Positions 1 to 64,000 of a stretch of 64,000 bases of DNA are shown piece after piece (within the stretch, counting starts at the first letter, position 1; the number at the start of each line of letters is the position of its first letter). The notes under the pieces are model-generated. The model saw nothing but the letters and a program-made list of their open reading frames with translations. It did not search any database and was not told the origin of the DNA. Position numbers and translations under genes: made by a program. The stretch spans positions 71,459-135,458 of IMG/VR virus record IMGVR_UViG_3300024255_001563. One strand, written 5' to 3'. Source of the stretch: a virus.

Positions 1-3000
1 TACATCTGTACTAAATTCTCTAACAACTGTTCCTGAACCGCCTAGTCTTACGCCGCCTAGTGCAAGTTCACTCAAGCCGTCTAAGTTAAAGAATTCAGCA
101 CTAATAGTAACAATACCAGTTGCTTGCTCAACAGCAAACAATTCTCCGCCTCTAAAGTTACCGTTTTGGTCTGTAGATGTATAAAATACTCTTCCGCCAT
201 CTACTTCAAATACTTCGTATTCTGGTGCAGCAACAAAGAAGTTACCATCTCTATAAATTGCAGGGTAGTTTGTTTCCTGAAAATTTCCTGTACCGATATC
301 AAGGAAATCATGTCCACTAATACGACATTGAGAATATTGTGTTCTTATTTCGCATGTAGTGCCAGTTTGTAAACCATCTTCAATTTGCAAACTCGGAGTG
401 ATTTGAAATCTTGCACGTTTTGTACCAGCATTTTGACCATCATCTCCTAAGTCAGTTATTGTTGACACAGTATAGATTTTTAAATCGCCTTCTTCCTCTG
501 TATCAAGATCTTCGATAGTAGTAAATCTAAGCTGTGCTCCTGGACCAGGAATTTCTGCCGGTACACCAATAAGTGTAACTAATGTTCCTTCTGGAACAAT
601 ATCAGCAAATCCGTCTCCAGTAATAGTAACTCTTGTAGTAGATGTTCTATATCCTGTACCTCTATTTCTAAAAGTTGGCTGACCTAATACTCCATCGCCT
701 AGGCGTAAATTATACAAAACTTCACTTGTATATGTATTATCAAAGATAGTTAATGTTGGGTCGTTTTCACCTTCAACATATCCACTACCTGGATCCCATA
801 TTTCCATTGTAGAAAGCTGTGAACCATTTACTACTGCTCTAAACTTAGCTTGTGCACCTGTTCTAACTTTGTGCCAACCTTGTATTGTAGAATTATTAGC
901 TAATACTACCCACGTTGGTTTTCCACTTAGTGTATTATAAGTTAGTGCTGAATAATCTTTAACCCAGAACATATCTCTACCTTGCCAGTTATAGCCGTCA
1001 CTACTTGTAGCTACCCAAGAAGTTGCACCTGTAGCAGGTGTTGCATCGGCGCCGATGATTTGTCCATCGGTATTTGAAAGAGCAAACCAACTTCCGTTTG
1101 CAAATTTTACCTTGTTCCACTTCATTGTTGTAGAACCATCTTCAAGTGGCATATCAGGACCTTGTGCCCAAGTTAAACCTAAATCTAAACTATAAACTGT
1201 TGCACCGTCTCTGTCAACTGCTACAAATCTATTCTTACCGTATGTTAATCCTACCCAAGCAAATGCGCCTGCTGGAAGAGCTGTGTCAAGTCTTGTCCAG
1301 GTAATTGCATCCTCGGAATATGCAACTGCTCGATCATTCCCTGCAATTACAACAAATCTGCCTCCGCCGTGTGCAATATTAGTCCATTGACTGGCTGTAG
1401 AATCTCCTAATGTATCGTCTGGAATAGTTGCTTGTGTCCATGTTACGCCATCTGTACTAGATATTACTGTATTACTATCTTCGGCACATATAACAAATTT
1501 ACCTTCTGCAAAAACAACATCACTCCATGCTTCATTAGCTGGTAGTTGTTCAAATGTCCAGTTAATACCGTCAGATGATACTCCTACTCTATCGTCATCG
1601 TCGGCAATCAAAACAAATTTGCCGTTGCCGTTTGCTAGAGTATGCCAGTTTCTAACTCTGTTTATAAATGTTTCATTCCAGTCTTGTGCATCTGCACTAT
1701 ATACAATAAAGTTAGGTTGTGCAACAGCAACATATATTCCAGATAGAGCTGTACCTGTAGTAACTATACCTTGTATACTATTTGTACTATCGTCTGAATT
1801 AGCTGTAACTCTTATTACACAATCGTTAGCCGGTGTTTGGCCACCTAGATCACTACCGAGTATTGTAATTTCGTCTCCTATAGCATAACCTGATCCGGGA
1901 TTAACAATAGTTACTTCGTAATGCTGGCCGCTGCGTAATACGTTTACAACTGCTCCGGTCGGAACAACTGATGCATCAATTTCTCCGGTACCAAAGCCTA
2001 ATGTTATTCCAGCATAATTTTGACTAGTTTCACCGTGAATTAAATCTTTAAAAGTTCTTTCATTAGGTAAAGTGCCTGCTTCCTTTTCGAATCCTGGATC
2101 ACTCACTACAATTCTTGGTTCAATTCTATATACACAGTTGTTAGAAAGAGCAGGTTCAATTGTTGTTCCTGGAACAATATGATCCCAGCCAGGTTCTCCA
2201 GTACTTTCTTTTCTTACTGTTGCAACTTTTGTGTTTGCTACATAATCGTCAACAATAGCATATTGTCCAGTTCCGTCGCCACTTACAATAAGTATTCTCA
2301 TACCGTTATATGTATCATCTTGATTGTTATCTGATTGAGCAAGTGTGATTTGTGTAGTGTTTCCTACTTGAGCATTGTTACCATAGACACTATAACCACT
2401 ACCGCCTGCAAGTCCTGAACCTTCATTTAGCAGTCGAGATTGGAATATGCTTCCATCTGTAATTTGGTCAAATACTACATCAATGCCGCCGCCGGCGCCA
2501 ACTACATCTGCTGTAGCTGTTGTATAATTTTGTCCACAATGTACATATTCAAATAGGAACACTTCGTCTTGAAATTCACCTGCATATACATTATTAACTA
2601 TTGCGTCATTATTAGTATTATCAACACTTGTGTTTATAGGTGTTTCATTTGGATCAATACCTATTGAAACTGAACCAAATACTCCATATGAGTTATTACC
2701 GTTGGTTGCACGTATAATACCGCCATCTTCTGCTAGATATCCGATAGCTGCGTAATAGGTAAACACTGAAACAAGTTCTGCTCTTGCACCATTAGTTACC
2801 CAGGCACCTATGCCATCACTAATGACCTGTGTAAAATCGTTTGAAACAAATGATCTATTACCGCCGTTGTGTAGATTGCCATCAACTTTTTGTCCGATAG
2901 CAAATGTACCAAGAGTAGTAACACCTTGTATATATGGCGATCTATTATTAATCCAAACTGATTGATCGTCTGGACCCCAACCTGGATCTAATGCACAATA

Positions 3001-5205
3001 TGCTCCACCGGTAGGACGTTGGTATAATTCAAATACATTAGCTTCATCAGGCGATCCAACTATACCGTCAACTGTCAGTTGTCTTATCCCGGTTGTATCT
3101 CTTAAATAGAACATATCAGGACCATTTGTACTACCGTTATATCTATTATAATAAACTTCAGCTGCTCTTAGTGTTCTATAATTACCTTCGTATTTTAGAT
3201 CGTAAAGTACAGAATCTATTAAAACAAGTATATCTCTTTTAACTTTGTCCATATCATATGAGGCTGCATTTGTTTGTCTATATGCAAGTAATTCTGCTTG
3301 TAGCCATGCCTTATTTTGTTCAATAATATTAATTGCTGCTTCTCTATCAACATCTAATGTAGGAGCATTACTACCCGTAATTGTCGGCGCTGAGACCCCT
3401 GTATCATTTATATAAAATTCTAAATAATCTACAAAGTTAGTCAATAGTGCAACTGCTGCGGTTGCAACTTCTGATGTTGATGGAGCAAAATCAGTCGATA
3501 GTACTAGATCATTTCCGACAGTATTTTCAATTTCTACCAGCGTCAAAAAGTCTTCCATAATTTCTGACCAACGAGTTATATATCCATCTTTAGCAATAGG
3601 AAAATCATCAGCATAATCGCTATCAGGACCAGCTGCTTGAATCGTAGTACTTCGTAGTTCGTCTCCCATAATTGTACAACCAGCAGGAACTGTGATAGGT
3701 AAAGTTTCATAATACCTTCCAGTACTAACTCTAATTTTTACCGGTGTAAGCGCATCATAATTACTTAATACAAATTCAGATGCATATTGTATTGTTTTAA
3801 ATGGTTTTTCAGATTCTAGACCGTATCCAGTTTGATCTTTTCCGTGCATTGATACATAAACTACATCCGAATCTGAAATCCAATCTCTATAATATAATTC
3901 AATATCAGAGTCTACACTTAAAAATTCTTCGTAATTGCCGATTGGCACATTAGTAGGTCCTTTTGTAGAACCGTCTCCAACGTTTCCTCTACTTAGACCA
4001 TATGTAAGTAGATCACCTTCATCTTCTAATCCTGCATCTAAACCAGCTTGAATAAATAATTCCCAGTATTCAAATCCGCTGCCGTTGTCACCTGGAAAAT
4101 TATTATCTGCACTTATATGTTGTTCTACACAATTCCATGTACTACCTTTATAAATTACAAGATCGTTTGGATAATATTGGTTTGCAATATTCCAAACATT
4201 ATTCCATTTTACACTAGGGATTAATTTTTCCCATATACTCGGATCTAAGAAATCGTTAGTCGATCCGTCAAGTTCTTCAACTTCTGAAACTGCAATGTAA
4301 ACATCTCCACCACGTTGAATAACATCACCTGGTTTATAGTTAGCATTAATACTATAATCGCCTTTAAAGTTATATGAATATGAAAGTAATACCCAAACCG
4401 ACGATCCTTTATCTTTAAATGGTTTTTGATTTGTATTATTTTGTATAGCATAATATGCATTACCGCTATAAATTACAACATCACCTATTTGATAATATGT
4501 AGCAGAATTCCATTCTCCGTCAAAATCAAAACCTGGTAACTCTACTACAAATTTTGTAATATCTATGTCATTTAACCCTGCTGTATGAGATTCAGTACAA
4601 CGGTATAAAGTGCCACCGCTTCTTACAAGGTCGTTTTTTCTATAACTTACGCCGCCAACAAATTCGCCTGCATAAGTTGTATTATCTAAAAATACTTCCC
4701 AGGCAGCAGCATTATCTTCTAACAACGTACCAGCAGCGTGTGCAGTTACACATTTATATGTAATACCATTATATCTTACTAGTGCGCCTGGAACATAATC
4801 TGCAGAACTGTCCCATGTACCAACATATGCTTGATGAGATCCTACAGACGTCCAGTTTTCTGATTGAGAACTGAATGCAGTAGCAGTATGATTTGTTGTA
4901 CACTCCCAAAGTGTACCTTGATAAAATATAACATCGCCTAAGTCGTACGATGTTGCTTGCGACCACGGCCCAACGAATGAGCGGCCGCTTGTCATAACTC
5001 TCCATCGCGGATCTGCTAATGGTGGAGATGATTCTGGTACAATGTAATCTAAATCTTCTCTAAAATCTGTAGACGCAGTATGTCCTACAAGACAAACATA
5101 AGATCTACCTTTTACTCGTATAATATCGTCTCTACTATATACCGTGCCAGTGACCCAGTCACCTCGCCATACATACTTAAATCGTTCTAACTTAAACTCT
5201 GCCAT
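1..5205 (-). CDS. Large modular virion fibre/structural protein, >1735 aa, C-terminus beyond the window edge. N-terminal CBM5/12-like W-x5-Y-x2-GD-x-V repeats, beta-helix region and Asp-box (BNR) repeats
   Basis: Not in the ORF track because there is no stop in the window. Read manually from ATG at 5205 (MAEFKLERFKYVWRGDW...), AAGGA upstream; sampled segments are in the same frame down to base 1 (...LGGVRLGGSGTVVREFSTDV). Asp-boxes SADAQDW, SSDGINW, STDGVTW, SEDAITW, SLDLGLTW, SSDGYNW at ~980-1700. Confidence 0.85.
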   Translation of the reverse strand, partial: MAEFKLERFKYVWRGDWVTGTVYSRDDIIRVKGRSYVCLVGHTASTDFREDLDYIVPESSPPLADPRWRVMTSGRSFVGPWSQATSYDLGDVIFYQGTLWECTTNHTATAFSSQSENWTSVGSHQAYVGTWDSSADYVPGALVRYNGITYKCVTAHAAGTLLEDNAAAWEVFLDNTTYAGEFVGGVSYRKNDLVRSGGTLYRCTESHTAGLNDIDITKFVVELPGFDFDGEWNSATYYQIGDVVIYSGNAYYAIQNNTNQKPFKDKGSSVWVLLSYSYNFKGDYSINANYKPGDVIQRGGDVYIAVSEVEELDGSTNDFLDPSIWEKLIPSVKWNNVWNIANQYYPNDLVIYKGSTWNCVEQHISADNNFPGDNGSGFEYWELFIQAGLDAGLEDEGDLLTYGLSRGNVGDGSTKGPTNVPIGNYEEFLSVDSDIELYYRDWISDSDVVYVSMHGKDQTGYGLESEKPFKTIQYASEFVLSNYDALTPVKIRVSTGRYYETLPITVPAGCTIMGDELRSTTIQAAGPDSDYADDFPIAKDGYITRWSEIMEDFLTLVEIENTVGNDLVLSTDFAPSTSEVATAAVALLTNFVDYLEFYINDTGVSAPTITGSNAPTLDVDREAAINIIEQNKAWLQAELLAYRQTNAASYDMDKVKRDILVLIDSVLYDLKYEGNYRTLRAAEVYYNRYNGSTNGPDMFYLRDTTGIRQLTVDGIVGSPDEANVFELYQRPTGGAYCALDPGWGPDDQSVWINNRSPYIQGVTTLGTFAIGQKVDGNLHNGGNRSFVSNDFTQVISDGIGAWVTNGARAELVSVFTYYAAIGYLAEDGGIIRATNGNNSYGVFGSVSIGIDPNETPINTSVDNTNNDAIVNNVYAGEFQDEVFLFEYVHCGQNYTTATADVVGAGGGIDVVFDQITDGSIFQSRLLNEGSGLAGGSGYSVYGNNAQVGNTTQITLAQSDNNQDDTYNGMRILIVSGDGTGQYAIVDDYVANTKVATVRKESTGEPGWDHIVPGTTIEPALSNNCVYRIEPRIVVSDPGFEKEAGTLPNERTFKDLIHGETSQNYAGITLGFGTGEIDASVVPTGAVVNVLRSGQHYEVTIVNPGSGYAIGDEITILGSDLGGQTPANDCVIRVTANSDDSTNSIQGIVTTGTALSGIYVAVAQPNFIVYSADAQDWNETFINRVRNWHTLANGNGKFVLIADDDDRVGVSSDGINWTFEQLPANEAWSDVVFAEGKFVICAEDSNTVISSTDGVTWTQATIPDDTLGDSTASQWTNIAHGGGRFVVIAGNDRAVAYSEDAITWTRLDTALPAGAFAWVGLTYGKNRFVAVDRDGATVYSLDLGLTWAQGPDMPLEDGSTTMKWNKVKFANGSWFALSNTDGQIIGADATPATGATSWVATSSDGYNWQGRDMFWVKDYSALTYNTLSGKPTWVVLANNSTIQGWHKVRTGAQAKFRAVVNGSQLSTMEIWDPGSGYVEGENDPTLTIFDNTYTSEVLYNLRLGDGVLGQPTFRNRGTGYRTSTTRVTITGDGFADIVPEGTLVTLIGVPAEIPGPGAQLRFTTIEDLDTEEEGDLKIYTVSTITDLGDDGQNAGTKRARFQITPSLQIEDGLQTGTTCEIRTQYSQCRISGHDFLDIGTGNFQETNYPAIYRDGNFFVAAPEYEVFEVDGGRVFYTSTDQNGNFRGGELFAVEQATGIVTISAEFFNLDGLSELALGGVRLGGSGTVVREFSTDV

Positions 5206-5216
5206 TTATCTTTTCC

Positions 5217-5651
5217 TTAGTACTCTGCACCGCCGGACAACTGTCCTACTACTACGCCGTCTAAACCTTCTCCGTATCCCGGACTAGATATTCCTTCTGG
5301 AAAATCATAACCTTCCGAAACTCTTAATACAAATTCGCCTGTATCTGGGTCAATAAAATAGGTTAAACTTCTACCTTCCCATTTAAGTTGTGGATATCGA
5401 AGATTGTCATAAACAATATTATGTTCTTCATCAATCCCGTCTAAAAAATCAATTCCTTCTTCAAAATCTGGAAAGTTTTCACCTTCTACGCCGATATCGT
5501 TAATAACAACACTATTGCCTTCAGCAACTGATAATTGATCCGATCTGATTAAGTATAGTTCACCATCGATATTTCTTCTTAGACCATAGAGGTATCTTTT
5601 AATAATACCTGCTAAAACGTCTTGTGGTGTATTACCTACATAATGTGTCAT
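5217..5651 (-). CDS. Hypothetical virion-associated protein, 144 aa
   Basis: Tightly packed ORF in the structural operon, AAGGA upstream. Confidence 0.8.
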   Translation of the reverse strand: MTHYVGNTPQDVLAGIIKRYLYGLRRNIDGELYLIRSDQLSVAEGNSVVINDIGVEGENFPDFEEGIDFLDGIDEEHNIVYDNLRYPQLKWEGRSLTYFIDPDTGEFVLRVSEGYDFPEGISSPGYGEGLDGVVVGQLSGGAEY

Positions 5652-5661
5652 TATATTTTCC

Positions 5662-5991
5662 TTACGTTATTTCAACGTAACTTACAATTACGTCTACTGC
5701 GTCATTTAAATTTGCACTAACAAGCAATTTATTTTCAGGAGCAATAATTAATTTTTCGCCCTGTTGTACTGCTCTTAAACTTGTGTTAGCTGGCAAAAGT
5801 GTATCTTTTAAATAAAATCCTGTATTACTTGTATCATCTTCAACATATACGCTAATATATACAAAGTCAGTTGTTAAGTTTGTACAACTTAACCCGATAA
5901 TTGTAAATCTACTTGTAGGTTCTGTTGCCACAATTTCTACTGGCTTTGATCCTACATTTTTGACTACTTTATTTCTAAAAAACGTTGCCAT
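5662..5991 (-). CDS. Small beta-rich structural protein, 109 aa, probable paralogue of the 119- and 129-aa proteins
   Basis: Shares EKL/IIxxxxxxL..V(S)Y(V/L)EI C-terminal pattern with 15220-15969 ORFs. Confidence 0.75.
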   Translation of the reverse strand: MATFFRNKVVKNVGSKPVEIVATEPTSRFTIIGLSCTNLTTDFVYISVYVEDDTSNTGFYLKDTLLPANTSLRAVQQGEKLIIAPENKLLVSANLNDAVDVIVSYVEIT

Positions 5992-6002
5992 TTATTTCAT
6001 CC

Positions 6003-9000
6003 TTATCCGAATATTACTGCCATTGTAATAGCAATATCTTCTGCATCAATTCTCGATATCGAACCAGTTTGCCCTGCAACAGATCCCCAAACTGATCCGT
6101 CATAAGCTTCAACTCTTCCGTCGGCTGTATTAAATCGAAGCATACCTACTTCTGTGTATGCAGGATTTGGTCTATCTAAACTTGTACCTACCGGAAGTAC
6201 AAATCCGTTTGATCCTGCTATTTTAACATAACCATTATTAGTATTTACAAAAGTTGTAACACCGTCTTCTACAACGTTTGTAATTGTATTACTAGAAAAT
6301 GCAAAATCTTCTAATACTACGCTACCTGTTCCTTGTGCAGAAAACTGTAAATCAACATCTGTATTAATTGTTGTAATAACATTAGTATCGATTTCTATAT
6401 CATCAACAGTTACTCTGTTAACATCTAATTTTACACTATCAAGTGTTCCTATAACAGTATCTTCTACTATAAATCTGATAATATTATCATTTGCACCTTG
6501 TGTTGCTTCAGCAGTAATTCTTGTGTCACCGTCAACATCTTGTAAGCCATTTAGTTTAATCCAGTCACTACCGTCGTAACCTTCAAATCTTGTTAACTCA
6601 GAATTATATCTAATAATACCTGCTTCGGCTGTAGGTCTGCTTGCTATATCACCTGTTGGTAATTTTAACGAACCTGTTGAATTTATTTTAGTATATTCAC
6701 TGCCAGGTTGTATAATTATATCACTAGCTGTGGAACTAATAGTATAAGAATCAATATTAAAATTATCGATAGTTATAAACCCTGCGCCGTTAGCTCTAAG
6801 CTCTAAATTTGCATCTGATGTAGTTGTTCTAATGTAGTTATCTGTAATTAAGATATCATCTACGTATGCACTTTCAACGTATAGATTCTTCCATATTTTA
6901 TTAGCAAGACCTAAATTAAATGTACTAGTAACTGATGGTTTTATATCTGAAGCAATTCCTGCAACTATTTGTATATTATCTGTAACTTCGTCGCCGATTA
7001 CAATATTACCACCAATTGTAACGTTTCCGGTAACATCTAAGTCGCCGCTAATATTAACATTATTATTAAGATTAATTTGATCTGATGCTGCTGTAAAATT
7101 AACATCTCCTGATAAGCTTTCAAGAGTATTTCCGCTAATTCTTAAATTTCCAGTATCAATTTTATCAGCTAATATTGATGTAGTATTCACACCATCTGTA
7201 AATGTAAGACCTGTATCAGTATCAACATTAAAGTTTGCTGCACTAAAAGTAACTTGTCCTGTGTCTTGATTTACGTAAAATAAATCACCAACTCTAAAGT
7301 CACCTCTATGGTCTACAGAATTATATCTCATTTTTGCATTATTGAGTGCAACTACTTCATTTGCTTGAATTACTGTAGTAGGATCATTTGTAACTTCTTT
7401 ACCGTTACCGATGTATGCTAAATTTTGTCCGATAGCATAAACAATTACTCCAGGACCATTACCGTATAATCCGTAATTACCATATACACAAGCACTTCCT
7501 ATCATACGTACTTCTGCGCCGAAATCGCTATAATCAGCTAAAGTAAATTGTGTTGCTACTGCGCCGCCACTAAATCTAATATCTTGCTGTTGAATAGTTT
7601 CGTCTGTGAACACAGTTGAACTGTCTTCACCGTTAAATCTCATTAACAGTACAGTATCTTCTGTTGAATAAAGATTAACAATCGGTGCTGTAAAGTTACT
7701 TGTATATTGTGCTACACCTTTTTGGATTCTAAAATCATCAAAGTGAGCATTTGCCGATTCGGTACCATCATGTTTTGCACCTATAGTTAAAGGTTTTGCA
7801 ACACCGTAATTATTGTTATCAGTATATGTTGACCCTACTTGTGTACCGTCTACAAAAAGTTTTGTATCTGTACCTGATCTAGTAATTGCAATATGATGCC
7901 ACGTACTTGCTGTTAGAGCACTTGTTCCTAAAATTTTAACTGCACTATCTGTATAGTAAACTATATCACCTGTATTTGTTGTATATACATAGGGAGTAAT
8001 ATCTGCATCGATGCCTGCTCTAAAGTCAAACAATGTTTCATTAGTTGCTGGCAATGCACCATTTGAGTAATACCATGTTTCTATTGTAAAATCGTCTGTC
8101 CCAAATCCAAAATCATTTTGTGCTACAATAGTTAAGTAATCACCTGATCCGCCTAAGTCTAAACTTGCACTACCGAATTTTTTAATATCTTGATCTATAC
8201 TTGCTGCGCCGTTACCTGCAACAGTTTTGCCTATTCTAGAAGTAGGCGTTTCAAATCCTTCAGACTTTCCAGATATATAAATTTTACCATCTGCATCTAC
8301 ACTCGAAATTGTTCCGGTTGCTAGTACAGTTACACCGTCTGTATCATAATATGTAATAGTTTCTGATGCAGAATACGATCCAGTAAGGTCTGATACTCTA
8401 AGTGCTGTTTCGCCAGCACTTTTCTTACCTAGTGTGCCGTCTATTGCATATATGCCTTTATCTGCAAAATATGTAAAACAATTTAACCATTCTACTCTTA
8501 CACCATTTGTTAGTGTTATTGCATCAACTCCGGGTGTGATAAAAGTTGCACTATGAAAAAGACAACCAGCTTCTTTTGAACTAGCATCCATTACACTACC
8601 ATCTAGTAAAGCGCCTTTACCTGCATCACCCTGATTAAATCCTCTTGGATCTTCTGCTGTTGTTACACTACCAGTTGTAATTACACTAACATTTCTTATG
8701 TAAGGTGATCTAGTTGTAACAGTTGCAGCAGATGCAAATTTAAATGCATATCCTGGACTATAGAAATTACTTATAGTTAAGTCTTCAATTGTAACTTCAC
8801 CGGTTAATAAAAATCCATCGTTATTTTGTGTAGCAACTGTAGGTATAATTCTTACAGAACGCATACTGTGACCTTTTACAGTTACCCCTGCAGGAACAGT
8901 TAACGGAAATATCTCAGTATATGTTCCTGGCGTAATATGAATTGTATCGCCAGATGATGCTACACTAAGAGCTTGCGTTAAACTAGCATACGGATCTTGC

Positions 9001-9728
9001 GGATGTGTTCCTGAGTGTATGTCGTCTCCATTTTCAGAAACATAATAAATATTTCCTTGGCGTAAAATAAGATCAATTCCGTCTGCTTCAATAGCAGTAC
9101 TGTTTACTTCTTCTGCGTAGAAATTTTGTACGTAAATGTCGTTCCATCTTTTACCGCCAGAATCAGGATCACTACCTAATGTATATGTATCAGTTTGTGA
9201 AGGAATAATATTACTACTAAGTTCTGAATTAAATTCGATATAATCTGTATCAGCATCGCCAATTGTAATAACACCGTCTGCTGTAATATTACCTGTAGCA
9301 TAAATGTCGCCCTGTACATTCATGTCGCTATGTATTTCAACTCGTCCTGTACCCTGTGGGGCAAGTTCTAAATTAGCATTAGTAGTATTTGTTCTAATTC
9401 GATTACCTTCGATATCAATACTATCAATTGTTAATCTATTTTGATAAACTACGTTATCTAATGTGCCTAAGGCAAGTGTACTTGTAGCACTTGATATCGT
9501 GTTACCTTGTATTCTAACATCGCCTATTTCTGCTAAAGTAGTTACTTCTAGTGTAGGTGTTCTCGAAACACCGTTTACATCTAAATCGTACTGAGGTGTA
9601 GCGTTGTTAATACCGATGCGCTGGTTATTAACATCTAAATATAGAAGATCCGTCTCAAAAGCTAGATTTACTCCCTCACGAAGTAAGTTTTGCTTTAAGA
9701 GCGGACCACTTATGCGACCTACAGCCAT
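6003..9728 (-). CDS. Virion fibre/structural protein, 1241 aa, with beta-helix region and an inserted LamG/concanavalin-like domain
   Basis: YYVSENGDD...PYASLTQAL...GDTIHITPGTY beta-helix cap; DFTIETWYY...WHHIAITRSG...LFVDG...DDFRI LamG signature; C-terminal LPVG..RP..GMLRFN motif. Confidence 0.8.
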   Translation of the reverse strand: MAVGRISGPLLKQNLLREGVNLAFETDLLYLDVNNQRIGINNATPQYDLDVNGVSRTPTLEVTTLAEIGDVRIQGNTISSATSTLALGTLDNVVYQNRLTIDSIDIEGNRIRTNTTNANLELAPQGTGRVEIHSDMNVQGDIYATGNITADGVITIGDADTDYIEFNSELSSNIIPSQTDTYTLGSDPDSGGKRWNDIYVQNFYAEEVNSTAIEADGIDLILRQGNIYYVSENGDDIHSGTHPQDPYASLTQALSVASSGDTIHITPGTYTEIFPLTVPAGVTVKGHSMRSVRIIPTVATQNNDGFLLTGEVTIEDLTISNFYSPGYAFKFASAATVTTRSPYIRNVSVITTGSVTTAEDPRGFNQGDAGKGALLDGSVMDASSKEAGCLFHSATFITPGVDAITLTNGVRVEWLNCFTYFADKGIYAIDGTLGKKSAGETALRVSDLTGSYSASETITYYDTDGVTVLATGTISSVDADGKIYISGKSEGFETPTSRIGKTVAGNGAASIDQDIKKFGSASLDLGGSGDYLTIVAQNDFGFGTDDFTIETWYYSNGALPATNETLFDFRAGIDADITPYVYTTNTGDIVYYTDSAVKILGTSALTASTWHHIAITRSGTDTKLFVDGTQVGSTYTDNNNYGVAKPLTIGAKHDGTESANAHFDDFRIQKGVAQYTSNFTAPIVNLYSTEDTVLLMRFNGEDSSTVFTDETIQQQDIRFSGGAVATQFTLADYSDFGAEVRMIGSACVYGNYGLYGNGPGVIVYAIGQNLAYIGNGKEVTNDPTTVIQANEVVALNNAKMRYNSVDHRGDFRVGDLFYVNQDTGQVTFSAANFNVDTDTGLTFTDGVNTTSILADKIDTGNLRISGNTLESLSGDVNFTAASDQINLNNNVNISGDLDVTGNVTIGGNIVIGDEVTDNIQIVAGIASDIKPSVTSTFNLGLANKIWKNLYVESAYVDDILITDNYIRTTTSDANLELRANGAGFITIDNFNIDSYTISSTASDIIIQPGSEYTKINSTGSLKLPTGDIASRPTAEAGIIRYNSELTRFEGYDGSDWIKLNGLQDVDGDTRITAEATQGANDNIIRFIVEDTVIGTLDSVKLDVNRVTVDDIEIDTNVITTINTDVDLQFSAQGTGSVVLEDFAFSSNTITNVVEDGVTTFVNTNNGYVKIAGSNGFVLPVGTSLDRPNPAYTEVGMLRFNTADGRVEAYDGSVWGSVAGQTGSISRIDAEDIAITMAVIFG

Positions 9729-9828
9729 CTCTTTTCCTCAATACGGGGATCCTGTCCCTCCAACCACCTTACATTGCGGGTTGACCACAGTTTGTACCTG
9801 CAATACTTGGTCTATAGTGCATTAATAT

Positions 9829-9835
9829 TATTTAT
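9829..9835 (-). promoter_or_regulatory. Late promoter (ATAAATA), ~100 nt upstream of the 1241-aa gene
   Basis: Matches T4 late consensus core; same motif recurs before most structural operons. Confidence 0.6.
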
Positions 9836-9847
9836 CGTTTTTTACAA

Positions 9848-12800
9848 TTAACCTAGTAGAATGCTCCAAAGAGACACTTCTTCACGCATATAATCTTCTG
9901 TAACAGGATCTTCTTCAATACCCGTTCCGGGGATCCATGATACATTATTCCAAACTTCTACACCTTTAATAGAAGGATTGTATCGGAATGCACCTATTTC
10001 TGGTCCAGGTCCGCTGTCTTCTGATACAGCAAGTACTAAATCAGTAACTGCGAATGCATTTAATCCTTTTTCATTTGTACCATTTTGAGAAATTCTAAAT
10101 TTTATATTTGAAAAATCAACTGTCGAATCTTCGATGTTAAATGTAATCTCAAAATCTTTCCATATAACAAATTCTGACCTATTTTCAATTTCCATTATTG
10201 GAGTTATTGTAACCATTCCGGCATCATCAGATCCGTCATAAGAGAACTCAAAATTTATATCGTCGCCTTCGTATAGTCTACTACCATTTGATCCGTCACC
10301 TAATATTAGTTTGCCTTTAAATCTTGCAGAGGTAAAATTACTTAAATCTAAACTATCAGTCACTGCATATCTAGTAGTGTTAGGTAAAATAGATGTATCT
10401 TCGTCAAATATATAATAATAGTTATTGCCATCAGGTGCATATTCTACAAACTGATTTGTGTTTGTAGTAATTTTATATTGTATTTCTAGTTCCCAATTAT
10501 TTGTCATACCAGAAACAAGAGTGTTTAGTGAACTCGGAACAGTTACTTCAACATTTATTCCATAATTTCCAGAGCCGCCTATTACTACTTGTGTTGGGAA
10601 AATACTTGCTTCTGTTCCTGTGTTAGAATATGTCCTAGTATCTTGCGGTACATCTCCAAACACTCCGGATATAGTCCAGTCTGTAGTATTACCGTTATCT
10701 TCAAATACACCTATTCTTGTTAGATATGTTGTTGCTGTGTCATCGCTAGGCAATGTTATATCAACATATTCATTTGTATCTTGAAAGTTTCCTCTAAATC
10801 TTATTTGCGATAATTCTATATCGATTACATCTGAAATATCATCTATACCAAAATCAATAAAATAGTTTTGTGATCCTGTACTAGTTGATCCTACTATCTG
10901 AGTATTAGTTACTGTTGTGGTGCCATTGCCGGTAGCAGTAGTTGTTGCTTGTGCAATTCTTACTCCGTTGTCAGATTCCCATAATGAACTTGCACTAATA
11001 TCAGTCTCGGTAGATAAAGTATTAACATTGTCTGTTATTACTGTGCCAGCTAGTCCTATAATTGCAGCTAAAGTGCCTCCTGCTTTTACATAACCATTTT
11101 CACCACTTATAATTTCAAATGCACCAGCTGAAGGATTTGTCCAGGTCGTATTTCTAAAATATTCTTGATTATTAAGTGTTACCGTTCCTGTACCTTTTCT
11201 TCTAATCCAAAGATCAGCATCTGACTCAGAACTTGTAATTTCATTATTATTAATTAAAACACTATCACTTTGTAATCCGGGTAGCGTAATACCTTCGTTG
11301 TTTATTTCTCCAACTTTTATAGCATTTATGTTAATATCAATATAATTGTTTGTATCATTAGCAATTATACTAGTTCGTCTATCATCTGAATAGATGCCAT
11401 CAAATGAAATTCTACCATCGCCGAAACCTTCAAAAACATTATCTTCAGAACTAAATCTTAAAATTCCTACATCTTCAATTATTTCATCGTTTGTACCTAC
11501 TGGTAGTCTTAATCCTTCCCCTTCAACAATTAAATTATTACTTGTAGTAAATTCAATATTTGTTGCATCAGTTGTTGTAATTGTGTTTTCTCTAAATCTA
11601 ATTCCTTCAATTTCAACATAGCCTGCGCCATTTGATTGTAAATTTAGATTAGCATCAGAAACAGTAGTTGTAATTGTAGTATCAAATATTTGTATATCGT
11701 CAATTACTATATTATCAGCATATACATCATTCCAAACTTTTGAATTACTACCTAAACTATGTGTTCTATCTTGATCGGGATAAAAATCTTGTTCTATGTT
11801 TACATTAAGATCTACAGTATCATCAGGATCATTACCTAGTCTAATCAACTCTCCTGAAATTGAAAGATCTCCTACAATATCTGTATTTTTATCAAATAAT
11901 ACATTTGAATTAAAGTTTGTAGTATTTGTTGCGCTATCAATATTTAGATCACTTATTAGAGAATACATTGTTTCTCCTTCAAATCTAATATTTCCAGTTT
12001 CTACAAAAGATGTATTAAGTGTTGTTTGATCTGTACCGTTTGAGATTATAATTTGAGATAGTCCGTCTAGTGTAACATCCTCTGCATCAATACTTAATAA
12101 TCCAGATTCTAAATCTACAAAAAATTCATTACCGACTTTAAATTTACCCTTTTCGTCAGTGTTAGTTACATATATTTTTCCGCCATTAAGATCATTCCAC
12201 TGTTGTTCTTCAATAACATCGTTAGGATCATTGTCTATTTTATTTTGTGTACCTATGTATGCAAAATTATGATTAATAAGATACATAATTGTATCAGCAC
12301 CGTCTGCATAGGCGCCATAGTAACCGTAAACATTAGCAGATCCAATACTACGAAGCTCTGCGCCATACTCTATAGTACTACCATCTGTACTAAGATGTCC
12401 TGTAGTGCCTCTTTCTGCAAATAAACCTTTGTCTGCAAAATATGTAAAACTGTTAAGCCATTCTACTCGCACACCGTTAGTCATGTACAATCCAGTTACA
12501 CCCGGAGTGATAAATGTTGCACTATGGAACAGCATACTAGCAGTCGGACTTGACGAATCGATAACGCCGCCGTCAACTGTTGCACCACTACCTGATTTAA
12601 ATGCTGCTATTTTTAGTTCATAGCTATATGCAGTAGCTAATGTTATGCCGTCGGTTTCAAAATTACTACTCCTAAAAGGATATATGTCAGCATCTTTTGT
12701 AAGATTACGAAGATCATATCTGTAAAGGAAGTCAGTAGCCGGTCTATAAAAAAGATAATTGTCTACGATTGTATTACCGCTAACATTATTTGGTGTAGGA

Positions 12801-14686
12801 ACTCCTGTCTTTGTTCCTGTAACACTTCCTGTGTTTAAATCATATACTGTAATTGTATTAGATTCAACATTCACAAAAGTTGTTCCTTCAATTGCAAATT
12901 TTCCACCTGCATTTGAAGGTAAACCTAAATTACGTTGTAGTGTCCCTGTAGCAGTGTCGTAGACATCACCGTTGTTATCTCCTACAACAATATAATCATC
13001 ACTAATAACAAATTTTGTTACTCCTAGTTCTAATGAATAAGAATAACTTAGTTGTCCATTAGCATAACTGTCTAGTGTGTATACATTTATTGTGTCTTGT
13101 ACAACAGCACTGGTATTGTATGCACTAGTAAGTGCTGCATAATTGGTTGTGATCAACGATTCACCTTGTCCTAATTCTAGATCAGATCCAGATATACCAG
13201 ACATGCCTGTAGGGGTAGGCACAGAACGTCGGCCAAAGCCTAAAGTAACTGTTTCTACTTGATTATCTTCGCCTATGACAAAAGTATTATGCGCAGGAAA
13301 TCCATTACTTACAAAACTGCCTGCATCACCATAATTACCGCCAAACGAACCTATGCTTAAATCTTCTGAACCTTCTTCGCCAGTTTCTTTGTTAACCCAT
13401 TTTAAATATGATCTAGCTGGAAAACCACTATATTCTCTAAACCAGCCTATTGCCCAGTAATCTCTTGTATTAAGACCGTAATAACCTCTGTTTGATTGTT
13501 TGTTACCACTGGGACCAAACCATGTAACATCTTTTTGATCAGGATATAAAACTTTTTCAACATAACCTTCTGCTGTAATTACGCTTACATTTCTAACATA
13601 TGGAGAGCGTGTGCTTAACACAGCATCTGTTGCAAAACTAAATGCAGAACCTGGACTGTAAAAATCTTTTACAGTTAGATCTTCAACTGTTGAATTATCA
13701 TTTAATTTAAACACATCTTCAAATTCATAACCAGCAGCAGGTTTTATAATTGTGTTTCTAATTTCTTCACCTTTAACTGTAACATTATCAGGAACTATCA
13801 AAGGTAGTTCTTCTTCATATTCACCTGCAAATATATGTACTGTTACAGTTCCTTCGCCGCTTGCATCAGCTGCTTCTAATGCACGTCTTACTGTTCTAAA
13901 TGGCCCTTGTACATGATCGCCTACATTTGTATCGTCGCCGTTTTGCGAAACATAAAACATATTTCCAACTCTAGAATTGATAGTAACAAATCCTGAAATA
14001 ACTTCGCCTGTTTCTACTGCTGCACCGTTTAGTAAATTTGAATGTATTTCGCCAAATCTTCTATCACTACTACCTAAGTTGTATGTATCTGTAATGTCTG
14101 GAATAATATTACTTTGTACTTGCGTATCAAAACTAATTTCATCAGGAGTCTCAGGACCAGTCCCAAATATTAAATCTCCGCCCATTGAAATGTTGCCTGT
14201 AGCATTCATACTACCGTATATGTCAACATTATTTAAAAATTCAACTGTGCCTGTTCCGCTTGGAATTAAATCTAAATTAGCATCACTATTATAAGTTGTA
14301 ATTTTTTCATTATCTATGAGTATGTCAGAAGTTGCTAATGCACTCAACTGTATATTAGGATCTGCTCCATCAACAGGAGTTGCTGTAAGATACAGTATGT
14401 CTGTGTCTACACCAACTGTATTATTTTGTGCTGTAAATAATGGAAAAACTTCCATAATATCTGCATTTAAATTTTCTGATCTAAATTTTGTCTTTACAGT
14501 TAAATCTTTACTAGGATTTTCTAAGTCTATACCTATTCGCCCAGTAACTGGATCAAGATGTAACAACGCAGTGTTAGATGCAGTGTTTTTAAAATTTAAA
14601 TTTGGCTTGCCGGCGCCGCCTTGATATAACTCAAGATTGTCTTGTAATACGCCGCCGCCTATACGTCCAGTTTGTGGTTCAGGCAT
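9848..14686 (-). CDS. Virion fibre/structural protein, 1612 aa, paralogue of 6003-9728 with different inserted domains
   Basis: Shared FHSATFITPGV...NGVRVEWLNxFTYFADKG and GAE(L/V)RxIGSAxVYG blocks. Confidence 0.8.
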   Translation of the reverse strand: MPEPQTGRIGGGVLQDNLELYQGGAGKPNLNFKNTASNTALLHLDPVTGRIGIDLENPSKDLTVKTKFRSENLNADIMEVFPLFTAQNNTVGVDTDILYLTATPVDGADPNIQLSALATSDILIDNEKITTYNSDANLDLIPSGTGTVEFLNNVDIYGSMNATGNISMGGDLIFGTGPETPDEISFDTQVQSNIIPDITDTYNLGSSDRRFGEIHSNLLNGAAVETGEVISGFVTINSRVGNMFYVSQNGDDTNVGDHVQGPFRTVRRALEAADASGEGTVTVHIFAGEYEEELPLIVPDNVTVKGEEIRNTIIKPAAGYEFEDVFKLNDNSTVEDLTVKDFYSPGSAFSFATDAVLSTRSPYVRNVSVITAEGYVEKVLYPDQKDVTWFGPSGNKQSNRGYYGLNTRDYWAIGWFREYSGFPARSYLKWVNKETGEEGSEDLSIGSFGGNYGDAGSFVSNGFPAHNTFVIGEDNQVETVTLGFGRRSVPTPTGMSGISGSDLELGQGESLITTNYAALTSAYNTSAVVQDTINVYTLDSYANGQLSYSYSLELGVTKFVISDDYIVVGDNNGDVYDTATGTLQRNLGLPSNAGGKFAIEGTTFVNVESNTITVYDLNTGSVTGTKTGVPTPNNVSGNTIVDNYLFYRPATDFLYRYDLRNLTKDADIYPFRSSNFETDGITLATAYSYELKIAAFKSGSGATVDGGVIDSSSPTASMLFHSATFITPGVTGLYMTNGVRVEWLNSFTYFADKGLFAERGTTGHLSTDGSTIEYGAELRSIGSANVYGYYGAYADGADTIMYLINHNFAYIGTQNKIDNDPNDVIEEQQWNDLNGGKIYVTNTDEKGKFKVGNEFFVDLESGLLSIDAEDVTLDGLSQIIISNGTDQTTLNTSFVETGNIRFEGETMYSLISDLNIDSATNTTNFNSNVLFDKNTDIVGDLSISGELIRLGNDPDDTVDLNVNIEQDFYPDQDRTHSLGSNSKVWNDVYADNIVIDDIQIFDTTITTTVSDANLNLQSNGAGYVEIEGIRFRENTITTTDATNIEFTTSNNLIVEGEGLRLPVGTNDEIIEDVGILRFSSEDNVFEGFGDGRISFDGIYSDDRRTSIIANDTNNYIDININAIKVGEINNEGITLPGLQSDSVLINNNEITSSESDADLWIRRKGTGTVTLNNQEYFRNTTWTNPSAGAFEIISGENGYVKAGGTLAAIIGLAGTVITDNVNTLSTETDISASSLWESDNGVRIAQATTTATGNGTTTVTNTQIVGSTSTGSQNYFIDFGIDDISDVIDIELSQIRFRGNFQDTNEYVDITLPSDDTATTYLTRIGVFEDNGNTTDWTISGVFGDVPQDTRTYSNTGTEASIFPTQVVIGGSGNYGINVEVTVPSSLNTLVSGMTNNWELEIQYKITTNTNQFVEYAPDGNNYYYIFDEDTSILPNTTRYAVTDSLDLSNFTSARFKGKLILGDGSNGSRLYEGDDINFEFSYDGSDDAGMVTITPIMEIENRSEFVIWKDFEITFNIEDSTVDFSNIKFRISQNGTNEKGLNAFAVTDLVLAVSEDSGPGPEIGAFRYNPSIKGVEVWNNVSWIPGTGIEEDPVTEDYMREEVSLWSILLG

Positions 14687-14707
14687 TTTTTACTCCTTTG
14701 ACATATG

Positions 14708-14714
14708 TATTTAT
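14708..14714 (-). promoter_or_regulatory. Late promoter (ATAAATA) for the 1612-aa gene
   Basis: ATAAATACATATGTCA then AGGAG Shine-Dalgarno; overlaps the upstream stop codon. Confidence 0.6.
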
Positions 14715-15220
14715 TTGTCAAAGTTATGTAATACAGTTACAGGTTTACCTAAAGGTGGTGCAGATCCAAATCTTATATACCATCCTTCTGCTTTACCACT
14801 AGGATTTTGTTTTAATGTATAGTTTGTCGTTGGTAACTGATAAACATTTTCAACAAATACTAATATATTTTGTGCAGCGGCAGGAATAGGATAATCACTA
14901 TCTTGACTATCAAGAGGACCGAAGTCAACTTCACTTGCATCGCCTACGCCTAAACTTTGTACTATAATACCTGGATCTTGATTTGGTTCTTTGAACCGTA
15001 TTTCTCTCCAAGCACCATTTTGATAAGCTTCTAATTGCTCGTCACCTGTGTTATATCTTACATAACCATTTTCTGGATAGAAAGGTCTTTGAGATTCTTC
15101 ACCTTTTGGAACTAACAACCCCTTTTTACTATCCATAATAACTTGATCGTTTTCATCGTATCTTACGCCCGGACCAGTTATACTTCTTAAATTTGTTGTT
15201 TGTCTTTTAATTAATCTCAT
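14711..15220 (-). CDS. Structural protein, 169 aa (start revised to ATG 15220, MRLIKRQ...)
   Basis: TAATG stop/start overlap with the upstream gene; VPKG..QRP..GYVRYN..LEAY motif shared with the fibre proteins. Confidence 0.75.
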   Translation of the reverse strand: MRLIKRQTTNLRSITGPGVRYDENDQVIMDSKKGLLVPKGEESQRPFYPENGYVRYNTGDEQLEAYQNGAWREIRFKEPNQDPGIIVQSLGVGDASEVDFGPLDSQDSDYPIPAAAQNILVFVENVYQLPTTNYTLKQNPSGKAEGWYIRFGSAPPLGKPVTVLHNFDK

Positions 15221-15609
15221 TATACTTCCAACCAACTTACTGTAGCACTTAAATTTGTCGGACTATCTCCAACAATTACAATTCTATCTCCTGATTCTAA
15301 AACAATTTTTTCGCTATCGAATGTAAATGTTTCTCCTGAAGGCATTTGTAGTGAATTTACAACTTTATTAATATCACCTTTAGCTTCGTTACGTTTTACT
15401 ATGTGCATATCAAAGTTTGTTGTTCCGGCTTCTTCGTGTACAATATTCGGTACTTCATTATTACATACTAAAATATTAGTTACTGCATATCTTCTTGCCG
15501 GAGGATCTAATGGGTCTAATGGATCCCATGTTCCTATTGCCTTATAAGGATCTGGAACTTGTACTAAATCTTGATCTGTTGTTGTTATTAATAAATTGCG
15601 TATAGGCAT
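15220..15609 (-). CDS. Small structural protein, 129 aa
   Basis: Tandem paralogue of 15610-15969 (YAVTNILVCN, GETFTFDSEKIVLES). Confidence 0.8.
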   Translation of the reverse strand: MPIRNLLITTTDQDLVQVPDPYKAIGTWDPLDPLDPPARRYAVTNILVCNNEVPNIVHEEAGTTNFDMHIVKRNEAKGDINKVVNSLQMPSGETFTFDSEKIVLESGDRIVIVGDSPTNLSATVSWLEV

Positions 15610-15969
15610 TTATATCTCCAAATAACTTATTACAACTGCTAAAGTTGTGTTGCCAGGATTAGTAATATCATCCGGTGTTCCTATTCCTACAATAGAATCA
15701 CTACTTTCAATAATTATTTTTTCACTATCAAACGTAAAAGTTTCGCCTGCACGTAAACTCATTTGATTTATAATTCTGTTAATATCACCTCTAGACTGAC
15801 CATTAGGTATTAAGTGCAAATCAAAAGTTGCTAAACCTTCTTGATCGTCTGACGGATTAGGAACATATGTATTACATACAATTATTGTTGTAATTGCATA
15901 TTGCTTTGCAGCTGGCACTGTAAGCAACGCTGTTTCTGTTATTCCTATAAATTTGTGTTCTATAGCCAT
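15610..15969 (-). CDS. Small structural protein, 119 aa
   Basis: YAITTIIVCN, GETFTFDSEKIIIES; abuts its paralogue. Confidence 0.8.
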   Translation of the reverse strand: MAIEHKFIGITETALLTVPAAKQYAITTIIVCNTYVPNPSDDQEGLATFDLHLIPNGQSRGDINRIINQMSLRAGETFTFDSEKIIIESSDSIVGIGTPDDITNPGNTTLAVVISYLEI

Positions 15970-15977
15970 AAAAATTC

Positions 15978-17027
15978 CTAAAATATCATACTGTAAATCA
16001 TTGATTTATTGTTACTTACTATTTCGTCACGTCTATCAAAACTATTTACAAAATATAATCCAGTGTCGCCAAATTGTGGAACGTTTGTATATAACTTTAA
16101 TCCTGCAGAACTATCATCCGGAGCACTCGGTTCTAATAATCCATCGTCGTCGCCCGGTGTTGCATTTATTTGTAATACATCGTTAATTCTTACTGTACCT
16201 GTTCCAGGCGCTGAAAGAGTAAGATCGCTATTACTAACAGTTGATTCTATTTTAGTATCTAAAATTCGTATTCCTTGAATTTCAGCTCTATTTTCATAAA
16301 ATTCACTTACAACAACATCGTCAATACCTATTTGTACAACACTCGGATTTCCAGTATCTTCTCTGTCAATAGTTTCAACAAATGTTTTTGTTATTGTACC
16401 TTCTTCAATTCTATCTTGGAACACCCCTGCAAAATAAGAATTAACATAATCAACAATTGATTTAGTATTCGGTATGTTATCTGGATCGATAACACCATCA
16501 GAATTAGAACCACCTGTTAAATCAACTGTACCTGTTGCGATATCACTATATGTAAAAACATTATTTTCATAATCAGTAGTACCTGTGACAGTAATTACAC
16601 CAGTACCGTTGCTTATTAAATATAAGTCACTTCCGCCTGTATTAATATGATTTGTTTGTAGTCCTTTAAGTGTTCCACTACCTCCGTCGGCAATATAAAG
16701 CCTAAATGCACCATCAGTTCCTCCTGGAACTACATTTGCAATATTTTCATCAAATACAAAAAATGTATCTGCATTTGTTCCTCTATCTATTCTAATACCT
16801 GCAGAATCAAGTGTAATACCTGCGCCAGTCTCTCCGCTGTTTACAATAATTATATTGTCTTTTACAGTCATATTTTCAGACTGTACAGTAGTTGCGTTAC
16901 CTTGTACAATAAGGTCGCCTGTTACTCTTACAACACCATTTTCATTACCAGTGTTTAATACAATAACACCACCTTCTTGTGTTTCTATAGTATAGTCACC
17001 ATATGGTATTTTTAGAAATTTTGACAT
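15978..17027 (-). CDS. Fibre-like structural protein, 349 aa
   Basis: VTGDLIVQGNATTVQSENMTVKDNII..N...AGIRIDRG motif, also seen in 61784-63745. Confidence 0.75.
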   Translation of the reverse strand: MSKFLKIPYGDYTIETQEGGVIVLNTGNENGVVRVTGDLIVQGNATTVQSENMTVKDNIIIVNSGETGAGITLDSAGIRIDRGTNADTFFVFDENIANVVPGGTDGAFRLYIADGGSGTLKGLQTNHINTGGSDLYLISNGTGVITVTGTTDYENNVFTYSDIATGTVDLTGGSNSDGVIDPDNIPNTKSIVDYVNSYFAGVFQDRIEEGTITKTFVETIDREDTGNPSVVQIGIDDVVVSEFYENRAEIQGIRILDTKIESTVSNSDLTLSAPGTGTVRINDVLQINATPGDDDGLLEPSAPDDSSAGLKLYTNVPQFGDTGLYFVNSFDRRDEIVSNNKSMIYSMIF

Positions 17028-17389
17028 TATATTGTCCTAAGTAAAATAATATTTTCAGTTGAATCGTGTTCTAGATCCCACTTATAATTGATATTCTTAA
17101 AATCAATCATTGTATCATTCATAATTTTTTTTATAAAAACAAAGCTACATATTTTTAAACAAAGTGCCCTTATCGACATTTCATTTTCTTTTAATTCTTC
17201 AGTTGTTTTTTCGACCAACCTACATATACCAATGTTTCCATTATCGTCTGCAACCTCAAATGTATTTTCAGAAAGTTGTGCTAAGACTTCACCGTGTGGT
17301 GTTGCCTTAGCACTTCCAATCTTTACTGAAACTACTAAGTTTTTTAGATTTTCTAAGAAATCCCAAAAAACATTTATCGGTCGTCCCAT
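17027..17389 (-). CDS. Hypothetical protein, 120 aa, diverged tandem paralogue of 17401-17862
   Basis: MGRP start, C-x-L and L-x-E-x-EM-x-I pattern shared; AAGGA upstream; TAATG overlap with next gene. Confidence 0.7.
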   Translation of the reverse strand: MGRPINVFWDFLENLKNLVVSVKIGSAKATPHGEVLAQLSENTFEVADDNGNIGICRLVEKTTEELKENEMSIRALCLKICSFVFIKKIMNDTMIDFKNINYKWDLEHDSTENIILLRTI

Positions 17390-17400
17390 TAAGTTAGTCC

Positions 17401-17862
17401 TTATGCGTCTTCTGTGAAATCGTCGTCATCGGTTCCAACTAATGTGTTGTCGTCGCCAGCTTCTTCAACTTGTGCTGCACCGTCTGCTACAGATGTACTA
17501 AAGTTCCATGCTACACTTACACCATCATAAGCATTACTACCTGTTGCACTTGGTGCTGACAATGTAGCTTTACGTCCAGAAATTTTACTTACTGTGTATG
17601 TTTCTGCATCGTCCATTTTGAATGAAATAGCCATTTCGCCTTCTGCTAATGCTGCTGGTAGTTTACCAGTTGTTAGCGTACAAGTAAATAAGCCTGGTGT
17701 TTCAATTTCTTCACATACAAATTTCTTTGATGCTTTTTGCTTTACAATGTAACCTTCTTTAACTGCTGTGCCGTTATGAAAATTTACTTTAATTTCGTTG
17801 CCGCCTGCTGTAGGTCCTACGCCTGCTACACCGAATAATCGTTTGTTTAGTGGTCTTCCCAT
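17401..17862 (-). CDS. Probable head-associated/decoration protein, 153 aa
   Basis: Directly downstream of capsid gene, own late promoter, strong AGGAG; function inferred from position only. Confidence 0.65.
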   Translation of the reverse strand: MGRPLNKRLFGVAGVGPTAGGNEIKVNFHNGTAVKEGYIVKQKASKKFVCEEIETPGLFTCTLTTGKLPAALAEGEMAISFKMDDAETYTVSKISGRKATLSAPSATGSNAYDGVSVAWNFSTSVADGAAQVEEAGDDNTLVGTDDDDFTEDA

Positions 17863-17958
17863 TTTTTTTCTCCTATAAAAAGTAGTCCTATGCCCGTTCT
17901 ATGAGCTACGCTGCGGGTACAGCATAAGTCCGCCTTGCGGCACACTATCTGACATATG

Positions 17959-17965
17959 TATTTAT
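17959..17965 (-). promoter_or_regulatory. Late promoter (ATAAATA) for the 153-aa gene
   Basis: 16-bp identity with the site at 14699-14714. Confidence 0.6.
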
Positions 17966-17973
17966 CAAATAAG

Positions 17974-18007
17974 AAAAAAGCCCGACACAGTTAAGTATCG
18001 AGCTTTT
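17974..18007 (-). terminator. Intrinsic terminator closing the candidate ncRNA
   Basis: GCUCGAUAC-UUAACU-GUGUCGGGC-UUUUUU; 9-bp stem with two G-U pairs that only form on the minus strand. Confidence 0.75.
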
Positions 18008-18220
18008 AATAATAAGGGTGATAGGTTGGACTTTGAGAATACCAACAACCTCCTAGTAGCTCTCGCTAAATTCGGAGGAGCCTAGCATCGGATAGTTACT
18101 TCCAAAAACATATCTTTGTATCTCTACAATCATATGCTGCCACTACAGCTACTAGCCAAGTTGTGTCACTACGCAACACCGTTCCTTGCACTATCTAACT
18201 TAGACCGTCGCCTAACTTAT
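17974..18220 (-). ncRNA. Candidate ~245-nt structured noncoding RNA, family not recognised
   Basis: Own sigma70 promoter and terminator, no credible ORF, several stems incl. perfect 9-bp CUAGUAGCU/AGCUACUAG and GAGA tetraloop. Confidence 0.6.
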
Positions 18221-18226
18221 GTAACT

Positions 18227-18254
18227 AATATAACATCATTACAAACAATGTCAA
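18227..18254 (-). promoter_or_regulatory. Sigma70-type promoter TTGACA-16-TATATT with extended -10 TG
   Basis: -35 at 18249-18254, -10 at 18227-18232, A/T tract upstream. Confidence 0.65.
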
Positions 18255-18276
18255 CCACTTTTTTTAAAAAAGTCAT

Positions 18277-18303
18277 AAAAAAAGGCCCCGTAGGGCCTTT
18301 TTT
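18277..18303 (-). terminator. Intrinsic terminator after the major capsid gene (potentially bidirectional)
   Basis: GGCCC-UACG-GGGCC flanked by A6/U7 tracts. Confidence 0.85.
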
Positions 18304-18322
18304 CGTTATTATAAAAATAATA

Positions 18323-19501
18323 TTAGCTAAAGCTTACATTACCATTAGTAATTGCAACGTTAGCTAAGTAATCAGCTGCGTTACCAAGCGATGATGCTGT
18401 GTTGTTTAACTCAACATATCCGTAACGTGTCATGAATGACACTGTTGGTTCGAATGATGTTGGGTCAAGCACAACGCCTGAGCTCATTAGTGGGATGTAT
18501 GGGCAATAGAATGCTGCTGCATCTGATTCACTTGAACCTTTGTAGCCAACTAGTACTGCTGTACCGTCACCTGCATATGTGTCTACATAGACACGCATTG
18601 CGTTATTTAATGTACCAACCATTTTAGTGTTAGTTGGTGCTTCAAATGTACCCTCTGTTGTACGTGCAAATGCGCTTGTAGTAGCACTTTGTAGAATTGT
18701 TAGCGCAAATGGGCTAACGACTGCAAAGTTACCTGCGCCTCTGCGTGTACGCTGAGCGATTAGGTTTGATGCACGGTTGATTTGTACTGCAAGTGCTGCA
18801 TGCTCGTCACCAACAAATGTTGCTGTACCAGACACGCCCGCTTGGTCGTATGTTTCAACTGCTGCACCACTTAGTGTGCGTAAAGAAGCTAATACTTCTT
18901 GATCGATTTCAGCAGTAATCTCTTGTGCTAGAGCAGCCATAATTTCTGCTTCAACATCAATACCATGTTGGGACTGAGCATCTTGAGCTGATTCAAACGT
19001 CCAACGAGCACTCAACTTACGAGTTTTCGCTTCAACAGTTTGCTTCAAGATCTGAATGCTTAGTTGATTACCAGCTGCACCTTCAAGAGCTGCTGTACTG
19101 TTTGCTGCACCAGGGTTTGCTTCATCACCTGAATATGATGTTGCAATTTTGAATGGGCTTAGAGCCTCTTCACCTGCTGTTGCACCGTTGGCGCCCGCAT
19201 TCACAGTGTCGCTATAACGAACACGTAGAGTGTGGATTTGACCAACTGGACCAGTCATAGGCTGAACACCTACGATTTCATTAGCAATGACTGTTGGCAT
19301 TACACGTCTGATCACTGGTAGGATCACACGATTTAGAGTTGCTACGTTACCGGCAGAAGTAGCGCCTGCAGTGGCTGTCTCTGACAAATACTTACGTGTA
19401 TTTTCCAAAGTTGCGGCCATTACAGATTTCTTGTTGCCATTTAGGCCTTCAAGAAGTGCTGTCTTCGTATCCTGCCAGCGACTTTCTAGTAGTTCTGACA
19501 T
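18323..19501 (-). CDS. gp23: Major capsid protein, T4 gp23 family, 392 aa
   Basis: RRVMP..IA.EIVGVQPMTGPVGQI, VEAKTRKLSARWT.E.AQD, AFYCPYIPL, FMTRYG motifs. Confidence 0.95.
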   Translation of the reverse strand: MSELLESRWQDTKTALLEGLNGNKKSVMAATLENTRKYLSETATAGATSAGNVATLNRVILPVIRRVMPTVIANEIVGVQPMTGPVGQIHTLRVRYSDTVNAGANGATAGEEALSPFKIATSYSGDEANPGAANSTAALEGAAGNQLSIQILKQTVEAKTRKLSARWTFESAQDAQSQHGIDVEAEIMAALAQEITAEIDQEVLASLRTLSGAAVETYDQAGVSGTATFVGDEHAALAVQINRASNLIAQRTRRGAGNFAVVSPFALTILQSATTSAFARTTEGTFEAPTNTKMVGTLNNAMRVYVDTYAGDGTAVLVGYKGSSESDAAAFYCPYIPLMSSGVVLDPTSFEPTVSFMTRYGYVELNNTASSLGNAADYLANVAITNGNVSFS

Positions 19502-19511
19502 TTCAATCTCC

Positions 19512-20612
19512 TTAATTCAATCCAGCAAGACGACGAATGTCTAATACATTACTATCATCTTCTGTACTACTGTTTGTTTGCGAAACCATTTCGCGGTTGC
19601 CTGTTACTTTTGTGCCTTCTGTAATTACTGCCTTACGCTTTGCTGGAGAATTTCCGTCAATAACTGATGGTAAGTACTTGTCAAAAGATTTTTGAAGTCT
19701 TTCGGTTTGTACTGATTCCAGTAAGTCTGTCATAATTTCTTTTTGATCCTTTGATAAAGGAGCAATTAAGTCATTAATTGTCTTCTCACGTTTTGCTGAT
19801 TCAATTAAGCGTGATTTCTCTTTGTTAACTGATTCTGCGAGAGTTTTTGCTTTCGTAGCAAATGCCTTAGCTTCTGACAGTTGTCGATCTTTAACATCAA
19901 TAACTTTTAGAAGTTTAGTTGTTTCTGATTTTTCATTTAAGTGAGAAACCATATATTCATTTGCAAATGCTTCAAAAATCTTACGACCGAAGTCGTTGCT
20001 ACGTGCTGCATCGATATCTTCTTTCAGTGCTGAAATCTCTTTTTTGAGACCTTTTGCAACTGTTTCTGATACTGCTGTAGCACTTCTTTCGATAAAGTCT
20101 TTTTTGACTTTAGCAAAGTGCGTTTTAGCTTCACGTACTAAACGTACTTTTGTTTCAGCTAAATCTTTTTTATCCTCATGGAACTCTGCTATCTCTGTAG
20201 ATAGAGCTTCTACAACAAACTCTTCTAGCTTGGCATATGATTCTGCCATTGCTTTCTTGTCTGCTCGTAGTTCTTGAATTTCTTTTTGTAGCTGTTCAGC
20301 TACAAACCCTTTTAGTAGATTTGCATTTTCACGTTGTGCAACGGCAAACTTAGCTTTTGCTTCAGCTAGCTGCGCACGATCTTGTGTAAATTCTGCAATT
20401 TCTTCTGTTAGGCGCTCAGAAAGCATGGCATCAATGGCTTCAACCATTGTTGCTTTATCATGCTCGTATTTACTAGCAAATTCTTCACGTAACTCAGCAG
20501 TTGCCTGCATTTTGTTTTCGTGAATCTTGCCTTTCCAAGCTTCTTCAATCTGTGCTCTGATCTCGTCCGATACAACATCGTTTTCAAAGAGTGTTTTCAG
20601 TGCATCTATCAT
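19512..20612 (-). CDS. gp22: Prohead core scaffolding protein, gp22-like, 366 aa
   Basis: Coiled-coil rich, between protease and capsid genes as in T4. Confidence 0.8.
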   Translation of the reverse strand: MIDALKTLFENDVVSDEIRAQIEEAWKGKIHENKMQATAELREEFASKYEHDKATMVEAIDAMLSERLTEEIAEFTQDRAQLAEAKAKFAVAQRENANLLKGFVAEQLQKEIQELRADKKAMAESYAKLEEFVVEALSTEIAEFHEDKKDLAETKVRLVREAKTHFAKVKKDFIERSATAVSETVAKGLKKEISALKEDIDAARSNDFGRKIFEAFANEYMVSHLNEKSETTKLLKVIDVKDRQLSEAKAFATKAKTLAESVNKEKSRLIESAKREKTINDLIAPLSKDQKEIMTDLLESVQTERLQKSFDKYLPSVIDGNSPAKRKAVITEGTKVTGNREMVSQTNSSTEDDSNVLDIRRLAGLN

Positions 20613-20625
20613 TACTTTCTCCTGT

Positions 20626-21249
20626 TCACTGGAGTTTGTTGATTATATTAATCAACGATTCCTTAAGATACTTTTGTGCCTTAGTGTCATGTTTTGTTGC
20701 CTGTGCTAGTTCATATGCCTTCATTCCCCCACGTGCATTTATCAAATGTTCATAAATTGGTGTAGGATATGCACCGGGGGCGCTGGGCTGAGCCACAACG
20801 TCCACGGTGATAATTTCGAAATCAGAAACGGTGTTACTGCCGTCGTCTGATACGTTACCACTACCACGCGACGAGACGCCTAGTTTAACGCCTGCCTCAA
20901 GCATCGTTTTAACTAGGTTTCCCATTGGTGTTGGTAGTATTTTTAGTTTACCGTAACCGTTATCACCTTCCATCCACGTTTCCGTGATCATATGGCTAAC
21001 ACGGTCAATGTTAATATTAAGACCTTCTGGATGATCAACTTCACCGAGAACACTGTATCCTCCAGTAATTTGATCATTGAGAGTTTTGACAGCCCTGCCG
21101 ATTTCATCTACAGGATACACTCGCTGATTAGCGTTGCGAACACCACCTTGGATCATAATACCTTTTAAATAAAGGTCTTTTCCTTCGTTGGCACCCTCAA
21201 GCACTATATTAGCTTGGTCGAATGTCAAATGCTCTTGTAAGTTTCTCAT
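20626..21249 (-). CDS. gp21: Prohead core protease, gp21 family
   Basis: NANQRVYP, LGEVDHP, VSH, LGVSSRGSG, DVVAQPSAPGAY motifs. Confidence 0.95.
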   Translation of the reverse strand: MRNLQEHLTFDQANIVLEGANEGKDLYLKGIMIQGGVRNANQRVYPVDEIGRAVKTLNDQITGGYSVLGEVDHPEGLNINIDRVSHMITETWMEGDNGYGKLKILPTPMGNLVKTMLEAGVKLGVSSRGSGNVSDDGSNTVSDFEIITVDVVAQPSAPGAYPTPIYEHLINARGGMKAYELAQATKHDTKAQKYLKESLINIINKLQ

Positions 21250-21265
21250 CTAGATTTCCTTACGG

Positions 21266-22261
21266 TTATTTGCCTACAACAGATTTTTTGTTGTCAGCAG
21301 TCTCAGGCTTGCCCTTTTTCTCAGCGCCGTGGCCTGGTTGCGACTTCATTGATTTTGAAGCCTTACCGCCTGGAACATTTACATTCCCTGCGTTATCTTC
21401 TTTTTCGGCTGGGTTAGCTAATCCACCGGATGTACCGCTTTCGTCAGCTGTTTCACCTTGTACAAGATTTCCTGCTGTGCCGCCCATATCGTTTTTACCT
21501 GCTACTGCTGACTTAGTGTTTGCACCGTTGTCACCCATTGTAGCTGATACTTTTTCTACATACTCACGCATTTGTTCGCCTGCGCTTTTTACTGATTCGT
21601 CCATGTCTTTAGCTGCATCACCATACTTCTTTTCAAATTCTGCTTTTGACATGTTTTCTTTGTCTTTGATCATCTGCTCTGAATGACCACCTTCTTCGAT
21701 TTCAGTGTCGTCTGACTCGTCAACTTCTTCGTCGGTTGCTTCAAACGCAAATGCTTCTTCTGGCTCTTCTTCACCTTCGTCGTCGCCCATGTCATCCATG
21801 TCGTCGTCGCCTTCGTCGTCGCCAGCCATCATTTTTTCAAATTCTGCTTTTAGGTCGTCTAGTGCGTCTTCTAGGTCTTCAACACGATCTTCAACATCGC
21901 CTTCGCCTTCTTCGTCGCCTTCGTCGTCGCCATCTTCGATGTCACCTATCATGTTGTCTGCTGCATCGCCACCTATATCCATTGGATCTGCTTCTACTTC
22001 AAACTCGTCTAGGTCAAAACCTTCTTCAACTTCTTCGTCAGTTGCTTCATCTAGGTCTTCATCTGATTCATCTACTTCTTCATCAGTTGCTTCTTCAACT
22101 TCGTCATCTGACTCGTCTACTTCTGCTTCATCTTCGAGTAGTGATTCATATATATCTCTTGATTTTTCTACCACAATCTCGTGGAATAATGCTTCTGCAC
22201 CATCTTTATCTTCGTTGATAAGAAGGTCGAGCATTTCTTCGAATTTATTACGATCTGCCAT
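21266..22261 (-). CDS. Highly acidic prohead core/internal protein, 331 aa
   Basis: D/E-rich with repeated EATDEEV(D/E)E; lies between portal and protease, where T4 has gp67/gp68. Confidence 0.7.
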   Translation of the reverse strand: MADRNKFEEMLDLLINEDKDGAEALFHEIVVEKSRDIYESLLEDEAEVDESDDEVEEATDEEVDESDEDLDEATDEEVEEGFDLDEFEVEADPMDIGGDAADNMIGDIEDGDDEGDEEGEGDVEDRVEDLEDALDDLKAEFEKMMAGDDEGDDDMDDMGDDEGEEEPEEAFAFEATDEEVDESDDTEIEEGGHSEQMIKDKENMSKAEFEKKYGDAAKDMDESVKSAGEQMREYVEKVSATMGDNGANTKSAVAGKNDMGGTAGNLVQGETADESGTSGGLANPAEKEDNAGNVNVPGGKASKSMKSQPGHGAEKKGKPETADNKKSVVGK

Positions 22262-22314
22262 ATCTATCTCCTATAAATTTTATCACACTTAACCAGTGTG
22301 GGGCTGTCATAATG

Positions 22315-22320
22315 TATTTA
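22315..22320 (-). promoter_or_regulatory. Late promoter (TAAATA) for the core/protease/scaffold/capsid operon
   Basis: GTAAATAC ~55 nt upstream of ATG, followed by a CACACT/AGTGTG hairpin and AGGAG. Confidence 0.5.
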
Positions 22321-22370
22321 CTTAATAGATATAAAAGTGCGCAGAAATAGGCTCAAAACAGGCCATTTAT

Positions 22371-23147
22371 TCACGAGTTAGTAGTTTCTTCAATAATTTC
22401 TATAAAACTCTTAACATTTATGTGTTTTAAATTCTTAAATTTAGCTAAATCTTTTGGTATATACGAGTCATCTTCAATAACTCTTACATAATTTATTTTT
22501 GGGTTTGTTTGTATAACACTTGATGTTTGACGCATCCAGTTTCCAAAGAAGGTTGCACTATCGGTAGATTTTTTATAATTTGCAGTGTTTGAATATACAT
22601 TATTAAAATGTTTGCCATCATTTAATCCTCTATAATCAAATCCTAAAATATAAATTGTTTCATACTTGTGTTCTGAAGCTAACCATAATGCAGTAGGACC
22701 ACTACTCCAACCTTTACTCGGATTAAAATAATTAAAATGTTTAAATTTTACATATGACCTGTTTGGATTTGTCCAAACTTCATTTTTCTTTTGATATCCT
22801 GATTTATTAATTTCTAATATCATTTTAGTATCAACAGCAACTAAGTAATCAGGTTTATAATGTCTATAAAGAGCATTACATCCGTAAACTCTTCCCATCT
22901 GTTGCAAAGGTGACAATGGAATATTAGCTCTGCTAGTACCGTTACCTAATACAAAGGCAATTTTACCTTTGCTTTCTTCTTTTTTATATTTGTTTTGATT
23001 TTCTAAATTGTCGCTTATTGTATTAACTTGAACTTGTTTTTTTGCAGCTTCGCGACTTTCTCTTTCTTGCTGCTTTGTCTTTTTTCTTTGTTCTTTGATA
23101 ACTTTCCACTGAGACTTTGTGTATTGAGACTTATCTAGTTTTACCAT
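22371..23147 (-). CDS. Maf/DUF115-like (sialyltransferase-fold) glycosyltransferase-like protein, 258 aa
   Basis: AFVLGNGTSR, YGCNALYR, PDYLVAVD, SSGPTAL, IYILGFD motifs. Confidence 0.65.
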   Translation of the reverse strand: MVKLDKSQYTKSQWKVIKEQRKKTKQQERESREAAKKQVQVNTISDNLENQNKYKKEESKGKIAFVLGNGTSRANIPLSPLQQMGRVYGCNALYRHYKPDYLVAVDTKMILEINKSGYQKKNEVWTNPNRSYVKFKHFNYFNPSKGWSSGPTALWLASEHKYETIYILGFDYRGLNDGKHFNNVYSNTANYKKSTDSATFFGNWMRQTSSVIQTNPKINYVRVIEDDSYIPKDLAKFKNLKHINVKSFIEIIEETTNS

Positions 23148-23149
23148 TA

Positions 23150-23395
23150 TTAAACACCTGCTTCAGCATTAGATTGTATGCCATACATTTGTCTAACAAA
23201 TACTAGTTCCTTCTCCTGTTCTTCTTTGTGAAATTCACTAGCTTTTCTTATTTTATTAATTTGGCTTAATGTTAATCTTGTTTTTCTTGTATCGTCATAA
23301 TCTACTGGAGATTCATCAGATGCAGGATCGTAAGTAGTGTCATCTACTGTCTCTAAAGTTTCTTTGTCAAAATAAAATAATTCACGTAGTATCAT
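23150..23395 (-). CDS. Small head-cluster protein, 81 aa
   Basis: Directly after portal; DTRKTRLTLSQINKIRK...VRQMYG. Confidence 0.75.
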   Translation of the reverse strand: MILRELFYFDKETLETVDDTTYDPASDESPVDYDDTRKTRLTLSQINKIRKASEFHKEEQEKELVFVRQMYGIQSNAEAGV

Positions 23396-23400
23396 GTTAG

Positions 23401-23408
23401 TATTTATA
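23401..23408 (-). promoter_or_regulatory. Late promoter TATAAATA overlapping the portal stop codon
   Basis: Exact T4 late consensus, 5 nt upstream of the ATG at 23395. Confidence 0.6.
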
Positions 23409-25149
23409 CAGTTTGGCTAGTTGTTGTTGTTTCTGATCCTTGACTATCAGTTGCACTAGAAGGACCATCTTCTGCTCCGCCTTCGATAGGAGTAACATCT
23501 CCTTCTAGTTCATCTTCTGCGCCAGTTAAATCGTCAGATATGCCTGCACCTGTAATTCCTTCGCTTCTAAGTTCTCCGCTAGCATCAGTTCCGTCTGCTG
23601 GCATTATGTCTTCATTTTCTTGTCGCCACAAGCGTTCGTTTTCTGCAACTTCTTCATCAGTCATTCCTAAGAACCTTTTTAGTGCAAATCTATTTGAAAT
23701 ATAAGGGATAGCACTCATTTGTGTGTATGTTGGTACACGAGCATTATCAATTTCACTTTGACGATATGCAGCAAAGTTTTGTGGCGGTTGGAATCTAATA
23801 TCAAACATTGAAGTATCAATGTTTATACCTTTTTCAAGTAAGTAGCGTTTAAACTCTGTGTTAAATTCTTCAATCACTAAGTTTTGTAAACGTTCACAGT
23901 AAGTATTAAATCTTAATTCTTGAATATATGCTGTACCCACTCTACCGTCATTATATTGGGCGGCACTGTCGTCAGCACCAGTTGGTAGGTAACTACTAGG
24001 TATACGCAAACCTCTAACCAATTTATTTGTGAAATATCTAAGGTCATCAATCTCTCCTAGGTTAGTACCGCCTGGTAGTGTTTCAACTTTTGATCCACGG
24101 CCTTCTGCTGTCTGTGGAAAAAAGTAATCTTCGTTGATTGACAGAGGATTATATGAACTGTCTATGACATTTGATCCACCTCCTGTCGACGATGGGATAC
24201 GTCTTTGATGTATTTCCGTTTTAACACGTTCCACAAATTGCATAGCAAGGTGTGATGGCATGTTGCCCACATCAACGTAGAATACTCTGCGCTCTGGCGC
24301 ACGTTGTACACGATAGATAATAATAGCATCTTCGAGTAATTCTTTTTGTTTGTATACTTTAAAAATAGTTTCAAGTAAACTATTACCAAAAGGAAAGTTG
24401 TTGTCTAAGCCTTCTGATAAACTTAAATGAACAACATGTTCAGCATCAACAGTGATTTCGTTTTCTTCTCTATGAAATCTGCTACCACTGGTCGATGTTT
24501 GAGGTTGTCCTACCATACCCCTTGCACCGCCGGAAGGTTGATACTGAGGATTACTGCTAGTAATATTACTTCCTGTTTGATAAGGAGATGTCATTACATT
24601 ATCTTTAAAATTAATATTAAAGTTTTTAATTACATATTGTTCAGGAGTTTTGCCTTGAGATTCATTTACAATAATACTCGATACGTTTGCAGGATCTACA
24701 TGAAACCATTTTTTAGTTTCTGGATCTCTTACAAAAAATTGATCTCCATACTTGAATACATTTCTTAGCACTCTAAACATTTTTGTATCAAAAGAATTTA
24801 GTCTACACCATTGCTGTAGATATTTTTGTATAATTGTAGTTTCTGAATTTGTAGCTTGTTGTTTAAAGTCAATTTTAAAATGTGTATCATTTGACTTGTG
24901 TTTCTGTGTACAAAATTCAGCAAGGATATCTAATGCAGCATTTACTTCTGAATCTAAATCCATTGTATTATATTGACCGTAACGTTCAACACGATTCGGT
25001 GACCCAACATATACATCAGGTAAGTACGAACTATAATTAGTCCTAGCCGGACCTGCTTGAGAATTCGTATTCTTTGAACTCAAAGGAGAATATGTACCAG
25101 AAGGATTATCTCCTGTCGGCACCGGTGTAAAATATTTTTTCCAACTCAT
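23404..25149 (-). CDS. gp20: Portal vertex protein, gp20 family, 581 aa
   Basis: LLEDAIIIYRVQRAPERRVFYVDVGNMP, EDYFFP..EGRGSKVETLPGG, DDLRYF.NKL..GLRIPSS. Confidence 0.95.
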   Translation of the reverse strand: MSWKKYFTPVPTGDNPSGTYSPLSSKNTNSQAGPARTNYSSYLPDVYVGSPNRVERYGQYNTMDLDSEVNAALDILAEFCTQKHKSNDTHFKIDFKQQATNSETTIIQKYLQQWCRLNSFDTKMFRVLRNVFKYGDQFFVRDPETKKWFHVDPANVSSIIVNESQGKTPEQYVIKNFNINFKDNVMTSPYQTGSNITSSNPQYQPSGGARGMVGQPQTSTSGSRFHREENEITVDAEHVVHLSLSEGLDNNFPFGNSLLETIFKVYKQKELLEDAIIIYRVQRAPERRVFYVDVGNMPSHLAMQFVERVKTEIHQRRIPSSTGGGSNVIDSSYNPLSINEDYFFPQTAEGRGSKVETLPGGTNLGEIDDLRYFTNKLVRGLRIPSSYLPTGADDSAAQYNDGRVGTAYIQELRFNTYCERLQNLVIEEFNTEFKRYLLEKGINIDTSMFDIRFQPPQNFAAYRQSEIDNARVPTYTQMSAIPYISNRFALKRFLGMTDEEVAENERLWRQENEDIMPADGTDASGELRSEGITGAGISDDLTGAEDELEGDVTPIEGGAEDGPSSATDSQGSETTTTSQTV

Positions 25150-25160
25150 TTAATTCTCCG

Positions 25161-27491
25161 TTATCTTAAAACTGTGCCTCTAATAGTATTAGAGCCTATA
25201 CCTCTTATACTTCTGGACATATCTTTTTCAACTGTGTATGTTTTTTCAAGAACACTTAAAACGTGTCTCATAGTATTATTTAATTCCTGTATTGAACCAC
25301 TTGATGCACTATTATAACTGCTATTCATTGCATTGTCAAGTACTTTTCCTTCAGGACTATTTCTAGGAACAACTGCTTCGTTGCCGTGAAGTACTGAAAG
25401 TGTGCCTCTACCAAAATCTTTAAATCCTCCAGTGCCATTAGCATAAGTGTTATTCACTAGTGCGTTATACACTTTGTTTACAAGTTCTGTTTCCTGTTCA
25501 GTAAGTCCGCCTTCACTAGTACGTCTTTTTTCAAGTTCATTTATTGCTTGCTCTGTAACCCATGCCGGGTTCACCGGAAGGGTTATAGATTGCCCATATC
25601 CTGTTTCTGTGTACGTTGTACTTGTACCAGTTGCAGCAGCTAAATCTTTATATAGTTGAGATCCAGCATCAAGTCCGCCACCGATATCAGATAAATTAAA
25701 GACTCCTTTGCCTGTTAAGTCTTTTAGTTGTCCTTCAGCAGTTCCTGTATCTATACCAAATACTATTTTATTAAACGCTCTTGCAAACTGACTAGCCATC
25801 ATATCAAACAACTTATCCATTATAGGCTTTAATGTTGCAGAAATATCTGCCCAGAGATCGTCTATAGCTTTTTTAGGATCTGTATCAAAATCAGTAAAGA
25901 ATTTTTGTAATCTGACATTAAGTTTTTGCATTTGTCCTGTGATATATGCTATTGCAACACTAAATCTTGACCCTTCACCCGTTTCGTCTGCTGTAAACCC
26001 GCGCATCCACTCAGTAAAACTCTGAAGTGCAGGAGTAATTGCAGTATCAAGAAAAGGATTAACTAATTGTTCTTGAAGTGCTTTTCGTGTATCACCTAAA
26101 GATCTTCTAAACAATACTACTGCATCTCTTTCTTCGTTTGCTGTTTTAATGACTCCTTCATTGAAGTCTTTAATAAATGCCTCTTTCATAAAACTAAATG
26201 TACCGTCGGAATTTTCTTTTATGTAGTTTGATAACTGATCTACCGATAAGTTTAGATTAGATAGTAGCGTAGCCGGAACACCGTCTATACCAGCTGCACC
26301 TGCTTTTATTAATGCTAAATTATCAGCACTTGCTGTTAATTGTGCTTCTAATTGAGCAGCTATTCTTTCACCTCTGGTTTTAGTCATAGTTTCGCTTGTT
26401 AGTTGACCTTTTAGTATTGCATCTAAATCATTTTTTAACAATGTAAATGATTCTTTTTGTAGTGTCTGAAATACTTTCTGTTCTTCACTGATTGCTGGCA
26501 TTCCTAAGAAACTTAATTTAATACTATCTACACCAGCTTGACCCATTGTTTCTGCTGCTTCTGACATTAACTTATCTAGTGCAGCTCGTTGTTCAGGTTC
26601 TAATCTAGCTCTTTCCATTTGAAATGCAATATCTGCTTGTGCTAGTGCTAATTGTTCTTGTTGTGTTTTAATATCTTTACCAGTTAATTTTGCAAGTGTT
26701 GCAAAATTTTCAGTCAACGCTGCTGCTGCTAGTGCTTGTTCTTGTGCAGTTCTTTGTTCGCCTGCTCTACCTGCTCTGTCAATATATTGATAGTATGCCA
26801 ACTGTTCGGCAACTTCATCAGTGGTTATACCTAATGCTCCAAACTTTAACATTAATTCGTCGCTTATTGCACTTTGTAACTGACGTGTACTTCGCACGCC
26901 GCCATCTACTGTGCCGCCAAAGGCTGCCATTCTTTGTGAATTTTGTCCTACAAAATTAGATAGCGTACCAAGATCCATATATAGATCTTTTGCTGCCATT
27001 CTAAGATCACCTAAGTCGCCGCCAAAACTACCACCAACTTTACTTAAATTTGCAAATGTATCATATGATTCATCTATTTGACTTGTAAAAAACGCAAGTC
27101 CTTGGCCTATTATCGGAATATGCCTTGCAAAATCAGTAATCTGAACAGTTGATCCTAATAATTCTTTTGTAAATCCTAGAAGAGTATCTACAGCCATATC
27201 TAAACCAGCTGAAAATACTCCTAGTGCCCCTTTTCCTAGTTGACTTAGTTTACTAGCACTCTCGTCAACTGCATCAGTATGACTTTCTAATGCCTTTCTA
27301 TTTGTATCAACAGTCTTAACACTATTTTTTATAGATGTATCATACAGATTCATAGTTTTAGCTACTGATGATTTAGGATCGGCTCCTTGTTTACGTGCAA
27401 GAGCTTCAATTGCACCTACAAGTTTCTGTAGTGTTGCTTCACTTGCAACACCGTCGCCACCTACATTTAAAATATTTGATTCTTCAGCCAA
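25161..27491 (-). CDS. Tape-measure-like / tail length protein, 776 aa
   Basis: Helical Ala/Gln/Leu-rich; C-terminal YANGTGG...LHGNEAVVP motif typical of tape measure proteins; adjacent to hub/chaperone genes. Confidence 0.6.
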   Translation of the reverse strand: MAEESNILNVGGDGVASEATLQKLVGAIEALARKQGADPKSSVAKTMNLYDTSIKNSVKTVDTNRKALESHTDAVDESASKLSQLGKGALGVFSAGLDMAVDTLLGFTKELLGSTVQITDFARHIPIIGQGLAFFTSQIDESYDTFANLSKVGGSFGGDLGDLRMAAKDLYMDLGTLSNFVGQNSQRMAAFGGTVDGGVRSTRQLQSAISDELMLKFGALGITTDEVAEQLAYYQYIDRAGRAGEQRTAQEQALAAAALTENFATLAKLTGKDIKTQQEQLALAQADIAFQMERARLEPEQRAALDKLMSEAAETMGQAGVDSIKLSFLGMPAISEEQKVFQTLQKESFTLLKNDLDAILKGQLTSETMTKTRGERIAAQLEAQLTASADNLALIKAGAAGIDGVPATLLSNLNLSVDQLSNYIKENSDGTFSFMKEAFIKDFNEGVIKTANEERDAVVLFRRSLGDTRKALQEQLVNPFLDTAITPALQSFTEWMRGFTADETGEGSRFSVAIAYITGQMQKLNVRLQKFFTDFDTDPKKAIDDLWADISATLKPIMDKLFDMMASQFARAFNKIVFGIDTGTAEGQLKDLTGKGVFNLSDIGGGLDAGSQLYKDLAAATGTSTTYTETGYGQSITLPVNPAWVTEQAINELEKRRTSEGGLTEQETELVNKVYNALVNNTYANGTGGFKDFGRGTLSVLHGNEAVVPRNSPEGKVLDNAMNSSYNSASSGSIQELNNTMRHVLSVLEKTYTVEKDMSRSIRGIGSNTIRGTVLR

Positions 27492-27518
27492 AAGACATGT
27501 TTTCCATTATATGCGCAC

Positions 27519-27555
27519 ATAAATATACTGTATATATACTTATAGTATTATTTAT
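27519..27555. promoter_or_regulatory. Overlapping pair of late promoters: ATAAATA on + (27519-27525) and on - (27549-27555)
   Basis: Between divergently oriented 776-aa and 287-aa genes. Confidence 0.55.
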
Positions 27556-27567
27556 CCGGAGAACACA

Positions 27568-28431
27568 ATGCAGGAAATTCAACCAAGTGGGTCTAACCCA
27601 TTAAGAAAATACTTTCGGCAACCTAAATTATATTTAGAATTGCCTAGTAAGGGTAGATTCTACCCAGAAGGCTCAATAGATATGCCTGAAAATGGAGAAT
27701 TGCCAGTATTTCCCATGACAGCAAAAGACGAACTAACTATGAAAACTCCTGATGCACTAATGAACGGGCAAGCTACTGTTGATCTTGTAAAAAGCTGTGT
27801 GCCAAATATTATTGATCCTTGGAAAATGCCTTCAATTGATCTTGATACTATTTTAATAGCTATTAGAATAGCTACATTTGGACCAGAACTATCTGTTACA
27901 CAAGTAATACCAGGATTAAATGAAGAAAGGTCCTTTAGTGTAGATTTAAGATATACTTTAGAAAAGTTTTCAAGAATAAATTATGTTAACGAAATTGAAG
28001 TTGACAATATGTTAGTAAAACTATCTCCACTAACGTATAGACAATTTACTGATAGTAGTATGAAAACATTTGAAGAGCAAAGAATATTTGCATCTGTAAA
28101 CAGTAAAACTATGACAGAAGTTGAAAAAATGGAAAAGTTTAGTACTAGTTTCCGTAAGCTTACTGAACTAACAGTAGGCATGATGATAGACAGTATAGAA
28201 TCTATCACAGTTGACGACAACATAGTAGATAACAAAACATTTATAAAAGAATTTATTGATAATGCTGATAAGAACGTATTTTCCACTGTTTTAGATCATT
28301 TAGAAGCACAAAAAAATTCATTTGTAATGGAACCATTACAAGTTACGTTTAATGAAGAAGATGTAGCTAACGGTGCACCTAAAAATATGGAAATTCCTCT
28401 ATCTTTTGATCAATCAAATTTTTTCGTGTAA
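27568..28431 (+). CDS. gp26: Baseplate hub assembly protein / tail assembly chaperone, gp26-like, 287 aa
   Basis: YLELPSKG.FY, PMTAKDE, DLDTILIAIR.ATFG, terminal NFF. Confidence 0.75.
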   Translation: MQEIQPSGSNPLRKYFRQPKLYLELPSKGRFYPEGSIDMPENGELPVFPMTAKDELTMKTPDALMNGQATVDLVKSCVPNIIDPWKMPSIDLDTILIAIRIATFGPELSVTQVIPGLNEERSFSVDLRYTLEKFSRINYVNEIEVDNMLVKLSPLTYRQFTDSSMKTFEEQRIFASVNSKTMTEVEKMEKFSTSFRKLTELTVGMMIDSIESITVDDNIVDNKTFIKEFIDNADKNVFSTVLDHLEAQKNSFVMEPLQVTFNEEDVANGAPKNMEIPLSFDQSNFFV

Positions 28432-28448
28432 GTATTATATCTACAGGT

Positions 28449-28655
28449 ATGGAAGAAATTCTAGATCTAATGAAACAAATGGAATTAGATCAAAAAAATC
28501 TAAAACATGAACTATATAAATTGTGTTGGTATATGCGGGGAAGTGTTTCTGCAGACGAAGCTTTCACTATGTGTATAGAAGATAGAGAAATTATCGGTAA
28601 AATAATAGCAGAAAATTTAGAAACAACTAAAAATACAAATTTACCGTTTTATTAA
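28449..28655 (+). CDS. gp51-like hub assembly peptide, 68 aa; probably also (or only) made as a -1 frameshift extension of 27568-28431
   Basis: LCWYMRG.VS..EA.TM..EDREII pattern; frame is open back to the T6C slippery site. Confidence 0.7.
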   Translation: MEEILDLMKQMELDQKNLKHELYKLCWYMRGSVSADEAFTMCIEDREIIGKIIAENLETTKNTNLPFY

Positions 28656-29125
28656 CTATATTTTTTTAGTATTGCTTTAGCTAATGCTACTTTTTCACTA
28701 TCTGACATTTTACTTACAACATTAACAACATTAGCCGGAACTTTTGGCTTGTTAGATACTTTATTTCCTTTTGGAGTAACCTTTGGTGCAGCGGATTTTT
28801 TAGGAGTCGGTGCTTTGAATGGAAGCGCCATTGCTTTTTGAGCAACATCTCTAAATACCTTCTTTAGATTTGGCTTTGCTGTAGTATCTAGTTTACTAGT
28901 GTCAACTTTTTTATAAGAAAGAAAATCTATAATATCTTGCCAAACTACTTGATTTAGTTTTTTGCCTTGTGTTCCCATATATCCTGCAAATTCACTGTTT
29001 AATTTATCAGCAGTTGCAATCATATCTTTTTTGCCAGCTTTCTGAGCTTTACTCATAGTACGAGCTCTTTTAGTTAAAGGGATAAACTCTACTAATTCTT
29101 CATTTAAGATATCATTTATTTTCAT
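28652..29125 (-). CDS. Basic Lys-rich protein, 157 aa, possible internal head protein
   Basis: TATAAATA upstream; MKINDILNE N-terminus; K/P/A-rich tail. Confidence 0.7.
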   Translation of the reverse strand: MKINDILNEELVEFIPLTKRARTMSKAQKAGKKDMIATADKLNSEFAGYMGTQGKKLNQVVWQDIIDFLSYKKVDTSKLDTTAKPNLKKVFRDVAQKAMALPFKAPTPKKSAAPKVTPKGNKVSNKPKVPANVVNVVSKMSDSEKVALAKAILKKYS

Positions 29126-29149
29126 TTTCTAATAACCTTTTGTGTATAG

Positions 29150-29157
29150 TATTTATA
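29150..29157 (-). promoter_or_regulatory. Late promoter TATAAATA
   Basis: Exact T4 late consensus 24 nt upstream of ATG 29125. Confidence 0.65.
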
Positions 29158-29260
29158 TATCTACTCCGTAGATATAAGTTTTCGCTAACGCTCAAACTAC
29201 AAACTTTTTTCTTAATACATAATTTATATAGAAAGCATTAATACGAATGTATTAATGTTT
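29156..29260. repeat. Cluster of three inverted repeats in an AT-rich tract
   Basis: TATATCTAC-tcc-GTAGATATA (29156-29176); AGTTT..AAACT (29177-29198); CATTAATAC-gaat-GTATTAATG (29236-29257). Confidence 0.8.
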
Positions 29261-29261
29261 A

Positions 29262-29637
29262 AGTTTCATGTAGATTGTTTCAGTCAGACGGAACCTGTTA
29301 CGGTCCCATCTAATCTCAAAATGCGCTTCATGTGAGTCTGCACCAGCCGAGACATTGGAAGTAGGTAATTGTTTATACACAAAGTACAATGGGCTCTGAC
29401 CTTTCCCAACCTACGTCGACATCGCTGTTTCCAGCTACCTCTCGCTTCGTTCCTATTGCTAAAGAGTTTTTATGTACTGTGTTTGTGTTTTTCGACTGCC
29501 AACAAAACAATCTATATCAACCAGTGAGCCCAATTTGTTTGGTGGCTTCCTACCTCTGGGTAGTCGATCAATATGTTACGTGTGCTTCTATACGAGAGCT
29601 TTTTCCACAGCGGTATTAGTAAACTGGCCCGCTAACC
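29262..29637 (-). ncRNA. Candidate ~370-nt structured noncoding RNA immediately 3' of the GIY-YIG gene
   Basis: Noncoding, visibly GC-richer than its flanks, at least 7 stems, GAAA tetraloop, G-U pairs giving minus-strand polarity, long-range complementarities. Confidence 0.6.
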
Positions 29638-30087
29638 TTAGGTGTTGGAATGTTTTGCCTGTATGTGATGTTCTAGCAATGCCTGTTTGAGTTTGTCTGA
29701 TCCGCCTACTCTAACATTAATGATTCCGTTATAGTAATCATCTGTTTCAAGTACTCGCCTGTCAAACTGTTCTCTTGCCTCTATGTAGGACATTTCGCCC
29801 CTGCCCTTACAAAGATATAATATTTCTCTTGTAAAGTGTTCTTCGCCTAGTGATGCTACGTCTGCGTTTAGTCTGTCTGAACTACCGTAGTATGTTCTCC
29901 AGTCGCTTTCTTTGTAGCCTCGTCTTTTATTTTTTTTGCCTTTTAGAGGTGGCTTAGTGGTTTTAAATTTTGCTAGTTTCTTGCCTACGTATTTTTGGCC
30001 TGTAGTGGTATTTGTAATAAGGTAAACAAAGCCTTCATACTCGTCTGGTATTGTGTCAATTGTTTCACCTTGGTAAGTCCACTGCAT
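29638..30087 (-). CDS. Short stand-alone GIY-YIG family nuclease, 149 aa
   Basis: GFVYLITN..TGQKYVGKK, YYGSS, F.REIL, catalytic-type E (YIEAREQF) and N (YYNG); no C-terminal DNA-binding domain. Confidence 0.85.
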   Translation of the reverse strand: MQWTYQGETIDTIPDEYEGFVYLITNTTTGQKYVGKKLAKFKTTKPPLKGKKNKRRGYKESDWRTYYGSSDRLNADVASLGEEHFTREILYLCKGRGEMSYIEAREQFDRRVLETDDYYNGIINVRVGGSDKLKQALLEHHIQAKHSNT

Positions 30088-30110
30088 GAGTATACTTACC
30101 AGTGCCTAAT

Positions 30111-30320
30111 TTATTTGCCTTCTTTTTTGGTTTCTTTATTTGAATTATATGTAAGATGAATTTCATCCATGCGATCTTTAGAAAGGTTACGGATTTCTCG
30201 TAACCATTTTCGTGCTTCTCGATGAGTTCTAACTGACTTTCTTGACTCAAATTTTTCATTTGCTCTAAAATATTCCATGTATGCTTTTACAAGCTTGTCA
30301 TGGGTATCGTCGTCTATCAT
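30111..30320 (-). CDS. Small basic helical protein, 69 aa
   Basis: ATGA overlap with gp46 stop; ARKWLREIR pattern. Confidence 0.7.
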   Translation of the reverse strand: MIDDDTHDKLVKAYMEYFRANEKFESRKSVRTHREARKWLREIRNLSKDRMDEIHLTYNSNKETKKEGK

Positions 30321-32089
30321 TCTACAATTTCAATATCATTTTCGTAACTTGTAAATCCATTTTCTTTTACTACTTTCATTACGTGATTGACTCTTCCAAC
30401 AAGTTCGTCCTTGTGTGAGATAAGGTAAACATTCTTGTCGCCTTCCCTGCCCATCTTCTTAAGAACACTTAGTGAATTTTCAACACCAGCAGTATCCATA
30501 CCACTGTCAATAAGTTCATCAATAAACAACAAGTTAATCTTTTGATATAGACTTTCCCAAACATCACGGAATGCAAAGCTCATACCAAGTATAAGTCTGT
30601 TACGTTCACCACGTGACAAGTTATCAAAGTCTAAATCTTGACCAAGTTGCGTAATTTCAACAGCAAGATCGTTTTGGAACACAACTTGATGCGGCAATCC
30701 TAGTTTATCTAAGTAATATGTAAGTCTATTGTTTAAGTATGCTAAGTTTTGATCGATAATCTTCTTACGAATAAAGCTATCTTTGTTAGTAAGTAGTTTT
30801 AGTAAAAAGTCTTGATGTTCCTTATAATCAGTAAGCTCATTAACTGGTGTCCAGTCAATTTCTTGCATTGCTGTATTATTTAATTCATCAATTTGTGTTT
30901 GATACGGATCGACATCGTCCTGTTTGTTAGCAAGTGCCTGTTTTAAACTATCAACGTTTTGCCTGTGATCATATGCTTCTTTGACAGTGTCATAAAACAC
31001 ATTAGGCTTACCGTTGATGTCACCAATATCTTCAAGACTCTTTGTAACATCGACTACCTTAACAGAAACTTCAGACTGATATGCAATTGCATCAGCAAGT
31101 TCTTTATCTTTACGAGCTGCAATCTCTGCTTTTTTATCTGCGTGAAGTTCTTGACCACACGTATAACAAGTTGCATCTTCTAGATCTGCAATATCTTTAT
31201 TTGCTTTTTCAATACTCTTATCAGCACGTTGTAGTGCAGGCTCAAGTGTGCTTAATTCTTTTCTTAAAGAAGTTATTTTGTTGTTATGTTCAGACCAATT
31301 TGATAATTTTTCGTGTGCTTCTAATTCTGTGTTAATATCTAATTTCTCTAATTCAGTAATACCTAACTGTAACTTATCACAGTCTTGATCCTTCTTAGAA
31401 AGCCAAGCACGCTGTGTACGACTTAAACTATCAATAGTTGTTTGTATTTTTTCGTTTGCACTTTGAATAGCATTAATTTTTAATGTTTCTTCGGTGATTG
31501 CATCTTTAGTTTGCTTAGTTTGCTCTTTAAGTGCATCGGCTTTCTCACTAAGGATAGTAATGCCAAGCAGTTGTTCGATGATAGCACGTTGATCATTTTG
31601 ACGCATACTTAGAAACGGCTCAGTATAAGTGTTTAGTGCAACAATGTGCTTAAACATATCGTGAGACATGTCTAATAAGTCGTTGATGAACTCTTGCGTC
31701 TTTCGACTGTCGCCTTGCGACTCATCTATCATTTCTTGTTCTTGATCGTTCACATAAAACTTTAATAAGTTAGGTCCACGTCCACGTTCAACACGATAAT
31801 CAACATTGTTCTTTTCAAAGTGTAGCGTAACAAGCATACCTTTTGAGTTTGTTTTGTTAATTAAGTTGTTGGCTCTAATGTTTGTAAGAGCTTTTCCGTA
31901 CAATGCATAGCTAAGTGCGTTAATGATAGTAGTTTTGCCAGTACCGTTACGTGATCCGCTATCGTCACCACCTTGATCTAAGTTTTCACCTAACACAAGT
32001 GTTAGTTGCTCACGGTCAAAGTCCACTGCTTGAGTCTGATTACCCACACTCATAAAGTTACGTACTGTTAGATCTTTAATTTTTATCAT
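30317..32089 (-). CDS. gp46: Recombination nuclease ATPase subunit (gp46/SbcC/Rad50-like)
   Basis: NFMSVGN, Walker A NGTGKTT, zinc hook CYTC, LSRGE signature, Walker B LFIDE, ISH. Confidence 0.95.
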   Translation of the reverse strand: MIKIKDLTVRNFMSVGNQTQAVDFDREQLTLVLGENLDQGGDDSGSRNGTGKTTIINALSYALYGKALTNIRANNLINKTNSKGMLVTLHFEKNNVDYRVERGRGPNLLKFYVNDQEQEMIDESQGDSRKTQEFINDLLDMSHDMFKHIVALNTYTEPFLSMRQNDQRAIIEQLLGITILSEKADALKEQTKQTKDAITEETLKINAIQSANEKIQTTIDSLSRTQRAWLSKKDQDCDKLQLGITELEKLDINTELEAHEKLSNWSEHNNKITSLRKELSTLEPALQRADKSIEKANKDIADLEDATCYTCGQELHADKKAEIAARKDKELADAIAYQSEVSVKVVDVTKSLEDIGDINGKPNVFYDTVKEAYDHRQNVDSLKQALANKQDDVDPYQTQIDELNNTAMQEIDWTPVNELTDYKEHQDFLLKLLTNKDSFIRKKIIDQNLAYLNNRLTYYLDKLGLPHQVVFQNDLAVEITQLGQDLDFDNLSRGERNRLILGMSFAFRDVWESLYQKINLLFIDELIDSGMDTAGVENSLSVLKKMGREGDKNVYLISHKDELVGRVNHVMKVVKENGFTSYENDIEIVE

Positions 32090-33096
32090 AGTTCGTTGTA
32101 AATGTCCATTAGCGTCTTCTTATTGAAGTTGTCTGAGTCGATTGCAGCAATTTCACCAGCAACAATTTGATCGACACTTTCAAATTGTTGGATATCTAGT
32201 TGTGTACTAATTTCCTCTAGTGATTTCTGAGGAATTAAACTAATTTCACGACACTTGTACTGATTAATGAATGTTTCTTTGATGAAACTAGCTTCTTCAT
32301 AACTAATAGGCAAGTCTAAGTTAACACGTAGATACATATTAGGTTTGATAAATGAATCTGCTTCATCAATTAACTGACTTAGCTTAACAGTTCGATACTT
32401 AGGACAATCGGCCCAGTCAATATAAACTGGCGCCTTGTCGTTTTCTCTATCAAGAATCATCATACCACGTGCATCATCCCACGCATCAGCATAATTGTGC
32501 GGAAATGCATTACCTAAGTAATGTACTACACCTTGTTGCTGACGTTTGTGGAAGTGTCCACTAAAAACATAAGACTGATTAGCAAAGTCTTCTGCTCTAA
32601 GCTCTCCGTGGTCGGGCATTTGCACCATAGCGTTCATATAGAAGCTAGGCAGTTCAAAATGCCCAAATACATACTTACTTTTTAGCTTGCGTAGCTTTTT
32701 CCACTCGTCGCCTACAAGCCAAGGTACAATAGTTACGTCTTCAATTGTAGTAATTTCGTCTACAAACGTAATACCTGGGATGTGTTTTGCAAATGCTGTA
32801 CTGTTAACGTCACGTTTGTCTTTATAATACAAGTCGTGGTTACCATCAAAGAAGAAAAACTGCTCAAATGCAGCACCTAGCTTTTCCATACTACGGATTG
32901 TTGCATCCATAGTAGTAAGATTAAGGCTATTTCTGTTATGATGCCAGTCTCCGCAGAAAATACCAGTCTCGCAACCGGCAGCTTTTGCTTGTTCTATGTA
33001 CCAATCAATAAAGTCTTCACAGTCTTGATTGTGTACTTTACTATTGCCTTTTAGACCAAAGTGGATGTCAGTAAAGACTGCTGCTTTCTTAAACAA
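32086..33096 (-). CDS. gp47: Recombination nuclease subunit (gp47/SbcD/Mre11-like)
   Basis: DIHFG, GDWHH, GNHD, GHFH metallophosphoesterase motifs; start is TTG. Confidence 0.95.
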   Translation of the reverse strand: MFKKAAVFTDIHFGLKGNSKVHNQDCEDFIDWYIEQAKAAGCETGIFCGDWHHNRNSLNLTTMDATIRSMEKLGAAFEQFFFFDGNHDLYYKDKRDVNSTAFAKHIPGITFVDEITTIEDVTIVPWLVGDEWKKLRKLKSKYVFGHFELPSFYMNAMVQMPDHGELRAEDFANQSYVFSGHFHKRQQQGVVHYLGNAFPHNYADAWDDARGMMILDRENDKAPVYIDWADCPKYRTVKLSQLIDEADSFIKPNMYLRVNLDLPISYEEASFIKETFINQYKCREISLIPQKSLEEISTQLDIQQFESVDQIVAGEIAAIDSDNFNKKTLMDIYNEL

Positions 33097-33123
33097 ATTT
33101 AGATTCCTCTATTATACCGTATC

Positions 33124-33152
33124 ATTATAGCAAGATTATTAACAGGTGTCAA
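33124..33152 (-). promoter_or_regulatory. Consensus sigma70 promoter TTGACA-17-TATAAT for gp47-gp46 operon
   Basis: -35 at 33147-33152, -10 at 33124-33129. Confidence 0.85.
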
Positions 33153-33156
33153 CCAT

Positions 33157-33981
33157 TTATTTTTTTCGTTCAGCGTCTCTTTTAACAGAAGCTTCCCATT
33201 CGCCGGCATGCTGGCGTGTGTATGAAGGATTTAAGTCATTCATTTCTAAAATATCGTCTCTAATGTTCTGATTACGCTTTTCTAAGTTGATAACACGTAC
33301 AAAACTGTTAGTAACTGCTGCTGTATAATATGCAAATGGATTATTTGACTTTGATTCGTCAAACTGCAAACCAATTTGCGAAAGTTGCAGTATTGCTTGC
33401 CCTTTCATCTCGTCATTGTAAGTGTATCCACGTACATTGCCTCTTGTAGCATAACGATCAACAAGCTTCATCCACATTCGAGCAAGTTCATTGGTTGCTC
33501 GAGCATGTTTTAAACTAAAATTACCATTTTCCATGCCACCTTCCCAATGACTTTTACCAACTAAAACTAATTCGCCTTCATCATTAAATTTATAATGGTT
33601 AAAAGGAGGAAAATTTAGTTTTACTTTAGTGTCTGCTATAGTCTTTGGAGTTTTTTTACGTCCAGGCTCTTCCGGAATATGATCAAAAGTCATAATTCGA
33701 AAGATTAATTCTTCTTTTGTAATAGTTTTGTAATCAACTTCACATTCAGCTTGCTTTACTTTTTCGCCTGCTTGTTTACGACGAGCATATTCTGCATCGC
33801 CTAACCTTTTTGCTTTATTTCGTTTAGCTTCTGCAACAGTTCTGATATTAACTTTTTCAATATCAGGCAAAATAATGTCATACTGATTGTATTCTGGCTC
33901 TACAAAACTACAAAATTGTGATTTTGATATGTGTATCTGTTTTAACAAGTCTTTATTGTTAAGATAGTTTACTTTCCTCAT
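33157..33981 (-). CDS. gp55: Late-transcription sigma factor, gp55-like, 274 aa
   Basis: NYLNNKDL, GYTYNDEM, FDESKSNNPFAYYT; sits upstream of gp47/gp46 as in T4-like phages. Confidence 0.85.
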   Translation of the reverse strand: MRKVNYLNNKDLLKQIHISKSQFCSFVEPEYNQYDIILPDIEKVNIRTVAEAKRNKAKRLGDAEYARRKQAGEKVKQAECEVDYKTITKEELIFRIMTFDHIPEEPGRKKTPKTIADTKVKLNFPPFNHYKFNDEGELVLVGKSHWEGGMENGNFSLKHARATNELARMWMKLVDRYATRGNVRGYTYNDEMKGQAILQLSQIGLQFDESKSNNPFAYYTAAVTNSFVRVINLEKRNQNIRDDILEMNDLNPSYTRQHAGEWEASVKRDAERKK

Positions 33982-34005
33982 AGGTTCTCCTAAAATGTTA
34001 ATACT

Positions 34006-34034
34006 ATTATAATATACTTACTTAATTATGTCAA
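34006..34034 (-). promoter_or_regulatory. Consensus sigma70 promoter TTGACA-17-TATAAT for gp55
   Basis: -35 at 34029-34034, -10 at 34006-34011. Confidence 0.85.
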
Positions 34035-34035
34035 C

Positions 34036-34041
34036 TAAATA
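34036..34041 (+). promoter_or_regulatory. Late promoter (TAAATA) for the baseplate operon
   Basis: Followed by AGGAG and ATG 34060. Confidence 0.55.
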
Positions 34042-34059
34042 ATAGTATAGGAGAATAGC

Positions 34060-34833
34060 ATGGCAAACAATCCCTCGTCGAGTAGAGAAAATTTAACAGG
34101 AAGCGAAGTACCACTTGGAGCTGCAAGTGTATCATCTAGCGATGTTGTTACAGATCCTGGCGCTAGGCGCAGAGGCAATTTACCTCCAGGAGCAGTTCCA
34201 ACAAACGATTTAAATTTTGTTGAAGCTGATTGGGGATCAAAAACTGACCTTGATTGGAGAGTTAAACTGTCGCTGCCTGCTAATTTTCAAAACAGTGATA
34301 TATTACAACCTTTGCTTGAAACTAATGGGTTTATGTTTCCTTATACTCCACAAATAACTATGGAACACACTGCTAACTATAATGCTCTTCATCCTACACA
34401 TAGTAATTATTCATTTCCTGCTTATCAGAACAGTCAAGTGAACTCGTTAACTATTGTTGGCGAATTTGTAGTAGAAAATGCAACAGATGCAAGATATTGG
34501 ATTGCTGCAACTCATTATCTACGTAGTGTAACAAAGATGGCATATGGAAGCACAAGTAATCAAGGTTCACCGCCTCCTGTTGTTAAATTAAATGGCTACG
34601 GTGATTATGTATTTAAAGATGTACCTGTAACTGTAACTTATTTTACAGTTGACTTGCCTAGTGATGTTGATTATATACAAACAGATGTAGGCGAAAGCGG
34701 AACTTGGGTGCCTGTAAGAAGTCAAATAAACGTTCAGGTACAGCCAACATACAGCAGAAAGGCGATAACTAAGTTTAGTCTAGATACTTTTATTAATGGT
34801 GGTTATATTTCAAACGGAAAAGGATTTATTTAA
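34060..34833 (+). CDS. Baseplate/tail tube initiator-like protein (gp48/gp54-like), 257 aa
   Basis: FPYTP.I, GSPPPVVKLNGYG.YVF..VPV motif; heads the baseplate cluster. Confidence 0.65.
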   Translation: MANNPSSSRENLTGSEVPLGAASVSSSDVVTDPGARRRGNLPPGAVPTNDLNFVEADWGSKTDLDWRVKLSLPANFQNSDILQPLLETNGFMFPYTPQITMEHTANYNALHPTHSNYSFPAYQNSQVNSLTIVGEFVVENATDARYWIAATHYLRSVTKMAYGSTSNQGSPPPVVKLNGYGDYVFKDVPVTVTYFTVDLPSDVDYIQTDVGESGTWVPVRSQINVQVQPTYSRKAITKFSLDTFINGGYISNGKGFI

Positions 34834-35138
34834 TGGAAGTTAGATACGAAAATAATAGTCCTTGGTCTAATACAGAAATTCAAAATAACGATTATTTGGA
34901 TGTATTAACAATACGTCCTGTGCCAGCAAGTCCGGACGACATATTGTATACTGTTCAGCCACAGTATGCATTTAGACCCGACTTGTTAGCTTATGATCTT
35001 TACGGTACAAAAAATTTATGGTGGGTATTTGCACAACGTAATATGGATTTAATTAAAGATCCAGTATATGATTTAAAACCCGGAGTTAGAATTTATTTGC
35101 CCAAAGGCGACGAATTGGCAAGGCAACTAGGAGTATAA
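34833..35138 (+). CDS. gp53: Baseplate wedge protein, gp53-like (LysM-like), 101 aa
   Basis: RPDLLAYDLYG..NLWWVF..RN motif. Confidence 0.8.
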   Translation: MEVRYENNSPWSNTEIQNNDYLDVLTIRPVPASPDDILYTVQPQYAFRPDLLAYDLYGTKNLWWVFAQRNMDLIKDPVYDLKPGVRIYLPKGDELARQLGV

Positions 35139-37496
35139 ATGGCATACGTACCAGAAAATTCTGGAAATATTGTAATTGGCGATCCTGGAGTGGGGTCAGT
35201 AGGGTCTAAACGAACTGCTACAGTCAACGATAGCAGTAATAATGTTTCGCGAGCGATCAATTTTTTACAAAATCCTAGTTTAGCAGGCGCTGCTGCTTTA
35301 TACGGCGAAGATGTCTTTCCGTTTAGAAACGAATTAAATCAATTTGCTAGTTATGCACCCATTTTTACTCTTGGATGTTTGACAAACATGGAATTTAACT
35401 TTCCTTTAAGCTATAGAACTCTTGGTCCGTTGGTTAAAATTATTCGTAGTGGCGGTGGTGGTGGACCAACTATTCCGTCTTTGTACGACTTAGATGGCAA
35501 GCGTGAATTTTTTATTGAAGATGTGTCAATAAAAAATACAGTAGCACCAGTTAACAGTGTTAGACATAGCAATGCTACTAATATTAATTTTAAAGTTATA
35601 GAACCTTACTCAATGGGGCAGTTTTATCATAATTTAAGAAGTGCAGCATTAGTAACAGGACATTCTAACTATCTAGACGCTCCGTTTTTAATAAGTGTAG
35701 CATTTATTGGGTATGATGACGAAGGTAATGTTAAATCACCTTTCTTCAGTCAACGACATTTTCCAATACAAATTGTTGAAGCAGACATGTCAGTTTCTGA
35801 ATCAGGAGCAGTTTATGATATTAAAGCAGTTCCTTATACTGAACGAGCAGTAACTAATAGAACGCAACGTCTTAAAACTGATGTTCAAATTACAGGCAGG
35901 ACTGTTGCTGAAATGTTACAAGTAGGTCCAAATAGTCTTACTACACAAATAAACAAGGTAGGCGAAGAACAACGCGAAGCAGGCAACGATACAAGCGATC
36001 GATACATAATTCAATTTCCAAATACTGGAATTTTAGGCGGAGCAGTTAGCGGAGCTGTTAATGCAGTAAGCGGAGCTTTAACTTCGCAGTTGGGAGCAAT
36101 TGGATCTTCACTTAATGGATGGTATCAGGGATTAGTTGGTAACACAGGAGAGAATGCTTCAATTGCAACGCCTAATGTTATAGGCGAAACAACATCTATA
36201 ATATCCTTAGGGTCGCTATTTGGTGACAAATTAAAAGCAGAAGCTGAGTTTGATATAAACGAAATTGGAAGATCATCAATCGTTAGACAAGGAACTTCTG
36301 AAAACGCTGGTCAAACAACTCAGCAGATTCCTTCTCTAGCTGAAAATCAAGCTAGTCCGGGGACTATTGATAGAACTAGGATAGCCTGGGACGAAAATAC
36401 AGCAGTAATGTCTTTAAAAGTAAATGATAGAATAGAAGACATTATTGAAGAAGTGATAATATCATCAGAATATGGCCGAAGTTTTAGTAGGGCAAATGCA
36501 GACATGGCCGGACGTATTAAATGGTTTAGGATAGAAACACAAACATATAATACTGGAAGTTTATTAGGCGGTATATTTAATGGAACAAACCCTAAAGTTT
36601 ATGTTTATAGAGTTAGAGTGTTTCGATATGACGGTTCAACAGTTGCAGCCCCTGGAATTAGTAGTTTTTCTAAAAGTCTTATAAAACAACTTATGACAGC
36701 TAAAGCATACAGCTACATTTATACAGGTGCTAACGACGATATTATAGACTTAGATTTAAAATTTAATCATACATTTTACACAGGTGTTAATGCATCTCGA
36801 AACCAAAAAACCTTAATTCAGCAGTTAGGCGGAGCGTTAGGGTTTGGACCTAAAGGTAGAGATCCGGTAACAGTAGCCGGTCGAGGAACAGTACCTTCTC
36901 AAGCAACAAGTCAGCTTAGAGACGATGCAACTGATACTGAAATAGGTAATGGACCTAGCGGTAGAACAGGTTCTGACGATGCCGAAACAGGAACTGCTAG
37001 ATATTTTAATCAACTGGTTATAAATTCAGCAGAAGACCTAGTAAAAGTTGATCTAACAATACACGGCGATCCGTATTTTATAATGGATATTGGTATTGGT
37101 AATTATCTAGGATTAGTATCGTCTCCTTTGTTGCCTGTAACACTTGACGGAAGTTGTAATCCGATGGACGGCGAAGTCTATGTTATTTTAAATTTTAGAA
37201 CTCCGATAGATTACGATCCTAGCGGATATGTAGAATATCCATTAGGCGGCTTTTTGCCGTTGTCAATGTTTAGTGGGCTGTATTCTGTAATACTAGTTGA
37301 AAGTACTTTTGAAAAAGGTAAATTTGTACAAAAATTAACACTTACTCGAAAACGCAATCAAGACCTGTCTATAGAAGCACTTGCAGGAAAAGTAATTTCC
37401 TTCTTAACAGGCGGTAACGGAACAGTGCAAAGTACTAATGGCTCACCGACTCAACAAGTCGGTGATAATACTGGACCAGATGAGGATCTTACATAA
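35139..37496 (+). CDS. Baseplate hub-like protein (gp27-like position), 785 aa
   Basis: Precedes gp5-like gene; LTIHGDPYF and FSGLYSV..VES.F..GKF.QKL hub-type C-terminus. Confidence 0.6.
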   Translation: MAYVPENSGNIVIGDPGVGSVGSKRTATVNDSSNNVSRAINFLQNPSLAGAAALYGEDVFPFRNELNQFASYAPIFTLGCLTNMEFNFPLSYRTLGPLVKIIRSGGGGGPTIPSLYDLDGKREFFIEDVSIKNTVAPVNSVRHSNATNINFKVIEPYSMGQFYHNLRSAALVTGHSNYLDAPFLISVAFIGYDDEGNVKSPFFSQRHFPIQIVEADMSVSESGAVYDIKAVPYTERAVTNRTQRLKTDVQITGRTVAEMLQVGPNSLTTQINKVGEEQREAGNDTSDRYIIQFPNTGILGGAVSGAVNAVSGALTSQLGAIGSSLNGWYQGLVGNTGENASIATPNVIGETTSIISLGSLFGDKLKAEAEFDINEIGRSSIVRQGTSENAGQTTQQIPSLAENQASPGTIDRTRIAWDENTAVMSLKVNDRIEDIIEEVIISSEYGRSFSRANADMAGRIKWFRIETQTYNTGSLLGGIFNGTNPKVYVYRVRVFRYDGSTVAAPGISSFSKSLIKQLMTAKAYSYIYTGANDDIIDLDLKFNHTFYTGVNASRNQKTLIQQLGGALGFGPKGRDPVTVAGRGTVPSQATSQLRDDATDTEIGNGPSGRTGSDDAETGTARYFNQLVINSAEDLVKVDLTIHGDPYFIMDIGIGNYLGLVSSPLLPVTLDGSCNPMDGEVYVILNFRTPIDYDPSGYVEYPLGGFLPLSMFSGLYSVILVESTFEKGKFVQKLTLTRKRNQDLSIEALAGKVISFLTGGNGTVQSTNGSPTQQVGDNTGPDEDLT

Positions 37497-37499
37497 ATT

Positions 37500-39251
37500 A
37501 TGGCACTTGAAAGAAGAGATAATAGCGACAGAGCGTCAAATAACACAGGTGTATTTTTAGGTAAAGTAGTAAGTCACCTTGATACAACTTACATGGGCGG
37601 CGTACAAGTAGAAATATTAAAAAACAACGAAAGTGGTAGCATTACAGGACAAACTGTAAACTGTAAGTATGCTAGTCCGTTTTACGGACAAAGTCCGTAT
37701 TCTGGGTTAGGAAGAGGTACTGATTATGCAAGTACGCAGAAAAGTTACGGGTTTTGGGCTGTACCGCCTGATATAGGAACACAAGTAATTGTAGTAATGC
37801 CAGAAGGTAACTATTCTAGTGCTTATTGGATAGGATGTGTACCTGATACAGGTATGAATTTTATGACTCCGGGCAATGCAGGAACAACATTTAATAATGC
37901 TGATCAGTCAGCTGCATTACCAGTTGGTGAATTCAACAAATTAACAACACAACTCAATGGTAGCGATCCAACAAAGGCAACTAAGCCGGCAATAGATAGT
38001 GACCGCTTTACACGTTACAACGAGACTGGATTAATAAAAGATCATATTAGAGGATCTAATACTTCTAGTGCTAGGCGAGAAGTTCCAAGTAAAGTATTTG
38101 GCATAAGTACTCCGGGACCTGAAGACATACAGGGCCCTAAGCATCAATACGGTCCTACACCTGCTACTTCGATACAACGACCATATAACAGATTAGGCGG
38201 CTCTAGTTTTGTAATGGACGACGGCGACATGACACTGTTTAGAAAAAAGCCAGCAGCTGATGGTCCGCTAGAATATGCCAATGCCGAAAAAGGTGATCAA
38301 AGTGGTGACCCAACATTGCCAGCAAATGATCTGATTAGATTACAAACTAGAACTGGTCATCAAATTTTAATGCACAACACGGAAGATTTAATTTATATTT
38401 CTCATGGCAGCGGAAACAGTTGGATAGAAATGACTGCTAATGGCAAAATTGAAATATATTCTAAAGATAGCATAAGTGTTAATACCGAAAATGATATAAA
38501 TTTTAATGCAGGAAGAGACATAAATTTTGCTGCTAAAGAAGACATTAATTTTGTTGCAGATAAAAATATCAAAATGCATTCATTGGAAACTACAACGCAT
38601 CATGCGTTAAATTATAAAATGCATGTAGAAGAAAATTCAGACATTAGAATTGACAAAGAGTCATTTACCTATGTTGAACAAGACAAACATTTAGTTGTCA
38701 AAGGCAACAAATTAGTATTTGTAGAAGGCAGTGCAGAAACCGAAGTAAGTTCAGATGTAAAAATGACCCAACGGAACTTTGATATTAAGACTCAACAAGA
38801 TATTAATTTTTCAGCAGACGCAGGATCTATTAGTCTTACTGCACAGCAGAATATTGCAGGAACTGCAACTGCAACTGTAGGTTTTGAAGGGCAAAATGTA
38901 GGACTATCTGGTAGGTCAACTGCTGCAATAAGTGCGGGCTTTATAGGGTTAAATGGTACAGTACATGCACCTGACCCTGTACCAGGAAATACAACAGTCT
39001 CGATGCCCGCCGTCGAAGGAGCAAGAGCGGTAGTAACTTCCGCTGACGAAGCAGCCGAGTTTGAAGGTGAAGAATTTGCATGTTACCCAAAACGCATTCC
39101 GCAGCACGAACCTTGGAAAGAACACGAAAATTTAGACCCAGGATCTTATGTTCCAGATGAAACTCGGTCTACAGAAAATGAAAGACCAGAACCGGATGAT
39201 TCTCCGTTTGAATTTCCGCCACAGGATGATACATTTGCAAAGGGGCAATAA
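37500..39251 (+). CDS. gp5: Baseplate central spike, gp5/VgrG-like, 583 aa, no recognisable lysozyme domain
   Basis: OB-fold GFWAVPPDIGTQVIV..W.GC, RTGHQI, beta-helix repeats, RIPQHEPW.EHE. Confidence 0.8.
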   Translation: MALERRDNSDRASNNTGVFLGKVVSHLDTTYMGGVQVEILKNNESGSITGQTVNCKYASPFYGQSPYSGLGRGTDYASTQKSYGFWAVPPDIGTQVIVVMPEGNYSSAYWIGCVPDTGMNFMTPGNAGTTFNNADQSAALPVGEFNKLTTQLNGSDPTKATKPAIDSDRFTRYNETGLIKDHIRGSNTSSARREVPSKVFGISTPGPEDIQGPKHQYGPTPATSIQRPYNRLGGSSFVMDDGDMTLFRKKPAADGPLEYANAEKGDQSGDPTLPANDLIRLQTRTGHQILMHNTEDLIYISHGSGNSWIEMTANGKIEIYSKDSISVNTENDINFNAGRDINFAAKEDINFVADKNIKMHSLETTTHHALNYKMHVEENSDIRIDKESFTYVEQDKHLVVKGNKLVFVEGSAETEVSSDVKMTQRNFDIKTQQDINFSADAGSISLTAQQNIAGTATATVGFEGQNVGLSGRSTAAISAGFIGLNGTVHAPDPVPGNTTVSMPAVEGARAVVTSADEAAEFEGEEFACYPKRIPQHEPWKEHENLDPGSYVPDETRSTENERPEPDDSPFEFPPQDDTFAKGQ

Positions 39252-39704
39252 ATGAGTACAATAGAAAAAAAGTTATATAAACAAGTTAGCGTAAAGAGTA
39301 ATACTAATAAAGATTTAGAGTATGTAAAGGCACCTACATACAAAGGATTTAGTACTATTAGCACTTATGGCGACAGTAATGTTTTGTATGATATTTCCCT
39401 TATTAAACAGGATATTATTAATCACTTCCACATACGAAAGGGTGAAAAGTTATCAGATCCAAGTTTTGGCACCATTATTTGGGATATATTGTTTGAACCT
39501 CTAACTGATCAGATAAAAAATAAAATAATACAAGATGTTTCGGAGATTGTTAATTATGATCAGCGTGTAAGTGTAAACCAGATTATTGTTGATAGTTACG
39601 AAAACGGTATTTCTATATCTTGCGAACTAGTGTATCTACCTTATTCTATAGTTGAAAAATTACAGTTACAATTCGACGAAGATGCCGGATTTTTTACAGC
39701 ATAA
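39252..39704 (+). CDS. gp25: Baseplate wedge/sheath initiator gp25
   Basis: IKQDIINHFHIRKGEK..DPSFGT.IWDILFEP. Confidence 0.9.
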   Translation: MSTIEKKLYKQVSVKSNTNKDLEYVKAPTYKGFSTISTYGDSNVLYDISLIKQDIINHFHIRKGEKLSDPSFGTIIWDILFEPLTDQIKNKIIQDVSEIVNYDQRVSVNQIIVDSYENGISISCELVYLPYSIVEKLQLQFDEDAGFFTA

Positions 39705-39759
39705 TTATATACGCAGTTATCTTAAATTGCTAAATATTACAATAAGATAAGGAATACAA

Positions 39760-42700
39760 ATGTCCTCAAGCGATAGACAAAATAGATTACTACTTTCTGA
39801 AGACTGGAAACGTGTTTACCAAAGTTTTAGAAATGCAGATTTTAAAAGCTACGATTTTGATAATCTTCGTAGAACAATGGTTCAGTATTTACGGGAAAAT
39901 TATCCTGAAGATTTTAACGATTATACAGAAAGTTCCGAATACCTTGCACTTATTGACCTTATCGCCTACCTAGGACAAAATATTGCATTCCGTATAGATC
40001 TTAATGCAAGAGAAAACTATTTAGAACTTGCAGAACGTAGAGAAAGTGTACTGCGTCTAGCACGTTTGTTGTCTTACAATCCTAAGCGTAATCAAGCAGC
40101 AAACGGTCTTTTAAAATTACAAAGCGTTAGAACATCTGAAGAAGTTTATGATAGTAATAATATAAATTTACAAGGACAAACTATTGTTTGGAATGACCCG
40201 TCTAATTCAGAGTGGTATGAACAGTTTATTAAAATTTTAAATTTATCACTTCCTGTAAACAATACTTTTGGGCGCTCTAATAAAAACGAAATTATTAATG
40301 GTATAACTACTGAGCAGTACCGATTTAACAGTGTAAATAACGATGTCCCGATATTTTCTTTTAATAAAGTAATTGATGGAAGAAGTTTGCAGTTCGAAAT
40401 AACATCAACAGATATAAGTGCTGATGCTGTTTTAGAAGAAGCACCGTTTCCAGGAAATAAATTTGCATTTATTTTTAAGGATGATGGCAAAGGAATTACA
40501 AGTCCAAATACAGGATTTTTCTCGCACTTTAGACAAGGCACATTAGACCAGGGAGTATTTACTGTAAACAGTCCTAGTACTAATCAGGCAATATCAGTTG
40601 AAGCGTTAGATATTAATGACTCTGATGTATGGCTTTATGGTTTAGATAGTTTAGGCAATGAAAGTGAACTTTGGACTAAAGTTGAAGCATTGCAAGGCAA
40701 CAATATTATTTACAATAGTTTGTCTAAAAAAGAAAGAAATATTTACAGTGTTCTTACTCGTGTAGATGACAGAATAAGTTTAATGTTTAGTGATGGTATT
40801 TTTGGAAACTTACCAAAGGGTTCATTTAGAGTATATTACAGAACAAGCCAAAATGACAGAACAATTGTAACTCCCAGAGATCTTAGCAATGTTTCTATTA
40901 GTATCTCGTATATCTCAAGAAGTGGAAAAACAGAAACATTAAGATTAATATACAATCTTCAGTATACTGTTGATAACAGTGCAGAAAGCGAATCTACAGA
41001 CAGTATACGATTCAATGCACCGTCAACATATTATACACAAAATAGAATGGTAACGGGTGAAGACTATCAACTTGCTCCACTAGGAATTAGTCAAAATATT
41101 GTAAAATCAAAATCAGTAAACAGAACATCAAGTGGCATTAGTCGATATTTTGATTTAATTGATGCTACTGGAAAATACAGTAAAACTACACTATATGGCA
41201 ACGACGGAGTCTTGTATAAAGAATATAGTGATTTGTTAGTAAATTTTGCATTTCAAACTAAGACAGACGTTGAGGGAGTTATATTAAATTCTATTTTACC
41301 AGTATTGTCTAATAAAAAAGTTAGGAATTATTACTTTGACAAGTTTCCAAGAATTTTAACAGGAGACTTAGAAATTACTTGGAATCAAGAAACAACTGAA
41401 ACTAATTTAAGTACAGGATATTTTAAAAATAAAGAAGGTGCTGCACTAAAATTAGGTAGCTTTACATCTTCAATCCTTTCACTACTAAAACAAGGCACAC
41501 TTATTAAATTTATTGCACCAACAGGCTCGCACTTTAATAAAGATTTAGACATTGTTTCGGGTAATCCTTCAATTATAGGAGATACAACATATAAATGGGT
41601 TAAATTAATTTCAGTTAACGGAACAGGATTTGAAATTAGAGATGATAATACCGGTGCTGTTTACTTAAATGACGAAATTCCAACAGGTGCAATTTTATCA
41701 GAAATTAAACCGGCATTGCCAAATAACTTAATTGCAAGCGTAAAACAACAAGTTATTGATCAGATCTTTGCCTACAAAACGTTTGGTCTACGATTTGATC
41801 AAACAGCTAGTGAATGGAGAATTGTTACAGAAAACAACCTATCCATTGGCTCAGAGTTTTCGACTGGTAAATCAGGAGACACTACAAATCAACAACTTGA
41901 TGCTAGTTGGATCTTACTTTTTGAAACAGATGGAGAACGTTATAGTGTGACCTATAGAGGCATGCGTTACGTTTTTGAAAGCGACAAGGAAATTAAATTT
42001 TATTATGATCCGACAGAAAAAATTTATGATAGTAATTCAGGTAAAATTATTAAAGATCTAATATCAGTTTTAAGTGTAAACTATCAGCCGGACAGTACGA
42101 GTGCGTTTACTAAAGATTATAACTGGGAAATTGTTGACATATACCGTGATGTTGAAGGGTATGTTGATAGCAAAAAAATTGAAATAAGTTTTTTTGATGC
42201 AGACGAAGACGGAATTGTTGATGACGCAGACTTGTTTGAAGAAATTGCTTCACCATCAGTAAACACATTAAACAAATATGTTATTTTTAAAAGAATAAAA
42301 TCTACTGACGGCGTTGAAGATTTCAATTATCTTGACAATGCTAATAAAGAAGTTATTATTTTAAGTTCTAAATCAGAAGTACGTCCATTTAGTGAATATA
42401 GTAACGGCCAAGTATTTTATTATATAGATAATGACATTTTTGAAGTATTAGATCAGTCGATTTTAAAATTAAATATTAGTGCAGATTACAAAGCTAGACT
42501 AGGTAGAACTGATCTTAAATTTAGATATGTTCATTCTGCAAGTGCAAATGAAAGAATTGATCCTAGCGCAAGTAATATCATTGATATGTATTTGCTAGAA
42601 AGAAATTATGATACATCTTATAGAAATTGGCTATTGAATAAATCAACAACAAAGCCATTGCCGCCGAGTAGCGATCAGATGCATATTTCTTATGCACCAA

Positions 42701-43251
42701 GTTTAAACCAAATTAAGTCACTTACAGACGAAATTATATATCATCCAGTTAAGTACAAAGTACTATTTGGATCAAATGCGGAAGAAGATTTGCAAGCTAC
42801 ATTTAAAGTTGTAAAAAATAAAGACAAAGTTTTAAACAACAACGACATAAAGACAAGAGTAATTACAGCAATTAATCAATTTTTTGCATTAGAAAATTGG
42901 GATTTTGGCGAAACATTTTATTTCTCAGAACTTGCAAATTATGTAATGTACAAATTATCGCCTGACTTATCAACATTTATAATAGTTCCAAATCAAGGCG
43001 ATCAAGGTTTTGGAAGTCTATTTGAAATAAAATCAGAAAGCAATGAAATTTTTATTAGCGGAGCGTCCGTGGATAATATTGAAATAATTGATGCGGTTAC
43101 TGCGTCAAAGCTTAAAGCAGATAGTAATATAGTAACAGAAGTGTCGTCGGCAAATGTAGGAATTCAAAGTTCTGCGTTGGACGAAACAGCTACAAAAGTT
43201 AGTCCAACACAAAATGTAATTACTAATATTAATAGAGGAAATACTTACTAA
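39760..43251 (+). CDS. gp6: Baseplate wedge protein gp6-like, 1163 aa
   Basis: DFDNLR..M..YL, DLIAY, ENYLELAERRESVLRLARLLSYNP, FSDGIFG.LP, QNRMVT.EDY. Confidence 0.9.
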   Translation: MSSSDRQNRLLLSEDWKRVYQSFRNADFKSYDFDNLRRTMVQYLRENYPEDFNDYTESSEYLALIDLIAYLGQNIAFRIDLNARENYLELAERRESVLRLARLLSYNPKRNQAANGLLKLQSVRTSEEVYDSNNINLQGQTIVWNDPSNSEWYEQFIKILNLSLPVNNTFGRSNKNEIINGITTEQYRFNSVNNDVPIFSFNKVIDGRSLQFEITSTDISADAVLEEAPFPGNKFAFIFKDDGKGITSPNTGFFSHFRQGTLDQGVFTVNSPSTNQAISVEALDINDSDVWLYGLDSLGNESELWTKVEALQGNNIIYNSLSKKERNIYSVLTRVDDRISLMFSDGIFGNLPKGSFRVYYRTSQNDRTIVTPRDLSNVSISISYISRSGKTETLRLIYNLQYTVDNSAESESTDSIRFNAPSTYYTQNRMVTGEDYQLAPLGISQNIVKSKSVNRTSSGISRYFDLIDATGKYSKTTLYGNDGVLYKEYSDLLVNFAFQTKTDVEGVILNSILPVLSNKKVRNYYFDKFPRILTGDLEITWNQETTETNLSTGYFKNKEGAALKLGSFTSSILSLLKQGTLIKFIAPTGSHFNKDLDIVSGNPSIIGDTTYKWVKLISVNGTGFEIRDDNTGAVYLNDEIPTGAILSEIKPALPNNLIASVKQQVIDQIFAYKTFGLRFDQTASEWRIVTENNLSIGSEFSTGKSGDTTNQQLDASWILLFETDGERYSVTYRGMRYVFESDKEIKFYYDPTEKIYDSNSGKIIKDLISVLSVNYQPDSTSAFTKDYNWEIVDIYRDVEGYVDSKKIEISFFDADEDGIVDDADLFEEIASPSVNTLNKYVIFKRIKSTDGVEDFNYLDNANKEVIILSSKSEVRPFSEYSNGQVFYYIDNDIFEVLDQSILKLNISADYKARLGRTDLKFRYVHSASANERIDPSASNIIDMYLLERNYDTSYRNWLLNKSTTKPLPPSSDQMHISYAPSLNQIKSLTDEIIYHPVKYKVLFGSNAEEDLQATFKVVKNKDKVLNNNDIKTRVITAINQFFALENWDFGETFYFSELANYVMYKLSPDLSTFIIVPNQGDQGFGSLFEIKSESNEIFISGASVDNIEIIDAVTASKLKADSNIVTEVSSANVGIQSSALDETATKVSPTQNVITNINRGNTY

Positions 43252-46200
43252 TGGCTCATAACGATAATCAAAAAGAATTTCCAATTCCGGACGGTAACTC
43301 GAATAAAAGAGAAACTGCTAGACATTTACCTAAGTACTTTAGAACAGAAAAAAATCAAAAGTTTTTACAATCTACATTAGATCAATTATTACAGCCAGGA
43401 ACTGCTGAAAAAACTAATTCTTTTGTTGGAAGAAAAACAGCTAAATCTTTTTCTCTTAATGATACTTATTTAGACGAAGTATCAGACGATAGAGCTAATT
43501 ATCAATTAGAGCCTGTAAGCGTTATTAAAGATCAGAATAATAATGTAACGTATTATCAAGAATACAGAGATTATATTAATCAGATTGCAAACTTTGGTGG
43601 CGTTAATAATAATCATAGTAGAAATACTAAACAAGAATTTTATACAATTGATCCACATATTGACTGGGATAAGTTTACTAATTTTAGAAATTACTATTGG
43701 CTTCCGAATGGTCCTCAAGCAGTAGATATTCCTGGCGAACAAAAAGAAATTGCAAGTACTTACACTGTAGAATTACAGTCGGCATTGGGCGATTATTCCT
43801 ACGTATTCAGTCCAGACGGGTTAACTAACAATCCAACATTAAAATTATACAGAGGTGTAAAGTATAGGTTTGAAATTACAACTCCCGGAGTTCCATTAAC
43901 TTTTAGAACAAAACGAACATTAGACGATGAATTTTTATTAGATGAAGGAATAACGGCGCAAGAAGTTGAAAGCGGCGTTATAGAATTAACATTAGGAACA
44001 GAATCCCCGGATGAATTGTTTTATGTAGCTAGTAATGATATTAATATTGGCGGCCTGATTAGAGTTGCAAACCAAGAAGATGCCTCGTTTATCGATGTTA
44101 CTAGCGAAATACTAAACAAAAAAGCATATACTACTAGAGACGGCTGGGCGCTAACTAACGGATTAAAGATTAAATTTGCTGGCGAAACCATCCCTTCGAC
44201 ATATGCAGAAGGCGAATGGTACGTAGAAGGTATAGGCGATAAAATTAACCTAGTTTCAAGTACAGACGTTGACGTATCTTTTCCGGTCGGAATTGATTTA
44301 ACTGTTCCGTTTGATGATATTGATGGTGAAGGTTTTGACGGATTGCCGTTCTCTCAAGCTATTGGATATCCTAAAGATAAAGACTATATTCTTATTAACC
44401 GTGCTAGTGTTGATGGTAATTTTTGGGCAAGATACAATAGATGGTTCCATAAAGATGTTATCGACTTATCTTCTCGAGTCAACGGAGTTTCGGTTAACTT
44501 AGATCAAACACAGCGAGCTAGCCGTCCTATTATTGAATTTGATGCAGGCTTAAAATTATATAACTTTGGTACAAAAAATAAATCTAGTGTCGATCTTATA
44601 GATAATTTTACATCAGACGTTTTTAGTACTATTGAAGGCGGCCTTGGATATAATGTTGACGGAATACAACTATCTCAAGGCATGCGAGTATTATTTTTAA
44701 ATGATCCTGATCCTCTTGTAAAAGGTAGAGTCTTTGAAGTAACCTTTATTAATTTTAAAGGTTCTGGCGAAACAGGACAAATTAGTTTAGTAGAGACTGA
44801 TGATAGTATTCCTCAGTCTGGAGAAAATGTATTAGTAATAAGAGGCAACGAAAACGGCGGCAAAATATGGTATTTTGATGGAGAAATCTGGAATATTGCA
44901 CAAGAAAAAACTTCAGTAAACCAACCTCCGATATTTGATGTTTTTGATAAAGACGACGAAAGCTTTTCAAATACAGAAAAATATATTGCAAGCTCATTTA
45001 GAGGAACTAAGATTTTTGGGTATAAAGAAAATCAATTAACAACAGATTCTGAATTGGGATTTGGTATTTCTTATAGGAGTATCAGTAACGTAGGTGATAT
45101 TGTTTTTGATTTTAATTATAACACAGATGCGTTTAATTATCAAGATAATGATCAAATTACTACTATTCCGATCAACAAAGGCTTTTTAAGAAAGTATTAT
45201 AACAATAATACATTTGAATCTGTAGGTATTTACACTAAAGCTCATAGGATGAGTGAACAAAAAGTTATTCTACAGTATGTTAACGACAGAACAAGATTAA
45301 CATATCCTATTAATTGTTATAACCAAAGTTCTTATTTAGATGACTTAACAGTAGCAGTTTATGTTAACAATATAAGACAGAAAGAAAATGTTGACTTTGT
45401 ATTAGAAAATAATGCAGATAAATTTAAACATGTAAAGTTTAATAATACTGTTCCAGTTGATTCGACAATTATTATTAAATGTGCTTCGTCTAAACCTAAA
45501 AATAAAAACGGCTATTACGAAATTGCTTCTAATTTAGAAAAAAACCCGTTGAATGACGACATTGAATCATTAACGTTAGGTGAAATCAGTGAACATGTTG
45601 CAACAATAGTTGACAGTTTAATAGATGAAATTGGTGATGAGTTTACTAGTACAAACTTTAGAGATATTAGTAATTCGTCTAAGTACGGCAAAAAGTTTTT
45701 AAAACATAGTTCGCCGCTAAACTTATCAATGTATAGTTTATTAGATAAAGACTCTAATCTTATAAAATCTATTAGATATGCTAAAAAAGAATATTCCAAA
45801 TTTAAAAGAGAATTTTTAGAAATTGCAGAAGGATTAGAATTTAATGGATCTAATAAACAACATGTTGATGAAATTATTAAGGAATTAACAAAAAGTAAAA
45901 CATCTTCAATGCCATTTTATTTTAGCGATATGATTCCTTATGGCACAGCAATTAAGACTAGGATCATAGTAGAAGACCCTGATGCTAGATTCTTTGCCTT
46001 AAATAGACAATTTACTTTAGATACATTAAGCACACAAGCAGTAACAGTTTACTTAAATAATACCCAGCTTTTACACGAAAAAGACTATATCTTTAATAGT
46101 CAAGGTTTTATCGAAATTACTGCAACAAAGAGCTTTCAAGACATAATCGAAATAAACGAGTACGATACAACTAATGGATCGTTTATACCTCCAACTCCGA

Positions 46201-49200
46201 CAAAATTAGGATTATATCCGTTACATCAACCTGAACAGTTTGTTGACAATTCTTACAGCACTCCGGTAACGTTAATTAAAGGACACGATGGAAGCATTGT
46301 AAGAGCGTTTAATGACTATAGAGATGAGCTGATTCTAGAATTAGAAAAGAGAATTTTTAATAATATTAAAGTTAAATATGATCAGACACTGTTTAACATA
46401 CATAATTACTTACCGGGACTAAATCGTAATACAGGGTTTAGTAGACAAGAAGTTTACACTCCGATGATTAGTGACTTTTTACAATGGATGACACTTGTTG
46501 ACACAGATTATACTATAAACAGTTATTACGATAGGCAAAATAGTTTCACATTTAATTATTCTAAATTATCAGATAAAAACGGCGACATGTTACCGGGTTG
46601 GTGGAAAGGTGCATTTAGACATTACTTTGACACTATTACACCTCACTTAACTCCTTGGACAATGCTAGGTTATACTATAAAACCTACATGGTGGGAAGAC
46701 CAATATGGCCCGGCACCTTACACTAAAAATAATTATCTTTTATGGGAAGATTTAGAAAAGGGCATTATTAGAGAGCCAGGAAAAGGTTTTGTAATCAATC
46801 CGCTTTATGCTCGTCCTGGATTAACAACGTTTATACCTGTTGACAAAAATGGCAATTTGTTAGGACCTTCAGATTGTAACATTCCTAAGAAGTTTAACAC
46901 AGTTAATCTTAACGATGGATTTGTATTTGGAGATTCGGCTCCTGTTGAAGAAGCTTGGAGAAATAGTTCTGAGTTTCCATTTGCATTATTAACTAGCTTG
47001 GCAATAAATAATGCACCGTTATTACTAGCTACTGGATACGATAGATCTAGACAAGTTCGAAATCAGTTAGGGCATATAGTTTATTCTGAAACAGATACTT
47101 ACATAAAATTACAAGATATTGTTACTTTCAGTGATGCACAAGACTCTCAGTTAATACAAACTTCAGGTGTTGTAAATTATGTGCAAGGATATATGGCTTC
47201 TACACTATCAGATAATTTTTATAATTATCAAACAGCATTAACGTCGATTCAAAATAATCTAGCATTTAAAGTAGGCGGCTTTACTGATAAAAGTAAGTTT
47301 AAATTAATACTTGATAGTAGAACTCCGTTAAACGACGGTAATGTATTCATTCCTGAAGAAAACTATCAAATTTTCTTAAGAACTAGCTCTCCATTAAAGA
47401 CAATTAACTACAGTGGTGTTATTATCGAATTAAGTGCCCAGGGATTTGTAATTAGAGGTTACGATAGAGAAATACCTGCATTTACTTACTATCCTTCGTA
47501 CCAGTCATCTAACGATATAAGCACAAATGTTGGCGGAGTTTCAGAATCGTTTGTGAGATGGGAAGCAAATAGAACGTATTCAAAAGATACTATAGTTGAA
47601 GGTGCAGCAGGAGTTTACTACAGGGCTACGTCTACCTTTACTTCAGTTAATCAAATTGACACTAAGAACTTAGTAAAACTTCCTAAACTACCGGTAACAG
47701 GCGGAATTGATGCAATATTTAAAAGCAAGTTTAATAAATCACAAACACTAAGTTTGCAATATGGAAGTACACTACGTACTGTACAAGAAGTAATTGATTT
47801 TTTATTGGGATATGAAGCTTGGTTAAAAGATCAAGGATTTAGATTTGAGTATTTTGACGGCAATGAGCAGATCATTTCAGACTGGAAAGCATCTGCTAAA
47901 GAATTTATGTTTTGGGTTACACATAAATGGGGCGAAGGCGCATTAATCTCGCTCAGTCCGGCAGCAGATCAAGTGTATTTTGAAACAGAATATTCGATAG
48001 TTGATAGCGTAACTGATAATTTTTATGGATATAGCTTACTTAAAGCAGACGGTAAATCATTAACACAAGACCTTATTAAAATTAATCGTATAGAAGATAA
48101 CGTTTTTAAACTAGAGCCTGCTAGTGCAACAGATGGAATTTATGCTATTAAGCTTCCTGTTGTACAAAAAGAGCATGTTGTATTAATTGACAATTTATCA
48201 GTATTTAATGATATTGTTTATCAGCCAGAAACAGGATACAGGCAAGACAGAATTAAAATATTTGGATACCGCACAGGCGACTGGAACGGTAGTTTAAATA
48301 TTCCTGGATTTATATATTCGGAAGTTAACATAAGTGACTGGGAGCCTTGGAAAGATTACAAAGTAGGCGATATAGTAAAATACAAAGAATTTTATTATAC
48401 TGCTGATAAACAAGTACCTGGAGAAGAATTCTTTAATTTCTATAGTTGGAAACGTCTAGACGATGTTCCATCTAGCAAACTACAGCCAAATTTTGATTAT
48501 AAAGCTACACAGTTTACAGATTTTTATGATCTAGACACTGACAATTTTGATGTCGAGCAGCAACAGCTTGCACAACATTTAATTGGTTATCAAAAGCGCC
48601 AGTATTTAGAAAATATTGTTAATGACGAAGTTAGTGCGTATAAATTTTATCAAGGAATGATTAAAGAAAAAGGGTCTAAAAATAGTCTTGATAAATTATT
48701 TGATGTACTAAGCGAGACAGATTCTGATAGCCTTGATTTTTATGAAGAGTGGGCAATTAAACAAGGTCAATACGGATCAGCCGAAGGCTTTGATGAAGTT
48801 GAATTTAAATTAGACGAGCAAAAGTTTAGGTTAAACCCGCAACCGATAAAATTAACAAATTTAGATAATCTAGAGGGATTAACATACGGAATTAAAGACT
48901 ACGAAGTATTTAAAAAACCTAGCAATTATTCTACAGATTTATTTCCGACACTAGATACTTATAGCCAGTTTACACGTAGTCCCGGATTTGTTAATCTTGA
49001 CGATACAAAATATATACTATCTAATTATGATGACTTACTAACATTAAACATAGATACAACATTAAAAGGCGAGTATGTTTGGGTAGGATCTAGTTTAAAT
49101 TCTTGGAATGTTTATCAATATGATAAAATAGATACAACTTTAATTGGGGTTCAAACACTTCCTGAAAAAGTAACTGATACAACATCAGCTTATGAATTAA

Positions 49201-52200
49201 AATTAACTTTAAATAATTCTCCTAGTGTCGACGTTGGAGAAATTATCGGAGTATATGATGTAATTACAGAGACAGTAAGTGCCAACTCTGTAACTACAAT
49301 TCAGGAACAAAACAGTTTTAGTGGTTTCTTTAAAGTTACTAAAAAGGTATTAAACATTATATATGTTGAATCAGATGATCAATATCCTGAGGTAATTGAC
49401 TGTATTGGAATTATTACTAAGTTTGACTCTGTTAAAGTAGCAAATTATAAAGAAGCAAATGAGTTTGCACAGTCGGGCATAATCAAAGACTCGTTGATTT
49501 GGGTTGAAAACAATAATCAAAATTGGAAAGTTCTTAAAAACACTCAGCCATACAACTTACTGCAAAAAATAGAAGGCGATACTTCTGAAATTAATGACGA
49601 CTTTTCTAGATCTATTGCAGTTAATGATAGAAACAGTATAATCTCAATCGCATCACCAAACGCAGGCAATGACGGCAAAATATCAATATACAATAGAGGC
49701 GGAAATAATCAAGACTATCAGTTTTCGCAATTTATTGAACCAAATATAGAAGTTGCAAACTTTGGAAAGCAATTTGGGTTAGGACAAGGCTTTTCGTTAG
49801 ACGGAAAATATTTACTAGTAGGTGCACCAAGTGCAGCAAATGTAAAATCAAGATTTAAGGGTCCTTGGGACGAAAATACAGATTATCAAAATGGTGATAT
49901 TGTAAAATATGAAGGCCTATTATGGGAAATAATAGTAGACATTCAGGGTGCTGCTTCAGCACAAGAATTTGGAAGTTTTGGATCGATTATTGAAATTTTG
50001 CAAAAAAATAATATTTTTGCAGCAGAAGCATCATTTAAAAACATTGTTACTGGTAATTATCCGTTTAGTGACGTTGAAACTGATCATGTTTTAATTAGAG
50101 CACCTAGAGATCAATATAATGCAACAGGTACAGGAGATACTGTATTTTTTGATTGGTATTTACAAACTACTGCAAATCAGGATCAAGATGTTTTAGAAGA
50201 CAGACAGCCGTTTGACGGAGCTATTCCGCAAATAAATGAAACATTCTTAGAATCAGGATTAACAATTCAGAAAAAGGTCGACGTTGTTCTTTATATTGAC
50301 GTCATATCAGCAATTCCAGAAATTGGCGATCAAGTTGAAGCAGAAAATGTATTTGGGTATGTTAATTATGTGTTTGTAGATGCAGGTGCAGCAACAATTT
50401 ATATTGAAAGAACATCGGGGCAGTGGAGTACTACTGATAATATTTTCTTAGAAAGTGGTGAGTTTGTTGGACAATATGTTAAACAACTGCCCGACGAACA
50501 AATTGATGTAACAGCAGATTTAGGCGGTTACTGGTATTTTGATTTAGGAACAACTATTACAGTAGGTGACACAAGAACTGACGAAGGAAGATCATTAGCA
50601 GTTTATAATATAGTTCCTCAAGGAAGTGTAGATCTAGAGGCAGCTGGCGGCAACATCTACGATTTAAATAACAGTGTAACTAATATTGGCGAAAATTCTA
50701 TTAACAGTTATATTAGAACGTTAACATATCAAGGTACACCAGGCCCTGGAGGAAGTTTAAATATTATTCCTAGTGATCTGTTTATAGTTAGAGCACCAAA
50801 AGATTTAACAGATAAGTTAGTTGTAGGTGACGAAGTAGGATTAGAAATTTTAAGATTTCCAAAATACAGTGATGATAGCTATGTAGATATAACTCCTACA
50901 GGACTCTCATATACAGACACTAACAAGAAACATACATTGTATGATTTATGGACTGGTTACATTGATTTTGACCTAGACGAGTTAACGCCTCCGGATCAAG
51001 GCGGACAGCCTTACGAACCAAGAGTTGGCCAATTTGTTCGAGAAAGAACTCCTAATCCAGGCGGAACAGCTAGAGTAGTATTTTTCCAAAAGTTTAACAA
51101 CAGCCGTGGCAGAGTATATGTTACTGATGTACAAGGAGACTGGGGAATCGGTAACGACGGCAGATATCTTGAAATGATTGGCACCGAATCTGATACGTTT
51201 ACGAGTCAAACATTAGGCGACATTAGAGCAACTGCGTTAGGTAGTGAAGATTTAAATATTGGTAGTCTTTGTGTATTTCAGTTAGATGCTGAAATTGAAG
51301 ATGTTCCGCCAGCAAGTACTATCATAGGAGCAGAATATCTAATATACAAAGATTTTGAAATTTTAGGATTACCGCTTCTTCCTAATTTTCCAAGTTCAGA
51401 TAATTTTGATTATAAGCAAGTTTTTAATATTAAAACTGATCCTAATGGTAGCGGTAACGGGCTATCTAACTTTGGTTATTTTGCAGTATACGAAAAAGAA
51501 AATGTTTCGTCATTTAATGTTGTAAATTCATTTATTGTTCCAGACGAACTTGATAATTTAAGAATTGGTTCTACAATTAAAATTGCAAAACGTAACGATC
51601 TATATAAAGCATTTATTGGATGTGCAGGCAACGGAACGACTAACAACCCTGGAAGAATTTACTTTGTAAATAACGGTACAGACGATGAAGGTATAGTTTA
51701 TAATTGGGAACTTGCGAAAGACAAGCGTTATAAAGGAGAATTTAATTCTAATAAAAACTTTTTTGTAAATGATTATGTTTATTATGAAGGTTATTTTTAC
51801 GAAGCGTTAACTAACATTGCTGGTGACGGATCTACATTTATTCCAACTGAATGGCAATTAATCAATAGTGATCAAATTAGAAGTATTGATTACTTAGGAT
51901 ATGTGCCAAATGATACAAACATATTACCTGAAGATTTTAATTATAAAGGATTCTTTACTAAACGCTCTAACTACATTGTTGACGAAATTATACAATACCA
52001 AAACGGAAATTTTTACAAAGCACTAAGAAATATTCCTTTAAATTATAACGGATTTATTGATAATAATGGTGTAATAGAAGTTCCGTCAGCAGATTGGGAG
52101 TTAATAAACTTTACTCTTGGAGGCGATCAAGACTTAAGACTTGACTCTACAAACTTAGTTAAATTTGCAGAAAAGTTTGATGTAAGCGATAACGCAGAAG

Positions 52201-55200
52201 TGTTAGTTGTAACTGCTGAATTTAATAACGGTATAAGAAAAGTTGTTATTTATAGAAATGTAAATGATAATTACCAAAAAACACAGGAACTTGTATCTCC
52301 ATTAGTTAACGATCTTAACATAGAGTTTGGCAAGTCTTTGAGCATTAGCCAAGATGGAAATTTAATTGCAATAGGCGCCCCTGGCGCAGATGACTCTACA
52401 TTAGGCGATAACATTGGCGCAGTTTATATATACGAACAAAAAGACGGAACCTTTGAGCTATCTCAGACACTAACAAGCGCAACGCCTGCAGAAGGTGAAG
52501 CATTTGGAAGTACTATTGATTTTGATGGTAGAACATTATACGTTAGTGCGTATAACGCATCGAGCGATGATGATACTACATTTGACAATACGTCAACAAC
52601 GTTTGATAATTTATTTACAGCATTTAAAAATAAAATTAAAATTAACGGTGCGGTTTATGTTTATGACAGGATTGATAATTCGTTAATATTTGGACAAGCA
52701 ATTGATTATCACACTTACTTAGATCGAGACAGTGTAGCAGAAATTGACAGATTTGGTAGAAATATTCTTGCTAAAAATAATCACATTTATGTTGCAGTTC
52801 CTGAGTATACTAACTCTAGCGGAAATACTGGAATTTTATTAGATTACAGACGTCCAGGCACTGAAAAATTATGGAGTATCCATAGAGAAAACCAACCAAC
52901 TGTTGATTTAGAAAAAATTAAAAGTATTTTCTTATATGATTCTAAGAAAAATGAACTTGTACAGTATCTAGATTATATTGATCCTGCACAAGGCAAAATT
53001 GCAGGTCCTGCAGATCAAGAAATTAGATATAAAACAACTGTAGATCCTGCTGTTTACACACTAGGAACTAGCAATTTAGTAGTAGACGAAACATTATCAT
53101 GGGGTCCTGAACAAAAAGGCAGAGTATGGTGGGATTTATCTAATGCAAAATTTTATGATGTATATCAAGGCAACTTAATATATAAAGCAAATAACTTTAA
53201 TACACTGTATCCTGGAGCATCAATAGATGTTTACGAATGGGTAGAAAGTAAATACACTCCTGAAGATTGGGACAAACTTTCTATCACTTCCCGAGGTGCA
53301 GCTGAAAACATCACAGGAACTACAAAATACGGAAGTGTATCATATAGTTCACGACGAGTATATGATCCTGTTGTAGGAAGTTTTACAACTTATTTTTATT
53401 ATTGGGTTAAGAATAAAACAACAGTTCCTGACATATTAGGAAGAAAACTATCAGTTAACGCTGTATCTAAGTTAATTGAAGATCCTAAGGGAGAACAATA
53501 TAAATTTATTTCTTTTGCTGATTCGTCTTCGTTTGTGTTACACAACTGTGGGAAGCTATTAAAAGATAGTGACATTGTTCTTAATATACAATACTGGACT
53601 ACTGGAAACAAGTATTCTAATATTCATAACCAATATCAAATTGTAACCGAAGGCCTGTCAACTAGTGTGCCTAACGATACTATTATTAATAAAGTTTTTG
53701 ACAGTTTAGTTGGATACGATTCTCAAGGCAGAAATGTTCCTGATGCTACATTGTCAGTAAGAGAAAAATATGGGATACTTAACAAACCAAGACAGTCAAT
53801 GTTTGTTAATAGATCAGAAGCATTAAAGCAGGTTATCGAACGTGTTAATTTAATATTCAAAGAAAATTTAATCATAGACGAAAAAGACACTTCGTTATTA
53901 TTTGATAATGATCCTGCTCCAAAAATTACATCAGGTAGATACGACACTGTTATTGACAATCATGTAGATTTACAATTTGTTAGTTCGGCAAGAGCACAAA
54001 CAGCAGAGTTAACTCCAATAGTTGAAAATGGTAGAATTGTTCGTGTAGATATTGCAAATCCTGGAAGAAGCTACAAAGTTGTTCCTACATACGAAATAAC
54101 AGGACAAGGCGCAGACGCTAAACTTGCAATATCGTTAAACGCATTGGGACAAATAGATAATGTTGCAGTTTTAAATCAAGGATATAACTATAACGAAAAT
54201 ACAGTGATATCTGTTAGACCAATCGCTGTATTAGTTAATTCAGACGAAACTGCAAACAGTCAGTGGGCGCTTTATCATAGAATTAGTAACGAATGGATAA
54301 GAGTTGCATCTCAAGCATATGACGTTAAGTCTTATTGGGATTACATTGATTGGTATGCCACAGATTATGATCAGTTTACTCAAGTAAATCATCTAATTGA
54401 CTTTACATATAATTTGCAAGGCTTAGACGCAAATAATGGCGATATCGTTAAGGTATTAAATGCTGGCGGCGAGGGCTGGATCTTATTAGAAAAAATTGAC
54501 GAGCAAGATACTATTGACTATACTGTAAATTATAAAACAGTTGGAAAACAAAATGGTACAATTAAATTAAAAGAAACATTGTATAGTTTTGATAATAGCT
54601 TAATTGGATTTGACAATCAAACGTTTGATACACAATTCTTTGATAAACAGCCTATTGCAGAAGTACGTATAATTTTAAAAGCACTAAAGGATAATATTTT
54701 TGTTGCAGACTTGGCAGACGAATTTAACAACCTATTCTTTGTTTGTTTGAGATATGTATTTACAGAACAAGGCTATGTTGATTGGGCGTTTAAAACTAGC
54801 TTCATAAAGGCACAACATAATGTTGGAGACCTACAACAAAAAGTAACGTTTAAAAATGACAATTTAACAAGTTTTGAGAATTATATTAACGAAGTAAAAC
54901 CATATAAGTCTAAGATTAGAGAATACGTGTCAACTTATTCTAAACTAGAAAACACTTCAAATATAATTTCTGACTTTGATAGTCCGCCGCGATTTAATAG
55001 TACTACAGGAGCAATTACAGCAACAGATGTTAAAGTTGTTAACGGGGTACTGTTTAATACAGGACAAACAGCAGTAATTGATCAATCTTGGTTAGCTAAT
55101 TTAACATATGAAGTAATTGAAATCAATATAAGTGATTCGGGAGAAGGATATGTATTTCCTCCATTAATTGAAATTGAAGGAGACGCAACGGCTAAAGTAT

Positions 55201-58200
55201 CACTAGGGCCAAATGGAATATTGTCTAAAGTAATAATTACTAACTCCGGAAGTGGTTATATTTCAAAGCCTAATATTGTAATTAACGGGGCACTAAAAGA
55301 AGGCGGCAGACCAGCAAAGTTAGATGCAGTAATTGGAAATTCTCCTGTACGTAGCATGCATACTGTTGTTAAATTTGACAGAATATCGGGACAGTTTTTT
55401 ATTACACAACTAAATGAAACTGAATCCTTTGTTGCAACAGGATCAAAAACAGTGTTTGATTTAAAATGGCCTATGGACATGAGAACTAATACTGTTGAAG
55501 TTACGGTCGATGGCGAGCTGGTTCTTGGTAGTAATTACTCGTACAACAATCTTATTAATAGAAAAGATGGGTACGATAAATTTTATGGAAGAATTGAATT
55601 TATTGATCCTCCAGCTAACGAAGTAGTAGTTGAAGTAAACTATAAAAAATCTATCAATATGTTAGATGCTCAGGATAGAATCAATTTGTTCTATAACCCA
55701 ACAGACGGGCAAATTGGTAAAGATATCAGTCAATTAATGGACGGTGTTGATTACGGCGGCGTCGAAGTTAAGAGTTTTGAATTTGGTGCACCTCCAGGAT
55801 GGGATACCGGAGACTGGTATACGGATAACTGGGATGTCTTTGATGAAAATTACGACGACGAAAGTTTTGAAACAGACGGATCAACTTTAGTATTTGATTT
55901 AGCTAAACCTTTAGAAAGTGGCGTTACTTATAACGTTTACATTAATGGTACTAGAGTCGACGATAGCAACTGGGACGGAACATCATCGGTAGAATCTAAT
56001 CCCTACGCATTTATGGCGCCGCTTATCGGTGATGGGGTTACTGATACATTAGTATTTGATAATGAAATTAGATTCCGCCAAGTTGTAGACGAACTAGATA
56101 ATGGTAGCGGCAATGATAATCCTCCAGGAAATATTATTACTATTCGCAGAGCAACGTCAGATGGAAGCCAAGAAGTTAGCGGGTCGTCTTATGACACTGC
56201 ACTAACAGGAGGCGACTTAGCTTATACTACCGCAACAGGCATATCGGCAGAAGATATTAATATTGACGGTGACGGATTTGTAACTCCGACTACTTCAAAA
56301 GGTCCAGAAGAAGTTGTCCCAGGACAGATAATGGATACTCTTGATATTACTGTTTACGAACGTCCAAACAGCGGTACTGGTGTTATAGAAGTTGACAACT
56401 TTAAAGGTGATGGACAAACACAAGAATTTAATTTAACACAAACACCAATCTCTTTACAAAGTGTAATAGTTAAGAAGAATTATATAATTGTTAATCCAGC
56501 TGAGTATAGAGTTGATATTCCAAATAGCAAAGTAGTATTTTATACTGAACCTGCTAATGGAGATAATATTTCGATTATATCTTCGAGCTTAGGAGGTACG
56601 AACTTAGTTGACTACGGCGAAACATATACAGATGCTAGTACATACATATATGAAACTACTATTTCATATAGCAGCGAAAATACTGCATACGTAACAGTAA
56701 ACGGCGTAGAATTGCCCTTTGAACTTATTGATGATAATGGCAAAACAGCAATTAAATTTAGTGAATCTCTACCAGCTAACAGACTAATACAATATGGTGT
56801 TTTTGATTCAAATATTGAAACTTTTAGCAAAATATCAATAGATGAAATTACAGCAGATGGTTCTTCTATTAGTTACGAATTATCAAGAGCGCCGTTTGAA
56901 CAACAACCTACGTCCTATTACACTGTTGTTACAGTAAACAATGAGCGTGTTCTAAATGCAGGATATAGCGAAAGATTTATTGTAGAAGAAAGTGTACTAC
57001 AGTACAAAATGAAAGTATGGCAAATACCTGTAGGATCAGTTGAAGGAACAGAACTTAAAGTGTTCTTAAACGATAGAGAACTAACATTCTTGCAAGAATG
57101 GACATACGAAGGCGCAGGCAGCTTTAATGCTAGGATTAGTCCAGATGCGCAGCCTGGAAGTACTATTATATTAAATCGCGGCGTTGCAAATGCCGGAGAT
57201 GAACTAAAAGTGTTTATACTTTCGACAGGAGAATATAGATTTGGGTATTTTGATACAGATAACGATTTTGTTGACACAAGCGGAAAACAAACAGCAGCAA
57301 TACTTACTCCAGTAATCGAAGATGGCGTAATAACAGAAGTTACTATCGTTGATAGCGGACGCGGCTATAATGCTTCTTCAGGAATTTCTGCTAAATCTGA
57401 TACTGGTACAGGAGCAGAACTTGAAATTACTGTAGATGAATTAGGATCAATACAAAGTGTTATTGTTAATAACGGTGGCAGAGATTACAATAGCTCTACA
57501 ACAATTATTACAGAACTAGTTCCGGTACCTGCTATAATATACTTTGATGAAACTTTCGAATCAGGAGATATTATTAAGGTTTATCAATTTACTAATCATG
57601 ACGGTTTAGGTATTGAACGTGAAAAATACAATGTAGTAGAACGTACTCAAATGACAGTTGGTACTCCTGGCTATTACGATTCTCGTTTACTTAAAAATAA
57701 TTTGATTGACTTGCGTAAACAAGCAGTGAGTGTAGACTATGTATGGATTAATGTTAATGGCAAGTGGCTAATACCGACTGCTGATTATATTTTGTTAGAA
57801 GACAAAAAACGTATTCGATTTGTTACAACACTAAATGATTACGACATTGTAGATATCATACACTTTGCTGCACCATCTGTAAGTAATAGAATTGGCTGGA
57901 GACAGTTTAAAGATATGTTAAACAGAACTACTTATTTACGCTTGTCAAGCGAGGATGAATTTACAATAACAAGTCCTCTACATTGGTACGACAGGACTAT
58001 TGAAGTAAGCGAAGGCTATGAAAATTTACCTCAGCCAACTGCTAACAGTAAGTATCCAGGCGTAATTTTCATCGACGGAGAACGAATTGAATATTTCCGC
58101 AGAGAAGACAATATTTTAAAACAGCTTCGTAGAGGAACAATGGGAACTGGAGTTAAAGACATTTATATTGCTGGTACAACAATGTATAATCAGGGAATCG

Positions 58201-59051
58201 ATAGTGTTATTCCTTATAAAGATGAAGAGGATCGGTTTAGTGTTACTTCTGGAAAATACACAGATATGACTACCTATTATCCGGACACTGAATCTGAAAT
58301 TGTTGTTGATACTATTACATATGACTTTAACAATAATACAGTGTTTCCGGTAAGAGTTGCAGACGTATACGAACAAATTGCAACAGTTACTGGTAGCGGT
58401 TTTAGATCAGGTGTACAGGTGTTTATGCAGGATGCAGAAGGAATTTCGAGAGAGCTAGAAAAGGTATCAAGTACAGATACTGAAATTCAATTCCATACAG
58501 AGACAATGCCTGTAGGAGCATATGATTTAGTAATTTATAACCCAAGAGAAGAAGCACCGGCTGTTAGAGCTGCCGAAAGTTTAGTATTACCTAAGTTTTT
58601 GCCATATGTGCAAATACTAGTAGATTTTAATCCTGAAGCATTTACTGACGTTGTAACTAATCCGACAGAAACTGGAGACTGGTACAAGGCACCGTTTGAT
58701 GAAGGCGGGATACCAACAGAATACTGGCAAGCACTAAACATTGAAGTATTTTCAAATGGACGTAGACTGCGTAAAAATCCTGTTACAGTGTATGATGTAA
58801 ACAGTGGGCAGTTTAGCCCGGACGGCGATATACAGCTCGAAGCTGAATTTGCAGTTAATAAAAACGAAGGAGCATATGTGCGTCTAACTACGCCACCGGC
58901 ACCTGAAACTACACTAACTATAGTTAGAAAGCTTGGCGAAGAATGGAGAGAGATTGAAACAACTAGTCCTCTAACGTTTAAACCACTAGGAAATTCCAAC
59001 ACGGAAGTAGCAACTTTCTTGCGTGGGAAGACAATTAATTTACCGCGATAA
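43251..59051 (+). CDS. Giant baseplate wedge/structural protein (gp7-like position), 5266 aa
   Basis: Follows gp6 with TAATG overlap; N-terminal HLPKYFRT..N.KFL..TLDQ; contains FG-GAP-like and CBM-like repeats. Confidence 0.8.
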   Translation: MAHNDNQKEFPIPDGNSNKRETARHLPKYFRTEKNQKFLQSTLDQLLQPGTAEKTNSFVGRKTAKSFSLNDTYLDEVSDDRANYQLEPVSVIKDQNNNVTYYQEYRDYINQIANFGGVNNNHSRNTKQEFYTIDPHIDWDKFTNFRNYYWLPNGPQAVDIPGEQKEIASTYTVELQSALGDYSYVFSPDGLTNNPTLKLYRGVKYRFEITTPGVPLTFRTKRTLDDEFLLDEGITAQEVESGVIELTLGTESPDELFYVASNDINIGGLIRVANQEDASFIDVTSEILNKKAYTTRDGWALTNGLKIKFAGETIPSTYAEGEWYVEGIGDKINLVSSTDVDVSFPVGIDLTVPFDDIDGEGFDGLPFSQAIGYPKDKDYILINRASVDGNFWARYNRWFHKDVIDLSSRVNGVSVNLDQTQRASRPIIEFDAGLKLYNFGTKNKSSVDLIDNFTSDVFSTIEGGLGYNVDGIQLSQGMRVLFLNDPDPLVKGRVFEVTFINFKGSGETGQISLVETDDSIPQSGENVLVIRGNENGGKIWYFDGEIWNIAQEKTSVNQPPIFDVFDKDDESFSNTEKYIASSFRGTKIFGYKENQLTTDSELGFGISYRSISNVGDIVFDFNYNTDAFNYQDNDQITTIPINKGFLRKYYNNNTFESVGIYTKAHRMSEQKVILQYVNDRTRLTYPINCYNQSSYLDDLTVAVYVNNIRQKENVDFVLENNADKFKHVKFNNTVPVDSTIIIKCASSKPKNKNGYYEIASNLEKNPLNDDIESLTLGEISEHVATIVDSLIDEIGDEFTSTNFRDISNSSKYGKKFLKHSSPLNLSMYSLLDKDSNLIKSIRYAKKEYSKFKREFLEIAEGLEFNGSNKQHVDEIIKELTKSKTSSMPFYFSDMIPYGTAIKTRIIVEDPDARFFALNRQFTLDTLSTQAVTVYLNNTQLLHEKDYIFNSQGFIEITATKSFQDIIEINEYDTTNGSFIPPTPTKLGLYPLHQPEQFVDNSYSTPVTLIKGHDGSIVRAFNDYRDELILELEKRIFNNIKVKYDQTLFNIHNYLPGLNRNTGFSRQEVYTPMISDFLQWMTLVDTDYTINSYYDRQNSFTFNYSKLSDKNGDMLPGWWKGAFRHYFDTITPHLTPWTMLGYTIKPTWWEDQYGPAPYTKNNYLLWEDLEKGIIREPGKGFVINPLYARPGLTTFIPVDKNGNLLGPSDCNIPKKFNTVNLNDGFVFGDSAPVEEAWRNSSEFPFALLTSLAINNAPLLLATGYDRSRQVRNQLGHIVYSETDTYIKLQDIVTFSDAQDSQLIQTSGVVNYVQGYMASTLSDNFYNYQTALTSIQNNLAFKVGGFTDKSKFKLILDSRTPLNDGNVFIPEENYQIFLRTSSPLKTINYSGVIIELSAQGFVIRGYDREIPAFTYYPSYQSSNDISTNVGGVSESFVRWEANRTYSKDTIVEGAAGVYYRATSTFTSVNQIDTKNLVKLPKLPVTGGIDAIFKSKFNKSQTLSLQYGSTLRTVQEVIDFLLGYEAWLKDQGFRFEYFDGNEQIISDWKASAKEFMFWVTHKWGEGALISLSPAADQVYFETEYSIVDSVTDNFYGYSLLKADGKSLTQDLIKINRIEDNVFKLEPASATDGIYAIKLPVVQKEHVVLIDNLSVFNDIVYQPETGYRQDRIKIFGYRTGDWNGSLNIPGFIYSEVNISDWEPWKDYKVGDIVKYKEFYYTADKQVPGEEFFNFYSWKRLDDVPSSKLQPNFDYKATQFTDFYDLDTDNFDVEQQQLAQHLIGYQKRQYLENIVNDEVSAYKFYQGMIKEKGSKNSLDKLFDVLSETDSDSLDFYEEWAIKQGQYGSAEGFDEVEFKLDEQKFRLNPQPIKLTNLDNLEGLTYGIKDYEVFKKPSNYSTDLFPTLDTYSQFTRSPGFVNLDDTKYILSNYDDLLTLNIDTTLKGEYVWVGSSLNSWNVYQYDKIDTTLIGVQTLPEKVTDTTSAYELKLTLNNSPSVDVGEIIGVYDVITETVSANSVTTIQEQNSFSGFFKVTKKVLNIIYVESDDQYPEVIDCIGIITKFDSVKVANYKEANEFAQSGIIKDSLIWVENNNQNWKVLKNTQPYNLLQKIEGDTSEINDDFSRSIAVNDRNSIISIASPNAGNDGKISIYNRGGNNQDYQFSQFIEPNIEVANFGKQFGLGQGFSLDGKYLLVGAPSAANVKSRFKGPWDENTDYQNGDIVKYEGLLWEIIVDIQGAASAQEFGSFGSIIEILQKNNIFAAEASFKNIVTGNYPFSDVETDHVLIRAPRDQYNATGTGDTVFFDWYLQTTANQDQDVLEDRQPFDGAIPQINETFLESGLTIQKKVDVVLYIDVISAIPEIGDQVEAENVFGYVNYVFVDAGAATIYIERTSGQWSTTDNIFLESGEFVGQYVKQLPDEQIDVTADLGGYWYFDLGTTITVGDTRTDEGRSLAVYNIVPQGSVDLEAAGGNIYDLNNSVTNIGENSINSYIRTLTYQGTPGPGGSLNIIPSDLFIVRAPKDLTDKLVVGDEVGLEILRFPKYSDDSYVDITPTGLSYTDTNKKHTLYDLWTGYIDFDLDELTPPDQGGQPYEPRVGQFVRERTPNPGGTARVVFFQKFNNSRGRVYVTDVQGDWGIGNDGRYLEMIGTESDTFTSQTLGDIRATALGSEDLNIGSLCVFQLDAEIEDVPPASTIIGAEYLIYKDFEILGLPLLPNFPSSDNFDYKQVFNIKTDPNGSGNGLSNFGYFAVYEKENVSSFNVVNSFIVPDELDNLRIGSTIKIAKRNDLYKAFIGCAGNGTTNNPGRIYFVNNGTDDEGIVYNWELAKDKRYKGEFNSNKNFFVNDYVYYEGYFYEALTNIAGDGSTFIPTEWQLINSDQIRSIDYLGYVPNDTNILPEDFNYKGFFTKRSNYIVDEIIQYQNGNFYKALRNIPLNYNGFIDNNGVIEVPSADWELINFTLGGDQDLRLDSTNLVKFAEKFDVSDNAEVLVVTAEFNNGIRKVVIYRNVNDNYQKTQELVSPLVNDLNIEFGKSLSISQDGNLIAIGAPGADDSTLGDNIGAVYIYEQKDGTFELSQTLTSATPAEGEAFGSTIDFDGRTLYVSAYNASSDDDTTFDNTSTTFDNLFTAFKNKIKINGAVYVYDRIDNSLIFGQAIDYHTYLDRDSVAEIDRFGRNILAKNNHIYVAVPEYTNSSGNTGILLDYRRPGTEKLWSIHRENQPTVDLEKIKSIFLYDSKKNELVQYLDYIDPAQGKIAGPADQEIRYKTTVDPAVYTLGTSNLVVDETLSWGPEQKGRVWWDLSNAKFYDVYQGNLIYKANNFNTLYPGASIDVYEWVESKYTPEDWDKLSITSRGAAENITGTTKYGSVSYSSRRVYDPVVGSFTTYFYYWVKNKTTVPDILGRKLSVNAVSKLIEDPKGEQYKFISFADSSSFVLHNCGKLLKDSDIVLNIQYWTTGNKYSNIHNQYQIVTEGLSTSVPNDTIINKVFDSLVGYDSQGRNVPDATLSVREKYGILNKPRQSMFVNRSEALKQVIERVNLIFKENLIIDEKDTSLLFDNDPAPKITSGRYDTVIDNHVDLQFVSSARAQTAELTPIVENGRIVRVDIANPGRSYKVVPTYEITGQGADAKLAISLNALGQIDNVAVLNQGYNYNENTVISVRPIAVLVNSDETANSQWALYHRISNEWIRVASQAYDVKSYWDYIDWYATDYDQFTQVNHLIDFTYNLQGLDANNGDIVKVLNAGGEGWILLEKIDEQDTIDYTVNYKTVGKQNGTIKLKETLYSFDNSLIGFDNQTFDTQFFDKQPIAEVRIILKALKDNIFVADLADEFNNLFFVCLRYVFTEQGYVDWAFKTSFIKAQHNVGDLQQKVTFKNDNLTSFENYINEVKPYKSKIREYVSTYSKLENTSNIISDFDSPPRFNSTTGAITATDVKVVNGVLFNTGQTAVIDQSWLANLTYEVIEINISDSGEGYVFPPLIEIEGDATAKVSLGPNGILSKVIITNSGSGYISKPNIVINGALKEGGRPAKLDAVIGNSPVRSMHTVVKFDRISGQFFITQLNETESFVATGSKTVFDLKWPMDMRTNTVEVTVDGELVLGSNYSYNNLINRKDGYDKFYGRIEFIDPPANEVVVEVNYKKSINMLDAQDRINLFYNPTDGQIGKDISQLMDGVDYGGVEVKSFEFGAPPGWDTGDWYTDNWDVFDENYDDESFETDGSTLVFDLAKPLESGVTYNVYINGTRVDDSNWDGTSSVESNPYAFMAPLIGDGVTDTLVFDNEIRFRQVVDELDNGSGNDNPPGNIITIRRATSDGSQEVSGSSYDTALTGGDLAYTTATGISAEDINIDGDGFVTPTTSKGPEEVVPGQIMDTLDITVYERPNSGTGVIEVDNFKGDGQTQEFNLTQTPISLQSVIVKKNYIIVNPAEYRVDIPNSKVVFYTEPANGDNISIISSSLGGTNLVDYGETYTDASTYIYETTISYSSENTAYVTVNGVELPFELIDDNGKTAIKFSESLPANRLIQYGVFDSNIETFSKISIDEITADGSSISYELSRAPFEQQPTSYYTVVTVNNERVLNAGYSERFIVEESVLQYKMKVWQIPVGSVEGTELKVFLNDRELTFLQEWTYEGAGSFNARISPDAQPGSTIILNRGVANAGDELKVFILSTGEYRFGYFDTDNDFVDTSGKQTAAILTPVIEDGVITEVTIVDSGRGYNASSGISAKSDTGTGAELEITVDELGSIQSVIVNNGGRDYNSSTTIITELVPVPAIIYFDETFESGDIIKVYQFTNHDGLGIEREKYNVVERTQMTVGTPGYYDSRLLKNNLIDLRKQAVSVDYVWINVNGKWLIPTADYILLEDKKRIRFVTTLNDYDIVDIIHFAAPSVSNRIGWRQFKDMLNRTTYLRLSSEDEFTITSPLHWYDRTIEVSEGYENLPQPTANSKYPGVIFIDGERIEYFRREDNILKQLRRGTMGTGVKDIYIAGTTMYNQGIDSVIPYKDEEDRFSVTSGKYTDMTTYYPDTESEIVVDTITYDFNNNTVFPVRVADVYEQIATVTGSGFRSGVQVFMQDAEGISRELEKVSSTDTEIQFHTETMPVGAYDLVIYNPREEAPAVRAAESLVLPKFLPYVQILVDFNPEAFTDVVTNPTETGDWYKAPFDEGGIPTEYWQALNIEVFSNGRRLRKNPVTVYDVNSGQFSPDGDIQLEAEFAVNKNEGAYVRLTTPPAPETTLTIVRKLGEEWREIETTSPLTFKPLGNSNTEVATFLRGKTINLPR

Positions 59052-59072
59052 ATACTATGACAGGAAACTTAC

Positions 59073-59687
59073 ATGGCAGATAATTTTAAAGACACACAAG
59101 GAATAATGTTGCAAGGACACATTAAGATTCACGACCCGGAAAGCGGTGAAGTTCTTATTAACAAACGTAACGCTATTCATTATGAAAATATGAGTATTGC
59201 TCTTGCTGAGAGTTTAAGTAACTCAGGCGAAGGCTGGATTAACGAGATGAGTTTTGGTAATGGAGGTACGTCAGTAGATCCAACAGGCGTCATTACATAC
59301 TTAACTCCAAATAGCTCCGGAGTAAATGCAAGTTTATATAATCAAACATTTACAAAAGTTGTAGATGACAGGAGTGTAAACAACATTGACCCTGCACGTA
59401 ACAAAACAGAAATACGTCATGTTAGCGGTACTAACTACACTGACATACTTGTTACTTGTTTGTTAGATTACGGTGAACCAGACGGGCAAGACGCATTTGA
59501 TACAGCATCAAACGCAGATAATTTATATGTATTTGACGAATTAGGACTTAAAAGTTATTCTGCAGACGGTACTAGCAGACTATTAACGCATGTTATTTTT
59601 CATCCAGTTCAAAAGTCTTTAAATAGGCTTATACAAATTGACTATACTGTAAGAATACAGAGTTTAACTGGTTTTAACGAGGGGTAA
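59073..59687 (+). CDS. Baseplate structural protein, 204 aa
   Basis: VFDELGL...LLTHVIFHPVQKSLNR.I.IDYTVRI; ATAAATA late promoter at 59048-59054. Confidence 0.7.
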   Translation: MADNFKDTQGIMLQGHIKIHDPESGEVLINKRNAIHYENMSIALAESLSNSGEGWINEMSFGNGGTSVDPTGVITYLTPNSSGVNASLYNQTFTKVVDDRSVNNIDPARNKTEIRHVSGTNYTDILVTCLLDYGEPDGQDAFDTASNADNLYVFDELGLKSYSADGTSRLLTHVIFHPVQKSLNRLIQIDYTVRIQSLTGFNEG

Positions 59688-59690
59688 TAG

Positions 59691-61784
59691 ATGTCATATA
59701 CAATTAGTTACACTGACCTAGCAAAAGAAGGCACAATTACAGTACAAGATGGTACTATTAACGATCAAACTACGTTAAAACTACCCGGAAGAAACACAAC
59801 TTCTTATGGTGCTGTTATTGCAGAAAACTTTCTGCATCTATTAGAAAACTTTGCTGCTACAATAGAACCTGCAAATCCTATAGAAGGACAAATATGGTAT
59901 AATAATTCAGTTGACGAAGAGCAACTGTTTATGTATAACGGAACAAATTGGGTTCCGGCTAGCGGAATTACAAAGTCAATTGGTACACCTGCTTTTGCAC
60001 AAACAGGTGATCTTTGGGTAGATACAGATAATCAGCAGTTATATCTATTTACAGGCGGCGGCTGGATTTTAGTTGGTCCACAATTTAGTGAAGGTTTGTC
60101 GACTGGTGCTAGAGCAGATCAAATTGTAGGACAAGACAATGAACTGTACAATGTATTAAGGATCGAAGTAGGCGGAGTAGTAGTAGGTATAATTTCAGGA
60201 TCTGATAATCCGTTTTTACCAAAAGCAACTGTTGCAGGGTTTCCAGTAATTAATCCTGGATTTAACGTAATTAGTAGAGATACTGATGCAGACGGACTTA
60301 GCAATTTTAAATTCTTTGGAACTACAGAAAAGGCAGAGAGCTTAATTGTAAATAATCAAGTTATTCCTGCAGGAAATTTTCTTAGAGGCGACACGTTAAG
60401 CATAACAGATTCTCCAATTAATGTTCAAAATAACTCAGGTATCAACTATGGAGTTAACGGAGAACTAACAATCGGTGTTGAAGGGCAAGCAGGTATTATT
60501 CAACATAATATTGGCGGATCAAATATTGACATGCGTGTTAGGAATAACAATCAAACACGAACAGTAGTACGAGTAGATTCAAATCTACGTGTTGGTGTAA
60601 ATACAGAAGCCCCAGAAGAAGCATTAGATGTAGTAGGTAATGTACAGTCTAGTGGTAATTTATATGTTAACGCAACTACACAAAGTACTACAATTAATAA
60701 TGGTGCGTTAATTGTTAGAGGCGGCACAGCCGTTAAGTTAAATCTTAATGTAGGCGGCGAAACAGAGTTAAGTAATTTGCTTACTACCCGAGAAATTGTA
60801 CCCGATGACAATAGTATCCGAGATATAGGCACCTCACAGAATCAATATAAACACATTTATGCAAACAGACTGTTTGGCGACATTACTGGTACAGTAACAG
60901 GTAAAGTAAATGGTCCGTCTACGGAAACAGATAAATTAACCTCGCGTACTACATTTATTATGGAAGGCGATGTATCAACAGTTGTTCCTGTTGAGTTTGA
61001 CGGCAGTTATCAAGATCCTAATTTTAACAATGGTCAAAACGTTGACGGAGAGCCGCTGGCGGTGGGAGAACAGCCGTTACAGAAAAAGTTTCGAACTGAA
61101 ATATCAAACCAGTTTATTTCGGGCAAAACACAAGAATTTGATGTTGCTAGCAACGATTTGCTACTATTTGACGATCAAGAAGGCGACAGTCCGGGACTAA
61201 AACATGTTACTAAAAGTGATTTATTAAAAACAATACCAAGAAACCCTCCAGGGATAATTCTTCCTTACGGTGGAAATGTAGCTCCTACAGGATGGCTGTT
61301 ATGCGATGGTAGAGAGATTAACAAAGACGAATGGCAAGCGTTGTTTTCAGCAATTGGTTATAATTTTAAATCTGAATCTCAAGTACAAAACAATTATTTT
61401 GCAATACCTGATTTACGAGGAAGAATGCCATTAGGTGCAGACAATATGGGTGGCACAAGTTCAAACACTGTGCAAGCTAATTCTGCAGATGTTGTAGGCG
61501 CCAGAGACGGCGCAGAAAGCAAAACTCTTAACATAGCGCAAATTCCTGATCACCAACACGATATGCAAGACGGAAGTAATAACCAATACTATGCATATCA
61601 AGATCGTCGAGACACAACAGTTGACGGAGTAGCAGAAGAAACTTCTGGTGTAGGCGATGGTAATGCACAGCGTATACCTAATTCAGGCGGCATACAAGAT
61701 AGAAGAGGAGCAGATACTGCGCCACTTAATATTATGCCACCGACAGTGACAATAAATTATATTATTTACGGCGGAAGAGAATAA
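59691..61784 (+). CDS. Short tail fibre / baseplate pin protein with C-terminal tail-collar domain, 697 aa
   Basis: PPGIILPYGG..APTGWLLCDG...FAIPDLRGRMPLG collar motif; N-terminal ENFLHLLENFA...GQIWY. Confidence 0.85.
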   Translation: MSYTISYTDLAKEGTITVQDGTINDQTTLKLPGRNTTSYGAVIAENFLHLLENFAATIEPANPIEGQIWYNNSVDEEQLFMYNGTNWVPASGITKSIGTPAFAQTGDLWVDTDNQQLYLFTGGGWILVGPQFSEGLSTGARADQIVGQDNELYNVLRIEVGGVVVGIISGSDNPFLPKATVAGFPVINPGFNVISRDTDADGLSNFKFFGTTEKAESLIVNNQVIPAGNFLRGDTLSITDSPINVQNNSGINYGVNGELTIGVEGQAGIIQHNIGGSNIDMRVRNNNQTRTVVRVDSNLRVGVNTEAPEEALDVVGNVQSSGNLYVNATTQSTTINNGALIVRGGTAVKLNLNVGGETELSNLLTTREIVPDDNSIRDIGTSQNQYKHIYANRLFGDITGTVTGKVNGPSTETDKLTSRTTFIMEGDVSTVVPVEFDGSYQDPNFNNGQNVDGEPLAVGEQPLQKKFRTEISNQFISGKTQEFDVASNDLLLFDDQEGDSPGLKHVTKSDLLKTIPRNPPGIILPYGGNVAPTGWLLCDGREINKDEWQALFSAIGYNFKSESQVQNNYFAIPDLRGRMPLGADNMGGTSSNTVQANSADVVGARDGAESKTLNIAQIPDHQHDMQDGSNNQYYAYQDRRDTTVDGVAEETSGVGDGNAQRIPNSGGIQDRRGADTAPLNIMPPTVTINYIIYGGRE

Positions 61785-63745
61785 TGAGTTATAAAATTAA
61801 CAAAACAAATGGAGAATTGTTAGTAGATCTAGTAGATGGACAAATTGACACTACGTCAACTGATATAACTCTTATAGGACGTAATTATAAAGGGTTTGGC
61901 GAATTAGTTAATGAAAATTTTGTCAAAGTCATGGAAAACTTTGCCAAGTCAAGTGCTCCAGGAGCTCCTCTTGTAGGACAATTATGGTATGATACTGCTG
62001 AAGAAAGATTAAAGGTATATACAGGAGAAACATTTAAGACAGCATCTGGAGCATTAGTCAGTCAGACACAGCCTAATCTTGTAACAGGTGACATTTGGAT
62101 TGATAGTTTCAATAATAAACTTTACTTTTACGACGGCGAAGATATTGTATTAGTTGGCCCGCAGTACAGTGCGCAACAGGGCAAAACAATTGTAGAAGCT
62201 GCAACTATTATTGACGAAACAGGCCAAGACCAAACAGTTTTATATATGTACATAGGTGGATTGTTAACAGGAATATATTCTAGAACAGAATTTAGACCGT
62301 CGCTTAACATTACTGGATTCCCAATAGATATTGATGATACAAATATTCCTAAAAGACAATTGATTAAAACAGGATTTAATCCTGTTAGTGCTGATTTTGT
62401 ATGGCAGGGTACTGCAAAGAGTACACAGTCATTGATTAGTGCTGGCGGCGAAGCATTTACAGATGCTAACTTTATGAAAACTGACAGTGACACTAGCACA
62501 AGTGGATCTCTTGCAGTTAAAGACGAGCGTGGACTAACCGTTGGTAAAAACGATAATGTTTATGCTGCATTACGTGTAGACACTGGCGATATTACTACGC
62601 TCGAGTCACAGCAAGGTAATAAAGATTTTGTTATTCGAACAAAACGTGGTAGTAACTATGATAATGTATTTTATGTTAAATCTGCGGTAAAGCGTGTAGG
62701 TATTCTTACAAATACTCCAGCATTTGGATTTGACGTTAATACCGATGCTAGAATAAGTGGAGAGCTAACAGTTGACGGAAACTTAACTGTAAAGGGTGAT
62801 AGTACTTTTCTTCAAACAGAAACATTACAAGTTGAAGACAAAAACATTGAATTATCAATAGACGCTGCGGGACTTCCAGCAGGCAACGACACTGTTGCAG
62901 ATTTAGGTGGTGTTACTTTAAAATCAACCGACGGCGATAAAACAATATATTGGTCAAACACTACTCAAAACTGGACTGTTGATCAAAACTTTGATTTAGA
63001 AACAGGTTTAGCTTATAAAATTAACAACATAACAAAACTATCTGATGACAGATTACATAATTCTGTTTTATATGCAGACGGATTAATACGTGTTGGTACA
63101 TTACAATACTTAAATGTAGATCAATTTAACTTTTTAAATTCTACAATGACTACAACAAGTCCTCTAAGCATAGTATCTAATGGTACTATTACAGTTAACA
63201 ACAAATTAATTACGGGTGTATCAACGCCAATAAGTCCACGGGTAGCTGCAAGAGATACTCTTACAGAAACTACAGACAGTGCAGTAGTTACTAAGCAGTA
63301 TGTAGATGCAGAAATAAAAGCAGAGCCATTAGTTACATCTCTAGATGTAACAGGTTATGCAGATCCTGAATCAAACTTTGCTGCCAACGGACCGTACAAT
63401 AACGTTAAAGCAATATTAGAACAACTTTATAGTGCTGCTGATAAGGAAGAAGGTACCTTTGCTAAGGTTTATTGTACAAACTATGTTAATACTACAGTTA
63501 CAAACATTGACGTTGATCAATTAGTTGATGATCCGGATAATCCGGGCGGTCCTCAAATTAGTGCTGTTCGTAAATCTTATATTGCTGTAGACAAGGATGG
63601 AAATCTAAGTGACGAATCAGTAGTACAAGATATTGAGTTCTTACCAGTATCTGCTACAGCAGGATTTATTCCGGATAGGGCAATAATGGAATTTGAAGTA
63701 CAAACAAATGCATGGACGTGGCTCCGTACCAACGTACTTCCGTGA
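61784..63745 (+). CDS. Tail fibre-like protein, 653 aa, N-terminal paralogue of 59691-61784
   Basis: GRNY.GFGE..NENF...ENFA...GQLWYD; VTKQYVD fibre motif. Confidence 0.8.
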   Translation: MSYKINKTNGELLVDLVDGQIDTTSTDITLIGRNYKGFGELVNENFVKVMENFAKSSAPGAPLVGQLWYDTAEERLKVYTGETFKTASGALVSQTQPNLVTGDIWIDSFNNKLYFYDGEDIVLVGPQYSAQQGKTIVEAATIIDETGQDQTVLYMYIGGLLTGIYSRTEFRPSLNITGFPIDIDDTNIPKRQLIKTGFNPVSADFVWQGTAKSTQSLISAGGEAFTDANFMKTDSDTSTSGSLAVKDERGLTVGKNDNVYAALRVDTGDITTLESQQGNKDFVIRTKRGSNYDNVFYVKSAVKRVGILTNTPAFGFDVNTDARISGELTVDGNLTVKGDSTFLQTETLQVEDKNIELSIDAAGLPAGNDTVADLGGVTLKSTDGDKTIYWSNTTQNWTVDQNFDLETGLAYKINNITKLSDDRLHNSVLYADGLIRVGTLQYLNVDQFNFLNSTMTTTSPLSIVSNGTITVNNKLITGVSTPISPRVAARDTLTETTDSAVVTKQYVDAEIKAEPLVTSLDVTGYADPESNFAANGPYNNVKAILEQLYSAADKEEGTFAKVYCTNYVNTTVTNIDVDQLVDDPDNPGGPQISAVRKSYIAVDKDGNLSDESVVQDIEFLPVSATAGFIPDRAIMEFEVQTNAWTWLRTNVLP

Positions 63746-63781
63746 AACAGATAAATACAATGTCGCAATAGGGGTTTATAA

Positions 63782-64000
63782 ATGGCATATACAATTGATA
63801 CATACAGTAATAGTCGATCTTGGAAGATTGAAGATGGTACTATTGACCAAACTACAGATTTAAAACTTGTAGGTAAAAACTATGCAGGTTATGGTGAAAT
63901 ACAAAACGAAAATTTTGTATTTTTGCTAGAGAACTTTGCAGGACAAGTTGAGCCTCCGAGAAAAGTAGCAGGCCAAATTTGGTTTGACTCGAGTAATTCA
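63782..64000 (+). CDS. Third paralogous fibre protein, N-terminal 73 codons only
   Basis: Read manually: MAYTIDTY...LVGKNYAGYGEIQNENFVFLLENFAG..PP..VAGQIWFDS; ATAAATA at 63751-63757. Confidence 0.85.
   Translation, partial: MAYTIDTYSNSRSWKIEDGTIDQTTDLKLVGKNYAGYGEIQNENFVFLLENFAGQVEPPRKVAGQIWFDSSNS

Follow-up and report, generated by a model that had tools for sequence, protein, structure and literature searches.

The 64,000-nt stretch of DNA analyzed here (the window; positions 71,459 to 135,458 of the IMG/VR record IMGVR_UViG_3300024255_001563) contains, between the major capsid gene and the next gene on the minus strand, an RNA that is almost certainly of the manA type. On balance we favor the view that this RNA is a separate transcript of about 247 bases, which self-assembles via three loop contacts and acts in trans as a binding platform. 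From the sequence alone, the initial annotation of the region had proposed a structured, non-coding RNA that forms a unit apart from the late genes around it, bounded by a promoter motif and a terminator of its own. This much stands; the family, however, which it did not recognize, can be identified, and the alternative folds at which it hinted are not supported. It had missed the three loop-loop contacts, which, as read from the sequences, would be the best indication of how the RNA works.

The virus record comprises 200,843 nt with 35.7% GC, and the sequencing runs that contain the stretch are mostly marine. Its portal, protease and capsid genes all lie on the minus strand (PHROG matches). 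The upstream neighbor of the RNA is the gene for a gp23-like major capsid protein of 392 aa (18323-19501, minus strand; phrog_138, E 8e-100), which is 67-71% identical to its counterparts in jumbo phages including Sinorhizobium phage Phosso and Vibrio phage 2.275.O (71%), Serratia phage BF and Cronobacter phage GAP32 (69%), and PA5oct. This gene is followed by an intrinsic terminator with a 12-bp hairpin and a U run (18277-18304, minus strand), and relatives show similar hairpins 3' of the capsid stop. Downstream of the RNA, a separate unit begins with GATAAATA, a T4-late-like promoter motif (17959-17966, minus strand), followed by a freshwater-2 RNA (17860-17944, minus strand; RF02980, 66.9 bits at a cut-off of 49.9) as leader of a 153-aa gene without PHROG match. 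All five window copies of GATAAATA lie at most about 100 nt upstream of gene starts, the copy number itself being at chance level, and 50 of 53 relatives have ATAAATA ahead of the downstream gene. Freshwater-2 reaches its cut-off in 10 of 20 related loci, and our literature search found no paper on it. A 120-aa ORF further on (17027-17389, minus strand), also without PHROG match, begins with MGRP like the preceding 153-aa gene and is possibly its diverged tandem paralog. The slot between capsid terminator and late motif appears to be exchangeable, since a relative in a contig of run X7 carries a different insert there, with 420 other letters replacing the 299-nt cassette (window 17971-18271). 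In five of 20 loci a glutamine riboswitch separates the manA-type RNA from the capsid terminator (L001, 3734-3781; L017; L033; L007; L048), followed by a short ORF in L001 and L017.

The initial annotation did not recognize the RNA family. In an E-value scan, however, 18015-18215 (minus strand) matches the whole RF01745 model (positions 1-192) with 42.5 bits and an E-value of 1.7e-9, comprising the same order of helices P1-P9 and the 5'-3' closing helix. This score is below the gathering cut-off of 55.2, and Rfam at gathering thresholds misses the RNA and reports only freshwater-2. Homologs above the cut-off were found in 4 of 20 loci of one set and 7 of 20 of another, among them L131 of the close group (58.0) and SAR11 phage Mosig (64.0), and the scores of relatives form a continuum from 34.7 to 79.9. 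Since homologs pass the cut-off while scores grade continuously down to 34.7, we regard the RNA as part of a divergent manA-type subfamily. Two defining tests gave the opposite answer, namely the score and the position in a 5' UTR, as the RNA has its own terminator and the next gene its own late motif and leader; consequently, we class it as a manA variant and not as a member. Further likenesses to manA are the GACG in L1, a GUNGU in L5 against ACY in L7, a GNRA loop L6, GGUA at the start of L9, the occurrence in T4-like marine phages and a promoter directly ahead, as in P-SSM2, whose manA RNA was located by a whole-record search. In contrast, the core reads UAGUGCAAGGAA instead of GAGUGACUGAA, P6 is longer, and the carrier is related to GAP32/BF/PA5oct-type jumbo phages and not to cyanophages. 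In agreement with the initial annotation the RNA is not a tRNA, as ARAGORN and Rfam gave no tRNA or tmRNA gene in the window or the whole genome. The 29 Rfam matches with E-values up to 10 include neither known ribozymes nor ROOL, GOLLD or OLE, and BLASTN against cultured phages gave chance matches only, of the size of terminators.

To describe the fold, the window RNA was aligned with 37 homologs of at least 57% identity (38 sequences), the 67 more distant subgroup members being set aside. As a single sequence the RNA folds with a z-score of -3.3, with none of 200 shuffles equally stable, and RNAalifold recovers the manA topology de novo, with double changes in 30 of its 46 pairs. Under the manA fold with two loop contacts, 95.7% of 2038 cells are paired, compared with 81.0% in shuffled and 29-46% in slid controls, and double changes occur in 35 of 54 pairs. 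Because related sequences can beat shuffles without any structure, this comparison relies mainly on the slid control and on the counts of pair types.

On the minus strand, the RNA begins with the P1 hairpin (18200-18215), whose C-GACG-G loop (L1, 18209-18206) is a predicted two-fold self-kissing loop. It is followed by a core (18157-18196) made up of UAGUGCAAGGAA, P2 (18188-18185 paired with 18160-18157), the P3 hairpin and AACUUG; its columns are invariant in the 38 sequences, partly by construction, as many homologs were retrieved with this very pattern. The P5 hairpin (18139-18149) exposes the loop UAGU (18145-18142), P6 (18107-18138) carries a GNRA loop (GAGA) and double changes in seven of its eight pairs, and the P7 hairpin (18088-18105) exposes ACUA (18096-18093), the complement of the P5 loop. 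P8 (18049-18078) ends in the apical loop GAGA (18064-18061), which is complementary to the loop UCUC of P9 (18038-18035); P9 and the 3' strand of the closing helix (18020-18046) are 100% paired in all 38 sequences. All stems listed in the initial annotation are present, and five local ones show compensatory changes. The hint at alternative folds, which it drew from mutually exclusive stems, is not borne out among the homologs: CUAGUAGCU/AGCUACUAG is complete in only 5 of 38 sequences (61% of cells), AGGUUG/CAACCU in 11 and GAUAGU/ACUAUC in 24, the latter two without any double change. The manA helix GAUAG/CUAUC, which competes with the last of these, is intact in every one of the 38 sequences.

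Two of the three contacts join different hairpins. For L5-L7, 94.1% of cells are paired and one pair changes from A-U to G-C in five sequences; with p 0.40 the partner-swap test was not significant, and the contact is conserved rather than covarying. It agrees with the manA consensus, although equating it with the 'pseudoknot?' drawn for manA by Weinberg in 2010 (PMC2864571) is our own reading of that consensus. For L8-L9, 92.6% of cells are paired, three of four pairs show double changes, and the loops change in concert (AUGA/UCAU, AGGA/UCCU, CUGA/UCAG, GAGA/UCUC, CAGA/UCUG, GUGG/UCAC), cognate partners being distinguished from swapped ones with p about 1e-4 over 10 types on several branches. 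Counted in 100 of 105 sequences, and without a control, at least three Watson-Crick pairs are found in 91 and at least four in 53. One branch (L039, L154 and L181; 3 of 38) lacks the L8-L9 match while keeping the remaining fold and represents a natural control for assembly. According to the main text of a recent preprint (10.64898/2026.07.01.735769), manA forms decamers and a 60-mer from pentamers joined by intermolecular L5-L7' and L8-L9' contacts, as seen by cryo-EM after refolding at about 3 mg/mL in 10 mM MgCl2. The window RNA possesses both contacts, including the L8-L9 complementarity of the cage-forming manA_A0F1 type, if loop numbers are matched via the Rfam helix order; however, it is known from its sequence, manA_A0F1 from cryo-EM, with models deposited as PDB 24QD and 24QE.

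The third contact would join L1 to its own copy in another molecule. P1 is covered in 112 sequences (the window RNA and 111 of 113 homologs), and every one of them has a self-complementary L1 centre: CG in 45, AU in 42, GC in 14 and UA in 11, which are all four self-complementary dinucleotides and no other. The long L1 loops contain UAAUUA, UUAUAA or UAGCUA, and a 6-nt palindrome is present in 11 of 13 distinct long loops versus 15% in shuffles, compared with 0 of 40 L8 and 5 of 34 L9 loops. On a tree of 103 sequences built without P1, the five L1 loop classes switch 15 times, and P1 may have been exchanged as a module among homologs; the register of L1 was chosen after viewing the data, and five loop classes are a small number of independent cases. 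The published seed, as far as available, also holds exceptions with non-palindromic loops (UCAC and long loops), and a kiss of two base pairs is a weak contact. Nevertheless, adjacent bases are unable to pair within one chain, and thus the L1 centre points to selection for RNA-RNA assembly; PMC12286853 applies the same argument to OLE and GOLLD. GACG tetraloops are described as making loop-loop contacts in retroviral RNA (PMC5874298, PMC516450), and a title cited in these reviews refers to a kissing complex with only two G-C pairs. The likeness to the GACG kiss of murine leukaemia virus is an analogy of motifs, not homology. Since decamers and icosahedral shells require two-fold contacts, L1-L1' is the predicted hinge between rings. 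The main text of the preprint mentions no palindrome, GACG, L1-L1 or covariation, while its supplement may cover the contact between pentamers; likewise, our search of the manA literature (Weinberg 2010, S-CREM1, CaCoFold, Rfam 14 and the preprint) met with manA only as a cis-regulatory RNA and with neither an L1 self-kiss nor a stand-alone manA gene, either of which supplements could contain. The self-complementary L1 centre of manA-type RNA would accordingly be an addition of the present analysis.

The following mechanism can be envisioned. The host housekeeping polymerase would transcribe the RNA of roughly 247 nt from its own promoter. The RNA would then fold, and L5-L7' and L8-L9' between neighbors would close five-membered rings, as suggested by the cryo-EM of manA, while the two-fold L1-L1' contact proposed here would join such rings into decamers or larger shells. 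Such a closed particle, made of RNA only, would work in trans: it would offer a stable platform with many binding sites rather than switch a gene. Most speculatively, it might display many copies of the invariant core (UAGUGCAAGGAA and AACUUG) and titrate a host protein while the infection proceeds, serving as decoy or scaffold. We consider it likely that an RNA oligomer forms in the cell, while the decoy or scaffold role is a possibility that we hold with some doubt. More tentative still is the idea that marine jumbo phages devote a gene to a shell that consists of RNA only and assembles itself. Pentamers closed by L5-L7' and L8-L9' would be hinged at the palindromic L1 loop into decamers or a 60-mer, and the L8/L9 code, which changes fast, would render assembly specific to each lineage; if so, these phages would build a protein-free compartment or a multivalent decoy early in infection.

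Alternatively, the RNA might work as a stand-alone monomer, with L5-L7 and L8-L9 as pseudoknots inside one molecule that give it a compact fold for binding a protein or ligand; the cages would then result from the high concentration in vitro. The covariation fits pairing within or between molecules alike, a 'pseudoknot?' was drawn for manA in 2010, and the cage data described in the preprint come from concentrated, refolded RNA. However, the preprint resolves both contacts as intermolecular, and for the self-complementary L1 centre there is no intramolecular reading. We regard the monomer as unlikely, though as the most probable of the rivals to the self-assembling RNA.

Whether assembled or not, the RNA is very likely made as its own transcript. 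The sigma70-type promoter motif recognized in the initial annotation (18227-18254, minus strand) is present: TTGACA (18254-18249), a 16-nt spacer and TATATT (18232-18227) with an extended TG, predicting a +1 near 18220. With 11 of 12 positions it ties for the best of 19 window matches, where 18.8 are expected by chance. As the raw number of matches is only at chance level, its support rests on conservation: the strict pattern TTGAC..TANNNT precedes 36 of 37 close homologs versus 0.4% in shuffles, and in 35 of those 36 it lies 34-36 nt ahead of the motif core. It also resembles other promoters in the same genome. At the other end, an intrinsic terminator (17972-18007, minus strand; 18007-17976 in the terminator scan) lies 14 nt past the manA motif without overlap, with a pairing probability of 1.0 in the full transcript, which yields a predicted length of about 247 nt. 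Both this terminator and that of the capsid gene lie where they were first reported, and the scan gave 11 terminator-like sites versus 3.4 expected. Among the close homologs 25 of 37 have a terminator after the RNA, among the distant ones 32 of 66, versus 2.6% in shuffles. These terminators lie 11-25 nt past the motif, never overlap it, are unrelated in sequence and have pairing probabilities of 0.86-1.0 in 21 of 21 folded transcripts. The remaining 12 close and 34 distant homologs lack one, and many of the distant ones directly precede a gene. Since the next gene carries its own late-promoter motif, the RNA is likely a free-standing RNA gene and not a leader switch. The sequence evidence thus supports a unit that stands apart from the late genes beside it, with a terminator and a promoter motif of host type.

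It is against this arrangement that the original proposal for manA, a cis-regulatory riboswitch candidate (PMC2864571), has to be weighed; the main text of the preprint also calls manA cis-regulatory. Our search of the literature, PMC2864571 included, met with no named ligand. Applied to the window, a ligand would alter the fold of a riboswitch or attenuator and control readthrough into the downstream late gene. The invariant core does resemble aptamers, the RNA runs straight into a gene in P-SSM2 and in Mosig, each with a promoter motif 5' of it, and, as in many other distant homologs, without terminator; moreover, the glutamine riboswitches mentioned above are nearby in 5 of 20 loci. However, the terminators stand clear of the motif, form with high probability and share no sequence, and the alternative pairings are not conserved. 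In addition, the downstream gene, seen in 53 loci, lacks the RNA in 34 of them, and no pathway is common to the downstream neighbors. We therefore judge a cis-acting switch improbable for the window RNA and retain the reading as a separate transcript.

A further possibility is that the RNA also arises from readthrough of the capsid gene and is packaged in the phage head or assists in its assembly. Of 24 close homologs with at least 1 kb of upstream sequence, 18 follow the capsid gene, metatranscriptome contigs run from the end of that gene into the RNA, and the RNA occurs in two 'viral metagenome' RNA libraries. Among the listed runs, 9 of 24 are recorded as RNA and contain part of the stretch. 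In contigs from eight runs, near-identical pieces span most of the RNA in X1, X2, X3, X4, X5 and X6, while that of X8 holds only its 3' part and that of X7 none of it. The X5 contig measures 240 nt (18010-18241), close to the predicted size, but this library may be DNA. The longer pieces extend upstream past the promoter, and no transcript start or end can be called from them. A contig is no proof of a transcript, and of the two viral libraries one may be DNA. Furthermore, the promoter is of host type and not a late motif, the slot is empty of the RNA in most relatives (present in 25 of the best 80 capsid loci), and other phages carry it elsewhere, beside gp32-like genes, tRNAs or tmRNA. A link to the capsid is hence quite improbable.

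These figures derive from two scans, in which the best 80 of 598 capsid loci came from 5 of 64 parts and 120 pattern loci from 11 of 64 parts (about 710 estimated in all). Together, the 200 loci gave 142 matches, 113 of them distinct and 104 full-length. With one copy per genome, as in the virus itself, no repeats or mobility gene seen alongside, and no ribozyme family among the Rfam matches, a ribozyme or selfish RNA cassette is very improbable, despite the patchy presence, the invariant core and the compact multi-junction fold. Least of all does a short peptide gene explain the region, a reading which is largely refuted: the 26-codon minus-strand ORF of the initial annotation exists and 27 of 38 sequences retain AUG at its start, but the other 11 do not, the triplet falls in stem P6, the frame yields 2 to 36 residues, often 5, and an 83-aa plus-strand ORF has no PHROG match.

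Among known systems, ROOL, GOLLD and OLE (as described in PMC12286853) are likewise orphan RNAs of phages or bacteria, in many cases encoded close to tRNAs. They assemble into RNA-only oligomers via kissing loops, some of them palindromic loops that pair with their own copies, as covariation shows; yet they are much longer, and their sequence and fold are unrelated to the window RNA. manA itself, a riboswitch candidate since 2010, is still an orphan; the 2026 preprint, which reports RNA-only cages in vitro, leaves unsaid in its main text whether nature selects for them. The promoter-RNA-terminator unit argues against a leader switch, and an L1 centre limited to four self-complementary dinucleotides argues for a selected RNA-RNA contact. 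The subfamily supplies a defined natural transcript of 247 nt with three contacts open to swap-and-rescue mutants, and in SAR11 phage Mosig, a cultured carrier of a homolog, the question of cages in cells becomes addressable.

Mosig (EXVC030M, MT647606.1; L201, 2345-2552) carries its manA RNA (64 bits) unannotated in the record, with a promoter motif in front and rubrerythrin and ssDNA-binding genes after it. The manA model gave no match in three large relative contigs, which are 49-60% complete, so that absence is unproven there. In some loci without terminator, other non-coding stretches follow the RNA, some of them common to several loci (L038 after 4202, L093 after 1685, L175, L140, L154, L188, L144, L121, L134 and L241); these are possibly undescribed RNA modules, and four terminator-less loci gave no more Rfam matches at E 0.01 except a weak freshwater-2. 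Other homologs, in keeping with a stand-alone unit, are joined to tRNA-Gly, lie near tRNA clusters or stand behind a tmRNA (L024 at 3999, L104 at 1687, L131, L151, and L145 at 1137-1468), the adjoining tmRNA being of the permuted, alphaproteobacterial type. A genome scan gave 43 pattern matches, four of which the profile supports as convincing homologs; these four come from assembled-bin genomes and may lie on viral contigs. Homologs were seen in Marinimicrobia and Gammaproteobacteria bins (L239, L246 and L241), and in a Marinifilum bin (L216, 1333-1562, minus strand) an enlarged manA-like RNA is followed by a tRNA-like sequence.

What the first reader, a model, noticed from the sequence alone, without database searches (positions are those of the whole stretch)
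29262..30087. Minimal GIY-YIG nuclease followed directly by a ~370-nt structured RNA: candidate nuclease-RNA system
Seen: the largest noncoding gap in a densely packed window begins at the GIY-YIG stop codon and folds on the same (minus) strand. Stems: UAGCGG/CCGCUG (29629-34/29608-13); UCGACU/AGUCGA enclosing GCCA..AAACAA/UUGUUU..UGGC; GCUG-GAAA-CAGC (29424-35); GUAGGU/ACCUAC (29409-14/29361-66); and a 12-bp UUAGAUGGGACC-GUAACA-GGUUCCGUCUGA stem with three G-U pairs. Loop sequences have distant complements that would form pseudoknots: UGGGCUC/GAGCCCA (29526-32/29390-96), GCCAGU/ACUGGU, ACACAGUACA/UGUAC-UU-UGUGU. The protein has only the catalytic domain plus a basic insert (KTTKPPLKGKKNKRR). 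Known: GIY-YIG homing endonucleases such as I-TevI use a separate C-terminal DNA-binding domain, and compact nucleases with an adjacent structured RNA (IscB/omegaRNA, TnpB/reRNA) take specificity from the RNA. Inference: the RNA may be a scaffold or guide for this nuclease, or a primer/origin RNA that it processes, within the gp47-gp46 recombination operon. I do not recognise the RNA family.
Basis: partly seen in the sequence, partly recalled or inferred. Interest (0 to 1): 0.88.

Follow-up and report, generated by a model that had tools for sequence, protein, structure and literature searches.

The report
Twin-repeat phage RNA, likely replication origin
Behind this phage's small DNA-cutting gene lies a conserved, predicted intricately folded RNA element that ends in two short repeats which change together; it also occurs without that enzyme, in small phages lacking recognisable replication genes, and it likely anchors to its own DNA to start replication rather than guiding the nuclease.

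Summary
The element is real: window 29648-29262 (minus strand) is a conserved ~390-nt multi-pseudoknot RNA motif with covarying stems, starting inside the last codons of a SegE-type GIY-YIG gene. It is probably not this nuclease's guide: the gene is directly upstream in 89 of 127 loci, is replaced by a resolvase in some, and is absent from three complete ~30-kb phages that carry the RNA. The key feature is a twin repeat (AC-ATGAA) around the last hairpin: the first four variable positions match in 233 of 234 cores across eight variants, with no complementary partner in the RNA. Downstream lie DNA-type GNA/GCGNNAGC mini-hairpins on both strands; upstream an AGGC cluster is imposed on whichever gene sits there (11 versus 2.5 expected). 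Best reading (~50%): an RNA-primed R-loop origin (ColE1/T4-like) shared by jumbo phages and small phages without recognised replication genes. No Rfam hit, but Polynucleobacter-1 (RF01718) is a syntenic sister with the same 3' layout. Transcription and function are unproven. This scan reported the RNA, repeats and origin idea before on other genomes; the AGGC result was in none of the notes I saw.

The parts
29638..30087 (-). SegE-type GIY-YIG nuclease gene, 149 aa, catalytic domain plus basic beta-hairpin; usual but replaceable neighbour of the RNA
   Evidence: (invariant Y22, Y33, G35, W63, Y66, S69, E103, N120)
29262..29648 (-). Structured RNA motif (~390 nt; 3' end not mapped)
   Evidence: conservation and covariation; single copy in the genome record
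29499..29648 (-). P1: CCAACA 29648-29643 (last codons of the nuclease gene) pairs UGUUGG 29504-29499
   Evidence: 98-100% paired, two-sided changes at 4 of 6 pairs
29608..29634 (-). P2 UAGCGG/CCGCUG hairpin
29514..29574 (-). AUAUUGA 29574-29568 / UUGAUAU 29520-29514 stem enclosing a variable domain
29439..29466 (-). CUCU/AGAG stem with invariant GGAACGA loop (29453-29447); loop can pair with invariant UUCC 29360-29357 or GUUCC 29294-29290 (no covariation, inferred)
29423..29436 (-). Variable stem, from a 4-bp hairpin to long AT-rich inserts in relatives
29361..29476 (-). Pseudoknotted core: UACA 29476-73/UGUA 29388-85; GAC 29417-15/GUC 29400-398; GUAGG 29414-10/CCUAC 29365-61; GGG 29407-05/CCC 29393-91
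   Evidence: 21 pairs of the 3' core 97.7% paired, 9 with two-sided change, 0 of 500 shuffles, slid controls 29-49%
29327..29333 (-). Twin repeat copy 1, ACATGAA after invariant CTC
29287..29310 (-). Terminal hairpin; 3' strand nearly invariant, 5' strand varies on one side only
29265..29271 (-). Twin repeat copy 2, ACATGAA after invariant TCT
29238..29255 (+). AT-rich hairpin just past copy 2; in relatives mostly a C(GAA)G or C(GTA)G loop on the template strand, here C(GAAT)G
29182..29193 (-). GA-GCGTTAGC-GA, a GCGNNAGC DNA mini-hairpin motif
   Evidence: motif class in 142 of 183 loci, with GTG..AAC compensatory variants; PMC13037366
29156..29176 (-). 9-bp hairpin with C(GGA)G triloop, 25-27 nt after the mini-hairpin in relatives
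29150..29157 (-). TATAAATA, T4-type late promoter consensus (recalled) for the variable downstream gene
   Evidence: ATAAATA in 107 of 183 downstream regions
29657..30120 (-). Cluster of 13 AGGC words over the nuclease gene and its leader
30111..33981 (-). Upstream operon: gp55-like late sigma, gp47, gp46, 69-aa ORF

Best explanation
The locus is a conserved folded-RNA element with co-changing twin repeats, downstream DNA mini-hairpins and an upstream AGGC cluster, and it is likely an RNA-primed (R-loop) replication origin. Shown: the covarying fold, the repeat identity, the strand-specific hairpin loops, the AGGC cluster, independence from the neighbouring gene, and presence in both jumbo T4-like and ~30-kb phages. 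Inferred mechanism: RNA polymerase reads through the locus, the RNA folds as it is made, and one repeat copy, held by the folded core, pairs with the DNA strand complementary to the other copy, nucleating a persistent RNA-DNA hybrid; the AT-rich DNA past copy 2 opens, GNA/GNNA mini-hairpins fold on both separated strands and load helicase/primase, and the RNA (perhaps after RNase H trimming) primes DNA synthesis. The AGGC words would be binding sites for an initiation or loading factor. The GIY-YIG gene would be a recombination/branch-processing neighbour of the gp47-gp46 operon, not the RNA's partner. Small phages would use the same origin with a helper's or host's replisome.
For: Repeat identity: positions 1-4 match in 234, 234, 233, 233 of 234 non-redundant cores, position 5 in 223, tested in both directions by selecting variants of one copy with the other unconstrained (123-126); eight matched 5-mer variants; no complementary partner in the RNA (0 of 82 for the common variant; top covarying column of copy 1 is copy 2); nucleases 95-97% identical accompany different variants. 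Hairpins of 6 bp or more in the 170 nt downstream: 123 GNA triloops on the RNA-like strand, 66 on the other, 27 other triloops, against 1 GNA among 25 triloops inside the RNA; ordered positions; such mini-hairpins are far more stable as DNA than RNA and occur at G4 and RSF1010 priming sites and N4 promoters (PMC13037366, passages). AGGC: 11 in the gene versus 2.5 expected from codon usage, top of 177 genes; densest 1-kb minus-strand bin of the 200-kb record; 14 and 9 where another gene sits upstream (L102, L135), 0 and 0 in nuclease genes lying downstream of the RNA, 0-1 in four RNA-less phages. All 98 ORFs of 70 aa or more in three complete small phages (G008, G015, G022) gave virion, terminase and methylase hits but no polymerase, helicase, primase, initiator, integrase or RT in PHROGs (PolB and DnaB searches). 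In G015, G022, G023 the RNA follows a terminator and a TAAATA word. One copy in the 200-kb record, 4.5 kb from its main strand switch. ColE1 needs no initiator protein (PMC5043065); T4 oriF/G use a transcript plus AT-rich unwinding element (PMC3016281).
Against: No experiment; transcription, ends and strand are not shown (only contigs of RNA libraries). A transcript can re-pair with its own template without any repeat, and T4 origin R-loops are sequence-independent, so the need for the repeat is inferred. The direction of pairing is unsettled: position 6 fits copy 1 pairing with copy 2's complement (G/A 93, never A/G) but 8 of 11 position-5 mismatches are A/T, not wobble. A 6-bp hybrid is weak. 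GC skew merely follows coding strand and gave no consistent signal in the small genomes. Many small-phage ORFs are unannotated and one could be an initiator (G015 has a weak AAA-like ORF just downstream). Six loci have under four AGGC upstream or none (L100, L146, L150, L084 among them). The nuclease stays within 1.5 kb in 106 of 127 loci, even when it moves to the other side.
Confidence: 0.5

Rival explanations
1. RNA-guided nuclease or nickase: the RNA is a scaffold, copy 1 is a very short guide and copy 2 the DNA target in its own locus, the CTC versus TCT flank giving self/non-self discrimination; a nick would start recombination-dependent or rolling-circle replication.
For: Guide-target identity explains the repeat rule and its independence from protein changes; nuclease within 1.5 kb in 106 of 127 loci and kept when moved downstream, also beside 5 of 5 RF01718 loci; no DNA-binding domain, basic beta-hairpin.
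Against: No PF19835 gene in 3 of 3 complete small genomes tested among the 21 records; replaced by a resolvase-family gene in L102 and a similar gene in L135; the family is widespread without the RNA (816 phage records; 0 of 5 genomes with an RNA match); stand-alone GIY-YIG enzymes such as T4 EndoII need no RNA (recalled; EndoII is a fold match); no variable guide.
Confidence: 0.12
2. Transcription control: when polymerase reaches copy 2, copy 1 swaps into the RNA-DNA hybrid (or polymerase hops between copies) to terminate, pause or release a stable RNA at the end of the gp55-gp47-gp46 operon.
For: The matched stretch (7-8 nt) is near the size of the transcription hybrid (about 10 nt); no ordinary terminator closes the operon; the invariant 3' hairpin strand has alternative partners in the core.
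Against: Does not account for hairpins tuned for DNA on both strands, the AGGC cluster, or retention as a stand-alone unit in small phages; no joint between the repeats in 8 runs (contigs only).
Confidence: 0.13
3. The RNA is a ribozyme or template acting on its own DNA: the invariant pseudoknotted core cuts or joins single-stranded DNA at copy 2 next to a hairpin, or a polymerase jumps between the repeats as in DRT2-type templates (recalled).
For: Dense invariant core with several pseudoknots; short guide-like pairing beside a DNA hairpin.
Against: No Rfam ribozyme or intron match; no reverse transcriptase in the own record (57% complete) or among the ORFs of three complete small phages; the GAGCC/GGUUC likeness to group II domain V breaks in variants.
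Confidence: 0.1
4. The repeats are double-stranded DNA sites for a dimeric protein (origin or packaging initiator), and the RNA fold has a separate role.
For: Direct repeats 49-67 nt apart; the locus lies a few genes upstream of terminase in the small phages.
Against: Variants recur among near-identical relatives (25-26 changes on the tree, inflated by recombination), spacing is not phased, and a protein could accept two unlike sites, yet positions 1-4 are almost never unlike.
Confidence: 0.1

Closest known systems
Polynucleobacter-1 RNA motif (Rfam RF01718; Weinberg et al. 2010, PMC2864571; seen: table passage, supplementary alignment rows, figure text; the discussion file S1.DOC could not be read)
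   Same: Five RF01718 viral loci (88-94 bits) sit at the same place, after gp46 and a 52-56% identical GIY-YIG gene, and their 3' extension has the same layout: upstream strand pairing into a GGG/CCC hairpin loop, terminal hairpin followed by TGACTGAA, twin repeats that change together (GTGTCAAGT twice; GGTCAAGT twice), GCGAAGC downstream.
   Different: RF01718 does not match this locus (E<=10), 20 family loci or 40 records, and my 3'-core model does not match the RF01718 loci. The Rfam model covers only 141 nt of the 5' part, without the repeats; function unknown.
ColE1 RNA II preprimer (PMC5043065, passages; PMC4555960, one passage)
   Same: Several-hundred-nt folded RNA, no initiator protein needed, persistent hybrid, opened strand used for helicase loading. 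An upstream G-run of RNA II pairing with a C-run of the template near the origin is recalled, not found in the library.
   Different: No sequence likeness tested or seen; no antisense RNA I equivalent found; anchor here is a mixed-sequence covarying repeat; lies in phages.
T4 oriF/oriG R-loop origins and oriE iterons (PMC3016281, passages)
   Same: T4-like phage, transcript followed by AT-rich DNA, near a strand switch, clustered upstream repeats.
   Different: T4 origins need about 100 bp and no specific RNA fold; here a conserved 390-nt fold and 4-nt unphased words.
G4 ori, RSF1010 ssiA, N4 promoter mini-hairpins (PMC13037366, abstract and passages)
   Same: GCGNNAGC and C(GNA)G hairpins.
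   Different: Here on both strands downstream of an RNA gene in dsDNA phages; binding partner unknown.
OMEGA systems (IscB/omegaRNA, TnpB/reRNA; recalled)
   Same: Compact nuclease gene overlapping a large structured RNA.
   Different: GIY-YIG not RuvC/HNH; not obligately linked; no transposon ends or variable guide flank.
I-TevI catalytic domain and T4 EndoII
   Same: GIY-YIG fold (Z 8.2 and 5.3).
   Different: No DNA-binding domain as in I-TevI; substrate untested.

Membership tests
Polynucleobacter-1 (RF01718) | Score at or above the Rfam gathering threshold (37 bits) | tested here: not met
   no match at E<=10; 0 of 20 loci; 0 of 40 records
Polynucleobacter-1 (RF01718) | Same genomic position and 3' architecture (sister family) | tested here: met
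   5 of 5 RF01718 loci, 3 distinct sequences, by inspection; reciprocal profile search negative
OMEGA-type RNA-guided nuclease system | RuvC/HNH effector | tested here: not met
   PF19835 GIY-YIG, fold
OMEGA-type RNA-guided nuclease system | Obligate nuclease-RNA linkage | tested here: not met
OMEGA-type RNA-guided nuclease system | Variable guide flank beside a conserved scaffold | tested here: inconclusive
   only a 5-6-nt self-matching repeat varies in step; 3' flank variable but RNA end unmapped
OMEGA-type RNA-guided nuclease system | RNP formation and RNA-dependent cleavage | not testable with these tools
   needs biochemistry
GIY-YIG superfamily, SegE-type (PF19835) | Profile score over cut-off and conserved Tyr, Tyr-Gly, Glu, Asn | tested here: met
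   122.9 bits vs 25; invariant Y22, Y33, G35, E103, N120 in 99 sequences; no invariant Arg was listed
ColE1/T4-type RNA-primed origin | Non-coding transcript oriented toward an AT-rich unwinding region | tested here: inconclusive
   AT 64-80% downstream; transcription not shown
ColE1/T4-type RNA-primed origin | Single-strand priming/loading hairpins downstream | tested here: met
   sequence motifs only; activity untested
ColE1/T4-type RNA-primed origin | Persistent RNA-DNA hybrid and priming | not testable with these tools
   needs experiment
Group I/II intron, RNase P, tmRNA, tRNA | Rfam or ARAGORN match | tested here: not met
Retron/DRT template RNA | Linked reverse transcriptase | tested here: not met
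   (own record only 57% complete)

The most novel reading that the evidence does not exclude
An ornate RNA carries its own short programmable anchor: one repeat copy invades the phage's DNA at the other copy to open and prime an origin (or to cut it, by ribozyme or borrowed nuclease), and a class of 30-kb tailed phages with their own virions has captured this RNA origin to parasitise the replication machinery of jumbo T4-like phages.
Probability: 0.3. Interest if true: 0.88.

Novelty: new variant of a known kind. Interest (0 to 1): 0.68.

Why it matters
Origins of uncultured jumbo phages are unknown, and what makes a transcript form a persistent R-loop at an origin is listed as open for both ColE1 and T4. 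Here natural compensatory variants of a 6-nt repeat give a ready-made genetic test of RNA-to-DNA anchoring. It would also assign a function to an orphan RNA class from 2010, extend it by its conserved 3' half, and point to a phage-on-phage replication parasitism in abundant aquatic viruses (about 770 stored viral stretches match one strict pattern).

Tried and rejected
Rfam at the locus and at 20 family loci: nothing. tRNA/tmRNA: none. BLASTN of the RNA against 50,697 phage records: none. One Polynucleobacter-1 pattern scan found nothing. Genome-contig scan: 2 of 6 hits are family members on phage-like contigs in one MAG, 4 are chance. Chance pattern hits were dropped before counting repeats (about 18 of 40; 9 of 30, 1 of 83 and 4 of 120, plus truncated loci lacking copy 1). 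Copy 1-copy 2 antiparallel pairing through the CAUG palindrome: fails for ATAA, ATCA and ACAA variants. Translational bypassing: no conserved frame (indels). Third direct or complementary copy tracking the variant: none; the GTGA 11 of 11 hit is copy 1's own palindrome. A nuclease residue tracking the variant: none. Periodicity of AGGC (23 nt suggested): not significant per locus (window p 0.32, 1 of 19 under 0.05). GC skew as origin evidence: follows coding strand. T4 late-promoter enrichment in small phages: TATAAATA 4, 2, 2 versus 0.6-0.7 expected in three, none in two, too weak to prove helper dependence. Metatranscriptome contigs: 8 runs cover the gene and the RNA's 5' two-thirds at similar depth, 7 of 8 lack the repeat module, no joint at the repeats; contigs cannot show ends, strand or level and DNA carry-over was not excluded. 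ESM Atlas on the Zn-finger-like gene upstream in a small phage: no hit over 0.87. Foldseek gave no hit at E<=0.001. Literature: searches showed no paper on this RNA, its repeats or a GIY-YIG RNP; motif search in 6 supplementary files of PMC10690425 was negative but 3 large files were not searched, and bioRxiv supplements and S1.DOC/S3.PDF of PMC2864571 were not visible, so prior description is not excluded.

Full report
Setting. The window is part of a 200,843-nt virus record estimated 57% complete, with T4-like portal, baseplate, gp55, gp47 and gp46 genes and a family B polymerase. The order on the minus strand is gp55, gp47, gp46, a 69-aa ORF, the 149-aa GIY-YIG ORF (29638-30087), a 513-nt gap, and a variable 157-aa ORF.

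The protein. It is a SegE-type GIY-YIG (PF19835, 122.9 bits), mislabelled 'NAD synthetase' in many records. The model is confident (pLDDT 96.5) and matches I-TevI's catalytic domain best, then a 5hmC restriction nuclease, UvrC and T4 EndoII. The family is large: 816 phage records, 2,234 cluster representatives. Five whole cultured genomes with it (Melnitz 66% identical, S-SRM01, phiN3, V45v66, P-SSM4) have no match to my RNA model; Melnitz has only 148 nt behind the gene.

The RNA is real. The single sequence does not out-fold shuffles, but 80 protein-first loci and several hundred RNA-first loci show a conserved element with insert-tolerant arms. In 133 full-length non-redundant sequences (about 65 effective) mutual information recovers Watson-Crick covariation for P1, P2, the 29574/29514 stem, the 29512/29494 hairpin, the GGAACGA-loop stem and two pseudoknots. 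On 51 diverse 3' cores, 21 pairs are 97.7% paired, 9 with two-sided change, above all 500 shuffles and all slid controls. P1's 5' strand is the last codons of the nuclease gene, so the element starts at about 29648; in 52 of 70 adjacent type-A loci the overlap is identical. At least two shorter 5' variants share the same 3' core.

The twin repeat. ACATGAA occurs at 29333-29327 after invariant CTC and at 29271-29265 after invariant TCT, either side of the terminal hairpin. I selected variants of copy 1 with copy 2 free and variants of copy 2 with copy 1 free. Over 234 distinct cores the five variable positions are identical in 234, 234, 233, 233 and 223; matched words are ATGAA 116, ATGAT 39, ATAAA 25, ATAAT 19, GTGAA 12, ATCAA 9, ATGAG 2, ACAAT 1, and 11 cores are mismatched (7 ATGAA/ATGAT, 2 ATGAG/ATGAA, 1 GTGAT/GTGAG, 1 apparently broken locus). 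Part of the ATGAA set came from a pattern that constrained both copies to RTRA, so the variant sets carry the weight. No complementary partner tracks the variant inside the RNA or 250 nt downstream, and near-identical nucleases go with different variants. The simplest cause is that one copy pairs with the complement of the other, meaning the template DNA strand or an antisense product. Direction is not settled.

Independence from the nuclease. Of 127 non-redundant RNA-first loci with 1.2 kb or more upstream, the gene is adjacent in 89, upstream with a gap in 11, downstream in 6, absent within 1.5 kb in 21. Of those 21 records, 1 has the gene nearby and none of the 3 complete ones has it. L102 has a Holliday-junction-resolvase-family gene in its place. 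Five records of 29-32 kb are tailed phages with terminase, portal, capsid, tape measure and methylases; all 98 ORFs of 70 aa or more in three of them gave no replication, integrase or RT hit in PHROGs, though many had no hit at all; the other two were scanned only in part. There the RNA is co-oriented with nearly all genes, and in three follows a terminator and a TAAATA word.

DNA-level signals. In the 170 nt after copy 2 (183 loci), long hairpins carry GNA triloops on the RNA-like strand (123) or the template strand (66) far more than other triloops (27); inside the RNA only 1 of 25 does. The template-strand hairpin lies within 20 nt of copy 2 (113 cases, pooling TNC triloops with three related tetraloops), then GA-GCGNNAGC-GA or its compensated GTG..AAC form (142 of 183), then the top-strand GNA hairpin 25-27 nt later. 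These are the mini-hairpins that are much more stable in DNA than RNA and occur at G4, RSF1010 and N4 single-strand signals (PMC13037366). Upstream, AGGC is 4-fold enriched across 153 loci. It belongs to the position, not the gene: 11 versus 2.5 expected in this gene, the highest of 177; 71% of glycine codons after A are GGC versus 29% in gp46; 14 and 9 over replacement genes; 0 in the two nuclease genes downstream of the RNA; 0-1 in RNA-less phages; but some loci lack it. It is not significantly periodic.

Mechanism. Shown: fold, repeat rule, hairpin classes, AGGC cluster, distribution. Inferred: transcription through the locus, co-transcriptional folding, anchoring of one repeat on the DNA complement of the other, persistent hybrid, opening of AT-rich DNA, helicase/primase loading on mini-hairpins, priming. 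This parallels ColE1, which needs no initiator, and T4 oriF/G; the ColE1 G-run/C-run anchor is my recollection and I could not find it in the library. Against it: no expression or activity data (searches are weak), uninformative skew, a short hybrid, and persistent closeness of the nuclease. I put the origin model at 0.5, a short-guide nuclease RNP at 0.12, transcription control 0.13, ribozyme/template jumping 0.1, protein-read repeats 0.1.

Known relatives. No Rfam family matches. Earlier notes of this scan pointed to Polynucleobacter-1; I fetched five true RF01718 loci. They are syntenic and show the same 3' layout with their own co-changing repeats, yet neither profile finds the other group. 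So this is a diverged sister of a catalogued orphan RNA, not a member by score, and the repeat module lies outside the Rfam model. Searches found no description of the repeats or a function; several supplements were unreadable.

Verdict. Real element, nuclease-guide reading not supported, origin reading plausible and directly testable. The scan has reported the RNA, repeats, mini-hairpins and small phages on other genomes; I retested each here, and add the two-way repeat test and the position-bound AGGC cluster. New variant of a known kind; interest 0.68.

Noticed in passing
window 17860-17944 (-): freshwater-2 RNA motif (RF02980, 66.9 bits) at the edge of the window's second-largest gap (461 nt)
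   Followed up: no
window 27568-28655 (+): gp26-like ORF followed by a 68-aa ORF; earlier scan notes describe a -1 frameshift joining them; the pair is conserved downstream of the RNA in many loci
   Followed up: no
window 28652-29125 (-): The gene after the RNA is a variable slot behind a TATAAATA word; only some relatives have a homologue
   Followed up: partly
L001-L080: 23 of 80 contigs end within 420 nt of the nuclease stop codon, often at the same points, as expected where a conserved core alternates with variable arms
   Followed up: no
L327-L336 (G008, G015, G020, G022, G023): A group of 29-32-kb siphovirus-like phages with virion genes and DNA methylases but no recognised replication genes; possible parasites of jumbo phages
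   Followed up: partly
L333:10979-11452 (-), L329:11115-11591: Cys-rich, Zn-finger-like ~160-aa protein upstream of the RNA in small phages, no Pfam/PHROG/Atlas assignment; candidate initiator
   Followed up: partly
L084, L102, L105, L131, L134, L299: A small CxxC..CxxC-like ORF is often inserted between nuclease and RNA
   Followed up: no
G000:114709-130509 (window 43251-59051, +): A 5,266-aa ORF
   Followed up: no
L202, L206: Two family loci lie on phage-like contigs binned in one Crocinitomicaceae MAG; probably mis-binning, not host evidence
   Followed up: no
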